A stretch of 64,000 nucleotides of DNA from Catajapyx aquilonaris (taxonomy: Eukaryota): assembly GCA_000934665.2 (NCBI GenBank), contig KZ538407.1, positions 1 through 64,000 on the forward strand. The letters run 5' to 3'. The position numbers and the translations under genes are program-made. How positions within the stretch are numbered: the stretch's first letter is position 1; the number at the start of each line of letters is the position of its first letter. Positions 1 to 64,000 of this stretch are shown piece by piece. The notes below the pieces were generated by a model. That model was given only the letters and a program-made list of their open reading frames with translations. It was not told where the DNA came from and ran no database searches.

Positions 1-82
1 AGAGAGAGGACAGTGTCAATAATTATTGTCTCATCCAGATGGTACAGTATATTACGTCGTATGTATATAGAATAATACTAAC

Positions 83-462
83 GTGGTCTCTTAGCTTGGC
101 CTTGAGGTCGGAGAGGATGGCCTCCCTGTTGTACTGGATGACCTCCATCTTGGACCCCAGGGTCTCCTTGGTCTGCTGGATGAACTGGGTGGTCTTCTCC
201 TCCCTCTTCCTGGAGGTGAGGTCGATCCTCTCCAGCTGGGCCTGCAGGGTGGCCAGCTTGGAGGCCTCCAGGGACACCCTCCGCTCCTCGGCCGCCTTCA
301 GCTTCTTCTCGATGTCCTCCACCGACTGCTGCTTCGGGGGGGAGGAGGACTTGGTGCTCCTGTAGGTCACGGGGCCAGGAGGGCTGTTCAGCACCGGCTC
401 GGACAGGATCACCTCGTACTTCAGCCCGCCCTTCGACTTCTCCTCGCACCTCACCTCAGTCA
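83..462 (-). CDS. stai: Stathmin-family protein, internal coding exon (gene continues beyond the window start)
   Basis: Translates VTEVRCEEKSKGGLKYEVILSEP...SVEDIEKKLKAAEERR...NREAILSDLKAKLRDH, a typical arthropod stathmin domain. Minus-strand acceptor ccatcag before 462 and donor gttagt after 83. Confidence 0.92.
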
Positions 463-770
463 CTGATGGAATATTGTTCAAAACATATACGCTATAAGTA
501 CACAGTATATACCATACACCCGCCATCACTATATTGATGGAGAGGGGTACAGGGTTCTGCGGGTACATCAATCAGGTGGAAATAAGCAGCGACAACACTT
601 GGACACAGCAATATAACAGACGAAAGCACAAACACACCGACCGACATAATCATTCTGCAGCAGGCGCGCCTTATTAAAATCATTGTTGTTGGTTTGGGCA
701 TGCTGCTTACACTAATCATTGTTGTTGCGGGTGGCACCTGCTGTACAGAGAGACAGAGAGAGGGACTCAC

Positions 771-888
771 CGTGAGGGAAGGGATTGGTGGCAATGGTGA
801 GGTGGCTCTTCTGCCCGAGGGAAGGGCTGGAAACGCTCCTTCGGCAAGGGAAGCACAGGGGCAGCTCCTGCCACCAATACACTGTCAT
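771..888 (-). CDS. Candidate upstream coding exon of stathmin (MTVYWWQELPLCFPCRR...NPFPH)
   Basis: Ends at a strong donor (CACG|gtgagt) in phase 1, matching the phase-1 start of the 83-462 exon. CxxC near the N-terminus resembles the palmitoylated N-termini of long stathmin isoforms. Start is uncertain (alternative acceptor at 867). Confidence 0.45.
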
Positions 889-3800
889 CCCCACCACCAC
901 CACCACCATCACCACAACAAGAGAGCAGCATTCCGGGAGAGATACACGCAATATTACATAATAATCGACACCATTTAGTGCAGCACCCATCGAGGCAAAA
1001 CACGCATAATTATGCCAAGATTGTGCCCATCACAGCAAGTAGTGTCGGGCTGCTTATTCCCGTTTTATTAACACTCAATGAGCACCCATACACGCGATAC
1101 GACGGGTCATCTCGCGGTACGTGTGCCACAATTTGTAACTCGCGCCACTTCCTTTCGCCTGGACATTCATTCCTATTACCAAGGAGAGTATGTGTGCTTT
1201 AACAATAAGCTCTTATTGTTAACGCACGCAATCACATACTGGCTACATTTTTCTTTTCAGCGGCAATGAACACTTGCTGATATGAGATTGAATGTACAGG
1301 CCCTGAACTGCAGCCCATCAGATAATGAGACTTGGTTACTGGCATGGCTACAGCAGTTAACACGTACAGTAGGCCTACATTGAAAATGGCAATTACGAGC
1401 GATGCTGACGCTATATATTTATAGCAACCAATCTACCGCAAGCTTCAGCACTTCTTCCAGCAATGCGACGAATTTCCGGACCCATTGTGATTCACTTCTG
1501 CGAGATAGACCATCTCATCACACAAGTATATGCTTGAAAGACGAATCTAATGTGCATATATTCTTCCCAACAAAGGGAGCTATACACTCGCCCACAATTA
1601 CGACATCTAGCCTACTTGAACGGGCACTGCCCCTAAACCATTCAACCTGACATTGTCGTAATGAAAGGTCGAATCACCTTCACAAAATAATTATAAAAAG
1701 CGTGCTGCAAAAGTGCGATTTTCCCAAGCCGGCGCGACAAGTAACCATCTCCAACAATGGAAGCACTGTTGTCCGTGGTGTAGCTATATACCCACAGCCA
1801 TGTCCGAAAGTGTTTTGTTTTTCGTTCATTTTTTCCCCCTGAGCTGCATTCAAAGAGTTGCTGTCCGCATGGCTTTAAGTTCAAAATGGTGCGAATAACC
1901 GGGATGAGACATCCGAAATGACCTCCCAAGTGACCCTAATTCGCGACGTGGAAGAATCAGACCTCCCCTCCACTCTTTGTTTATATACGCTTTCATTGTC
2001 GACCAACAAGGCGACTGCTGGACACGAGTCGAGAAAGGTAGCCAGGGAGACAGGGCCGTAATTATTATTATAACCAGCAGCAGCCTCGACATTAATTCGA
2101 CATGTTGCAGGCACAAATTCCGCCCAATGTGTTGGATACAGTGAGGCGAATTCCAGCATTTATAATACCGCGAGAGCGAGGGTTCAATGTACTTTTAACC
2201 CCCCATCCCCAATCCGCGCGGTCTCGTCTTTATCCTCATCAAAACCCAGAGACTGATGCAAATGTGATCCCACTGCATCCTACTAAGGCATTCCCCCTTT
2301 TCCAAGATTAAAAAGAAGGCGTCGGTGTATACAGACATGGGTATATAGGAGGAGGGGGTGAAGCACCTGCTTCTTCTCCTGAATCGTATAGTGTCTGGTG
2401 TGGATGAGTCATCCCGAATCAATAGTCGCACGCACCTGGCGACAGGCAGGCTGGCTCCTGCTATCTCTACCTTATTCCTATACGAATTTCTGGTGGTCCT
2501 ACCTGAACGGGTAACCACAGGTCCTTCCATTTCTTTAGGTTTCCTCCTTTGCTTACTCCTCGGGGCGTCAAGTGGATGAAAGAGACGACAACTGCTTGTC
2601 TGATGGGTCTGTAATGAATGAAAGAAGACTCTTAGAGAGGCTGTTGGTGGGGGCCCACACAACACGCTTCTTCTTCTTCTTCTCTCTGTATCTTTGGCGG
2701 CCTGGCTTGGCAAACCAATGAGGAGCCGGCCTTATTGATCTGGGTGCAACAGCTCAGGGGGAAAAGCCCACCGCTGCGCTGCCACCACCACCACCACCAT
2801 CATACCCAACCCCATACCCCACCCACCCTCAGACTGTCTGGAGTCTGCGAAAAAAAAAAAAAAACCCTCGAACTTGGATCTGGAGGAAATGTCCAATACC
2901 CCCCCTCAAAAAAAAAGAGAGAGTGAAAGACTCACCTGTCTAGCAAGCTGATCAAGTCAGATCTGTGGCTGTACCCCATACCCAACCTTCCTTTTATATA
3001 CCCAACCCAATTGTCCAACGGCTCCAACGGTCGAACACCCACACCATCCGACTCATCATCTTTTGCAACGGACCCTATTTTTTTGTGTGTACAACCTTCC
3101 AACGATCTTGGGATTCGCAACATTTCAAAGCTCAGTACTGTACTCGTGGGGGATGTGCTCGAGTAATAATTAAATTTTGCTCTAAAAAAAAAAGGGAAGC
3201 AGTATGTGACATGCTAGCGTGACTCCCAAACCACCCGAGAGAGCTATCAGAGTCTAGCCATTTAAAACTAGAGTCACGCCAGACACGAAATAATCGGCGA
3301 ATTTGTAACTGAAGAAAATACAGGGTGTCCCCGCTGCCTACCAACACACATTGTTGTAGTACATGGTTGCTGTGGTTACACAATGTTCTACAACAATGTA
3401 ATAGGAAAACCCCAGACTTGTGGGGGGCACCCTGTACTTCTCCGTACAGTACAAAAAGCCATGCGAGCACCGCAAATACTATTGCGCGTTGTGTAGTGAT
3501 GACGTGTGCTTATTCCCTGGCCAGGAAAATAACAATGACAGGTAAAGTGCGTAACTCACGTCTAATCGCTTCGGAATCCACGGCCAGAATGGACAACTTT
3601 GTCAACAAAAGATATTCCGAAGAATGAAACTGTAAACAGCACTGTTGTCAACAACACACGTTTTCGTAGCTAAGCAAGACGTTGACAATAGCAACAGTCA
3701 ACAACAATGCTGCCAATGGGCGTACCTTCAATAATAATTACTCTGTACTCTGAAAGGTGCACCCGAATAAGGGTCGTTAAATGCCGGAGGATTATTATTG

Positions 3801-4782
3801 GGGGTATTGTTCCCTGATGAAGACGACCGTTGGACCGCGTGTTCGCCCACGTACCGGATGGGCCCCCAGGAAGCCTGTCCGCCCATACAATGCAGGCCAC
3901 AACGCAACGGTCAGATTGTTACACCCAGCAACCCGGAGTTGGGTACAGGGTGTGGCAGAAAGTACTCACCCTCACTGCTGGCTGTGTGGTTGCCGGCTTC
4001 TGTGTGTGAGAGAGCGAAAGAGGAGGGAGGGATGACGGCGGTGCAGCAGACCCCACGACGCCGACGACGCCGGCGCTTCCGTCACCCGCCCCGCCCAGGC
4101 GCCGTAGCCAGATCCATAACCAAAACCCTCACACATACATCTACCCCCCCCCAAAAAAGAAGCCGGCAACAATTCGAAAATGTCGCTCCTTCGGGCATTA
4201 TTGATGTCATCTTTCCGTTCCTAATAGGCTTATTCTCTCCGTCGGATGTTTGTCCAACCTGATAGTACCACTATTTCTCGCACGACCTGAGAGTGGCACG
4301 GAATAGTACTGGGTGGTAAAGCCAGCTAATTCTTTGTCGCTGCCATACTGATTATAAGTTTCCGCCAAATTTTGGCAACGTGTTCACTATAGTTTGATTG
4401 TCATCTCGAAACACATTGCCAGCCGTATTGTTGGTTGCGGATTCGACAGGATGCTGCAGCTGGACCGTTTATAATTCTTCAAGGCTACATGTGTACAGTA
4501 CAGTACATGATCTGGGCGCCGGTGTGTGACGAAACCAGGGATGACTCAGTGGGACTGTAGGTCCCAAGTTGAAGAATCGTAAGTGTGAGCTAGAGGGCTT
4601 ACCCCCCCCTACATTTCCCCCCCACACCCACCCACAGCATCCTCCACCCACCCACGACCAGCGCAACTTCTTCCCCCCTCTAATTACACAATACCATCAG
4701 AGCATGACCTTGCTCCTACAAACCGAGGACACAACTTTTCCCACCCACTCACTACAATACGACCTGGCACACACAAAAAAAA

Positions 4783-4890
4783 NNNNNNNNNNNNNNNNNN
4801 NNNNNNNNNNNNNNNNNNNNNNNNNNNNNNNNNNNNNNNNNNNNNNNNNNNNNNNNNNNNNNNNNNNNNNNNNNNNNNNNNNNNNNNNNN
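4783..4890. other. Assembly gap (108 N)
   Basis: Run of n characters. Confidence 1.
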
Positions 4891-5399
4891 GGGGGGGAAA
4901 CAAACAAAAACAAGAGGAGATAACACTTGGCTCAATCCTTTGGCGCAACAACGCAGCACAAGGTCGACTGCATTTTGTTCGGCTCCTCTTGTTGGCCAAT
5001 GTAACCGAATTATTACAGCACAGCGTCTTACAGCGCAAAGCACATGTACGTCATTGAGTCAACATTACAAATCGTCTTTATTTTTTTAAATGAATTTTGG
5101 TGTCATTTGTTCGAAGAAATACTCGTTAGTTTATATGAGCTATGATCGATCAAATATCATATTAATTAGACGGTATCGTACTGCCCTCTGACGTCACTGT
5201 GGCTGAACAGATCGGTTGCAGAGGCAGGAACGCACCCGGGTTTGTTTTGCCATTGAAATCGAACCCGATTGTTACTTTCGTCCCAACCACACATGTTTGC
5301 ACGCCATTAGCTGTGGGGACATGGCTAACACAACTTTTCAAACTAGTTTCAAAATAGTTTATATGAGGATAAACTATAGTTTATCCTCATATAAACTAT

Positions 5400-5618
5400 G
5401 GGCCGAATTCAGAGAGGTTGCTTAACGTAAACGCGCTCGATTAAATCCTTTAGTCATCCTCGATTAGCAAATTTAATCAACCTGCTAATACAAAGACGGC
5501 GATTAGCGCTAAACGCCCCCTAATCGCACTTGCTAGCACTTTTAAATTTGCTAATCGAGGATGACTAAAGGATTTAATCGGGCGCGTTTACGTTAAGCAA
5601 CCTCTCTGAATTCGGCCC
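5400..5618. mobile_element. MITE family A (long TIRs starting GGGCCGAATTCAGAGAGG; PIF/Harbinger-like)
   Basis: About 75-bp inverted termini, no ORF. Near-identical full copy at 7111-7330 and an inverted partial copy at 5669-5812. Confidence 0.85.
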
Positions 5619-5668
5619 TATGCTAACCTAACCTAACCTACCCTACCCTAACTCACCTAGGCTGAGAT

Positions 5669-5812
5669 AAAAGTGCTAGCAAGTGCGATTAGGGGTCGTT
5701 TAGCGCTAATCGCCGTCTTTGTATTAGCAGGTTGATTAAATTTGCTAATCGAGGCTGACTAAAAGATTTAATCGGGCGCGTTTACGTTAAGCAACCTCTC
5801 TGAATTCGGCCC
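5669..5812. mobile_element. MITE family A, partial inverted copy
   Basis: Reverse complement of the first ~145 bp of the 5400 element. Confidence 0.8.
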
Positions 5813-7110
5813 CTCTTAAAGAGACCCAGTTGTGGGGTCATGTCCCCACTATATGTATGTACCCAACCGGTGAAATCAATTGTGGGGACAAGAAATGTCC
5901 CCACAGTTACAGTAAAAAGTCCCATTTCCGTCCCCAGCAGAGCTAATTGAAGACCCGTGGGTTCATCGCTGATCAAATTGCTCATAATATGTAAACGCAG
6001 CATGACGTCATCCGCAATAGGCAGGAGTGGGAATGCGCCTTTTAGGACACGCCCTCTTTCTCCCCCGCCAATTTGAGTGACTTTTAAACCCGCGAACGGA
6101 TCGCCATTTTCGGAAATGCAGATACCGCGGTATGTTCATGAAGTAATGTCCGTGGTGGTGGTGGTGTTACAGGCATACCGGAGACCCAAATGAGCCGGGC
6201 AGGATCGGATATGTGCAGGCCAGGCAGGCGTCGGGGAATGAACATAAGTCGGCGTCGCTCTATTTATAGCACGTAGGTAATAGTGGCCAGCACAGCACAC
6301 AAACTGGTCAAGAAGACTCTGCCCATTTCCTCCCTTGAACACAATGAGACGCAGCTTCCCTGAAGAAAAAAAAGGGAGTGTGACAAATCGATGGAATTCC
6401 AGACAGAGGTCAAGGGGGTTAGTGCCCCAATAACTGTAGGGGTGGGTCCAAATCCGGCAGACAGCTGGGCTGCATTGCGGCGCAGAATTACAGACAAAAA
6501 AAAGTGTGATATCTTTTTCGGACAACACCATAGAAGAGGGGGGACGTCCCCTCGAGGGTTATACCTTCCAGCATCGATCTCTGGACCACCCCCAAGCAAC
6601 CTTCAACCCACCCACCCCAAAAGCCAGATTCATCCCCAGCAGCCAGGAGGAGACCATCCCTATCCCCACTATTATATCCCTATCCTGCCAGCCTCCCAGC
6701 CAGGACTCTACTGGGTGTCTATTTCCAGCCCGCATATTTTTTCCACGCCGCTCGACCCAGCGAACTAGCCAGGAGAGGAGGAGGGGGAAGACACACACAC
6801 ACACATACGATGCCAACCACGCCCCAGCATCCCAAAGAGACACACACACGCACATTCGCTCAGGATCCGGACCCAACAGCATCATCCCTCAAAAGAAAAC
6901 GCGGGTTCTTCCCACAGGAATTATTGATAAAAGAAATCTGTGGCACAGTGTAGCAGATTTTTTTTTTTAAACATTAAAAAAACATGTAAATTTTTGGGTA
7001 TTTTGACCCCCCTCAAACGGACTTTTGCCTGAAGACGTCACTGTGTCAGCACTATCAGAACTCCGGAAGTGGGTTAGGTAGCCAGGACATAAAATCCAAC
7101 AAACTTTCTG

Positions 7111-7330
7111 GGGCCGAATTCAGAGAGGTTGCTTAACGTAAACGCGCCCGATTAAATCCTTTAGTCATCCTCGATTAGCAAATTTAATCAACCTGCTAAT
7201 ACAAAGACGGCGATTAGCGCTAAACGCCCCCTAATCGCACTTGCTAGCACTTTTAAATTTGCTAATCGAGGATGACTGAAGGATTTAATCGGGCGCGTTT
7301 ACGTTAAGCAACCTCTCTGAATTCGGGCCC
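7111..7330. mobile_element. MITE family A, full copy
   Basis: Near-identical to 5400-5618. Confidence 0.85.
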
Positions 7331-8297
7331 TGCTTTATAATACGTACGGTGCTGGACATTAATGGTGTCGTACTGGTGGCGCCACGAGCTGATAGATGCA
7401 AAAGAACGAATCTTGCCTTCACTGGGTTTTTTTCTAGGCCTGCGGTTCGAGAAACACTAGTTCCCTCGTTCTGTAATGAAGGCGGTCATACACGGAGGGT
7501 AAAATTTCGATTCGCTCTTTTGCCCGCCAACTGCTTGTGGCGCTACCAGTACGACAACATTAATGCCCAACACTGTTTCGTGTACATATTATAAATCCCA
7601 AAGTTGGTTGGTATGTCTGTCACAAGCTACTGAGAGGGATGAAACTGCCCCTGTGACCATGTGTGCAAACCTCGGTCCATGAGAGGCTGGAGTGTTGCCT
7701 ACTGGCCAGGATAGGCCGGATTACATAACAGTTGCCATGGTTCCGTTGTTGCCATGCTCTAGTGATGATGCGATATCCGATCCGCCGGAATTCGACTAAC
7801 GTTAAACAGCGTGATATTCATGCTGGAGGGGTCGTTTATGTCAACGTTCTTGTTAGGGTAACACGATCCGGGTTTTCCTGCTGGCGTCGTCGACGTCGTC
7901 TGGTTGCTGGAGTAAACAAATCAACTTCTGGGAACGTTTTGTAGACCGAGCAACACGATTCGGGAGGGAGAGAGAGAGAGGAGGCCGTCTCGTGGCGCGA
8001 ATAGCGGCGGGCGTCGGCGGGCGTCGCTGGCGTCTCCCTCCCTCCCTCCACCACCCGTCGACGCCTCCTCCTCCTCCTCCTCCTCCTCTCCTGTGCTTAT
8101 TCCGTCCTCCCCTCTGGCGGACAGAGTGAGCCTATCCGTCCTGGGAGAGTGAGAGAGTCGAGCTGGAGAGTGAGCGGAGGGCGGCCGGCCTCTGCCTGGC
8201 CAGCCACCATCGTCTCACGGAGAGCAGCAGCAGCAGCAACGACGACGCCCGCCGCCGCCGCCGCCACCGCATATCGTACACACAACATTTAAGTTAG

Positions 8298-21257
<12,960 letters not shown>

Positions 21258-21563
21258 TGACGTAGGGGGCGCCGCCTCATTTCCCGCCAGACCCCCTTCC
21301 CCACCCGTTGCGGCGCCCCCCACCCCCCTTTTTATCCCCCCATGTACATGCGACTCCTCCTCCATTTGCACCCCTTTCCATACTACGACACCACAAGTGT
21401 TTACCAACCAAACTTGCCGTCACCCCCTGGTTTGTCGACGCAACATGCCCGTTTACTCTTTTCTTCACTCGCTTTTTATTTCGCTCTTCTCTCCTCAAAT
21501 CCCCTCTCTCGTTAGTTTCCTTTTTCCGAAACAACAAATTAGTTTTTTTAAAAGAAAAGACGG

Positions 21564-24500
21564 CTACTCCGAGAGCTGGCAAAGGAGCGCGACTCCGCGC
21601 ATGATCCAGTGGTACTGTTCCTCGCTTGAAGGGATCATCATGGCGATCACAAAGTTGGTCGAGTGACCAGTGGTGGACAGAGTTCCCCTTCTCTCGGCCG
21701 TCTTGTACACTGGACACAGGTAGGTCGACTCCGTGTTGAGCTTTTTACGCTCAATGGGTACGATCCAAATCTGCGGAAAAGGGATGATAAAAAACACTTG
21801 GGAGCATTCTTATTACTACTATATTGACCTTAAAATAATTTATATATATAATATATAATATATCGATGAGACTCAAAATGTCGATGCGACGAACCACAGG
21901 TAGTCTATGCAAACTTTACAGGCGAGGCAGGCTTTTGAAAATACCAAACGGATCACTAAATCTTTTTTCGCACTGTGATATTCTGGGGCTCTCGTATTTT
22001 TGTTTTTAATAAAAAAAATCATCGTTACTCTTAGGATTGTAGTCGATCGGCCTGTTTCATAGTATCTCCTACTAATAGACGACGTCAATTGCTGGTTTGT
22101 TTATCTCACGTTGTACGAAGGTGCCTGAAAGTTGTAGCAATGAACGTTACTTTGTGCCACTTGCGATTGTCAATTACCCGTACGACTACTCCCTCGTTCA
22201 ATTCCTAAGAAAAAAAATTAACATTTCATACTGAATCCGAATCGCAACGTTAGGCGACCTATTTAATTAAAATTCCAAGTTAGCGGAAACGTTCCAACAA
22301 ACATAACGAGCAGGAGCGTCGTATCGATATTAATTTCCCTCCCGCTTACTTCGGCGCAACTTCGAGACCAAGTCCTTATAACGAGATACATACAAGTGCC
22401 AACAATACATTGCGGTTTTTTTCTTACACAACAATGAAACGCCAAGTAGATAATAATACCTTCTCTTTTTTACGGGAACTTTTTACGGGAGCCCTTTGCA
22501 GAAAAAAATAGTGCCATATTTTGAGGAATGCGGGTGTCGTTACAAATGCGCTGCGCTTGTAGCGGAGGAACAGAGAGTGATGCCTCGTAAATTATTATCC
22601 ACACGTTACCAGGTGTATATTGTTGTAGATTATGTCTTTAAAAAAGAAGAAGGAGAAATCTGTGATACATATCAAATTACTATCTTAAAAATAATTTAAA
22701 AAACGCGAGCATTGTTACGGTGTGAACGGTCACTTCCCTTCCCCCTCACCGAGAGTAGGACACGTTAGGTAATAATTATTTAAACCAGTAAGAAACCAGC
22801 AATAATGTGCACCTATTTTGATATTAATCTTAAAAATGCTGTTACAAGAAGTAGCGGAGGCTCCCAAAACGTAGTTTGCAGCGTCATAGCCACTTCATTT
22901 TCCCCCTTTTTTTCTTCCGAGAGTTCTCTCTTAATTAATAATAAAAGAATGCCGTAATTTTTTTTCCGTAGAACTTGTTAAAGAGCGGTTCTACGCAATA
23001 GCAGGAATGGAGAAAATAAAATTTGTAAAAACATATACGTAGCGTCCACACACGTCATTTCACGGCCCTTCCCACTTTTGCACTAGCGAGGTTGCTTACC
23101 ACGGGCATGGGGTCGTAGAGGACCTTCGGATAGGACTCCCCCAGGACCCAGGCGTCGTGGTCCCAACGAGCCCCTTCCAGGAAGAGACCCTCGACGTAAA
23201 CGCCGTCCTCGGGCGGGACGGTGAAGTCGTCCCCCTCCATCACGTTGTACTCGAAGACCAGCAGGTCGATTGGGATGCGGAACTTGCGGGCAAAGTTCTG
23301 CTGGGCGCCGGTCAGGAACGCCTGGGTGAAGTAGAACCCGGAGAGCCAGAAGATGGAGGGCGGGCCGGTCTCGAACCAGCTCTGGAGGAACTCCAGGCGG
23401 CGGATGAAGTCGTTGACGTACGACCCGAGCGGCTTGAGGGACGGGTAGGACTTGGACATCCACATCCGGGGGACCTTCCCGGTCATGATGCTCTTGACCA
23501 CCAGCTCCAGGTCGGCCGACATGACCAGCAGGCCCTTGACCGCCTTCTGCACGTTCATCAGGCTGGCGCGGATGGCAGAGAGCAGGTTGTTGAAGCGGCC
23601 CATCTCCTGAACCAGCACCGTGTTCATCGACTGGTTGTACTGCGTCGGGTACTTCTCCTGGGCCAGGTCCACGTCGAAGTTCTTGGGCAGCTTCGACAGG
23701 ATGTCCGTGGCCACGGCCATCAGAGCCTCGTCCGACGACTGGCCGCCTCCGCCGCCGCCAGCCACGCCAGACTACCACACGGAAAAGGGAAGCGTTACGC
23801 TCGCAGGTACCACACCGTTATCGATTGTAATACCTGCGTGAGAAGGAGGCTGTTGAACAGGTTCAGGGTCTCCTGCTGGTCCTTGGCAATGTCGGCGTTC
23901 GCGTTCATCCCGAACACCTCCGGGTGCGTACTGAGCGGCAGGGAGCGGGTGTACTCCAAGTACGACTGGTACTCGCCTTCCGGCGGCGCGTAGTAAATAC
24001 CGGCCGAATCGAAGCAGAAGTCCTCGTCCTCGACGATATCCGCGCAGTAGTACTGCGCCAAGACGGTGGTCAGCGTCCGCCTGTCCCAGTCGTCCGTCAC
24101 ACGCCCGCCGTAGTTGCACTCGCCAGTCAAATACCGGATGGCGTCGTACGGAACCTCCTGAAACGCAAATCATGAAGCACTCGCAAACACAGAGATCATC
24201 CGACCGACCTCGTATTCGTCGATGAACATCCTGAGCTGCTGGACGGATATGCGCAAATCGGTCTCGTTGAACTCGTACGGAATGTTCCATCCGAGCGGAC
24301 CGAACTTCCGCCTCTCCTGCACCAGCGCGTGGAAGAAGCACAGTCCGAACAGCAGCTTCTTGAAGGCGTGCGGGTTCTTGGAGCCGTTGAAGAACTCCGG
24401 GTCGGACGAGGGGTCGCTCAGGTAGGACCTCTGCAGGTTGGCCTTCAGGCCCTTCGGAGGCTCGTTGGTCATCTTGACCCCGTTCTGCAGGACGGACACT

Positions 24501-27500
24501 GGGAAGTGGTCCGCAGGGTAGGAGGTCAGCCACATGCGGAAGTCCGGGTGGGTGGTGTCCGGGACCAGGTCCTCGCACACCTTCTCCAGGCTGGGCATCC
24601 AGCTCTTGGCAAGGTGGCAGTTTTGGAGGACGACCCAGGTGCCGCCACGGACTCCCTCCTCGATCAGACGGACGGCAATGGGCCCCTGCCCCTGCCCCAG
24701 AGACAGCGACTGGAGCTTATGCCCGCCGAAGCCCTGGTCGTCCGCAAACTTGAGCAGAACGGCCGTCGGGTCGGCACCAGGCGTCAGAATGAATATCAAG
24801 GGCGCGCAGCAGTGCGAGTCGGCGAAGCACTTTCCCAGGTCGAAGGGCGGCGCTTCGATGAACTCCTTCCCCATGACGTCGGCCACAAAGTCCTGCACGG
24901 CCGGCACCATCTTGTCCGGACGCAGGCAGCGCAGCACGCACAGCTGCTGCAGGCCGCTCAGCTTGGTCCTCCACGGATCCGGCATCTTCTGCTGATGCGG
25001 CTCCGTGCTGTCGTATATGGCCTTCCACTCCTTCTCAAGCGGCTTTATGGTCTGGCGCAGGTCCTGCAAGAAGCGAATTAGTTCCGCAATTTAGACGCAA
25101 TCGGCTCGTACTCACCTTGAACGGAGGCAGGTCGGACAGCCGACATAGTTCGTCCCACGCTTTCGGAGGCAGCCACTGGGTCGGATTGGGGTTCGGATTG
25201 TCCAGCCCGACTCCGCCGGTCAGGAGGAACGTCCAGTCGTCGTTGTCGATTTGTCCCTTGGCCTTCATCAGGTTGACGCACAGAAGGCAGGAGAACAGGA
25301 GCTTGTCCTTCTCGAACAGGGAGCGGCACACGTTGACGTACAGCGAGTAGGTGAAGTGCGTGCGGAGGTTCTCCAGCCGCTGGTTCAGCATCTCGCTGGC
25401 CTCCGCGTTCTCCACGCTCATCAGGTACAACCCTACGAACCACGTTAGGGAGTACTGGTACATTGGGTCGATGGCCGCCAGGTCCGCGATCACAAAGAAC
25501 AGCACCGCGGAATGCTCAGCGATGGGCCTGTACTCCAGCCGCTTCTCCGTTATCTTGATCGTGGTCACTTCGGCCACGGCCTGCTTCTCGGCGATCTCGT
25601 TCGCAAGCACCTTGGACGAGCTCAGCACGTTGATCCCCGTCTCGTCCTCCAGGATGTTGCCTTCCGACGAGGACAGCACCATCAGGATCTTATCCTCAAT
25701 CTCCTTCAGGCATCTGAAAGGCAAACACATTGTACGCTGCGCCATAGGGACGACTAAGGGCCATACCGTTTGTTCTCGGCGCTCTGGACGATCAGCATCT
25801 GTCGCTCCTCTTCTAGCTCCGGGCTCTCCTTCGCCACGACCAACCCAAGCAGCTGCTCCTCCAGGCCGACCAGGGTGATCATGAAGTTGACCAGCGTGAC
25901 TTTCACCGCCGTTTCAGGAAGGTAATGCGGGTTACGCAGCTTGGTCGTGATGTACATTCTGTGGAATTGAAACGAGACGGTTCGTGGCTCGGGCAACGAT
26001 TGCGGGACTGACCTGAAGTCGGGCGAATACTCCAGGATGGAGTCGCCCAGCTTGATGCAGAGAGCGCCCCCCTGCTTGAAGGTCTGCCGCATCAGGATGG
26101 GCTCCAGCATGGGGTCCAGCTCCTCCCCGACGTTCTCCAGCAGGAGCGGCTGGCCGAACTGGATGGCGTTCTCCATCTTCCGCACAAAGTCGTTGTCCGT
26201 CAGCTTGGTCACGTTCAGCTGGTTCTTCTTCTCCATGTTCTTCAGCCACTTGTTGGCCTGCCCCTGCGGATCCATCAGCAACGGCCACCGCCTCGCATTC
26301 CTACAACGGAGATAATTATTTCATGCACCTTACAATGCGACTGTGATACGTACACCATGATTATCCCGTTGTCGATGGAGAAGGCGTCGGCCGGCAGCCC
26401 GTTGATGTTCCACTCCCGGATGACGATGGGGTTCCCGAGCGCGTTGTTCAGGTCGAAGTCCTCCGAGCAGGGTATGCCCAGCGCCCTGCACCGCTTCAGC
26501 CACAGGTTGATCTGCGTCTCGCGGTACTGCTGCGTGAAGGCGCCCAGGTAGGCCACGATCCCGGACGACACCAGCATGTCCCCGGTGATGTTGACGTAGG
26601 ACTCCCCCAGCAGCCTGGCGCTGTTGCTCCAGCGGTCCTTCTCGCCGCCCAGCCCCCCGATGAGCTTCTCCGCCCTGTCCAGCTTCTTCCCGCAGAGGTC
26701 CACGTCGGCCTGGAGGGACTCCTTCTGGCTGCGGTCGCTCTCCAGCTTCCGCTCCAGGGCGCCCAGCTTCTCCTGGACCTCTCTCAGCGCCTCCCTCTTC
26801 TTGTTGAGCGCCTCCATGGCCAGCGCCAGCTCCCCCTCCGCCTTGTTCATGGCCTCCTTCTTGGGCGCCACCACCTTGGCCACCACGTCGTACTTGTCCA
26901 TGGCCCGCACCCACTTGCAGAGTCCCTCGCAGGCCGTGGACGCAAGCTTGATCTTATCCGGGTCGAAGTCCGGGTTGGTGATGTACTTGTCCCGGATCAC
27001 CTTCATGAACTTGGGGTTGATGTTGTCCCTGTCGTACGTCTGGAGCAGCTCCAGGAACCGCATGTCTCCCAGCAGCCGCTTCGAGGGACCCCAGTAGTCC
27101 TCCACCATCTTCCCGGAGCCGCTTGGATCCGGGATTCGGTCCGGCTTGGCGCCTCGCAGGATGCAGATGCTCTCCATCACCAGCTTGACTCCCGCTGGCG
27201 GGTTCTTCATGGTCTTCACGATCCCGATGTCGGCCTGCGTCAGGGTGTTGAGGGCGGACAAGGCCATGTTGAGGATGGGCATGGCTTCGGCTAGGTCCGC
27301 GTCGCACTCGTCCTTCATCCCCTGCGCGACGCGGGCCTGCTCGTTGGCCACCTCCTCGTCCTTCTTCACCACCTTCTCGTACTCCGCCACCTCCAGCGAC
27401 TCCCGCTCAACGGTCGCCATGGACTCGGCCACCTTCTTCCCCGCTATGACCAGCAGCGGACGCTTCTGGGTCAGCTCCTCCTGCATGACGGCCACCTGGC

Positions 27501-30500
27501 TGGCCGCGCTCGCCAGCTTCTCCAGGCCCACCACGTACCGGCGTTTAGCAGTGATGATCTCGCTGTGGGAAAAACGGGATGGTCACAATTTGAAAACCGA
27601 GACGGGAGGGGGGGCTCACTTTCTCTTTCTCTCCAGTAGCGACTCGTAGGTGGCCAGAAGCTCGATGTAGGACGTGGGTGTGACGTAATAGTGCCGCTGC
27701 AGCTCGGCCAGGAACTGGAAGCTCAGCTCCTCGGTTGAGGTGTGGAAGTACTGGCACATTTCGATGCAGCCTTCCCGCTCCAGCTCGGACAGCTCCATGT
27801 TGTCCAGCGCCCGCATCGCAACGGCCTGAAGCGCATCTGGCGGCCACGGCTGTTCGAAAACAGCCGGTTAAACAAAGCTACGTCGTGAGCAGCACCCGGC
27901 GGATTACCTGAAACCAATCGATGGTGCAGCAGTTGACCAGCGACGGGAACTTCCGCAGCCGGTTGCGGAAGGAGTCTCCGATGGGGCTCATTGCCAGGAC
28001 GATGTGCAGCTGCTCCTTGATCCGCTCGATGAACAGGTTGAACAAGGCCACGGGGCTTCCGTCCGTCTGCATGCTCTTGTCCCTCTGCCTGTCCCACTGG
28101 CGCATCTTCTCGCAGATCTCCTGCTTCTCGTCCGTCGGATACAGGTTGGGGACCTCGCCAGAGTTGAGCAGGCTGCTCACGTCCTCCAGGAACGACTCCT
28201 CCTTGATCTGCAAATTGGGCCGTAATGACGCCGCGGACACAAATGGGCGGAGGAACGTACCTGCGTGTCGGTGAAGAGGAAAACGGCGTGGGTGTCCGAG
28301 GTGATTGTCTTCCGGAGCATGGCCTTGACGTCCTCCCGCCACTCCGTCATTCCGTACCCTTTGTTGATCTCCACCTGGAACATCTCGTCGTCCGCTATGT
28401 GCGCGGCCAGTCGCGTCAGGGACTGCCGGCCCGACCCGCCAACCCCGACGAGCAGGCAGTGTCCGCTGGGCTGCTTCAGCACACGCGATATCTTGGACAG
28501 ATGCTCGATCGCGAACTTGAACAGCACCAGCCGCATCGGCTTCTTGCTCATGTTGTTGAACTCGTCCAGGTAGCCCTCGACAACCTCCCGGAGCTGCTGG
28601 AGGTCCAGGACCTCCGCGTAGAACCTGTTATCGTTCTTGGGGTCGCCAAAGTCACAGTAGATCAAGTTGCGGATGTCGTCTTCAATAACCTGGAATAGCC
28701 GGAATCGTCAGCAGGTTTTCATCTCGAATTGAACAATTCGGACCGACCTGTCCTTTCCGATCGACGTCCAGGCGGGCCATCAGCTCGTTGAAGTCCTCCT
28801 TCAGGCGGTACTCGCATATCTCCGACAGCGACGAGAACAGCCAGGCGCGGTCGTCGTCGTCCACCAGCCGGTCGTAGTACACCCTGAGCACCTCGTGGAC
28901 CCACAGCCGCTTGATGTCCGCAAGCGTCTTGGTGGTCTCCGGGACGGACAGCAGCACGCCTTGGATGACCCTGGCGAAGTCCCGCAGGTTGAACAGGTAG
29001 TGCGACTTGGCCGGAGTGGGCAGCAGGTTGGCCATGGCCTGCTTGTGCAGCACCAGCGTGGCGCTCACGATCTGCTCGATGCACGGGTCGAAGTCCTTGC
29101 TGAACCCCCGCGCGTCCAAGTGCCACAGGATGATGCGGCTGAAGATGTTCTCCATGATGGAGTCGTCGAACTCGTTCATGGTGATGGTGTTGAAGTGCCG
29201 GAGGAACCGAGCCGTCACGTTGTTCCGGCCGCCCCCCGGCGGCCCCATCGCGGCCACTATCTGCAGGTCGATCAGCTTCTGCGGCACAATCTCCTTGCGG
29301 TCGTACCAGAAGAAGTGGTCCACCCACTGCCGGAGCAGCTCTATGGGAGGCTGCGCCCCGTACGTCTCCACCTGCGGCATGTTCAGGTCGTCCACAAACA
29401 CGATGCACTTCTTCCCGACGGGCGGCCCAAAGACGCCCTTGCGCCGCTTGTCCAGCTTGCTCATTATTATGTCCTGAGTCTGGTTGGCGGACGTTTGCGC
29501 CGAGAAGTTGATTATAAGCGGCATGTACGTGTTCCGGGGCAACTTCCGCAGGACCGTGTCCTGCAAATTAGTCGCAATTAGCCCCGAAGCGATGGCGGCG
29601 AGGGCACCGCACCTACCGTTATGTACACAGACTTGCCGGTTCCCGTCGGACCGACGTACAGCAGGGGCTTCTGGTGCAGCACCAGCAACTTCATGAGGGC
29701 CGTGTACCGCACCGTATCCACAGTGGGCACGATGATCTGGTTCACCTGCGCCTCACGCGGGATGGGCGGCACGTTCTGCAGCTCCTCGTCCCACTTGTGC
29801 CACTCGCCCCTTTCCTGCGAACAATTCGTATTAGCGTCGCATGTAAGCCGTACGACCGAGGGCGCACCTCCTGCACGAAGAAGTACGAGTAGATGGACTC
29901 CTCCGTCGGGAACGACGTGAGCAGCTTCACTTTCTCCGCCTGCGCCAACGGTCCGGATCGCTTGCTGTTGATCAGCTGCTTGAAGAAGATGTCGAACTTG
30001 GAGCGTCCGGTGTCGTCGCAGCTGGCTCCCAGCGACCAGATGACCGAGAACATGAACATCCCCTCCAGCAGGCACTGCACGACTATGATGTCCAGAGTGG
30101 CCACGTGCTTCGGATCGGTCAGGACGCCCAGCTGGCACTCGAACAGGTTCATCGCGGATCTGGCCAGGTTCGAGTCGCTGGTAGGGGACAGCTCTTTGAT
30201 CCCGCACTTGCGGACAAAATGAAGGGTCGGCGGCAGGAAGTGCTCGAACATCCCCCGTATGTGCTTCAGGTACGGCTCGATCGTCTCCGGAAGGGTGTTC
30301 AGCCAGGAGTGCATGACCGGCTGCCATCCGAGGGACGCAGGCTCCATGTAGATCATCCCGCAGCGGGACACCGTCGCCGGCGAGGCCACCTCCAGGTCCA
30401 TGGGCTCGAATATCAAGTTGGTGGAGTTGGACAGCTGGATGATCTCGCCGGACATGAGGCACAGCTTCTTGTTGTCGTCCAGAACCGTGTTCATGTTCTC

Positions 30501-33500
30501 GATCCAAACCGCGTCGACAGGCCCGTCGAATATCAACCACTTGCTGCGGACAGAAAAAGTGCTGTACTAAACGCCTTTCGAGATGAGGGATGCTTACCGG
30601 TCCGGAGAGGTCGACACCGCGAAATTCCGGTAGTTGACGGCCAAGATGCCATCGGACCACTCGTGGGAAGCCGGATCGAACTGCCCGTACAGCTGTCCCA
30701 TCGTGATCGACTTGGGGTTGATGATTGCGACCTGAACCTTGTTCTCCTCCATCTCGCCCTGGAATAAAAAGTCAGTCAGCCGCACATTGCTGGTCGCCCG
30801 AATCGACTCACTCTCTCGCACATGTCCCCCAGTCCGCCGGCCAGCGCCCGATACGAGGAGGTCTTCCCTCCGAAGGGCAGCCCCACGATCATGAACCCAT
30901 GCCGCACTATCATCATCTCGTATATCTGCTGGATCTTCTCCAGGAAGAAGTCCGTGCACTGCAGGTTCATCTTGATGCAGTTCTCCTTCACGGCTATGTT
31001 CAGCAGGTCGTAGTCCGGGACCGGGAGCTCGATGCCGGGGAACAAGTCGGACGTGATGCCCTGCGTAAAATCAAGGATGAAAATTTTTGCCAACTTCGAA
31101 AGCGGGAGTCGCGCTCGTACCTGAAAGAGGGGAAGGTCCTGCGCAAGAAACTTGGCCAGGTTCACATCCTTGATGGACCTCAGAACGAGAATGTCCTCCT
31201 GTTCGTCCGGGTACTTCAGCTTCAGGTTTCCGGCTGCGGTCAGCACCGACTTCACGGCTCGCATTCCTGAAACGGCAACAGGCGGATTAATTCGAGTTCA
31301 ATCCGGTTCAACCCAGGTACGTACCGTAATCGTAATGGTGCTGCGACGACAGCTGCTCCGAGCAGAGACGATAAGTTGCGACGATCTTGACCGAGAGCGG
31401 CCGGGCCGTGACGAACCCAAACGAGTACAGGACAATCTCGGAGATCAATGCGTAGTCCGGCACCATCATGGCCACGGATCGGAACAGCGCCTTCAGGTTG
31501 TCCGGCAGCTCCGATCGTCCCGCGTAACCCGGGTTCATCGTGATGAAGGTGGCGCAGGTCGGATCCAAAGTCAGCTCCGTCCCTTCAAAAAGAAGGGTCG
31601 ACGAACCGGAATTGATCCCGCGCTGGATGGTCAAAATCTGCTGAGCCACCACCGACAGCACCTGCGGAATGAGCCGGTTATTAATTAGCCAATCTTTAAA
31701 AAAATGGGGGCTCACCTCGAGGTCAATTCGGTTGAACTCGTCGAAGCAGGACCATGCGCCGCAGGAAGCCAGACCCTTGAAGAACTTCCCCAATGCGATG
31801 TAATCCAATCCGTCGGAGCAGTTGAACACGACGCACTGCTTCGCAACGGCCTTCGCCAGATCCTTGGTCGTCTCGGTCTTCCCGGTGCCGGCCGGACCCT
31901 CGGGAGCCCCGCCCAAATGCAGATGCAGGGCGCCGAATAGCGTCCGGTAGCAGCGGTCAGTCAGCGGCGTGATGACCAGCCTGGGAGTGTTTCCGAGGTA
32001 CTCGTACCCGTACGGAAGCATCGAGTTGATCATTCGCGTCAGCATATTGTCCTCCACCCAGTAGTAGCGCAATTGGGCCAGCCAAGTGAAGTCGTTGGGC
32101 TCGCTCACGTTCAGCTTGACCAGCTCGGCCAGTACGTCTCTGGCGTGGACGTCCAGCACGACCAGAGCTCCCAAGGTGACCCGGTTCTGCTTGTTCAGCT
32201 TCCCTCTGACGAGAGCGACCACCTCGTCTATCTGGTGGTTGTTCAGGTCCAGGAATTTCTGGAGGGTGGTCGGGTCCTTCACCTCGAAGGAGTCCTGGAT
32301 GTCGAGCGTCCAGTAGAGCTGCGAGACGGCCAGGACGGCCTGTCCCGCGTAGTCCAGCACCCACTCGGCTCGCGGGCGGTCCTTGTAGCCGGCTATGGCC
32401 TCGACGATCACGTTCCGGACGCTCGTCTTCATCAGGATCTCCAGCTCCTTCAGCCAGATCTCGACTTGCCCACGGGCAGCCGCGGTGCTGATAACGGCGG
32501 TCAGCGCGACGGACTCATCCTCGCTTGAGATCATCCGCGTGACATCCAAATCCTCGGTGAAGTTCAGCCGAGCGATTCCTTCGAAGCACTTCTTCAGATG
32601 CGGCTGCACCCTGCGGAACAAATTGTTACGTACAGCCGCGATTGACAAGCGAGCGTCCGCACCTGGTCGGATCCTTGGTCTCCGAGAGGATTTCCAGCAG
32701 CTCGTCGTTGGACAGGAAGAAGAAGCGGGGGAAGTACAGCCGCTTCTTCTCCAGGTAGTCGTTCAGCCCCTTCTGGATCAGCTCCAGGAGCTCGTTGGAC
32801 TTCTTCAGCCGCTCCAGCATCTTGTCGATGGACAGAACGGACATTACGTTCTTGTCCGTATTCGTGGTCTTCATGATGTCCCTCCAGGTCTGCCGTAAAG
32901 AGCATGCCAATGAGAGCGCAAAGAAACAAAAGGGGAGCTCATCCTGCGAACCTTATCGACCGTGGTGAACCGCCTTCCTTCTTCCGGCATCTGCGCCATG
33001 ATGTCCGGAGACGAAAAGATGGGCTCCAGGTACAGCCAAGTCGCCTGGACCTTCAGCCAGTCGTCCAGAATCTCCTGGAGGGTCAGCATCTTGCGCTCCC
33101 ACTCGCTGCGGCGGAACAAGCGGGTTTAAAAACAAGCGGCATAAACGTGCCGCAAACGGACTCACGTGATTTGGGCCTCGAAGGGCTTGATGAATGCGGA
33201 TCCTCGCATCGTCTGCGTCTTCACGATGTGGTCGTCCAACAGCAGCTGGATGTCGTCCACCGAGGCCACGACGTACGTTCCGGTCTCGCGGTACGGGACA
33301 ATGTGGAACTCCATCCCGGCCCATTCGGACTGCATCTTGTTCATTCCCTTCTCAAGCGAATGCTCCTTCGTGGCCGCCTCGCTGATCCCTTCAAACTTGG
33401 GGATGAACTCGTCCAGGTTCATCTCGATCACCTTGGCCAGGGTCGTCTGCGAGTCCGCCCGCAGAGGGAAGCCCACCACTTCGGACACCTTCTCCCAATG

Positions 33501-36500
33501 GCGGTCCCTCAGGCCCGGGTTGCCCAGGGTCTGCACGATAGGCAGGTGCTCCTTGAACTCCTCGATCCTATTCCGCACTTCGAACACCATGTCCTTTGTC
33601 GTGGGCGAGTCGGAGAAGCCCTTCTCCAGCTTGTACACCGTCCGGTAGAGGGTCATCGTCTCCTGCTCCACGTCCTCGGGGTTGTACGTCCCGATCTTGC
33701 CGCTCATCCACCTCTCGTAGTTGCCCATGAAGGTGTTGGCCGTCTCGTAGAAACGCAGGTACGGGTTCAGCATGTCCGCCACCTGCCTCCGGACGGGGTA
33801 CTTGCTCTCCTCCCATCCGAACGCAGCTTCCTCCGTGTTGAACTGTTCGACCTTGTCCGCGGCCGCCTCCAGCTTCCCGTTCAGATGCTGCGCCTTCTTC
33901 AGGTAGCGAGGAAGGTCGTCAAGCTCGTCGTACAGCAGGAACTCATCGGCCATCTTCCGGTAGGCTTCCAGGTCGTCGATGAACCGCTCGCGTCTCAACT
34001 GCAAGGCAGACAGATCAGAAGCCGCCAGATAATAACCCGGGGGACACAAACCTTGAGCGAATCCTGGAAGTCGGCCGTCTTGTCCTTCATGATGGTGTAG
34101 TGCTCGTCGAACACAGCCGGCATGCGTCGTTCCCAGCATACCAGTATCTGCTGTGCTTTCATGTCAATCGGCGATATGGTCGTCCGGTCGGCCAGTGCGG
34201 AGAAGCGGCGGGACAGGTCCTTCAGGAGCTCCTGCAGCTTGGCGAGCTTCTCGTCCTGAATCAGCTGGACGGCCTCCTTCTGCTCCATCAGCTGGGCCGT
34301 GTTGCCCGGTATGCTGAGCGCCCTCTCCGCAATGTTCTCGAAGGAGTTGGTCAGGTCCTTAACGGCAAGGGCGTGATCCTCGACCACTTTGGTCATCAGC
34401 CGCTCGCGAAGGGCGTCCGTCTTCTGCACCAGCCCGTGAATCAGCTGCTCGCAATGCACCTCGTAGATGCCGATGTACATAACCCGCACGTTGTCGCATG
34501 CAATCTTGTCCGCAACGACCTGCAGCTCGTCCAGCTTGTCCATGGTCGCCTTGAAGGTTGGCGTTGACTCCATGAACTCCTCCAGCTCTGCCTCGGCCGT
34601 TCCGTCGTATATGAAGTTGTACTGGCCGTACGTCTCAGCGTGTGCGGTCGGACCCTGATTCTGCTCAGCTAGGAAGTTCTGCACCCGCTTCTTCGCAGCC
34701 TCCACAATTTCAGGCAGGATCGTCGGCTGCAACAACCGGATTAGACAGGTCCACAAACATCAACGGCCCCCAACATACCTTCAAATACTCAACGACATCG
34801 GTGCTGATTCCCGATGCCCGACATTCAACCCGCTGGATCGTTGCCACTGCGGCTACATGTCGGTCGAACACCGACAGCAGCGTCCGCTCCCACTCTGCGT
34901 ACGACGGATCGGGCAACAGCTCCCGTCCACTAGACACCAGCCGCATCACAAACTTGGGCTTCACGTCGTCAAACTGCGGACAAATGCGTTACGTACGAAC
35001 AGCTGCAGTACTGATCCAACTTACCCGAGCGCAGCAGAGATAGTCCGCATAGTCCTGGATACTACTGAGACATAGACTCTGAAGATGCCGTTCCATGAGC
35101 GTACCCAGGCAGTTGAAGAAGCTGCGTAGCCGCCTGGGTTTTTCCATGGGCGGTACGACGCCCGGCTTACGTGAGCAGACGTTGATGGCATTGTTGACTG
35201 ACGGCATCCACTTGCGGTTCAGCTCCACCACCGCAATCTCCATGTGGTTGTGCGCCTGCTTCTGGAAGTCGCTTATCTCCAGCGGATCCGTCCGTTCCAG
35301 CAGCAAAGTCGGGTTGAGGAGCCGCAACTTGCTGAACATTGTCTCCCAAATGTCGTGCACTCGGGCCATGCAGATCGAGTACGCGTGCAGGCGGTACATG
35401 ACGTACCGCTTGGCAAACACAATGTCCCGGTTCCACGGCTTGGGCATCACGAGCAGCTCCTGGGGGAGGGTCAGCTGCGGGATGGGCCGCCACGGAGACG
35501 CAACAGGGTCGGCGTCGCACAGCACAAAGTCCATCACAGACTTCTTCATGGCCAGGAGGTACAGCTCGCACACATGGTCCGACAGCTGCCCGGCCGACTT
35601 GGCCAGACTGTTCCGGAGGTACTCCGGCACCTGGTTCAGTATGTTGCACAGCCAGTCGGTGGGCAACGGGCCGACCTTCTCCGTCGCGATGCCGTTGTGC
35701 ATGTAGTAGTAGTATCGCAGCCGTTCCCAATCCAATGTGTCGTCAGCCGGGGTCAGCTTCTGTACACGCTGCAGCTGCACCTCCCGCTCCTCCCCTTTCA
35801 TCAGGTCAACCAGCAACGAGCGGTAGTTGGCCCGCTTCTTTATCATCCCCAGGTAGTCCCACAGCTTCCCTTCCTGCGGACACAACCAGTTAGCTTTGGC
35901 TCCGTCAATGAACACTACAGTGGCATTTCCAACTGAACATTATTGTGGCTATGCCAGTGGGTTTTCCAGTGATCATCACAGCAGCTTCTCCAAATGAACA
36001 TTATAGTCGCTGTTCCAATGAACGTTATTGTGGCTGTTCAAATGAACATTATTGTGGCTTTTCCAATAATTATGAACCTTATTGTGGCTATGCCAATTGA
36101 ACGTTACGGTGGCTTTTCCAGTGATCATTACAGCGGCTTCTCCAAATGAAGGTTATAGTGGCTGTTCAAATGAACATTATTGTGGCTTTTCCAATTTATG
36201 AACGTTATTGTGGCTCTGCCAATAAGCAAGTATGGAGGCTCACCCTTTTTTTCCTCTTGTTTTCCGTTTTTATTGGCTCAATTTCATGAATTTCAAGGAA
36301 GATGTGGATTCCCTAATGAACGTTATTGTGGCTTTTCCAATTTATGAACGTTATTGTGGCTCTGCCAATAAGCAAGTATGAATACCCACCCTTTTTTCCT
36401 CTAGTTTTCCGTTTTTAATTGGCTCAATTTCAAGGAAGACGTGGATTCCCTAATGAACGTTATTGTGGCTTTTCCAATAACGAACGTTATTGTGGCTTTT

Positions 36501-36769
36501 CCAATAATGAACGTTATTGTGTGGCTTTTTCCAATAATGAACGTTATTGTGGCTGTGCCAATAATGAGAGCAAGTAGTATGGAGATGGAGACTCGTACCC
36601 TTTTCTTCCCCTTGTTTTCCACTTGGCTTTTGGGTTTGGTCCCAGGCAAGGTGTAGAGGTCCTTCCTGAGCATCTTCTGCTTGTCGTTTGGCACAGCGGA
36701 GGTGACCATCACTCTCTTGACCGGCCTCCTGGGCATGGGGACGCCGAGGGCGGCCAGCCGTTCCTCCAT
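21564..36769 (-). CDS. DNAH7: Axonemal inner-arm dynein heavy chain, DNAH7-like, complete multi-exon gene
   Basis: AAA1 GPAGTGKT and [11 protein letters not shown]2 [11 protein letters not shown]3 [11 protein letters not shown]4 GVGGSGRQ, stalk/MTBD, C-terminus [14 protein letters not shown]...[16 protein letters not shown]-terminal [18 protein letters not shown]...KKSVMDFVL recalls DNAH7. Most introns ~50-65 nt; first coding exon 36599-36769, last 21564-21770. Confidence 0.93.
35907..36565. repeat. Minisatellite (~24-27-bp unit AATGAACGTTATTGTGGCTTTTCCAAT) in DNAH7 first coding intron, with higher-order duplication
   Basis: Many degenerate copies. The block ...TTGGCTCAATTTCA...GTGGATTCCCTAATGAACG occurs twice (~36260-36345 and ~36405-36480). 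Confidence 0.9.
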
Positions 36770-36939
36770 GGTCTGCAATGCGAGGGGGACAATCATTAGA
36801 CAATGCGCGGTACACACACCTCAATCCTGTATAATATTATATAAACGAACCAGCTCCGATTTTCAGCAACAAAATTGGCCACGAAAAATCACTCCACGAA
36901 CTAATCGACGGGGCGGATTGATTGTTGACGGGGCAGGGG

Positions 36940-37190
36940 GCGTCCGTCTCCGGGGAAACCGACGCCCACCGTATCCGAGAGAGTCATTACGGTAGCGGCG
37001 GCGGCGGCGGGGGAATTCGAAAATTCGAAAATTCGAAAATTCGGCGAGGGACCAATCAGAGAGAGAGAGACACTCGCGGCCAATCAGAGACACGCACTCG
37101 CGGCCAATCAAAGACACGCACTCGCGGCCAATCAGAATGAGGGCAGGTGACGTAACAGTCACGTGATGACGCCATCGGGCGCCATCTTGT
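36940..37190. promoter_or_regulatory. Putative bidirectional promoter shared by DNAH7 and Rag-like copy 1
   Basis: X-box-like GTCTCCGGGGAAAC (36946-36959), four CCAAT boxes (37052, 37080, 37104, 37128), TGACGTAA (37148), E-box GTCACGTGAT (37158-37167) and YY1-like CGCCATCTTG (37180). Lies between divergent start codons at 36769 and 37461. Confidence 0.7.
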
Positions 37191-37460
37191 ATTCGCTTTC
37201 CAACGGCCGAAGAAGAGGGATCCGCTGGCGTCGCGTCGTTCTATTCGGTTCTTCGTGCTGTGGAAGAAGCCCTGTTGGTTTGTGGACTGGGTCCTGACAA
37301 GGCAGGGTAGTAGAAGATACATAGACTGTGGAGACAGGTCGTGGAAACACAAGGTCAGTTCAAAAGGGGGGTCAGAAGTAGGCGAGAGGAAGGGGGGCTG
37401 GGGTGGGGAAAAAAGTCCTGTTCCAATTTGCAGAGAGAATAATAATAAGCGAGCACAGCG

Positions 37461-39700
37461 ATGGATCAGAAGTTTAACCGTGCACCGTGCGGACCAAAGA
37501 CTGGGGCAGTCCCCAAACGACCGGTGGTTGCTGGACCCAGGGCAGAGGAGGCTGCTTTGGAGGAGACAATGGCTGGGCTGAAATTGGGCAGGGCGCAGAT
37601 GGAACGTCGAAATGTGCCTGCTCGTCGACCCCATCAGGCTGCGGGGATGGCACCCAGACCACCCCATGCACCAGCCACACAGCCTCCGCATCTAAACGGG
37701 GCACTAGAATACTGCAATAAGCGCTCCGTCATTATTGTAGGCACTCCGAAGTAAGTACCAGTACCTGTCCATTGGAATTGTTGCAATGAGCACTCACACC
37801 ATTGGTTGCTGCAGAGGTGGCAAAACCTACGTGAAGCGCACGGCATTTGGTGTGGAGAATGCAACTCACATCCAGCAAGGAGGTGTGCAGGTCCACGACC
37901 TGTCCTCACTTTCGTTCTTCCCGCTGCTGGTCAAGGAAGTTCCAGGCGATTCGACAAGAAAGATCGACCCTCGGCTGTTGTCCACAGGACAGTCCCTTGC
38001 AGCCTTCCTCTGCGTCGTCGGTGTCGCACCTAAGGTGAGTAATATTAACCACTACACACCACAACTGCACTACTGCATACTATCGGGTTCAAATACTTTT
38101 GGCCACTTTATCCTGGTCTTGACGCAACCCTTCTCACACACCCCATGTTAAGAAGGTGTGTGAGTGTGAAGGGTTGCTTCAAGACCAGGATAAAGTGGCC
38201 AAAAGTATTTGAACCCTATAGTATCAACAGTTCAAAAAGAATTGTCCCAGTCATCCTGACGTGTGGGCTGGCCGCTCGACACACACCATGTAAGTTACAT
38301 GGTGTGTGTCGAGCGGGCAGCACACACATCAGGATGACTGGGACAATTCTTTTTGAACTGATGATACATGCCAATATTTGTTTCATGCAGGACACGGAGG
38401 AGACCATTTGCAACTCCATTAATCTACTGGCTAAGGCCCTACAAGCAAGCAACCAGCAGGCTCGCGTCTACATCCTGCTCAATTGGTTTGGGCAGGAGAG
38501 ACTGACCACAGCGATGGGTGTGCGGAAGAAGATTAGAGGGATCTTGCAAGTACCACTGTGCAATGAGAGCCATCCGCCTCAACTGCTGGAGTCCATACAC
38601 TCCCACGAAGATATGAAGATGGTGGGTGAGGTCATCATCCGCAACCTGTTTGCATCAGAAGTGCAGGAGATGAATGCATTCCTGCAGGAACTGCTCAAGG
38701 TGAGTCAAGTGGGATATTACCTTCCCACTGCAATCGTGTCACTTACTATGAGCAAGAACAATGACTGCCATTCATAACACTACTGAGTTTGCAAATGTAA
38801 ATTCATATTCATTGTCACTCTTTCATTTCACGCCCAAAATCATGCCACTGGACAAAAATCCTCAACAGTGTTGCTAATAGTTGCATTAAACAAGCTGGAT
38901 ATTCCAGGCATTGGCTGAACGTTATTGTTTGTATACTGCTGGGGGATAACACCATGTACTTTATTGCTACTGTGTTGAGTATATTACAAGACTGTGGTCT
39001 CTGCTGTTATTGCTTTCAGAACCACCCCGCAAGTACAGCCTGCTTAATAGACAACAGGAGGCAGCCAATTGTTCTCCAGCCATGCGGCATAGAGACCCCC
39101 TGGATGATGCAGATCTATAGGGCAGCTCCAACTGCACTACAGGGGTAAACATCATGAGAGGATTTTTCCGTGCCGATATTTACACACCTCATTTTACTAC
39201 TTTTTGACAGCAAGGACAACGGCCAGGAGGTTGGAGGTGTAGTGGAAGTGCAAGGCGAGCTTGGTGTTTTCAGGACGATCTGGCGTATCCATGACAGAAT
39301 GTTCCTGTGCATTCTCTCCAACGAAGGTGACATAGGTAAGCTTTAATTGTTGTGGGGTGCATCGCACTTATTTGGGGTGTTGCGTGCCCATAGTCCAGGA
39401 GGAGAGAAGTGGGAGATCAAGTGTAATCCTGCTGTCCATTTGTTTCACGGGAAGCAAGAAACTGCAAGTGAATGTGGCTTTGTTGCTTATCCTTAAACTG
39501 CTTGCAATGGGAGTGACCAATTCACAACTTTTCCCTTCTGCCCTCCTCTTCGGCAGTGGACTGGAAAGTGAGCCGCCTTTTATACGATTTAATTTTGGAT
39601 TTCCTTTATTCCAGGTGTATCTCTGGAAACTGTCTTGGATATAAATGATATGGTGTGCCGAGCACGCCATAGGTTCATCACCTGGCCGCCATTGGGGTAG
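37461..39700 (+). CDS. Divergent RagC/D (Gtr2)-like GTPase-fold protein, copy 1; exons 37461-37750, 37815-38034, 38391-38699, 39020-39144, 39211-39335, 39615-39700 (optional exon 39394-39567)
   Basis: Spliced product has VIIVGTPKGGKT (P-loop), VHDLSSLSFFPLLVKEVPGD and LAAFLCVVGV. GT-AG junctions are in frame, and intron positions/phases match copies 2 and 3. Confidence 0.75.
38085..38216. mobile_element. Hairpin MITE family D in intron 2 of Rag-like copy 1
   Basis: About 50-bp near-perfect arms (TTTGGCCACTTTATCCTGGTCTTGA...); same family at 43753-43870. Confidence 0.8.
38221..38367. mobile_element. Second hairpin MITE in intron 2 of Rag-like copy 1
   Basis: Near-perfect ~145-bp fold-back (GTATCA.CAGTTCAAAAAGAATTGTCCCAGTCATCCTGA...TCAGGATGACTGGGACAATTCTTTTTGAACTG.TGATAC). 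Confidence 0.8.
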
Positions 39701-40850
39701 TTTGTGGGACACTTACCGCTTTTTTACACTTAAAAAGGACAGGCCGCATTTTCTTAACAAGCTTGCCCTTGACGGTAATAAAACGAAACTAAGAAGTCAT
39801 ATCCAATCTTCAGACTCAGATTATGTTTCCAGATTAAGGCAAAATTTGACACTTTGACATGACACTTAAAGCCCATCCACTCCTTCTCGTGCAGCACATG
39901 CCTACTTCCGCTTCCCCTCCCACCTCATGACATGATTGCCAGCCCTAAAATGCATCCCACGGACATGGTTACAGAAGGATTTACTGAAATCCAACGGCAG
40001 TCAGGTTAAGGGTATGTTGCGAATGAAAGCACCCACAGCCTTGTCCGTTACGGTGTTCAGTATTCCTAGGAGACATGCCAAGTCTGGTGAGATGTCGAAA
40101 ATGCAATTGGGATGGTCCTGTGTAATTAAGGGTTATGCCGACCGTCATCAGTTATTCTCAGCCACATTTGGATACTTTCGGAATGGCCATGTCTGCTCTC
40201 AATCCGTCCATGAATATGCCTTGCGGTGTGTCACAAGTATTTACGACTATGCATTGTTTACATTTCTTCTTCTTTTTCAATAAAGTAGCCTAGTGGTTCT
40301 ATACAAATTGTGCATGATTTGATGTCCCCATACACCATACACGTAATGCGAGTCAACCGCAAAAGTAGGAGTCCACCCCGTGACAATGGCAACTGCTTGA
40401 GGTAAACAGTCCCTGCCAACATGGTCACACGGATGTCAACAAATGGGGCCATTCTTAATGCCAGCAGGAGACGGGCATTAGAACAGGTCGCTTCCGATCA
40501 ATAAAAGATGCTCACAAGCACAAGGGAAGTGTTGTCCGTGGAGTTTCTGAATGCAACTTGGCACAATAATATAGGCAGGTAAGTTATTAAAAGAAAATGC
40601 AAACAATTTAGGCGGACGTCCACGAGGTCAAAACTTCTCGAACTCACAAGGGACACTTTCCAAGGTCTCGCAGATTTTTCTTGAAATTCGGTACATTTGG
40701 TAGGCCACCCCCAAGGGATGAAAAACGCACCTAAAGTGACCTGCTCAAAATGAACCAGTTGACCGGGGGGGCAGAGGTCAACTCTTAAATTCGGTGCATT
40801 GGTAGCCCCCAAAAAGGGGCCATCGGGTCATTTTGAGCAGATCACTTTAG

Positions 40851-41854
40851 CAGGGCTGGCTTTATGCATTTCCTTTTATAGGCCATTCACTTTGTGCCGC
40901 CCCTCCCCAACGCCACTCCTTCAATTTAATTATTTATACAAACTGTGTATGTGGTTTCGTGTTATAGGCCTAACCTAAATATCATAAATAGTCTGTGGGC
41001 CTATAAGAAAGAGTTTAAAAACATGGTAAATTACTAAATAACACTATTTTGTCCATGGAAATTTATTGCTTTTTTCATGTTCCTTAAGTCATTCGTAAGT
41101 CATAATGACTGTAATGACCATCCATTTTGTCTTCGATTTATTTTTGACATCTGGACAGTCAACAAACCCAAATCCTCCAATACAGCAGTTCTTCCCCAAT
41201 CAAGCGGGCCTAAATGTTGCTAGACCATCTCGGATTTTTCTGAAAATAATCACAGGTATACACACCTATGCCATAACACTGCATGTAAAGTTTCAGCCAA
41301 ATTGCGAAATACCACGGGGAAGGAAGAAATAGCGAAATTTTGTAAATGAGGCCTTTTGGGGGATATTTTTTTTTCGGGTAAAAACTGCTATATATTTGAG
41401 GACTTTGGTTTTTTTTTTATTGCCCCGAGGTCAAAAACAAATGGAAGACAAAATGACCTAAGGAACACGAATATGACGATGAATTTACATGGACCAAAAA
41501 TGGCCAAATTTTGTTGCATAGTGTAATTAAGGCAATTTACTAGTAATTAATATATTTCAACGAAATGAAGAACATGGGGCATTGTTTTCTCCCCATGGCG
41601 CAACGGATAGCTGGCCTGCGATTGGCTAAAACAGTCAATCACAGGCCAGCTCAGCTCTATTTTCAAAGTTCACCCCCAACGACTCGACTTATTAAATACT
41701 AACAGCCAGGCCTCCTCCTGCTAACATTGCCGCCCTAAAAAGTCATCCGGTTAATATCAGAGAAACAAAAATGTGCCGCCCCCGGCCGCCCCACAAAAAT
41801 TTGCCGCCCTATAGGCCACGGCCTACTGGGGGCCTATTGGTAAAGTCAGCACTG
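40851..41854. mobile_element. hAT-like non-autonomous element nested in the fold-back
   Basis: TIRs CAGGGCTGGCTTTA / TAAAGTCAGCACTG; imperfect 8-bp TSD CACTTTAG / CACTTTTT(AG); subterminal TGCCGCCC repeats. Confidence 0.7.
41030..41550. mobile_element. Degenerate inverted-repeat element nested inside the hAT-like element
   Basis: ~41030-41190 is an imperfect reverse complement of ~41380-41550. Confidence 0.55.
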
Positions 41855-42342
41855 CACTTTTTAGGTGCGTTTTTCATCCCTTGGGGGTGGCCTACCAAAT
41901 GTACCGAATTTCAAGAAAATCTGCGAGACCTTGGAAAGTGTCCCTTGTGAATGTTCGAGAGGTCATAACTTTTGACCTTGTGGACGTCCCGCCTAAATTG
42001 TTTGCATTTTCTTACCTGCCTATGTGCCAAGTTGCATTCAGAAAACTCCACTGACAACACTTACACTTCCCTTGTCAGTTATCCGATTCCCATTTTCAAA
42101 TATTGCGGTCAAGTTGACTCCCATATTAAAAAGGGGCGTCCAAATGGGTGGTTCAAATTCAAACGACGCGCCGTATTCAATTAACTGTGACGTCATGCCA
42201 ACTGTGCCTCTGTTCCTCCCCCCAATAAGATTTTGCTGTATAACTTGCATGTCAAATCGCTTCGTCTCAGAGGATTTTAAACAAAAACAAGTGCGTTCTT
42301 TAAATGTGATTATTTATAAAAATGTCAAATCGGGTGGATGTG

Positions 42343-42640
42343 GGTTGGCAATCCTGATGAACGACCGTTAATTTGTTGGCAACCCTGATGAACGGCCGTT
42401 AATGTGTTGGCAACCCTGATAGAACGGCCGTTAATGTGTTGGCAACCCTGAGAGAACGGCCGTTAACATGTTGGCAATCCTGATAGAACGGCCGTTAATT
42501 TGTTGGCAACCTTGATGAACGGCCGTTAATATGTTGGCAATACTGATAGAACGGCCGTTAATTTGTTGGCAACCCTGATGAACGGCCGTTAACATGTTGG
42601 CAACCCTGATGAACGGCCGTTAACATGTTGGCAACCCTGA
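42343..42640. repeat. Minisatellite, ~9.5 copies of a 31-32-bp unit TGTTGGCAACCCTGATGAACGGCCGTTAA(T/C)
   Basis: Directly visible head-to-tail copies with no unique spacers. Confidence 0.95.
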
Positions 42641-42858
42641 GGACGCCAATTTATCCGGCCCTGAGGCCGCCATTTTACACGCCACGGGGCTCCTGGAGTC
42701 TTTTACTGTCTCGTTCAGGGAAAGGAAAGGGAGATCAACAGGCGGGGAAGTAAGTTGGGGGTCAGAGGTCACACACACACACACACAGGCCAGAAGGTAG
42801 CTGAAGGAACACAGGTTAAGGTGGACTCTCTCTCTCTCCCCCCCTCCTCCCCCCCAGT

Positions 42859-44568
42859 ATGAGTGACTATAGAGAAGTGCATCGGGGAGGACAACAGTGG
42901 AGCTCAGATGCGCAGGCTGTCCACCACCAGGGGAAGGCCAACCTGGAGTTCCGCAAGAGGACCCTTATCATTCTGGGCACCGAGAGGTACGTTGGACTGG
43001 CAGTGGAATTATTGTTGGCAGGGTGATGAGCACTCTTTTACCTTGGTTGTTGCAGGTCCGGGAAGAGCCTCCTCAAGCAAGTGGCCTTTGATTGCGGGAC
43101 TGGCGGCGCTGCAGATCTGGTGAAAGTGGATGACCTGTCCTCCCGCACCTTCCTTCCCATGGTGGTGAAGGAGGTGCCGGGGGACTGGCAAAGGAAGCGG
43201 CTCAACACTGACCGCCTCCTAGGACAGTCCTCCGGAGAGTCTGGCGTTGTCGGAGCCATCATCTGCGTGGTTGGGGTGAAAGAAAACGTGATTAATTGAT
43301 TTCCTTGTTTACTGCAGTTCTGCTATGCTGACTATACTGTACATGCCACGATTTGTTTCATGCAGGACACCGATGCCACCATCTTCGCAATGATTGTCCA
43401 GATGGTTCAGGCACTAGAGGGAGGTAACCAGCCCGTCCTTGTGTATTACCTCCTCCACTGGCTATGCCAAGAGAGGCCAGACACTGTGATGAGAGTACGA
43501 CAGAAGATGAGGCAGCTACCAAAATCCAGGCTGTGCAGTGACTCCTACCCAGCACTGGAGTCTGTTCACTCCCGACATGGACTGATCATGTTTGGAAACA
43601 CGATCAGGCAAGAACTGTTCTATCAGGATCTGAAGGAAGTGAACAAGTACCTGGAGGAGCTGCTTATGGTGGGACATTACACTATGGTTGCCAGGGTTGA
43701 CACACCTCAGCTTCTCCACATTTTGACACGTGGACAGACCGTCATGTACTATAATTGCTTTGGCCACTTTATCCTGGTCTTGAAGCAACCCTTCACACAC
43801 ACCCACTTGCTGACCGTGGGGCCTGTGCGAAGGGTTGCTTCGAAACCAGGATAAAGTGGCCAAAACAATTTCAGCCCCATAGTACTCGAGGCTGCTGTTA
43901 TTGCTTTCAGAAATGCGGAGCAAACTCTGCTGCGCTAGTCGACAGCCAGACGAAGCTGACAATCACCATGCGGCCATTGACATACCAGAACCATTTGATG
44001 GTGGACTCTTACCGTGCAGCACCCACCAAACTCTACCAGCTGAAGGGGTAAATATCAGTGGGATTTTCCTCTCCTGATATTATTTTACAGGCCACTTTTT
44101 CCCCCCTTTCTGGCAGGAAGAAGAGCAAGGACATTGGCTCTATGGTTAGAGTGGATGGCGAGCTTGGGGTGGTTATGACGATTGTCCGCATACATGAGCT
44201 CCTCCTGCTTTGCCTTCTCTCCAACGAAGTAGGAGTAGGTAAGCTCAAATAGTTGTGGGTGCGTGGTGCCCACTAATTTGGGGGTGGTGCATCTGCACAG
44301 TTCAAGAGGAGGGAAGGAAGAGAAGGTTGAATCAAGTGCAGGCGGTAGGTTTGTTGCATATCCTTCAACTGCTTGCTGGGAGCAAACAATATTCAAAACT
44401 TTTCTCCCCTGCCCTCCTCTTCGGCTGTGGACTGGAAAGCGAGCCACCTTTTATACGATTTAATTTTGGATTTCCTTTATTCCAGAAGTCTCTAAGAAAA
44501 CTGTGTTGGAGCTCAATGAGCTTGCTTGCCATGCCCGCCATCCATTTCTCACCTGGCCACCGCCATAG
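42859..44568 (+). CDS. Divergent RagC/D-like protein, copy 2; exons 42859-42986, 43056-43287, 43366-43668, 43911-44047, 44117-44238, 44486-44568 (optional exon 44301-44438)
   Basis: TLIILGTERSGKSLLKQVAF (cf. RagC [19 protein letters not shown]), KVDDLSSRTFLPMVVKEVPGD (cf. [20 protein letters not shown]), KCGANSAALVDSQTKLTI (cf. NSGIEKAFLFDVVSKIYI). In-frame GT-AG junctions. Confidence 0.78.
43753..43870. mobile_element. Hairpin MITE family D in intron 3 of Rag-like copy 2
   Basis: Arms nearly identical to 38085-38216. Confidence 0.8.
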
Positions 44569-45569
44569 GGCTTATCCCAAGAATTTTCCTGTGAGCAAAG
44601 TCTTAGCCGAGCGACATCACTGAGTAACGTGATTAACAAATATTGTTTGAGATGAAAATCATTTCTTACTTTCACCTAAAACAATGGTTACTCAGCAATG
44701 TTATCGATCGGCTTTAGGCTTGTCTTTGATGAAAATAAAAAATAAAACTCAAAAGTTGTATTTTATGTTTGATAAATGTTTTCAGATTATGTCTAATGAC
44801 ACTTTCACATTACAATTAAAGCCTGTCTGTCCCTACTCGTGTGGTCACCCTCCTTCCACCTGATGCCTACCATATTATGCAGATGATGATGATGCACTAC
44901 CCGCCTTACAATGCGTCCCATTAACATGGTTGTTGAAGCATCCACTAAAAGCCAATGGCAGCAAGTTAAGGGTGTGTGGCAGGGGTCCGCTTCCCCTTTC
45001 ACCGAAAGGCGACCATAACCAAGAATCGGCTAGAAAAAGTCCCAGGAAATTAGACACTTACTGTAAATAACAATGATGTAGCCTAAAGTACAAAAGAAAT
45101 GCAAATAGGATAATCCAAGTATCTTTTGTTATTAGAAATTTCGCTCGAAGCTGTTATTTTGATGTACTTGTAGCTTGTTGCATGTAGCCATGGCAGCCAT
45201 GGCCGTGAAGTAAACAGTCCCTGCCAAATTATGGAGTGTCAACAATGGGGCACATTCTTTAATCTTGGTGGAGGTCATTCGACTGACAGCAGGAGACGGG
45301 GCATTAGAACAGATCTGATTATATCAGCATCTGCATCGTCGGTTCTGTGCTCACTCTTCCACTGGACACGGCAGCATCTGGTTCGGCCTCTCTCGTCGTT
45401 GGATCTGTCGCCATCAAGTGATGGACCACTTGTAAGCAGGACACAGCCTCATCTCTTTTTCTTCTCCAAACGACATTGTTGCTCCATTTATTATTGTTGT
45501 TGTTGAAGCGAGGACGAGAGTTGCATCTCGCCGAGTGGAGTGAGCGAGGCGTCGTCCCTTCCCAGTCCC

Positions 45570-47223
45570 ATGGACACCCCGTCGCCCGTGCCCTCCTCGC
45601 TGGACAGTCCGGTGCTGGGGGGTCCATTGGACGAAGGAGGAGGAGGTCATCTCCTCCCGCCTCCACCCTACAGCCCCATATCACCCATGGCCGTCCTCCT
45701 CATGTCGCCTTCCCTGCTGGAGGCAGCAGCCGCGGCCATGGACTGCCAGGACTGCCCGGTGGAGTGCAGCACACCGGACGCAGAGGAAGAGGACAAGCCC
45801 CGAAGCAGCAGCAGCAACAGGAGGAAGAAGAAGCAGCGGTTCTCATCGGAGACGTACCTGCGTCCGGACACGGGGGCCGTCCCCAAGAGCACCCTGTCCG
45901 CACCAGCAGCCGGCATCACCACGGCCTGGCCACCACCAGCACCTCCGTCTCCTCCCAACAACACCCGAAAGGGACCCAGGCCAGGACCCAGGCCGGTCGG
46001 GTACGGGAAACGCACGGTGGTCATCATGGGTCCTCACAGGTACAGCAGTGTCCACTTATGTCACCCGAGTGTTTACCACAAATAACCAATCCATCAGGAG
46101 CGGCAAGAGCACCCTGAGGCAGCAGGTGTTCCTAGGGGACAACGCCAGCTGCAACGGGAAGCCCCAGGACCACGACCTGTCCCACTCCAGCTACCTGCCC
46201 TTCGAGGTCAAGGAGCTTCCTGGCCACTGGTCCTCTTGGATCGAGCTGGTACACGCCTCCTGCTGCGGGGTCTTTGCCGCTTTCGTCGGGGTCGTCGACG
46301 TACACGTGAGTCTCCACCAACATATACCGTGTTAACTATTCAGATCTCGAACATGGTGCGCAGGGGGACCCGAGGCACGCCCTGGAGACTGTCCAGTCCA
46401 TGTCCAGCTGCATGGCCAAGTTCCCTGTCCCGGCCAGGGTCTTCTTCCTGCTCAACGCCTTCGAGACGGCTGAACCGGACAGCGTCCAGCAGGTGCGGGA
46501 CGCCCTGGCCATCCGTCTTCTGGAGGACCAGTCCCTGCGGAACGGACCGCTCCCTCCAGAGGTGTTCGTGGCATCGGTGTACGACGACAGCCTGCACCTC
46601 GCCTTCGAAGTCATCCTCCGCGGACTCTTCGCAGACGTCGTTCTCGCGCTGGACACGTTCCTCGCCCAGCTGATCCAGGTACTGTCTCACGGATTCACAT
46701 TGCCACACACTACAACAATGATGCCCTGCAGTCGTGTGGGGCCAGCTGCGCAGCCCTAGTGGACAGCCACACTCTTCTGACTGTCAGCAGGGCGCCCATT
46801 GACCTTCCAGAGAGTCCCGTCGTCGTCTCGGCCATTCGATCCGGTGCCAACACCCTCAGGATGGAGCACGGGTATGTGGACAATTGGAGTACTCCTTTGA
46901 GCATTGTTGCATTGATTGTTTCCACAGCCCTGCCGAGTGCCAGGAGGTCGGGTGCAGGTCAGAGAAGGAGATCCTCCAGGGGATTGTCCAGACGGCCTTC
47001 AGGGTGCACCGTCGGCTGGTGCTGGTCACCCTCTCGCACAAGGGAGCCGTCCTTGGTCAGTCTCCGCATGATCCGATCGGTACTGGTATGGTTCTAACAA
47101 TGTGCGGTGCTTCTTCCCGCAGATGTTCCAGCGGAGAAGATAAACCAGCTGAACGGACTGGCTCGCTCTCTGAAGAAGGCCATAACCACGCCACAACGGA
47201 CACCCACGTCCGACATAAACTAA
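45570..47223 (+). CDS. Divergent RagC/D-like protein, copy 3 (most canonical); exons 45570-46039, 46098-46305, 46364-46678, 46732-46871, 46928-47055, 47123-47223
   Basis: VVIMGPHRSGKSTLRQQVF, DHDLSHSSYLPFEVKELPGH, AAFVGVVDVH|GD, VFVASVYDDSLHLAFEVILRGLF (cf. RagC [23 protein letters not shown]), SCGASCAALVDSHTLLTVS, SLKKAIT. AATAAA at 47295. Confidence 0.82.
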
Positions 47224-47472
47224 GCACACACGTCATACGCAACAATTGTAACGTTGTAATTGTTTGTTCTTCACACGGATGTGCCCTGCCGATCAATAAA
47301 AATGATGTTCAGTTATCCCAATTAATGTTCGAAAACATTCGAATCGAGCGCCGTCTGTTGGCAACATCGGCCCCTTTCTGTTGGCACCCCTGCTGCATGC
47401 GACCAAAAGGAAAACAACGGAGCAACGTGGGGCGCACCTATTTTCTCTTCAGAACAACAAGAGGCAAAAAAG

Positions 47473-47961
47473 ATGGCCAAGTTGTTGGGACTGGACAAGC
47501 TGAAGAGGGCCTTTGACATCCTGAGGGAGAACGGGGGGATCAGGGCCTCCCTCTACAAGCTGTACAGGCAGGACGAGCTCAAGACGGGCACGCTGGTCGG
47601 TACGGACAAGTACGGGAACAAGTACTTTGAGAACAAGATGTACTTCTACGGTAAGCCGCTCTCTTCGCTCTCTTTCCAGTGGATGCCCCTTCAATTGCGG
47701 TTTCCGTTGACAGGTCGCAACCGGTGGGTGGAGTACAACGATGCTGTTGGGATGGATTACGACGGGAGCCAGGTCCCGGGAGAGTGGTTCGGATGGCTGC
47801 ACTACAAGACGGACGACCTCCCAACCAAGGTGGCCCCCGTGCAGTACAAGTGGATGCAGGACCACGTAGAGAACATGTCTGGGACGTCCGGTGCATACGC
47901 TCCCTACTCCACCACCACGCCTAAGATCGAAGGGTGGCAGCCAAAGAAAAAGTCCTCCTGA
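47473..47961 (+). CDS. NDUFA12: NADH dehydrogenase [ubiquinone] 1 alpha subcomplex subunit 12; exons 47473-47650, 47714-47961
   Basis: LYRQDELKTGTLVGTDKYGNKYFEN...GRNRWVEY...DGSQVPGEWFGWLHY...ENMSGT...YSTTTPKIEGWQP. 63-nt GT-AG intron; AATAAA at 48031. Confidence 0.96.
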   Translation: MAKLLGLDKLKRAFDILRENGGIRASLYKLYRQDELKTGTLVGTDKYGNKYFENKMYFYGKPLSSLSFQWMPLQLRFPLTGRNRWVEYNDAVGMDYDGSQVPGEWFGWLHYKTDDLPTKVAPVQYKWMQDHVENMSGTSGAYAPYSTTTPKIEGWQPKKKSS

Positions 47962-48749
47962 AGGATCAACCCTGTCCCCATAGGTTCCGCACATGCTGCG
48001 TCAATAGCCATGTACAGTCTAGTTGAAAGGAATAAATCTGATCCATTGATTTTGTAAAAGTAATGGGATTGCCGTTTCTCTCTGGCGATACTAAGGGACG
48101 CACCCGCTACATGTTACTCACCTTTTTGTGTAGTCCTGCTGGCACTCGGGTCGCGTTTGAAAGCCACACTGCCGTTTCGCAAGACTCCAGCTGTGATGAG
48201 AGAATGTTTCTGCTTACAAACTGATAGGGTATGTGTCATGCGTTGGGATGTAACTACAGTATTCCTTGTGGGATGGCTGGAACCACAACTGTGGTCTTCC
48301 CAACATGCGTTGGAATGATTTAAAAATTATACTGTCTAGACCACAAGTTACAGTAGATCGGTACAAATGCACACTTGAGGGATGCTTCTGAGCCAAGTTC
48401 GTACTCTCTTATCCTCCTCATAAAAGGTACGTCATTGTCAAGGTTTACATGGCAATGCAGTGCCACAATCACATAGGGCGACATAGGGTAACTATGGGTT
48501 GATAGAATAACCGCACACAGCCCAAGCGCATGTGCGATGTTGCACGTGTTCACGACCTTGAGAAACCTAGGATTTCAGAGGAAATGCAGAATCTTCAGGA
48601 GAAAGTGAAAATTTATATATCAGATTTCTCTTCCACTTAAATGACAATAATATTATTACAAGATGCATCGCCTCTAGGGTGGCGCGAGCAAGTAGAATAT
48701 GACCTCACATGCTTCGAAATCGATTTTGTGTAGCAATTTATGAATCAAG

Positions 48750-49003
48750 TTTAATCAATCATTTACATATCACTGATATCAGTCGCGACGACCCTCCACA
48801 GGTTACAGGCAAGACCTGTTGTGGCCCGAATAAAGGTGTGCAGCGGCTGTGGCCTATTATTTAGGGAGAAATCCCGGAATTCTCCTGGGGGGACTGTGGG
48901 AAACCACAGAAAACCACGGTTAGGATTGCCGGCCTCGGGACTTGAACCCAGGACCTCCCGATTAGCAGTCGAACACCTTATCCACTCCACCAAACTGCTT
49001 CGG
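48750..49003 (-). mobile_element. tRNA-derived SINE
   Basis: On the minus strand: A box GGTGGAGTGG, anticodon-like arm with GCT, B box GGTTCAAGTCC, then a GTTTTCTGTGGTTTCCC...GAATTCCGGGAT body and a short GATT-repeat tail. No intact acceptor stem. Confidence 0.75.
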
Positions 49004-52000
49004 TGAAATTAAGTAATGTACTGTATTAAATCCGACAGACATGTCTCATTATGGCCTTCACTTGGCATACAATGTCTCAGGGTGCGTACACCCGACGTGT
49101 CTCGCTGTATGTCCTAGTGCTCATCGTGTCCCATGGTTATCGATGCTTCGAAGGTCAGAAGGTGAGAGGAAGGGTTCGAAAAAGGCATCCGGATATAAGG
49201 CAGGGTGCGAGGGTGGATTCAGAGAGTGTTGTGAGATGACCCCGAACATTGTTCCCCAGGTTAGCCTACGTCGTATTATTGTGACAAAATAAGTCTCGAC
49301 CTAGGTAGGCGGCTAAGTGACACTCATTTCTACTAACGAATTGTCAATACTGTCAACATACGTATGGCAATGTATGCAACTATGTCAATGTACACATGGC
49401 AAGGGGTATTATTTCTCGTGTGCACTTGGGCTGTGTGTGTGTATGTACCCCGCCCGTAACTATCTACTGTTCTCTCTACACGTGCAATGCTTCATGGCAT
49501 GCATTATTTATATGGTGTACCTTTTTTTAAAAAATCTGGTCAAGTTGGTATGTCCAGCTTTTGAGCTAATCTTGAAAATAATAGGGGTGAACGTCCATGT
49601 CTCAAGTCCCAGGTGTCTGGGTCGTCAATGATTTGTCTGGATGATGATGACAGTAGTGATGAAGTCCACACGGTGTAGTATTATCATCTGCAGCACACAT
49701 TTCTGCTGGATTTAAATAAAAGAAATCAGTACATTGGCAATGTAAAAAAAATTGAGTCAATAAATTAGTATTAGACAACATGAAGTGAATGACAGTTTTG
49801 TGTCAAGTCCCAGGTTGTGTGCCTCCTCTGCTCTTTCTTTTGCCAAATTCGTGCCGGATAAAATTCAGCACTAATTTCGAGGCACATTGTAATCGCAAAA
49901 TCACATAAAACGAATGCGAGTGAGAATGTTGAACACTCGAGAGGTCTCACTGTCAAGCGTGGTATTTTGCAATGTGACCTAACCATGATTGGCCTCTCAG
50001 TTTACGGATAAAAGCTGACGTCACAACAACGCGATGCACTTGTCAGGCTGAAAAACTCTGCAGCCAGCCCGTAATAATTACAAACTTGGAAACATCTGTA
50101 CTTATTATTTACACTACCTGCAACGCTTCAACAATAAAAACGCATACAACAATTAATACTGTAGCGACACCTCCGCAGCCATCAGTTCTCTGGCTAACGT
50201 TTCAATCACCATACAAGCAAGCGCAACAAAAGCAATGTACATCCTCTGGGTGCGGCTGGTCCAAACAATGAGCGGGCTCCGGATTGTTGGAGGCCCATTG
50301 TTGCAGTCGGAGGGTTTTGGACGCCCTGGTTTGTAGCGGATGCCTCTTCGTGTTTCGATGCGGAACCGTCTGAGAGCAAAAAAGTGGTGCAATTCAGATT
50401 AACCATACTCGACATATATTTATTAATTTATGGCCATAATATTTTTAATATTATATATTTTTAAAAGTCAGCAATTTGCCTCAAATTGCACTGGAAAAAA
50501 AAATCCCTCATGCCTATGTGTGCTCGTAAAAAAATTACCTGTGGGTTGAGCAGATGCATGTCTCATCTTACCGGGGCGGCCCCCCCACCTATTCCGCCCC
50601 GGGGCCGCCCAGGGGCCGACCACGAGGCAAACAACAGGTGCAGACACGATCACGAGGACTAAAGTACATGTGGCTTCCGACAGATGGCGCTGGTGCCTTA
50701 CGTACTATCCTATTGGTTAAAACAGGCTGGTCCCGCTCTCCTATTGGTCAAACTAGGACATGTAAACAAAGCGTGCGGTTTACACAATCTAGTTATCATG
50801 CGGCGTTGCCACATTGTCAGTTTGGCGCCAAAATTATGAATTCCTTGTTCTCTCTTGAATAAATCGGGGTTTTGGACCGCGTTTCGACCGCGTTCATAGT
50901 GTGGCATCTAGAAACCCTTTTTGGAACAAAATGCACAGCAGGACATCTCCAGCCAGGCGCGCATTCTGGCAATTAGTAGACCCAATCAACGGAGGTCATG
51001 AATCTTCATTCCCCTGCTCGGATGGCCTGCTGCTCCGCACTTCATGCCTCTTAATCTCCACCCCAGATTTATTGTCCGCACCTCACAGATATTATTACAT
51101 TGCCTCTGGTGGGTCGCAGACGAACAAAAATATACACAGTGTAGTTGGTAAAACTGTGCACGCAAAAAATATTAGCTGGTGATTTGTGTATAGGACCCCC
51201 TGTAGGGGCACCCATTAATTATCTCCCAGATATCTCAAAAACGGGTGTCCCTGAAGCATCATCGTAAGTGAAAAATAACAACAGTACAGTGTATCAACAG
51301 TGGGGGGTAATCAGTACTCGGAAACACTAAACAAGTCAGGTCAGGTAAAGCCAGATTACAGCTAGGGGGGGGGGGGGGNTCCAAATTCGTAATTAATTGC
51401 TGATAGTGTCGTCGCCGAATGGGCCAGGAGACAATTGATAACAAATATAACTGCTGTTAATGGCCACCCCTTTTTAAATAAACCGCCAGTTACGATCTAA
51501 CTGTAGCTTACAGCATATTGAAGTTAACTGGCGGTTAGTAAAGTTTGCTCAAATAAAATGGGGGCAATCCCATGCTCTCTCTCTATTTTTTTTCTCTAAA
51601 ATGTCGATGAGCATTTAACTAATTAAATCTTTCCGCTAATTTGACATGACGTATGATTAGTTAACACAAACTAATGACGCTTAATTATTAGCGCTAGTTG
51701 GTGATTAAACGCTCACGCGTGTAATTAATTAATGATAAACCCCATGTAAAATTCGCTGGTTTATCCGATGCCTGGATAAATAACATTATATCCCCCCCCT
51801 CCAAATACAACGTTTCCCGGTCATCAACATTGTAATAGTTTGATAGGTTTTCGTGTGTAAACTTTTGGCTAAATGATGTTGCCGGGACTCGGGTATTTCA
51901 AGTAACAAACTAATCTCCTTATTCTGTCTGTCCACAAGTTTGTTCGTGTCGACTGTGTAGTTTTACCCCACTTCAATGGAGGCGAGACACCAGACACGCC

Positions 52001-53304
52001 TGGTTATAGCCAACCTGATGGGCTTTTTCCGCGCGGTGACTCATCACCAACGTGCATGTAGTACTACTTTCCCCCTAAGCACGGCAGTAGTGTGCAGAGT
52101 GGTGCAGAGCATATGCGCCATCTGGTAGTGGCATATGTACTACGTCCAAGTGGGGGTGATAGGCCAGACAGGGTTGCCAAAGTGTCAGCTACTATTTAAA
52201 ACGTCCAGACTGCGAAATGCTCCATGTCAAACCATCCACTCCGCGGAGAGGTCGTTTTCAAAACGACCAGACCCCGAAATGCTCTTTTAAAAAAAGACGA
52301 GAACGCTTTCCTGGACTACGTTAGTTCAACTACATACGTACAATATATTATGCTGGTGTACTTCTCAGCATTTGTGAACCTGTAGTCATGATTGTGAAAG
52401 TGGCTCGTCTATATTACGTGAGAGGAAAACTTGAAGGACTCGACCTGAAAACGTGCCTTTCTGGACACTTCAAAAATCTTGCGCACATTCAAGGTTAACA
52501 GAGAAAGCGATGCGCACATGTAGTTCGTGAATGTTCCAGCTGCACAGAAACGTGCTGATTTCAATATAGTATTGTTTAAGATTTTGATAAAATCGTGTCT
52601 ATTGTCGTCTCTGATTAATCTCTCGCAGAGTTTGAGTTTCTATATCACATCAGCACTGAAAGTTTGTGACAATGCGACAGACTTCCAGTCCAACGAAGTC
52701 AGATCCGGGAATATAAGCGAGGAAAGAAGAAGAAGAAGAAGAAGAAGAAGAAAAAAAAAGTGTGGAGGAAAAGAAAATGGGTCTTTGGAAGTTGAAAATC
52801 GCAGTGCACGGTAAAGTGATTCTTAATTACGCAATTTCCGGCTTCCCAATCATTCCCTTCTCTCACTGATAGAAAATGCTCGTCAACATCTTCGCAACCC
52901 AATGGATGCTGGATGGATTTAGCATACTCAAACCAAGCTCGTGCGACAGCCCGACTCATAGAATTGGCTCGACTTTGTCGGTCCATCTATATGGGATTTT
53001 TTTCTGGGTATTTAAAACGAGCACAACCCAGTGCGCACGTCAGTTCGCGCAGCTTGCAGGGTTTGAATTATCAATGATAGCTGCTCTGTATTGTGGGTGT
53101 ACTGGTAAATAAGCACTGCATACGTATTTCCAACGCTACCGAATATAATGACCGACGTTGTTGGAACTTGGAACGAACTTGAGTGGCTATGGACGTGAAT
53201 TCGGCTCCTGAGGTGTAACTCTGGCAACGTTGTTGACGGAACAATGGACCTGCGCGAGTGTGGGTGCGCACTCCGTTGCGCTCGCAAAAAATATTCATGT
53301 ATGC

Positions 53305-53454
53305 AGTCCGTTAAACCAAAGAATGATATGACGTCACGTCCAGACCCGCCTCCACCCGGCTCTTTTCTCCTAACACGTCATAATGCTTAAAAAACATATC
53401 ATGCTTAAAAACACGGCTGGCGTGACGTCATATCGTTCTTTGGTTTAACGCACT
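53305..53454. mobile_element. Hairpin MITE (CGTTAAACCAAAGAA.GATATGACGTCACG termini)
   Basis: About 35-bp inverted termini. Confidence 0.7.
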
Positions 53455-53460
53455 TTCATT

Positions 53461-54181
53461 AAAAAGCTTGGGTGGAATGTTCGTCCCACTGCTAGTTACT
53501 TCTAACTTAGCAGTACCATTGCCAACACTGGTACTTCTAAAGTAACTATCAGTGGGACGAAAATGCCACCCCTAGTACTCCACTAAGGGTAGTCCGTGTA
53601 TCATGGCTCATGCGAGCGATTTGATCGGCGATGTTGCATCGATGTCATCGCTGAGCAAGTCGCTGAGCGATGAAGCCAATATTGTTTGGGGCCGAATATA
53701 CATTCTTGCTTTCGCTCGGCGATGACATCGATGCAACATCGCCGATCAAATCGCTCGCATGAGCCATGATACACGGACTACCCTTAGTGAATAACCCCTC
53801 GGTACAACAGTGCTAGGGGTAGAATTTTCGTATCACCACTCTTGGTATCACTGATGGTTACTGCTAACTTAGCAGTGCCAGTGTTGCCAATGGTACTGCT
53901 AGGTACTAGCAGTGGGTAGGGCTGTGCGATATCTGAAATTGCATATCGACTTGCAATATTCATAAAATATCGCATCGTAGTCTATATATCGAAAATCGGA
54001 AAACCGACATCGGACCGACATCGAACAATATCGAAAACCGACATCGCGATATTCGATACAACGCACATGCCAAGCGTCGGATATCGCAACTTCGATATTA
54101 GGAAAATATCGACAGTCGATGTATCAAAATATCGCACAGCCCGAGTCTCAGTGGGACGAAAATTCCATGCAAGCCTTTTAA
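53461..54181. mobile_element. Nested MITE cluster: outer inverted-repeat element interrupted by 53584-53786 (TAAGGGTAGTCCGTG TIR) and 53917-54144 (TAGGGCTGTGCGATAT, hAT-like)
   Basis: Inner element has ~70-bp near-perfect arms. The hAT-like element is flanked by duplicated CAGTGGG. Outer arms TTCGTCCCACTG / CAGTGGGACGAA. Confidence 0.75.
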
Positions 54182-54499
54182 AGTCCGCTAAACCGAGCGC
54201 ATGCGCATCGGGGGACGTGATAGGAGGGAAGAGCTGGGTGGAGGCGAGTCTGAACGTCGCATCAGAACTGGAGGCGCCACGATCAGCTTGCTACAAAAGA
54301 GCGAACCAAAGTGATGAATTCTTGTGCCGCCATCAGCTCGCGGCGCCACCGGCAATGTGGAGAGACGGGTGGCGCCATCTGTGTGATGCAAATGCAACTA
54401 TATACACGATGTGAGCGCCATCTATGTTGTGCATATGCTACCAAGTGATATGTAGGCGCCATCTATGCGACGTGTGCGGTAGCACGTTGTGTATAGGCG

Positions 54500-54602
54500 G
54501 GCTGTTTGAGTGATTACAAAGTGTTGGTGTGACTATCCCCGGCTGTGTAGAGGCGCCGGGTGTGTGTGCGTGGCTGGGTACGAGCTTGGTTGGGGGAGGC
54601 AG

Positions 54603-54644
<42 letters not shown>

Positions 54645-55058
54645 TGGAGAGAGTGGAGGGTGGGCCATTGGCTTTTGTGCTCTCTCTCTCTCTCTCTCCC
54701 CCTCTCTTCGGTCCCTCTCCTCCTCTTTCCTCCTCCTGTGTGCTGCTTCCCCCATCCGCCATTACAGTGTCTGTCTGCTCTGCCTCCTGTCAGGTTCTCT
54801 CCTTTGGGCTCTGGACCGGGAGGAAACATCATCACCGAGGAGGAGGAGGACAACCAAGTGTGTGCCGGGTGCTGCTGTCTTTTGGTGTTGTCTGTTGGGG
54901 GTGGAGGTGGGGGTTGTGGGCTGGCCCAGGGGCTGGCCCCCGGGCTAAAAGGGGGGTGGGGAAGTGGGGGCGGGCCGGGAGTGTGCGCGCCCCGGGGGGG
55001 TGCTGACTGCCTGGGAGACTTCAACGCCGGACGGACCATGGGCCGCCCCAGGGCTCCA
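54500..55058 (+). other. Candidate first exon of a large downstream gene (5'UTR with (CAGG)n and (CT)n; possible start MGRPRAP at 55038)
   Basis: GC-rich promoter-like tract ending in a strong donor CCA|gtaagt, with ACCATGG context at 55038. No downstream coding exon recognised in the window. Confidence 0.35.
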
Positions 55059-56919
55059 GTAAGTACAACACATTGACCTTGGTACAGACGCCGGCGCTAC
55101 AAAATTGGCATGTTTCAAACTAAGAGGGTATCCAACTATAGACAAAAAAAAATCCCACGAGTAGTAACGATTCGCTGGCATTTTAATTGGCGGATTTTCG
55201 GTCCTGTACTGGCCTGGTTTTTAGGCTCCCACCGCCCCTTCCACCCTGTTCCTCGCATTGTTTGCGTCACGATCGATGCGGTGCCCATCACCAGGTGATA
55301 TGCAGATAGAGTCATATGTATCCAGATATTTGGGAATATTCGGGCTGTTGAAGAAACTATGCCATAATCACGTGCAACTATGCACTTTGAAGTCGATTCA
55401 AATCGCCATGGTTGCCAACTTCTGAAGTACTGGGCACTTCAACTATACCCTGGTTCATAATATTCATACCCAATTGTGACGAAAGAAGCATAGACACACC
55501 TGCCAATCGGGTGATTGCGGTCTGCAACTATTCATTTTGAAATGAGGCTCGCATAAGTAGCCAGTGTTGCCAATATCTGAAGTACCGAATACTTCAACTA
55601 TACCCACGCACTTTTTTTTCTCTTCCTCCTGGTTGAACAATTTGGAGTGATGTAGTACCATTTCAGTTATTTTCGGTTGTCACGACGGACTGGCACAATG
55701 ATTTGTCAGTGTCGTTTTCCAATGCCTGACTAATTAAATGTACAGAGCGCACCCCCTGTGCGTACAGGGTCATACATCATGCCCGTATACACAATTTTCA
55801 AAGACACAAAGTTGGGACCAAATGTTGCAGTGCGAGTCCGATTGTTTATTGCGCTAATCGGATTTTTAAAATGCATATACAGCACGTACGCATCGCATTT
55901 CATGGAGACAACAGATAATCTGAGATTAAATACTTTCGTGTCCCCGGAATTATACGCGTTTACCATGATTAACTCGGGCTCGCACAACTTTTTTGAAAAC
56001 ACAAAAACCGGATATTTTGGGGCCGGATTGCCAAGAGTTACACGCACATGAATATAAAAGTGGGGTTGGAGAGGGGGGGGGGCTTCGGTGATTAATGAGC
56101 AAAGTAATGAGAGTACCCACTGGTGTGGTCCATTGTGCTCCAGTAAATTGGAGGCTGGTGCAATTGTCACTCCGATAACTGTGAAATTCGACACAATAGC
56201 AAATAATTATAGGTGACCGCAGTTTAAACCCCACGGGGAGGCTCCGGTTATTGTGTCCAGGGGCATACTCGCAGCATTAGCGTCCATGTCATCCGGATTT
56301 TACCTTTTTAAAAAAATTATTGTCCGATGTTCACGTGGTCCTTAAAGTGATTGTTGCGGAAATAATTCAAGCCTCTCCTGAGAGAACATTGGCATAAACA
56401 TGTTGGGGGGGCCTGCCGGATCGAGTTTCCTCTGGCAAGCCTGTGCAAAGGGCTTATTGACAAAATAAAGAGGCGTGCTGTAACGTAAGTGATCTTGTTT
56501 CATGGTTATTACTGCAAGCAGGGGGCTGCAGGATGGGTGGGCGGAAAGGGGGCTACACAAAAGCAACAGCAACAAAAGCACCCCCACCCCCCTCGAACTA
56601 ACAGCATATATGCCTCAATGATGTAGTGCGAGCCCCCCCCCCNCCCCCCCATTTCCGTATACAGAACTCGAAATGACCGAAATAGTCTCTTTCCAGCTCA
56701 CAATGCAGGAAAATGCGCGGAAAATTGCGCCGGGAATTGCGAAAAATTGGATTTTCGCAAGCCTCACTTTGCCCAGTGCGCCTACCATTTTATTTTAACA
56801 CGAATAGCAATAACAGCAACAATTAAAATGCACGTGTTGACGCCTTTGCGGAAGAAGCGGTGGTGGATTAATCACTCCGGTCGCGCATGCGCACACTAGG
56901 AATGTGGGAATGCGCATGT

Positions 56920-57310
56920 CTGCCGTCAGATGCGAGAGGACCGTAACTCAATTTATCCACTTCCCTTGCGGCGAGAAAAGAAAGCAAGTGTTACCGAAAG
57001 CATCCAAGAGGTGGCGTTGGGGGAAGGGGGGAAAAGGAACGGCATCCCAACTCCACCTGTTGGGTGCTTTTGGTACCACTGCTTTTTTTTTTCTCGCCGC
57101 AAGGGGAAGTGGACATTGAGTTACGGTCTTCTCATATCTGACGGCAGAGATGTAAGAAGACCGTAACTCAAAAAGCTAGTAAGGGTGAAAGTTGCATGCA
57201 CGCCCTGCACTAATCCCCTCTGAGTCAGGAGGGATTAGTCCAGGACATTGCATGCGACTTTCACCCTTATTGGTTTTTGAGTTACGGTCTTCTTATACAT
57301 CTGACGGCAG
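56920..57310. mobile_element. MITE family C copy (56920-57147) abutting a related MITE with the same termini but a different interior (57148-57310)
   Basis: Shared AGACCGTAACTCAA / TTGAGTTACGGTCT...CATCTGACGGCAG ends. Confidence 0.8.
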
Positions 57311-60300
57311 ATGTGCTAACTGGAATCGGCCGGTATGCGCATGCGCCGACTGGAATGAGCAATCCATCAACTTTCCTTGAGGTGTCGACTTACGAACTTT
57401 TCCACCATGTATAGGGGGCTACAGTGTGTGCTCCCCTTTCTTTTTCTCTCTACAAATAAACGGGAAGGAAAAAGGTCGACTAAGCGGGGGCCATTTAAGC
57501 TTTGCATGCGAGTGATGGCAGAAGGGGGAAGGTATATATGTATGTATACAGCAGTATGCCATTGGAATTTTTCTTTGAGGTATAGGAGCCAGCGTTTAAC
57601 AAAGAAAGGGGGGAAGTAGGAAGTGAAGCAGATTTTTGCAAGAAAGGAGTCAAAGTCCCCCCCCCCCCCTCCCCCTTCTCGTTTTTTTTTTTAGTTCTTT
57701 GGTTTTCAAAAGAAACAGGGGCAAAGGGCGGACAGAACTTTTCAAGTTGGCTCCTTTTTTTTCCGGTGCATGGAATCACTGATGGATGGCAAAAAAAGAG
57801 AGAGAGAGATCCCCCGCCATTGCATTGCACTCATTTATTTACAGTCCGGGCACAAAAGTGAGCCGCTTGCTCTGCAGTAAGAACCTGAGGTAAAAAAAAG
57901 GTTTTTGTGTGCATAGTTAGCTATATACTATCTGTAAGGCATGAGCCATGCTGTGCCTCGCCTATTATTGCCCCCGTTTAAATTTCGCTGGCGGTCACAT
58001 TAGGCCAGCTGGCGCTCCCAGTTAGTTACCCTAGGTCACGCGAAATTATCAGCTTCTCTCCCTTGCTCATAAAACCAGGCCTGCACAAGGATGGTATAGA
58101 CACTCTTCTCAGCAGAAATAGAAACCCAAAGGGCTTGGATTTCCTTAGAGTTCATGCTGGCTGGCTGTGTATATGCGGGGCAGTGTGTGATTATAATAAT
58201 TACACTTGCAGAGTACGCAGTGCTTGCAGGTGTTTGTGTGCTGGAAAAACAGTTCAGCCAAGCAAAATTTTGTGCGCCTAGTTTTGTACCTGCAGGTGTT
58301 TTTCGTGCAGCCATCCAGCAGGTAATGTCCAGGAAATATACAACACTTTTGCCCCACATATACGTGGACTATATCCAGCAGAAGGATTGTCGACGGAATA
58401 AGAGTCGTTCCAAGTGCAGAATGATTAATTTGGCGAACAGCCTAATCAGCAAGTTCTCCTTTGCAAGTCCCTGAGTGTATTTACGCGTTGCTTTTGAAGC
58501 CACTAATGAAGCTTACTTGCCATCATCGCCGGGGATCAATCCGTCATTCCTGCTGGGTGTTGTGTAGATCGATGGTGCTACTGCTGATGATGGGAGTCTG
58601 TACAGAGCTAGAGAGAACCAAACAACTACTAATTCATTCCAGCCTCCTTTTTTTTTGTAATATTGTCAAAAACAGCCGTTTATGCGCAGTGCACGAGCTT
58701 TTTCGATTACATGCGTGCTCCACCGGACATTACTTTTAGTTGCAGAATATTGCACATCGGGCTAACTAGCATTCCAAATAATTATTCATTTCACGCCGCC
58801 GTACTGTGGGGGCCCCATCAGCAAATAAATTTCCGGTAGGTCGGGCACGGTTTGTATGCATGGTCGTCAACAATTTTGATGTAGATTAATCCCAGGCCTA
58901 TATGTGTGTATACTGTACACAGTCGCAAATTTTACAGCGCTCAAGCTGTCGTGTTGCTATACACAAGCAATGGCTATTTCGAGCATTATTCGACCTGGAA
59001 ATTGAAACATCGTTGGGTGCCACAATGTATCGAGGCATAAAGAATTCCTCTCGGGAGAGGATTTCTATTCCACCTTGGCCCCTTCCAGATCACACACAAA
59101 AAAAAGGAGAAAAAAGGAAATCGCTTGGAGAGAATTTTTCCAAGGAGCAGACGATTTCCGCTTTGGTCCGCACCACAATAAAATATCAAACTTGTATGCT
59201 TTGTGTCCCGTAATTCAAAGTAAATGTAGCGCGAAAAAAGTACAAAACGCGCCAAGAAAACGACGATATCTTTTCTCTGCGCGCTTCTTTTTGTTGTTGT
59301 TACCAGTTTCGCTTTCTTCTTTTTCTTCTTCTTCTTCATTCGCTTCCATTAGATTTATTTTTAAATGGGTCCTGTGGGGTTGGTGCTGCTGGGTTGGAAA
59401 TGGAGCAGAAGAGGACCCAATTCCCAGAAGATTCTCCCACTATAGTTCCTCCCATTTTCACACGCAGTTGAGGGAAATATCAGGCCGCGCACTTTAGTGC
59501 GAATCTCCAAGATTAGTTTTTTTTTGTGGGGAGGGTCTCTTTCCCACTTTGCAATTTTGCACAGAATTGGCGTCTTGTCTTAAGCATCTGGGGGGAAAAA
59601 AAAATATCCGCACCATTGGTTTCTGGAGAAAAGATTCGGACAAACCAACTCTATAGCAATGTGAAGGCTGTTTGTTTACATTTAGGTCACTACTAGTGAA
59701 CCCGTTGCCAAAATTTGGCAAGACCAGTATGACCATGACATGCGATGGTCCACCGATTTACCACTTAGTGCTATTCGTAACGCACAGATGGCGCAGATGC
59801 ACACTCCTGCCACCCTCAGGTCGTGGCAAGAGTCGGACAAATATCAGACGGAGAGAATAAGCCTTTTAGGAAAATTATTTGTCCGAGACGTTCTTGTATA
59901 AAAAAATACACGTAACAGTAGGTTGATTAAGTGCGGCGTGATATCTCATGACAGGGTTGGATCATGGCATTTTGGGCGGTTTTGCTTACTTAACATCACA
60001 TGTAGCGTGTTCGCACACATTACAGGGTGATCCATAAGGTTTGTGCAAATGCTGTGGGGGCCGTTGTAGGGCTGGTATGGCAACGATTTATGTTCCCAGA
60101 CGGCCTGTTCTTTACCTTTGCATAAGTGCGGGCGTGTAAGCAAAGGCGGAGAAAGGAAGTGTTGTCGGCGCCTATAAATCCAGTGCATTACCCAGCCTCA
60201 AACTATTCTAGGTATTTTCCCTACTGGTTCTAACCCAAAGTACGAATGTGACTCCGGAGGCGGCCAAAGTCAGTCTGCTTTATTGCCTCATTAGTTTTGA

Positions 60301-63044
60301 GGAAGTCTCGTCGTGCGCACTAGGCCTCCCTATTAAGATTTTCCTTCAGGACGTTTGACAAGCCCAAAAACCGGCCATTCATCACCATGGGGGCATTCCG
60401 GGGATACCTTCGGGTTTTCTGTCCGTCTGCATCGGAGGACTGCACACAGGACAAGACGGATGGCTGCTGCGTGGGAGAGGAGGTACACATGTTTCGAGAC
60501 CGGAGTATTTTTTGGAGAATTCTTGTGATGGTGATTGATGCCACTCTGCTGCTGGGGGTGTTCCCCCTCAAAAAAATGGCTTGGGAAGCACTGAAGCGAT
60601 TGGACACCCTGTAGCTGGCCAATAGACAGGAGGAGTCCATATGGGGAAAGCTTTCCTGTGTTCCTGTCGCCGGCTAACACAATCGGCGTCAGGAAAGCAA
60701 GCTGCGCCTCACATATTTCGTCCCGGATTCTTCTCTCTGTTGCGCTCCGGACTTTGTGCTCTCTTTTTCTTTCTCCGGGGTTTTTCCACGCCCCACCAAA
60801 TCGAGTTAGACAAAACTAGTTCGTTTCTCCATTTGCACCTCGCAGCAAAGTGCGTCACTCTCACTTCACTATATTACACGGCATCAAGTAAGAGCGGCAG
60901 GCAGTCTAGTAGACGCCCGCCGCCAGAAGCAGCAGACACTCTCATCCTAAATGCAATATCCTACTTCCCAATTGTGTCATTCTCACCGTGTATATATACT
61001 CCACTCTAGAGGGGCTCTCCAAAGAACATTTCTAATTCAGGTACACGCCTTGTATATATACGCTGCTCTGTTGTTGTTTCGTTGCTTTCCAGGTAAATCC
61101 GAAGTGTTGCTGCTGGGAGAAAATACCTTGCCTGTTCGACTCTGTGGGGGAGCCCCCACAGCAGGTAGTGAGCCTAATTGGTTTGTAAGTTGGCGTGACA
61201 AGTAAGCAAATAGGTTGTGAGTCCCAAGAGGTGTATAGGGGGAGAGAAAAAAAAGGTCGACCAGATGTTTCCCCCGGATTTATTCTTTTCAGTCGCGTCT
61301 GCTGCCCATAGGGGCCGCATTTATATCCCGAAAATGAGAATGCTTAGAACTTTCACCTCTGGACTGGACAAGAGTGGTGTTGGTTCCTTTTTGTCCATGG
61401 CAGCAAGCCCCGCTGGCAGCAGCTTCTTTTGAGCCATTGCATCCTATACACAACAGTATACAGCCCCCCACCCACCTTAAAAAAAAAACACACATCTCAA
61501 AAGGCTCTTCCAGGATTGCCGTCCCTATGCGCAGGTCCGGGCAGCGTAATGAATCCGGCGACATATAAAGCAGCTTTAGAATGTTGTTGTTGTTTTTTGG
61601 GAATATCGACCCTGTTCTTCTTTTGAAGCATCGATCAACATTCGAGCTATATATAAAAAAAAGTACGGGGAGTGATGAATATTTGACCCGACGATACCTC
61701 CTGTTGTCAGGAGCCCCCGTTTTTGTGATGACGTGTAATACACCCGTGCTCTCTGGATGTGTACATAAAACGTGGCTTCGAAATGTAAGCTTGAAAAATG
61801 GATGCGCTTTTACTGTTCCGTCTGATGCTGTACATGGAGAGAGCACTTTCTCCAGGGAAGCGTAACCCTTGCAAAATTCATCGCGTAATAAGAAGCATGT
61901 GTGTGTGGCCAGTCATTTGCATTCCGAACATTTCATGCTCCCTTGCATAAGTCAGATCAAATTTGAAGCCGTCTCTTATATAGTATATGGCTGCTAGGGA
62001 AGGCTGGATAAGTGCGCCAGTAAGCAAATTGGACGTGTGACGGACGGGACGTCGACAGATACTGTACTTAATTCGTGGAAGAATAATCTCTCCTGTCGTT
62101 ATCCATTGCTGGCTGCTGCAGGGATGGCCTAACTCCTAGGAAAGGACCAGAATATCTGAAAGGTGCTGCCGCTGAAAAGAGAAAATAAGAGAGAGAGAAG
62201 TCTCCAATTTAAGCTGGAAGAGCTGGAGTTGACAGTGTAAAGCGATGTGGAACGAGCTCGGATTTGAAAAAAGCAGCGGTTGGTGCGCAACTCTGATCAA
62301 GAATCATTTTTGTTTGCAGGGAATGCACCGCGACCTGTACAGGTGCGGCGATTGTCTAACTTTTGTGTGTGTGTGTATGTTTCGTGAACTGTCGATGCAG
62401 CATCAACTCCAGCAGACTCTCCTAAATTGATTTTTGTCGCCCCCCCCTCCTCTTCCAACCCTGTGTGCTGGAGGCGACATAGCGAGAGATTGCCTGCGTG
62501 CCATTCGGCCGATGCTGCACTGCCAAGTGTTTACTGACGACCACCTTCTTCCGCCCAGAGAGGGGGAGGGACAACTTTTTAACCAACTGCAAAAATCCGT
62601 GGTGTACAGCAGAACTGAATGTTTGGTCCTGATATATAACTCTCTGGTTTAGGTTAGTCCGCATCACCTCTCCTGGGCTTGGATTTTGTTGTTCGCAGCC
62701 GAAATTTCCGGGTCCGCCATCCGAGCGAGCCCCTGCGGAATGAAATGGCATTCAGTTTGCATGAATTAGTGGCAGGCCAGAGACTCTGGCTGGCATGGCG
62801 GTGCTCTGCTCTTGCTCTGATGTAGAAGGGATTCCATCGAGGGAAAGGGGGGGGGGGTGTTCATATCGGGTCCTCCCCCACCACCACAAAATGTCCTGAC
62901 AGACTTCATAAGCATTCTAAGAGGCTTCCCATTTAAAGGAAGTGCTCTTCAATTATGCCTGAATGCATAATTTTATTAGGGGGCATCAGCTAGACCTCTC
63001 TCTGTGTTTTGGCCCCACCTCGTCTACCGGGATCACTATGGAAG

Positions 63045-63191
63045 ATACACACCCTTCTTCGGGTAAAAGCTTTGCAAACGACAGCGTATCATCCAGCAGC
63101 CAATGGCCTTGTAGAAAGGTTTAACCGTACTCTATGTGATATGCTAAGTCACTATGTAGACACAAATCACATGAACTGGGACAGGGAACTG
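63045..63191 (+). pseudogene. Ty3/Gypsy-type LTR retrotransposon integrase core fragment
   Basis: TTAYHPAANGLVERFNRTLCDMLSHYVD...NWD, the region around the catalytic Glu of rve integrases. Flanks show no recognisable pol. Confidence 0.85.
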
Positions 63192-64000
63192 GGACTCCGG
63201 AGCATACAACTGTACTATAGGTTAACTCCACTATATGGATCACAAACCCGTTTTATAGAAACGGCCCGGAATTGCGATTTAATATTGAAATCTCGTCCCA
63301 AAGAAAATTGCATCGTTTTGGAGCAGTTGGCGTCTGATGTTTGTCCGACCTGATAGTACAGCTATCTCTCGCATGGTGGCAGAGATGCGCCATCTATGAG
63401 TTAAGAATAGTACTATAAGTGGGTATAAATCGGTCTCATTAAAGTTGTTTGATTGTCACAAACGTGGCATCGAGTTCGCTAGTTATCTTTAATCTGGTGA
63501 TGGCGATAATCGGCAATTAGCTGGACTAGACGCGTAACCGAAGTTATCGGTGCTAATCCGGCTTGGCCCAGTTTAGTGCAAAGTTAGGCGTAGATCTGAT
63601 TACCTGCTGGTCTTGGCCCCGGGTATATATAGTGAAGACGGAATAGTTTCTGGCTGCCCCTTGGCCCGGAGTTTACCCACCTCCTCCAACCCTCCCCGGG
63701 CTCTGTAATGAAGACGAAGTGTATCCATGGCCGAGTTGACAGTCTACTTACCCCCTTTGATTCCTGGAGGGACGACAACACTGCGGTCTCGGGGACCCCT
63801 GTGCTGGGCTTTGACTGCTCATCCAGACCCCGTGTTGCTGGCTGCTCCTTTGCATATACACCTTCCACCTTCCAAAGAAATTCGCAGCTTCCTTTTCGGC
63901 CCGACCACTTTAGACACTTTCTCATCAGATAGGATTCAAAGGAATGCAGTTCGACGCGAGCAGGGCAGTCAAATGGGTTATGCCACTGTTGACATATTGT

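Follow-up and report, generated by a model that had tools for sequence, protein, structure and literature searches.

A tandem trio of divergent, probably Rag-like genes with altered G motifs in Catajapyx aquilonaris

Rag GTPases are obligate heterodimers, composed of one A/B-type and one C/D-type subunit and bound to Ragulator, and few components of the nutrient-sensing machinery are as conserved or as low in copy number. Working Rag GTPases retain the [NTH]KxD motif (G4, which reads H-K-x-D in Rag proteins) and the switch-II Asp; pseudoGTPases are GTPase-fold proteins with degenerate G motifs and a scaffold role. The portions of the open-access literature covered by our searches contained no description of divergent extra RagC/D-like genes in animals, and no functionally distinct Rag paralogues were found described there apart from the RagA/B and RagC/D pairs of vertebrates (PMC9481461, in the part available).

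We analysed a window of 64,000 nt from Catajapyx aquilonaris (contig KZ538407.1), containing three tandem genes, here designated A, B and C, which we compare with RagC and RagD (RRAGC and RRAGD; PDB 3LLU, 2Q3F, 6ULG and 7T3B, among others). In common with these proteins, B and C have a P-loop of the R-S-G-K-S type, and the exon-2 products of the three genes can be aligned with residues 72-121 of RagC, a stretch that contains the D-[IL]-S-x-x-S-[FY] block; in C, the later half of the G domain also gives a marginal match to Pfam Gtr1_RagA. The distance between P-loop and C-terminus is similar as well, RagC chains having 399 residues with the P-loop at residue 72. Unlike RagC and RagD, however, the three products lack [NTH]KxD, carry Glu at the switch-II Asp position, with Asp or His in place of the Gln that follows the Gly, and show a switch-I region four residues shorter in the alignment; moreover, there are three tandem copies here, with A and B too divergent for Pfam. 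RagA, RagB and Gtr1 share this Pfam family (PF04670), and Gtr1 and RagA clusters are the leading Atlas look-alikes of C exon 2, but the exon-2 profile matched no RagA/B chain at E ≤ 10, even though RagA chains occur in the PDB entries that contain the RagC matches. As in pseudoGTPases, G-domain ancestry is kept with degenerate G3 and G4; unlike in these, Walker A is intact, which makes some nucleotide binding plausible.

Three tandem six-exon genes and their relatedness

The genes all lie on the + strand (A, 37461-39700; B, 42859-44568; C, 45570-47223) and contain six coding exons each, confirming the presence of three tandem six-exon genes. Spliced in silico from the window, they yielded one open frame each, with the terminal stop as the sole stop and products of 384 aa (A), 334 aa (B) and 453 aa (C). 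All 15 introns of the three genes have GT..AG borders, and the intron phases after exons 1-5 are 2,0,0,2,1 in every gene, reproducing the architecture described in a previous sequence-only reading of this DNA; the extent it gave, 37461..47223, matches the ATG that opens gene A and the TAA that closes gene C. The features are as follows.

37461..37750, + strand: gene A exon 1, with the ATG, N-terminal extension, first strand and first half of Walker A; phase 2 at its 3' end, donor GTAAGT
37815..38034, + strand: gene A exon 2, remainder of Walker A and switch I/II region with E-V-P-G-D
38391..38699, + strand: gene A exon 3, later half of the G domain, without [NTH]KxD
39020..39144, + strand: gene A exon 4, where the C-terminal domain begins
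39211..39335, + strand: gene A exon 5, from the splice model
39538..39614, + strand: last 77 nt of gene A intron 5, near-identical to the B counterpart
39615..39700, + strand: gene A exon 6, stop TAG at 39698-39700
39777..39782, + strand: AATAAA, 77 nt past the A stop
42859..42986, + strand: gene B exon 1, from the splice model
43056..43287, + strand: gene B exon 2, from the splice model
43366..43668, + strand: gene B exon 3, from the splice model
43911..44047, + strand: gene B exon 4, from the splice model
44117..44238, + strand: gene B exon 5, from the splice model
44409..44485, + strand: conserved 3' end of gene B intron 5, counterpart of that in A
44486..44568, + strand: gene B exon 6, stop TAG at 44566-44568
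44734..44746, + strand: two AATAAA with overlapping ranges, 166 and 173 nt past the B stop
45570..46039, + strand: gene C exon 1, with a 156-codon Pro/Ser-rich extension and the first half of Walker A
46098..46305, + strand: gene C exon 2, with Atlas look-alikes headed by Gtr1/RagA clusters
46364..46678, + strand: gene C exon 3, matching Pfam Gtr1_RagA profile positions 94-188 of 232
46732..46871, + strand: gene C exon 4, from the splice model
46928..47055, + strand: gene C exon 5, from the splice model
47123..47223, + strand: gene C exon 6, stop TAA at 47221-47223
47295..47300, + strand: AATAAA, 72 nt past the C stop

The five introns occupy common columns in the three-way protein alignment (185, 269, 374, 420 and 463), the second intron of C being placed at column 265 instead of 269, adjoining an alignment gap. 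As had been claimed, the first intron splits the P-loop: in all three genes it interrupts the Walker A motif, G-x4-G-K-[ST], within the codon of its fourth residue. Because of this split, and because the sequences are at the detection limit, such genes evade annotation and profile searches. The proposed end-to-end alignment of the products holds from just before Walker A to the C-terminus, but not for the N-terminal extensions, which are variable among the three (156 codons and Pro/Ser-rich in C) and unalignable.

Comparison by tblastn of the spliced products with the 64-kb window gave matches confined to corresponding exons, with E-values of 3.8e-30 for A/B, 3e-6 and 6e-6 for A/C, and 1.7e-5 and 1.7e-4 for B/C, indicating that the similarity among the genes is not due to chance; no fourth copy was detected in the window with these queries. 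In the favoured explanation, the A-B pair is the younger one, and of the three genes C most resembles Rag.

Nucleotide divergence between A and B is approximately 41%, with in-frame length changes only, and their exon lengths differ by 12, 6, 12, 3 and 3 nt, all multiples of three. Across 290 codons, A and B are identical at 0.62, 0.72 and 0.42 of codon positions 1, 2 and 3, respectively, with dN of 0.44, dS of 1.72 and dN/dS of 0.25 by NG86, or 0.16 by maximum likelihood; for A-C and B-C, where dS is saturated, dN/dS was 0.37-0.43 (NG86/LWL85). The genes thus look functional, given the exon length differences in multiples of three, the order of codon-position identity (2>1>3) and dN/dS values of about 0.16-0.43, and they are under purifying selection. 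No disablements were found in A, B or C. The dN/dS estimate suggested with the sequence-only reading gave ratios below 1. The genes look real and intact, and they are tandem and highly divergent, as that reading described.

A weak Rag signature and the state of the G motifs

Pfam was scanned with the 12 exon translations at E ≤ 10. C exon 3 matched Gtr1_RagA (PF04670) with an E-value of 1.1e-4 and 22.1 bits, exactly at the gathering score of 22, and the match covers profile positions 94-188 of 232, where the second half of the G domain is expected. A Gtr1_RagA search had been proposed by the sequence-only reading for the spliced proteins; at the same threshold, no match to this family was obtained with the other 11 exon translations or with a continuous 270-residue read-through of B exons 1-3; this read-through, as well as A alone and B alone, matched no Pfam family. 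Two other matches, of DUF5580_M to A exon 3 (E 0.027, short of the cut-off) and of DUF5818 to C exon 4 (18.8 bits versus a cut-off of 27), were judged to be due to chance; the C-terminal part of DUF5580_M is characterised as EF-hand-like in the available part of one report (10.64898/2026.09.11.750891).

A profile made from the three exon-2 translations was searched with HMMER against 177,635 distinct PDB sequences, producing 13 matches at E ≤ 10. Nine of them, including the best seven, were RagC or RagD chains, with E-values in the PDB of 0.07-1.5 (top match 3llu_A, E 0.074), and are variants of two human proteins that count as one observation; the other four were FimG. RagC residues 72-121 are covered by the alignment, which starts at the P-loop S-G-K-S and ends at the switch-II P-G. 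Neither RagA/B nor any other GTPase was matched by this profile at E ≤ 10, even though the entries with the RagC matches also contain RagA. No Rag chain was found in the PDB with the exon-3 profile, C exon 3 alone or C exon 2 alone, nor was any Rag result obtained there with the B read-through or with A2, a mixed G-domain alignment. Among the named clusters of Atlas language-model look-alikes of C exon 2, Gtr1 ranked first (0.90), RagA second (0.88) and Rag fourth (0.87), so that three of the best four were Gtr1_RagA. The look-alikes of C exon 3 were TRAFAC-type GTPase clusters, headed by a bacterial TRAFAC GTPase (0.90) and including GPN/ATP_bind_1, Arf/Ras and EutP; a Gtr1_RagA cluster was twentieth (0.83). 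Since Atlas places RagA and Gtr1 clusters first, and not RagC/D, the assignment to the RagC/D subfamily comes solely from HMMER. The RagC/D-like G domain that had been claimed agrees, with marginal scores, with the Pfam match of C exon 3, the exon-2 profile and the Atlas clusters of C exon 2, and these three weak but mutually consistent results on two exons support a Rag ancestry of the RagC/D type. AlphaFold2 modelling of the B exons 1-3 read-through, with X at the three intron stops and a seven-row alignment, reached a pLDDT of 46, which is too low for a comparison of folds.

Each product contains exactly one G1/Walker A motif, G-x4-G-K-[ST], whereas a regular-expression scan found [NTH]KxD nowhere in the three spliced products. 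Switch II reads E-V-P-G-D in A and B and E-L-P-G-H in C, as compared with D-F-P-G-Q in RagC; no D-x-x-G (G3) is present at this position in any of them, the Asp being Glu in all three and the residue after the Gly being Asp or His. The statement that all Rag landmarks appear in order was thus not upheld, with G4 missing outright and the switch-II Asp replaced in every copy. The lack of G4, together with the switch-II Glu, implies that the expected biochemistry is changed, and the three proteins are more likely to be modified or "pseudo" Rag subunits than regular ones.

Between Walker A and the C-terminus there are 291-300 residues, a length compatible with a roadblock-bearing Rag, and the C-terminal half is a putative roadblock domain. 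Profiles of exon 4 and of exon 4/intron/exon 5 gave 0 PDB matches each at E ≤ 10, and the exon translations and B read-throughs gave no roadblock match to Pfam for this half; the AlphaFold2 model of B exon 4-intron 4-exon 5 had a pLDDT of 42.6, likewise too low for fold comparison.

Against large protein collections, C exon 3 retrieved 540 candidates, none with E ≤ 0.01, and the exon-2 profile 4328 candidates, none with E ≤ 10; the exon-3 profile had 0 matches at E ≤ 0.001 among 1.84 billion representatives. The collection includes arthropod proteomes, and the lack of orthologues in it is weak evidence for lineage restriction, because its closest protein to the NDUFA12 of the window is only 65% identical. 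We conclude that the genes constitute a real and unusual Rag-like family, probably restricted to a lineage, with a putative Rag-related function.

Alternative explanations and proposed function

The three genes could be the sole RagC/D genes of their lineage, fast-evolving and recently triplicated, serving as the canonical RagA partner in the usual TORC1 job instead of forming an extra family alongside a canonical RagC. C still attains the Pfam gathering score for Gtr1_RagA, but this explanation is unlikely, with [NTH]KxD and the switch-II Asp missing in all three genes and other genes of the window ordinarily conserved (NDUFA12 is 64-65% identical to that of distant arthropods, and the dynein stalk and stathmin match Pfam with E 2e-44 and 2e-35, respectively), indicating that the genome is not globally fast-evolving. 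We consider it quite improbable that they belong to a different P-loop NTPase family, either of another TRAFAC GTPase type or wholly new, with the Rag signals being chance or generic. Every Rag score is marginal, the Atlas look-alikes of C exon 3 are a mixture of GTPases with a bacterial TRAFAC GTPase at the top, and the C-terminal half has no PDB or Pfam match, all of which would suit such an origin. Against it, two exons independently lead to a single family, with their order and profile positions both correct; no other GTPase chain was found in the PDB at E ≤ 10 with the exon-2 profile, whose match passes beyond the P-loop into the RagC/D-specific D-I-S-N-S-S-F ... P-G; and Gtr1_RagA accounts for three of the top four named clusters that Atlas gives for C exon 2.

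Untranscribed or decaying duplicates, with frames open by luck, would be in keeping with hairpin transposon insertions in the introns of A and B, and with A-B introns as conserved as the exons or more so. Such pseudogenes are improbable, however, given that all three frames are open over 334-453 codons, that the splice sites are intact in 15 of 15 cases, that length changes are in-frame only despite the A-B divergence, that codon-position identity is in the order 2>1>3 with dN/dS well below 1, and that an AATAAA follows every stop.

We therefore favour, as fairly likely, that A, B and C are selectively maintained, RagC/D-derived tandem paralogues, probably with altered or lost guanine-nucleotide switching. 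Their ancestor would be a RagC/D-type Rag GTPase gene, with tandem duplication giving rise to the three copies, which would have stayed collinear with each other from Walker A to the C-terminus and, in the first half of this span, with RagC/D. Retention of the phosphate-binding loop, with guanine switching changed or lost, could produce a pseudoGTPase-like or state-locked Rag, whose C-terminal domain would let it dimerise with either a RagA/B-type subunit or another of the three copies. Rag/Ragulator-dependent signalling may thereby be modulated, without nutrient sensing by the normal GTP/GDP cycle; here, we infer dimerisation, nucleotide behaviour and the link to TORC1 alike.

A bolder proposal, which we regard as possible but doubtful, is that they are a private, tandemly expanded family of RagC/D-derived pseudoGTPases of an arthropod lineage, with the P-loop retained and guanine specificity lost, acting as permanently state-locked partners or decoys for RagA/Ragulator and rewiring TORC1/TFEB-type signalling. 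If this were true, amino-acid signalling to TORC1 and TFEB-type factors would be rewired in particular tissues or life stages, and the CLEAR-like box upstream of A would hint at TFEB/MITF-type feedback. Three maintained Rag-derived proteins that lack guanine recognition by G4 would offer a natural experiment, able to separate the Rag functions that need a nucleotide switch from those that are scaffold-only, and the family would be a candidate lineage-specific TORC1 regulator.

Introns and upstream sequence

The introns of A and B are conserved as well as, or better than, their exons. The last 77 nt of intron 5 show 3 differences only, with the final 39 nt identical, as compared with merely 65-66% identity in the flanking exons. 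This conserved end has only two copies in the window, shows no excess folding energy (z 0.26 and -0.61) and carries substitutions without codon periodicity (21/13/19). It matched no Rfam family; microRNA-like Rfam matches were sub-threshold and located elsewhere, on transposon hairpins. Hairpin transposons are inserted in introns of both A and B, and a CLEAR-like T-C-A-C-G-T-G-A box lies approximately 300 nt upstream of gene A.

Structure and paralogy of the tandem genes

The sequence-only reading had placed three spliced genes on the + strand at 37461-47223 (here A, B and C), and scripted splicing bore this out, yielding open frames of 384, 334 and 453 codons, respectively, from the following splice models.

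37461-37750, 37815-38034, 38391-38699, 39020-39144, 39211-39335, 39615-39700, +: gene A, six coding exons
42859-42986, 43056-43287, 43366-43668, 43911-44047, 44117-44238, 44486-44568, +: gene B, six coding exons
45570-46039, 46098-46305, 46364-46678, 46732-46871, 46928-47055, 47123-47223, +: gene C, six coding exons

GT..AG borders occur at 15/15 introns, the intron phases (2,0,0,2,1) are common to the three genes, and their introns coincide in the protein alignment, at columns 185, 269 (265 in C), 374, 420 and 463. In each gene, intron 1 interrupts the Walker A motif (the P-loop, G-x4-G-K-[ST]) within the codon of its fourth residue, so that the stop-to-stop ORF list gives exon-sized pieces only, in line with the earlier explanation of why these genes are hidden in the ORF track. 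The introns of C are short (53-67 nt), and AATAAA lies 72-166 nt 3' of every stop codon.

When the window was searched by tblastn with the spliced products, the matches were paralogous exons only (A/B, E 3.8e-30; A/C, 3e-6 and 6e-6; B/C, 1.7e-5 and 1.7e-4), with no fourth copy in the 64 kb. Protein identity is 47% between A and B (290 aligned codons), 33% between A and C, and 31% between B and C.

Rag-family signal and G motifs

Family tests were done on single exons, three-sequence exon profiles or intron read-throughs with X at stops, the last used for introns whose length is divisible by three (B introns 1, 2 and 4; A intron 4). Among 12 exon translations compared with Pfam (E<=10), C exon 3 matched Gtr1_RagA with E 1.1e-4 and 22.1 bits, the gathering score being 22. 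The match spans positions 94-188 of the 232 in the profile, the second half of the G domain, in agreement with the place of the exon in the gene. A and B alone, as exon translations or with B exons 1-3 as one 270-residue frame, matched no Pfam family. Gtr1_RagA was matched by C exon 3, at the gathering score; A and B are grouped with C because of their mutual similarity in tblastn.

A search of 177,635 distinct PDB sequences with a profile built from the exon-2 translations of A, B and C gave 13 matches at E<=10. Nine of these, including the best seven, were RagC or RagD chains (best scores, 3llu_A, E 0.074, and RagD 2q3f_A, E 0.35), all variants of two human proteins, and the remaining four were FimG. 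No RagA/B or other GTPase was matched by this profile at E<=10, though RagA chains share the same PDB entries. The alignment runs from the P-loop S-G-K-S through the D-I-S-N-S-S-F block to the switch II D-F-P-G-Q (RagC residues 72-121). In Atlas, a language-model look-alike search over named protein clusters, three of the best four named clusters for C exon 2 were of the Rag family, namely Gtr1 (0.90), RagA (0.88) and one more Rag cluster (0.87); C exon 3 retrieved generic clusters of TRAFAC GTPases, and a Gtr1_RagA cluster ranked 20th. The Pfam, PDB and Atlas results are each marginal by themselves; jointly, they point to Rag GTPases, two different exons leading to the same family in the correct order.

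Each product contains one G-x4-G-K-[ST], and a motif scan of the spliced proteins found no [NTH]KxD, the G4 guanine-specificity motif, anywhere in A, B or C. At switch II all three lack D-x-x-G: in the exon-2 profile alignment, the D-F-P-G-Q of RagC corresponds to E-V-P-G-D in A and B and to E-L-P-G-H in C, and the switch-I stretch is four residues shorter than in RagC. From these motif states and established knowledge of the G motifs, phosphate binding may persist, whereas changes are expected in guanine recognition and in normal switch-II chemistry.

As for the roadblock domain proposed for the C-terminal half, neither an exon-4 profile nor an exon-4/intron/exon-5 profile gave matches in PDB at E<=10, and Pfam returned nothing relevant for this half. 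AlphaFold models of two read-through constructs had mean pLDDT of 46.0 and 42.6, too low for fold comparison. The sole positive point is size, Walker A lying 291-300 residues from the C-terminus, comparable to RagC chains (399 residues, P-loop at residue 72).

Selection, relatives and rival explanations

Exon lengths of A and B differ by 12, 6, 12, 3 and 3 nt, every difference being in frame, and their identity at codon positions 1, 2 and 3 (0.62, 0.72 and 0.42) follows the pattern expected under purifying selection. Ratios of dN/dS, which the sequence-only reading had proposed to estimate, were 0.16-0.43 over all pairs: for A-B, 0.25 (NG86; dN 0.44, dS 1.72), 0.35 (LWL85) and 0.16 (ML); for pairs with C, where dS is saturated, 0.37-0.43 (NG86/LWL85). 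Judging from sequence, we regard A, B and C as real, intact and selectively maintained tandem genes, and consider it very unlikely that they are pseudogenes.

No relatives were found by a word-indexed search of the protein collection, nor by scanning all 1.84 billion representatives in HMMER with an exon-3 profile. The neighbouring features are:

26-571, -: stathmin-family exon (Pfam Stathmin, E 1.6e-35)
8298-20825, +: gene with MORN repeats and one long exon rich in Pro, which we take to be junctophilin-like (Pfam MORN, E 1.1e-20 and 3e-7)
23055-35939, -: dynein heavy chain gene with many exons; exon 26278-27582 matches the microtubule-binding stalk (Pfam MT, E 2.2e-44)
47473-47961, +: NDUFA12, directly downstream of gene C (Pfam, E 1.4e-28); its short intron leaves the frame open
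62994-63350, +: ORF weakly matching an integrase core (rve_3, E 4.7e-4, below cut-off), probably a retroelement remnant

An N run (assembly gap) at about 4750-4860 shows up as X runs in the ORF list. The best matches of NDUFA12, at 58-65% identity, are from arthropods belonging to several classes (centipede, horseshoe crab, mayfly, dragonfly, barnacle and millipede), with none closer, so that the arthropod lineage of the window is itself most likely absent from the protein collection. For this reason, the blank search for A/B/C orthologues is only weak evidence of a lineage-specific family. Because NDUFA12 is this similar to other arthropods, the genome is not globally fast-evolving, which argues against A, B and C being the lineage's only RagC/D genes, an explanation that we find unlikely. 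That they belong to another P-loop family is favoured in that the evidence of Rag identity lies at the detection limit, and we judge it quite unlikely given two exons matching Rag proteins. Descent from a RagC/D-type GTPase is most probably the origin of the three genes, and the fuller reading, that they encode nucleotide-switch-altered Rag subunits that kept the P-loop and lost guanine specificity and the switch-II Asp, seems to us reasonably probable. In those parts of the literature accessible to our search, we found no description of extra, degenerate RagC/D-like genes in animals.

Introns, repeats and upstream sequences

Collinearity between A and B extends through exons and introns and into the 3' flank for about 750 nt, whereas the similarity of C to either is confined to exons. 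A-B introns are conserved as well as, or better than, exons: nucleotide identity is 50-66% in exons (42% at third codon positions) and 59%, 72% and 78% in introns 1, 4 and 5, compared with 35-43% in shuffled controls. At the 3' end of intron 5, a 77-nt segment (A 39538-39614, B 44409-44485) contains three differences, the last 39 nt being identical, and identity falls to 66% immediately afterwards, in exon 6 (adjoining exons, about 65%). This segment has only two copies in the window and shows no Rfam match, excess folding energy or codon periodicity; splicing-signal constraint, local gene conversion or an unrecognised regulatory element are possible explanations.

The cluster also contains the following insertions.

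38098-38223 and 38232-38356: hairpin (MITE-like) insertions, A intron 2
43757-43884: hairpin (MITE-like) insertion, B intron 3
40676-40735 and 41860-41919: inverted repeats of 60 nt, perfect and separated by 1124 nt, in the A-B spacer

Hairpins 38098-38223 and 43757-43884 are copies of one element, 82.8% identical, and lie in different introns, indicating independent insertions; Rfam gave only sub-threshold microRNA-like matches to the hairpins of both introns. The inverted-repeat element (40676-41919), probably of the DNA transposon or foldback type, has presumably lengthened the spacer separating A from B.

The gene B ATG is preceded, at a distance of about 220-500 nt, by 9.5 copies of a 31-nt unit (42344-42640, 89% matches), every unit containing the palindrome A-A-C-G-G-C-C-G-T-T; a candidate non-coding first exon follows (donor 42750, acceptor 42857). 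Upstream of gene A lie 2.8 copies of a 24-nt repeat that includes a CCAAT box (37071-37136), a CLEAR/E-box-like T-C-A-C-G-T-G-A (37159-37166, one of two in the window) and a candidate 5'UTR intron (37354-37433). The interval separating gene A from the dynein gene contains arrays of 24-28-nt units (A-T-G-A-A-C-G-T-T-A-T-T-G-T-G-G-C...C-C-A-A; 35984-36567), nested in a 146-nt higher-order repeat.

Follow-up and report, generated by a model that had tools for sequence, protein, structure and literature searches.

Candidate RagC/D-type paralogues in a tandem array with an intact P-loop and altered guanine-recognition motifs

Results

Gene models and gene integrity

Three neighbouring intact genes were modelled ab initio, with GT–AG introns, in the window (the whole stretch of DNA that was analysed, 64 kb). 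Each of them has six exons, and the encoded proteins (copies 1–3) count 439, 414 and 453 amino acids, respectively.

37461..39644, + strand: copy 1 gene, 439 aa; exons 37461-37750, 37815-38034, 38391-38699, 39020-39144, 39211-39335, 39394-39644
42859..44623, + strand: copy 2 gene, 414 aa; exons 42859-42986, 43056-43287, 43366-43668, 43911-44047, 44117-44238, 44301-44623
45570..47223, + strand: copy 3 gene, 453 aa; exons 45570-46039, 46098-46305, 46364-46678, 46732-46871, 46928-47055, 47123-47223

The intron phases of copy 1 (2, 0, 0, 2, 1, all GT–AG) are identical in the two other copies, where GT donors were read by eye (copy 2) and introns measure 53–67 nt (copy 3). Every coding sequence holds one stop codon, which is terminal. 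An in-frame stop precedes the ATG by 15 nt in copy 1 and by 42 nt in copy 2, and polyA signals were located at 39777 (copy 1), 44734/44741 (copy 2) and 47295 (copy 3). Identity amounts to 49% between copies 1 and 2, 33% between copies 1 and 3 and 31% between copies 2 and 3. Exons 4–6, which provide approximately 120–170 residues C-terminal to the G domain, are conserved across the three copies. The original prediction had delimited the region as 37815..46678; genes are indeed found there, but as modelled they reach from 37461 to 47223. A search of the whole window against Rfam gave no matches.

The N-terminal tail of copy 3 is long and proline-rich, and is presumed to be disordered. Two short motifs were located in it, the first of which may have a role:

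45660-45671, + strand: PPPY motif, copy 3 N-terminal tail
45819-45839, + strand: basic cluster RRKKKQR, copy 3 N-terminal tail

The string TGAVPK is common to the N-terminal tails of copies 1 and 3. The neighbouring NDUFA12 is insect-like and resembles the Drosophila protein much more closely than its mammalian counterparts. The locus is therefore not a vertebrate one (an initial assignment to fish was abandoned on this comparison), and the RagA/B named in the original prediction may correspond to a single RagA-B. No RagA-type sequence was found in the 64-kb window.

Selection was estimated from pairwise comparison of the copies. For copies 1 and 2, pN/pS amounted to 0.47 (bootstrap 95% 0.38–0.57) when the G domain was considered and to 0.51 (bootstrap 95% 0.43–0.59) overall. 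The two pairs with copy 3 gave 0.66 and 0.71, and their upper bounds also stayed under 1. These estimates are rough, since synonymous sites are almost saturated (pS 0.62–0.71). That pN stays below pS, with 0.47 in the G domain, argues that the copies are not pseudogenes. In the final 56 codons of the alignment between copies 1 and 2, the ratio (pN/pS 0.75, 95% 0.42–1.49) is compatible with neutral change.

Nucleotide-binding motifs

The P-loop (G1) of each protein is split by intron 1, which in all three copies is in phase 2, of the GT–AG type and 58–69 nt long:

37740-37750 + 37815-37827, + strand: copy 1 P-loop GTPKGGKT, split by intron 1 (37751-37814)
42976-42986 + 43056-43068, + strand: copy 2 P-loop GTERSGKS, split by intron 1 (42987-43055)
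46029-46039 + 46098-46110, + strand: copy 3 P-loop GPHRSGKS, split by intron 1 (46040-46097)

Scanning the full proteins with a regular expression detected the Rag-type G1 pattern GxxxxGK[ST] once per protein in all three copies. The P-loop, claimed to be kept, is thus intact in every spliced product. The remaining motif strings quoted in the original prediction were likewise all recovered at homologous positions after splicing:

37933-37950, + strand: copy 1 G3-equivalent KEVPGD, aligned by the exon 2 profile with RagC WDFPGQ 115-120
43168-43185, + strand: copy 2 G3-equivalent KEVPGD, aligned by the exon 2 profile with RagC WDFPGQ
46210-46227, + strand: copy 3 G3-equivalent KELPGH, aligned by the exon 2 profile with RagC WDFPGQ
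38481-38492, + strand: copy 1 G4-equivalent NWFG
43456-43467, + strand: copy 2 G4-equivalent HWLC
46454-46465, + strand: copy 3 G4-equivalent NAFE (NxxE pattern), at about Gtr1_RagA profile positions 119-122 by the Pfam match offsets
38589-38603, + strand: copy 1 G5-equivalent ESIHS
43558-43572, + strand: copy 2 G5-equivalent ESVHS
46571-46585, + strand: copy 3 G5-equivalent ASVYD

Homology of G1 and G3 to RagC S72–S75 and W115–Q120 was taken from the HMMER alignment, in which EVPGD, EVPGD and ELPGH fall on RagC D116–Q120 and do not conform to the Rag pattern DxxGQ. The loss of G3 that had been claimed holds for the Gln, which is Asp in copies 1 and 2 and His in copy 3, but less so for the Asp, which is conservatively replaced by an invariant Glu. 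At the sequence level, a Glu at G3 together with an intact P-loop is compatible with Mg-nucleotide binding.

For G4 and G5, homology is based on the similarity of copy 3 exon 3 to Pfam Gtr1_RagA (see below), on spacing and on the hydrophobic strand that precedes each motif. The last G3 residue is followed by the last G4 residue after 62, 68 and 60 residues in copies 1–3, compared to 61 in RagC (Q120–D181, numbering as given in PMC5680233). NWFG, HWLC and NAFE sit at the position of [HN]KxD, and the guanine-specifying Asp is gone, as predicted. Rag proteins have a G5 motif of the TSI[WY]D type. Its counterpart appears to be kept only in copy 3 (ASVYD), whereas copy 1 has ESIHS and copy 2 ESVHS, again as originally described. 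Neither [NTHS]KxD nor the looser [NTHSQ][KR]x[DE] occurs in the three full proteins, and DxxG is absent from the full proteins of copies 1 and 2 (regular-expression scans); therefore no intact G3 or G4 is hidden elsewhere in them. Switch I, also said to be short, lies in a G1-to-G3 interval of 41, 39 and 39 residues versus 45 in RagC, and contains no Thr conserved across the three copies.

Probable Rag ancestry

When single exons were queried against Pfam, exon 3 of copy 3 matched Gtr1_RagA (PF04670) with an E-value of 1.1e-4 and 22.1 bits (cut-off 22), its residues 6–101 corresponding to profile positions 94–188. In the same type of query, no match to this family was obtained with exon 3 of copies 1 and 2 or with the three exon 2 translations. 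A profile built from the three exon 2 translations was searched against PDB. RagC or RagD made up 9 of the 13 rows retrieved, including the top seven (E 0.07–1.5), and none of the 13 was a RagA/B or Gtr1 chain. This profile aligned SGKS to RagC 72–75 and KEVPGD to RagC 115–120. The Rag matches of exon 2 and exon 3 come from independent exons and are colinear.

In further PDB searches, no Rag chain was retrieved by the exon 2 translations taken singly (phmmer, n=3), by the profiles of exons 3, 4 and 5, or by copy 3 exon 3 alone. Single-exon queries with exons 4–6 gave no Pfam family above noise, roadblock and Rag families included. The language-model neighbours of exon 3 were GTPase-fold clusters, one Gtr1_RagA cluster among them (scores 0.83–0.90), and are taken as leads only. 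An AlphaFold2 model of copy 3 exon 3 alone, calculated from a three-row alignment, is uninterpretable (mean pLDDT 47.8).

Large sequence collections were also screened. A word-indexed search of longer proteins with copy 3 exon 3 produced 540 candidates, none at E <= 0.001. The exon 2 alignment against longer proteins produced 4328 candidates, none at E <= 0.01, and the exon 3 alignment against proteins of near length 131, none at E <= 10. An exhaustive HMMER search of 1.84 billion representatives with the exon 3 profile retrieved nothing at E <= 0.001, and the 150 pattern matches found by scanning metagenome contigs with the exon 2 alignment yielded no confirmed member. These homologue searches say little about the family elsewhere, because the queries were exon pieces of 69–105 residues.

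Some other assignments were discarded. Copy 1 exon 3 resembled DUF5580_M in Pfam with E 0.027, under the cut-off, and this was considered a chance match; no other exon matches that family, whose C-terminal domain, moreover, is described as EF-hand-like. Matches to DUF5818 and DUF6713 were weak and sub-threshold, and were set aside. Taken together, the Rag-like label of the original prediction finds support in the Gtr1_RagA hit of copy 3 exon 3 and in the exon 2 profile, but each match is weak by itself and the single sequences searched against PDB matched no Rag chain. The data suggest, though not strongly, that copies 1–3 are RagC/D-like and not RagA-like.

Discussion

The copies were compared with RagC/RagD (yeast Gtr2), the C-type subunits of Rag heterodimers, in which pairing with an A-type Rag is obligate and the dimer docks on Ragulator. 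Common features are an RSGKS-type P-loop that leads into the same helix, the strand D-[LI]-S-x-S-S-[FY] and the x-x-P-G-x start of switch II (HMMER, RagC 72–121). The G3–G4 spacing is similar, exon 3 of copy 3 fits Gtr1_RagA 94–188, and the residues of exons 4–6 follow the G domain where Rag proteins have their roadblock domain. In contrast to RagC/RagD, DxxGQ at G3 has become ExxG[D/H], HKVD at G4 is replaced in every copy, G5 appears to be kept only in copy 3, and switch I is 4–6 residues shorter and has no conserved Thr. Profiles do not recognise the C-terminal region, the N-terminal tails, which are long, bear no relation to those proteins, and a three-copy tandem array is present instead of a single gene.

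Our main reading, to which a probability of roughly 0.55 is given, is that these are tandem, intact and selectively maintained genes of RagC/D-type descent in which the guanine-nucleotide switch has been dismantled. Judging from the motifs, the three copies are unlikely to act as ordinary GTP switches. In RagC, D181N alone is reported to lower guanine-nucleotide binding to <2% of wild type, and Q120L is described as GTP-locked (PMC5680233). Given the effect of D181N alone, normal guanine-specific cycling is unlikely in the copies, and to this extent the statement that they cannot cycle GTP normally is upheld; the term "pseudo", however, may be wrong for copy 3 because of its PGH at G3 and NxxE at G4.

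The P-loop Gly, Lys and Ser/Thr and the acidic G3 residue have been kept, and a phosphate-bearing ligand may still bind. What has been lost is the G4 Lys and Asp, by which guanine is read, the G3 Gln, the conserved switch I Thr and, in copies 1 and 2, apparently G5, switch I being shortened as well. Most likely, the product would be a Rag-like subunit whose conformation is uncoupled from GTP/GDP exchange and which would be either constitutively in one state or controlled by a different ligand or partner. Provided that its C-terminal third corresponds to the roadblock dimerisation domain, such a subunit could pair with a RagA-type partner and alter the readout of the Rag dimer. The sequence data show the gene structure, the state of the motifs, purifying selection and the similarity of exons 2 and 3 to the Rag family. 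Predicted features of copies 1–3 are the loss of GTP cycling, a roadblock domain, dimerisation and the TORC1 link, and the originally proposed decoy role towards RagA/B–Ragulator in TORC1 or MiT/TFE control is putative. A more explicit model, in which invertebrate tandem RagC-derived subunits pair with the RagA type, copies 1 and 2 being nucleotide-blind and state-locked and copy 3 ATP- or otherwise-liganded, and the TORC1 input bypasses FLCN-type GAP control, is doubtful.

An alternative that is unlikely but has to be weighed is that the proteins are working NTPases with changed base specificity, copy 3 especially binding and hydrolysing ATP or forming a base-indifferent Rag-like switch. The intact P-loops and the invariant Glu in place of the G3 Asp are in its favour, as are, in copy 3, the retained G5-like ASVYD and the PGH at G3, comparable to the His of the DxPGH translational GTPases. 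This His is the catalytic residue in those enzymes. Furthermore, NAFE in copy 3 has the form NxxE, which replaces NKxD in the ATP-preferring P-loop "GTPases" YchF/OLA1 and is held responsible there for the altered nucleotide specificity (PMC8779481). From ELPGH, NAFE and ASVYD, copy 3 could be an NTPase with altered base preference. However, homology to YchF/OLA1 ends at the P-loop fold class, so that only the mechanisms can be compared, and the likeness to YchF and EF-Tu consists of short motifs. NxxE does not occur in copies 1 and 2, where G4 (NWFG and HWLC) is devoid of an acidic or amide pair and the Gln has given way to Asp, and no switch I Thr is conserved across the three copies.

The altered G3 Gln and G4, with G5 altered in two of three copies, liken the proteins to pseudoGTPases, i.e. 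GTPase-derived domains with catalytic or specificity motifs lost in a gene under selection. Other pseudoGTPase examples are the pG1/pG2 domains of p190RhoGAP and degenerate septins. From sequence similarity, the GTPase fold is predicted to be retained in copies 1–3. Function in pseudoGTPases is described as shifting to protein–protein interaction (PMC12490416), and literature searches found no described Rag-derived pseudoGTPase and no extra RagC-like paralogues. It is rather improbable that the copies are fast-evolving, possibly tissue-restricted duplicates outside the Rag pathway, which would reuse the G-domain scaffold for a new protein–protein interaction in the manner of class i pseudoGTPases and would have neither RagA pairing nor TORC1 input. 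Such a role would agree with the identity of only 31–49% between neighbouring copies, with the C-terminal region that profiles do not recognise and with the long divergent N-terminal tails carrying PPPY, the basic cluster and TGAVPK (copies 1 and 3). A precedent is the N-terminal pseudoGTPase domain of AAGAB, which serves solely as a binding module; it is described as having no conserved G-motif residues and no bound nucleotide (PMC12490416). In the copies, by contrast, G1 is fully intact in three of three, which is unexpected for a mere scaffold and points to retained phosphate binding, and exons 4–6 are conserved between copies with a length that fits a roadblock domain. Finally, decaying pseudogenes or mis-modelled exons with P-loops as splicing artefacts are very improbable: the models rest on sequence alone, protein searches found no annotated relatives and the final 56 codons aligned between copies 1 and 2 fit neutrality, but three reading frames of 414–453 codons run over six exons each without internal stop, splice sites are canonical with identical phases, one phase-2 intron restores GxxxxGK[ST] in every copy, and pN is lower than pS in the G domain.

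Rag GTPases are usually described as comprising just an A/B and a C/D type, both conserved, and amino-acid availability is encoded for TORC1 in the nucleotide states of the Rag pair. If expressed, maintained RagC-type paralogues with an intact P-loop, from which the guanine-reading and catalytic residues are gone, would represent a natural experiment, showing how the Rag dimer behaves with one half unable to switch. They could reveal a lineage-specific biasing or rewiring of nutrient signalling, and copy 3 would test the re-tuning of the Rag scaffold to another nucleotide.

Gene models of the three copies

Three neighbouring, divergent RagC-like genes (copies 1, 2 and 3) were modelled by combining a reading of the DNA with tblastx among the copies; the splice site at the end of exon 4 of copy 2 was read by eye. 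The following models were obtained:

37461–39644, + strand, copy 1 gene, 439 aa, six exons
42859–44623, + strand, copy 2 gene, 414 aa, six exons
45570–47223, + strand, copy 3 gene, 453 aa, six exons

All three models display GT–AG introns in phases 2,0,0,2,1 and a single, terminal stop codon. An in-frame stop is located 15–66 nt upstream of each ATG, and a polyA signal was found about 70–135 nt from each stop codon. Intron 1 (58–69 nt, phase 2) interrupts the P-loop in every gene, which is why the P-loops are absent from plain ORF lists and are seen only after splicing. Copies 1 and 2 share 49% identity, while copy 3 shares 31–33% with either of them. No fourth copy was found by tblastn with the three proteins against the whole 64-kb window. 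Three intact six-exon ORFs at such divergence argue against these genes being pseudogenes.

The overall comparison of copies 1 and 2 gave a pN of 0.32 and a pS of 0.62, i.e. a ratio of 0.51 (bootstrap 95% 0.43–0.59), and the G domain a ratio of 0.47 (0.38–0.57). When copy 3 is paired with either of them, the ratios are 0.66 and 0.71, and the upper bounds remain under 1. Non-synonymous differences are thus rarer than synonymous ones in every pair. These estimates are rough and of lower resolution because synonymous sites are near saturation. The final 56 codons aligned between copies 1 and 2 depart from this pattern: pS is 0.24, versus 0.6–0.7 elsewhere in the genes, and the pN/pS ratio is 0.75 with an interval including 1. 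These codons fall within a 570-nt stretch of 69% DNA identity between the 3' parts of copy 2 (44044–44570) and copy 1 (39141–39696), which covers exon 5, intron 5 and exon 6 and extends beyond the stops. The low pS, together with DNA identity running through intron 5 and past the stops, suggests that both proteins may really end earlier than modelled, a non-coding 3' stretch having been read as ORF, or that gene conversion may have homogenised this part.

Evidence for Rag ancestry

The evidence is genuine yet thin, since the remote searches took single exons as queries. Exon 3 of copy 3, which spans G4 and G5, matched the Pfam family Gtr1_RagA (E 1.1e-4, 22.1 bits for a curated cut-off of 22), its residues 6–101 aligning with profile positions 94–188; single-exon Pfam queries from copies 1 and 2 gave no match to this family. 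The language-model neighbours of the same exon were GTPase-fold clusters, one of them Gtr1_RagA, with scores of 0.83–0.90 that serve as leads only. Its predicted fold as a single-exon model had a pLDDT of 47.8, too low to be interpreted.

A profile of the three translations of exon 2, which spans the P-loop end and G3, returned 13 rows from all PDB sequences. RagC/RagD accounted for nine of them, including the top seven (E 0.07–1.5), and FimG for the remaining four; RagA, RagB and Gtr1 were absent from these rows. The alignment placed SGKS on RagC 72–75, KEVPGD on W115–Q120 and a D-L-S-x-S-F strand on the D-I-S-N-S-S-F strand of RagC. Neither the three exon 2 translations searched singly nor the exon 3 profile retrieved a Rag chain from the PDB. 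Since two independent exons point colinearly to one family and, within it, to the C/D branch, Rag ancestry of the three genes is very probable.

The C-terminal third (exons 4–6) is conserved among the copies and is comparable to a roadblock domain in length, although no Pfam family or PDB chain supported this assignment. It may resemble the C-terminal domain of RagC.

State of the GTPase motifs

The motifs quoted in the original prediction were all found at the aligned positions.

Motif states in the three predicted proteins
Copy 1: G1 GTPKGGKT; G3 position KEVPGD; G4 position NWFG; G5 position ESIHS
Copy 2: G1 GTERSGKS; G3 position KEVPGD; G4 position HWLC; G5 position ESVHS
Copy 3: G1 GPHRSGKS; G3 position KELPGH; G4 position NAFE; G5 position ASVYD

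G1 had been described as intact, and scanning the complete proteins with regular expressions located one P-loop in each. The reported loss of G4 was equally borne out, the guanine-reading Lys and Asp being missing in all three. For G3, the claimed loss applies to the Gln, which is gone in every copy, but the acidic residue persists as an invariant Glu within V-K-E-[VL]-P-G, the best-conserved stretch of the protein. As predicted, only ASVYD of copy 3 preserves the G5 shape.

With RagC numbered by S75, Q120 and D181 (PMC5680233), the G3-to-G4 spacing is 62, 68 and 60 residues in copies 1, 2 and 3 against 61 in RagC, and the G1-to-G3 interval 41, 39 and 39 against 45. The smaller interval fits the shortened switch I that had been proposed. 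The scan found neither [NTHS]KxD nor looser variants in the full proteins, and no DxxG in copies 1 and 2. On this basis, intact motifs elsewhere in the proteins are excluded at sequence level.

Genomic neighbourhood

The surroundings of the three genes include the following features, the identities of the stathmin, junctophilin, dynein and integrase entries being presumed by eye:

23–571, − strand, stathmin-like ORF, upstream of the three copies
8298–9005 and 18591–19798, + strand, junctophilin-like MORN-repeat exons, upstream
about 23055–35939, − strand, axonemal dynein heavy chain, its exons unusually long at up to 484 codons, upstream
47473–47961, + strand, NDUFA12 gene, directly downstream, starting 250 nt past the copy 3 stop
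62994–63353, + strand, ORF like a retrotransposon integrase fragment
4783–4890, 108-base N run (assembly gap)

The NDUFA12 gene contains one 57-nt in-frame GT–AG intron, and query residues 62–80 were unmatched. The best solved relatives of its ORF (47473–47958) were 8esw, 8ba0 and 8b9z (156–167 bits), while mammalian-type chains scored about 87–95 bits, far below the Drosophila-type chains. We presume 8esw to be from Drosophila too. A publication on complex I of Drosophila melanogaster (PMC9977279) lists both 8B9Z and 8BA0. The host is accordingly an invertebrate, most probably arthropod-like, and an initial reading of the locus as one from a fish is rejected.

Palindromic MITE-like elements occur in intron 2 of copy 1 (38077–38367) and intron 3 of copy 2 (43753–43884), with arm pairs 88–95% complementary and the two insertions 83–86% alike. 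Tandem arrays lie upstream of copies 1 and 2 (36001–36567, period 24–28/146 nt; 37071–37136, 24 nt; 42344–42640, 31/63 nt). A perfect 60-nt inverted repeat between these copies (40676–40735 and 41860–41919, arms 1124 nt apart) probably represents transposable-element termini. Copies 1 and 3 begin with otherwise unrelated N-terminal tails that have the hexapeptide TGAVPK in common (37500–37517 and 45870–45887), and the tail of copy 3 also carries PPPY (45660–45671) and RRKKKQR (45819–45839); all three are possible short linear motifs.

Proposed function

In GTPases, beta-phosphate and Mg2+ are gripped by the Lys and Ser/Thr of the P-loop. Within G3, the Asp places the Mg2+ water and the Gln the attacking water, and recognition of guanine depends on the Asp of G4. 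According to one study, RagC D181N retains less than 2% of wild-type guanine-nucleotide binding and Q120L serves as a GTP-locked form (PMC5680233). The original prediction held that normal GTP cycling is impossible. Guanine-specific cycling by any of the three proteins is indeed very unlikely, because G4 Lys, G4 Asp and G3 Gln are missing throughout; the proteins are, however, not plainly empty shells, given the intact G1 and the invariant G3 Glu.

Judged by its motifs, copy 3 is the least degenerate of the three. In the DxPGH motif of translational GTPases the His is catalytic, and the PGH of copy 3 recalls this motif. Its NAFE fits the NxxE that replaces NKxD in YchF/OLA1, where it is linked to altered nucleotide specificity (PMC8779481). 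Together with the G5-shaped ASVYD, these features favour the main rival, a re-tuned NTPase, copy 3 above all, which we nevertheless consider unlikely. The preferred reading, with a probability of roughly 0.55, is that of a RagC-derived subunit whose state would be uncoupled from, and no longer follow, GTP/GDP. That any copy might pair with a RagA-type protein or contact TORC1 is something we only infer.

RagC/RagD are the closest known proteins and pseudoGTPases the closest functional category. The AAGAB domain, as described in PMC12490416, lacks conserved G-motif residues and binds no nucleotide; unlike it, the three proteins keep G1. Protein searches returned no relatives of the three genes, which is weak evidence for lineage restriction as the queries were only exon pieces of 69–105 residues. 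Searches of the literature outside subscription journals and database annotations brought up nothing relevant on Rag-derived pseudoGTPases or additional RagC-like paralogues. As far as their sequences tell, the three genes of C. aquilonaris appear to be a clear and unusual case.
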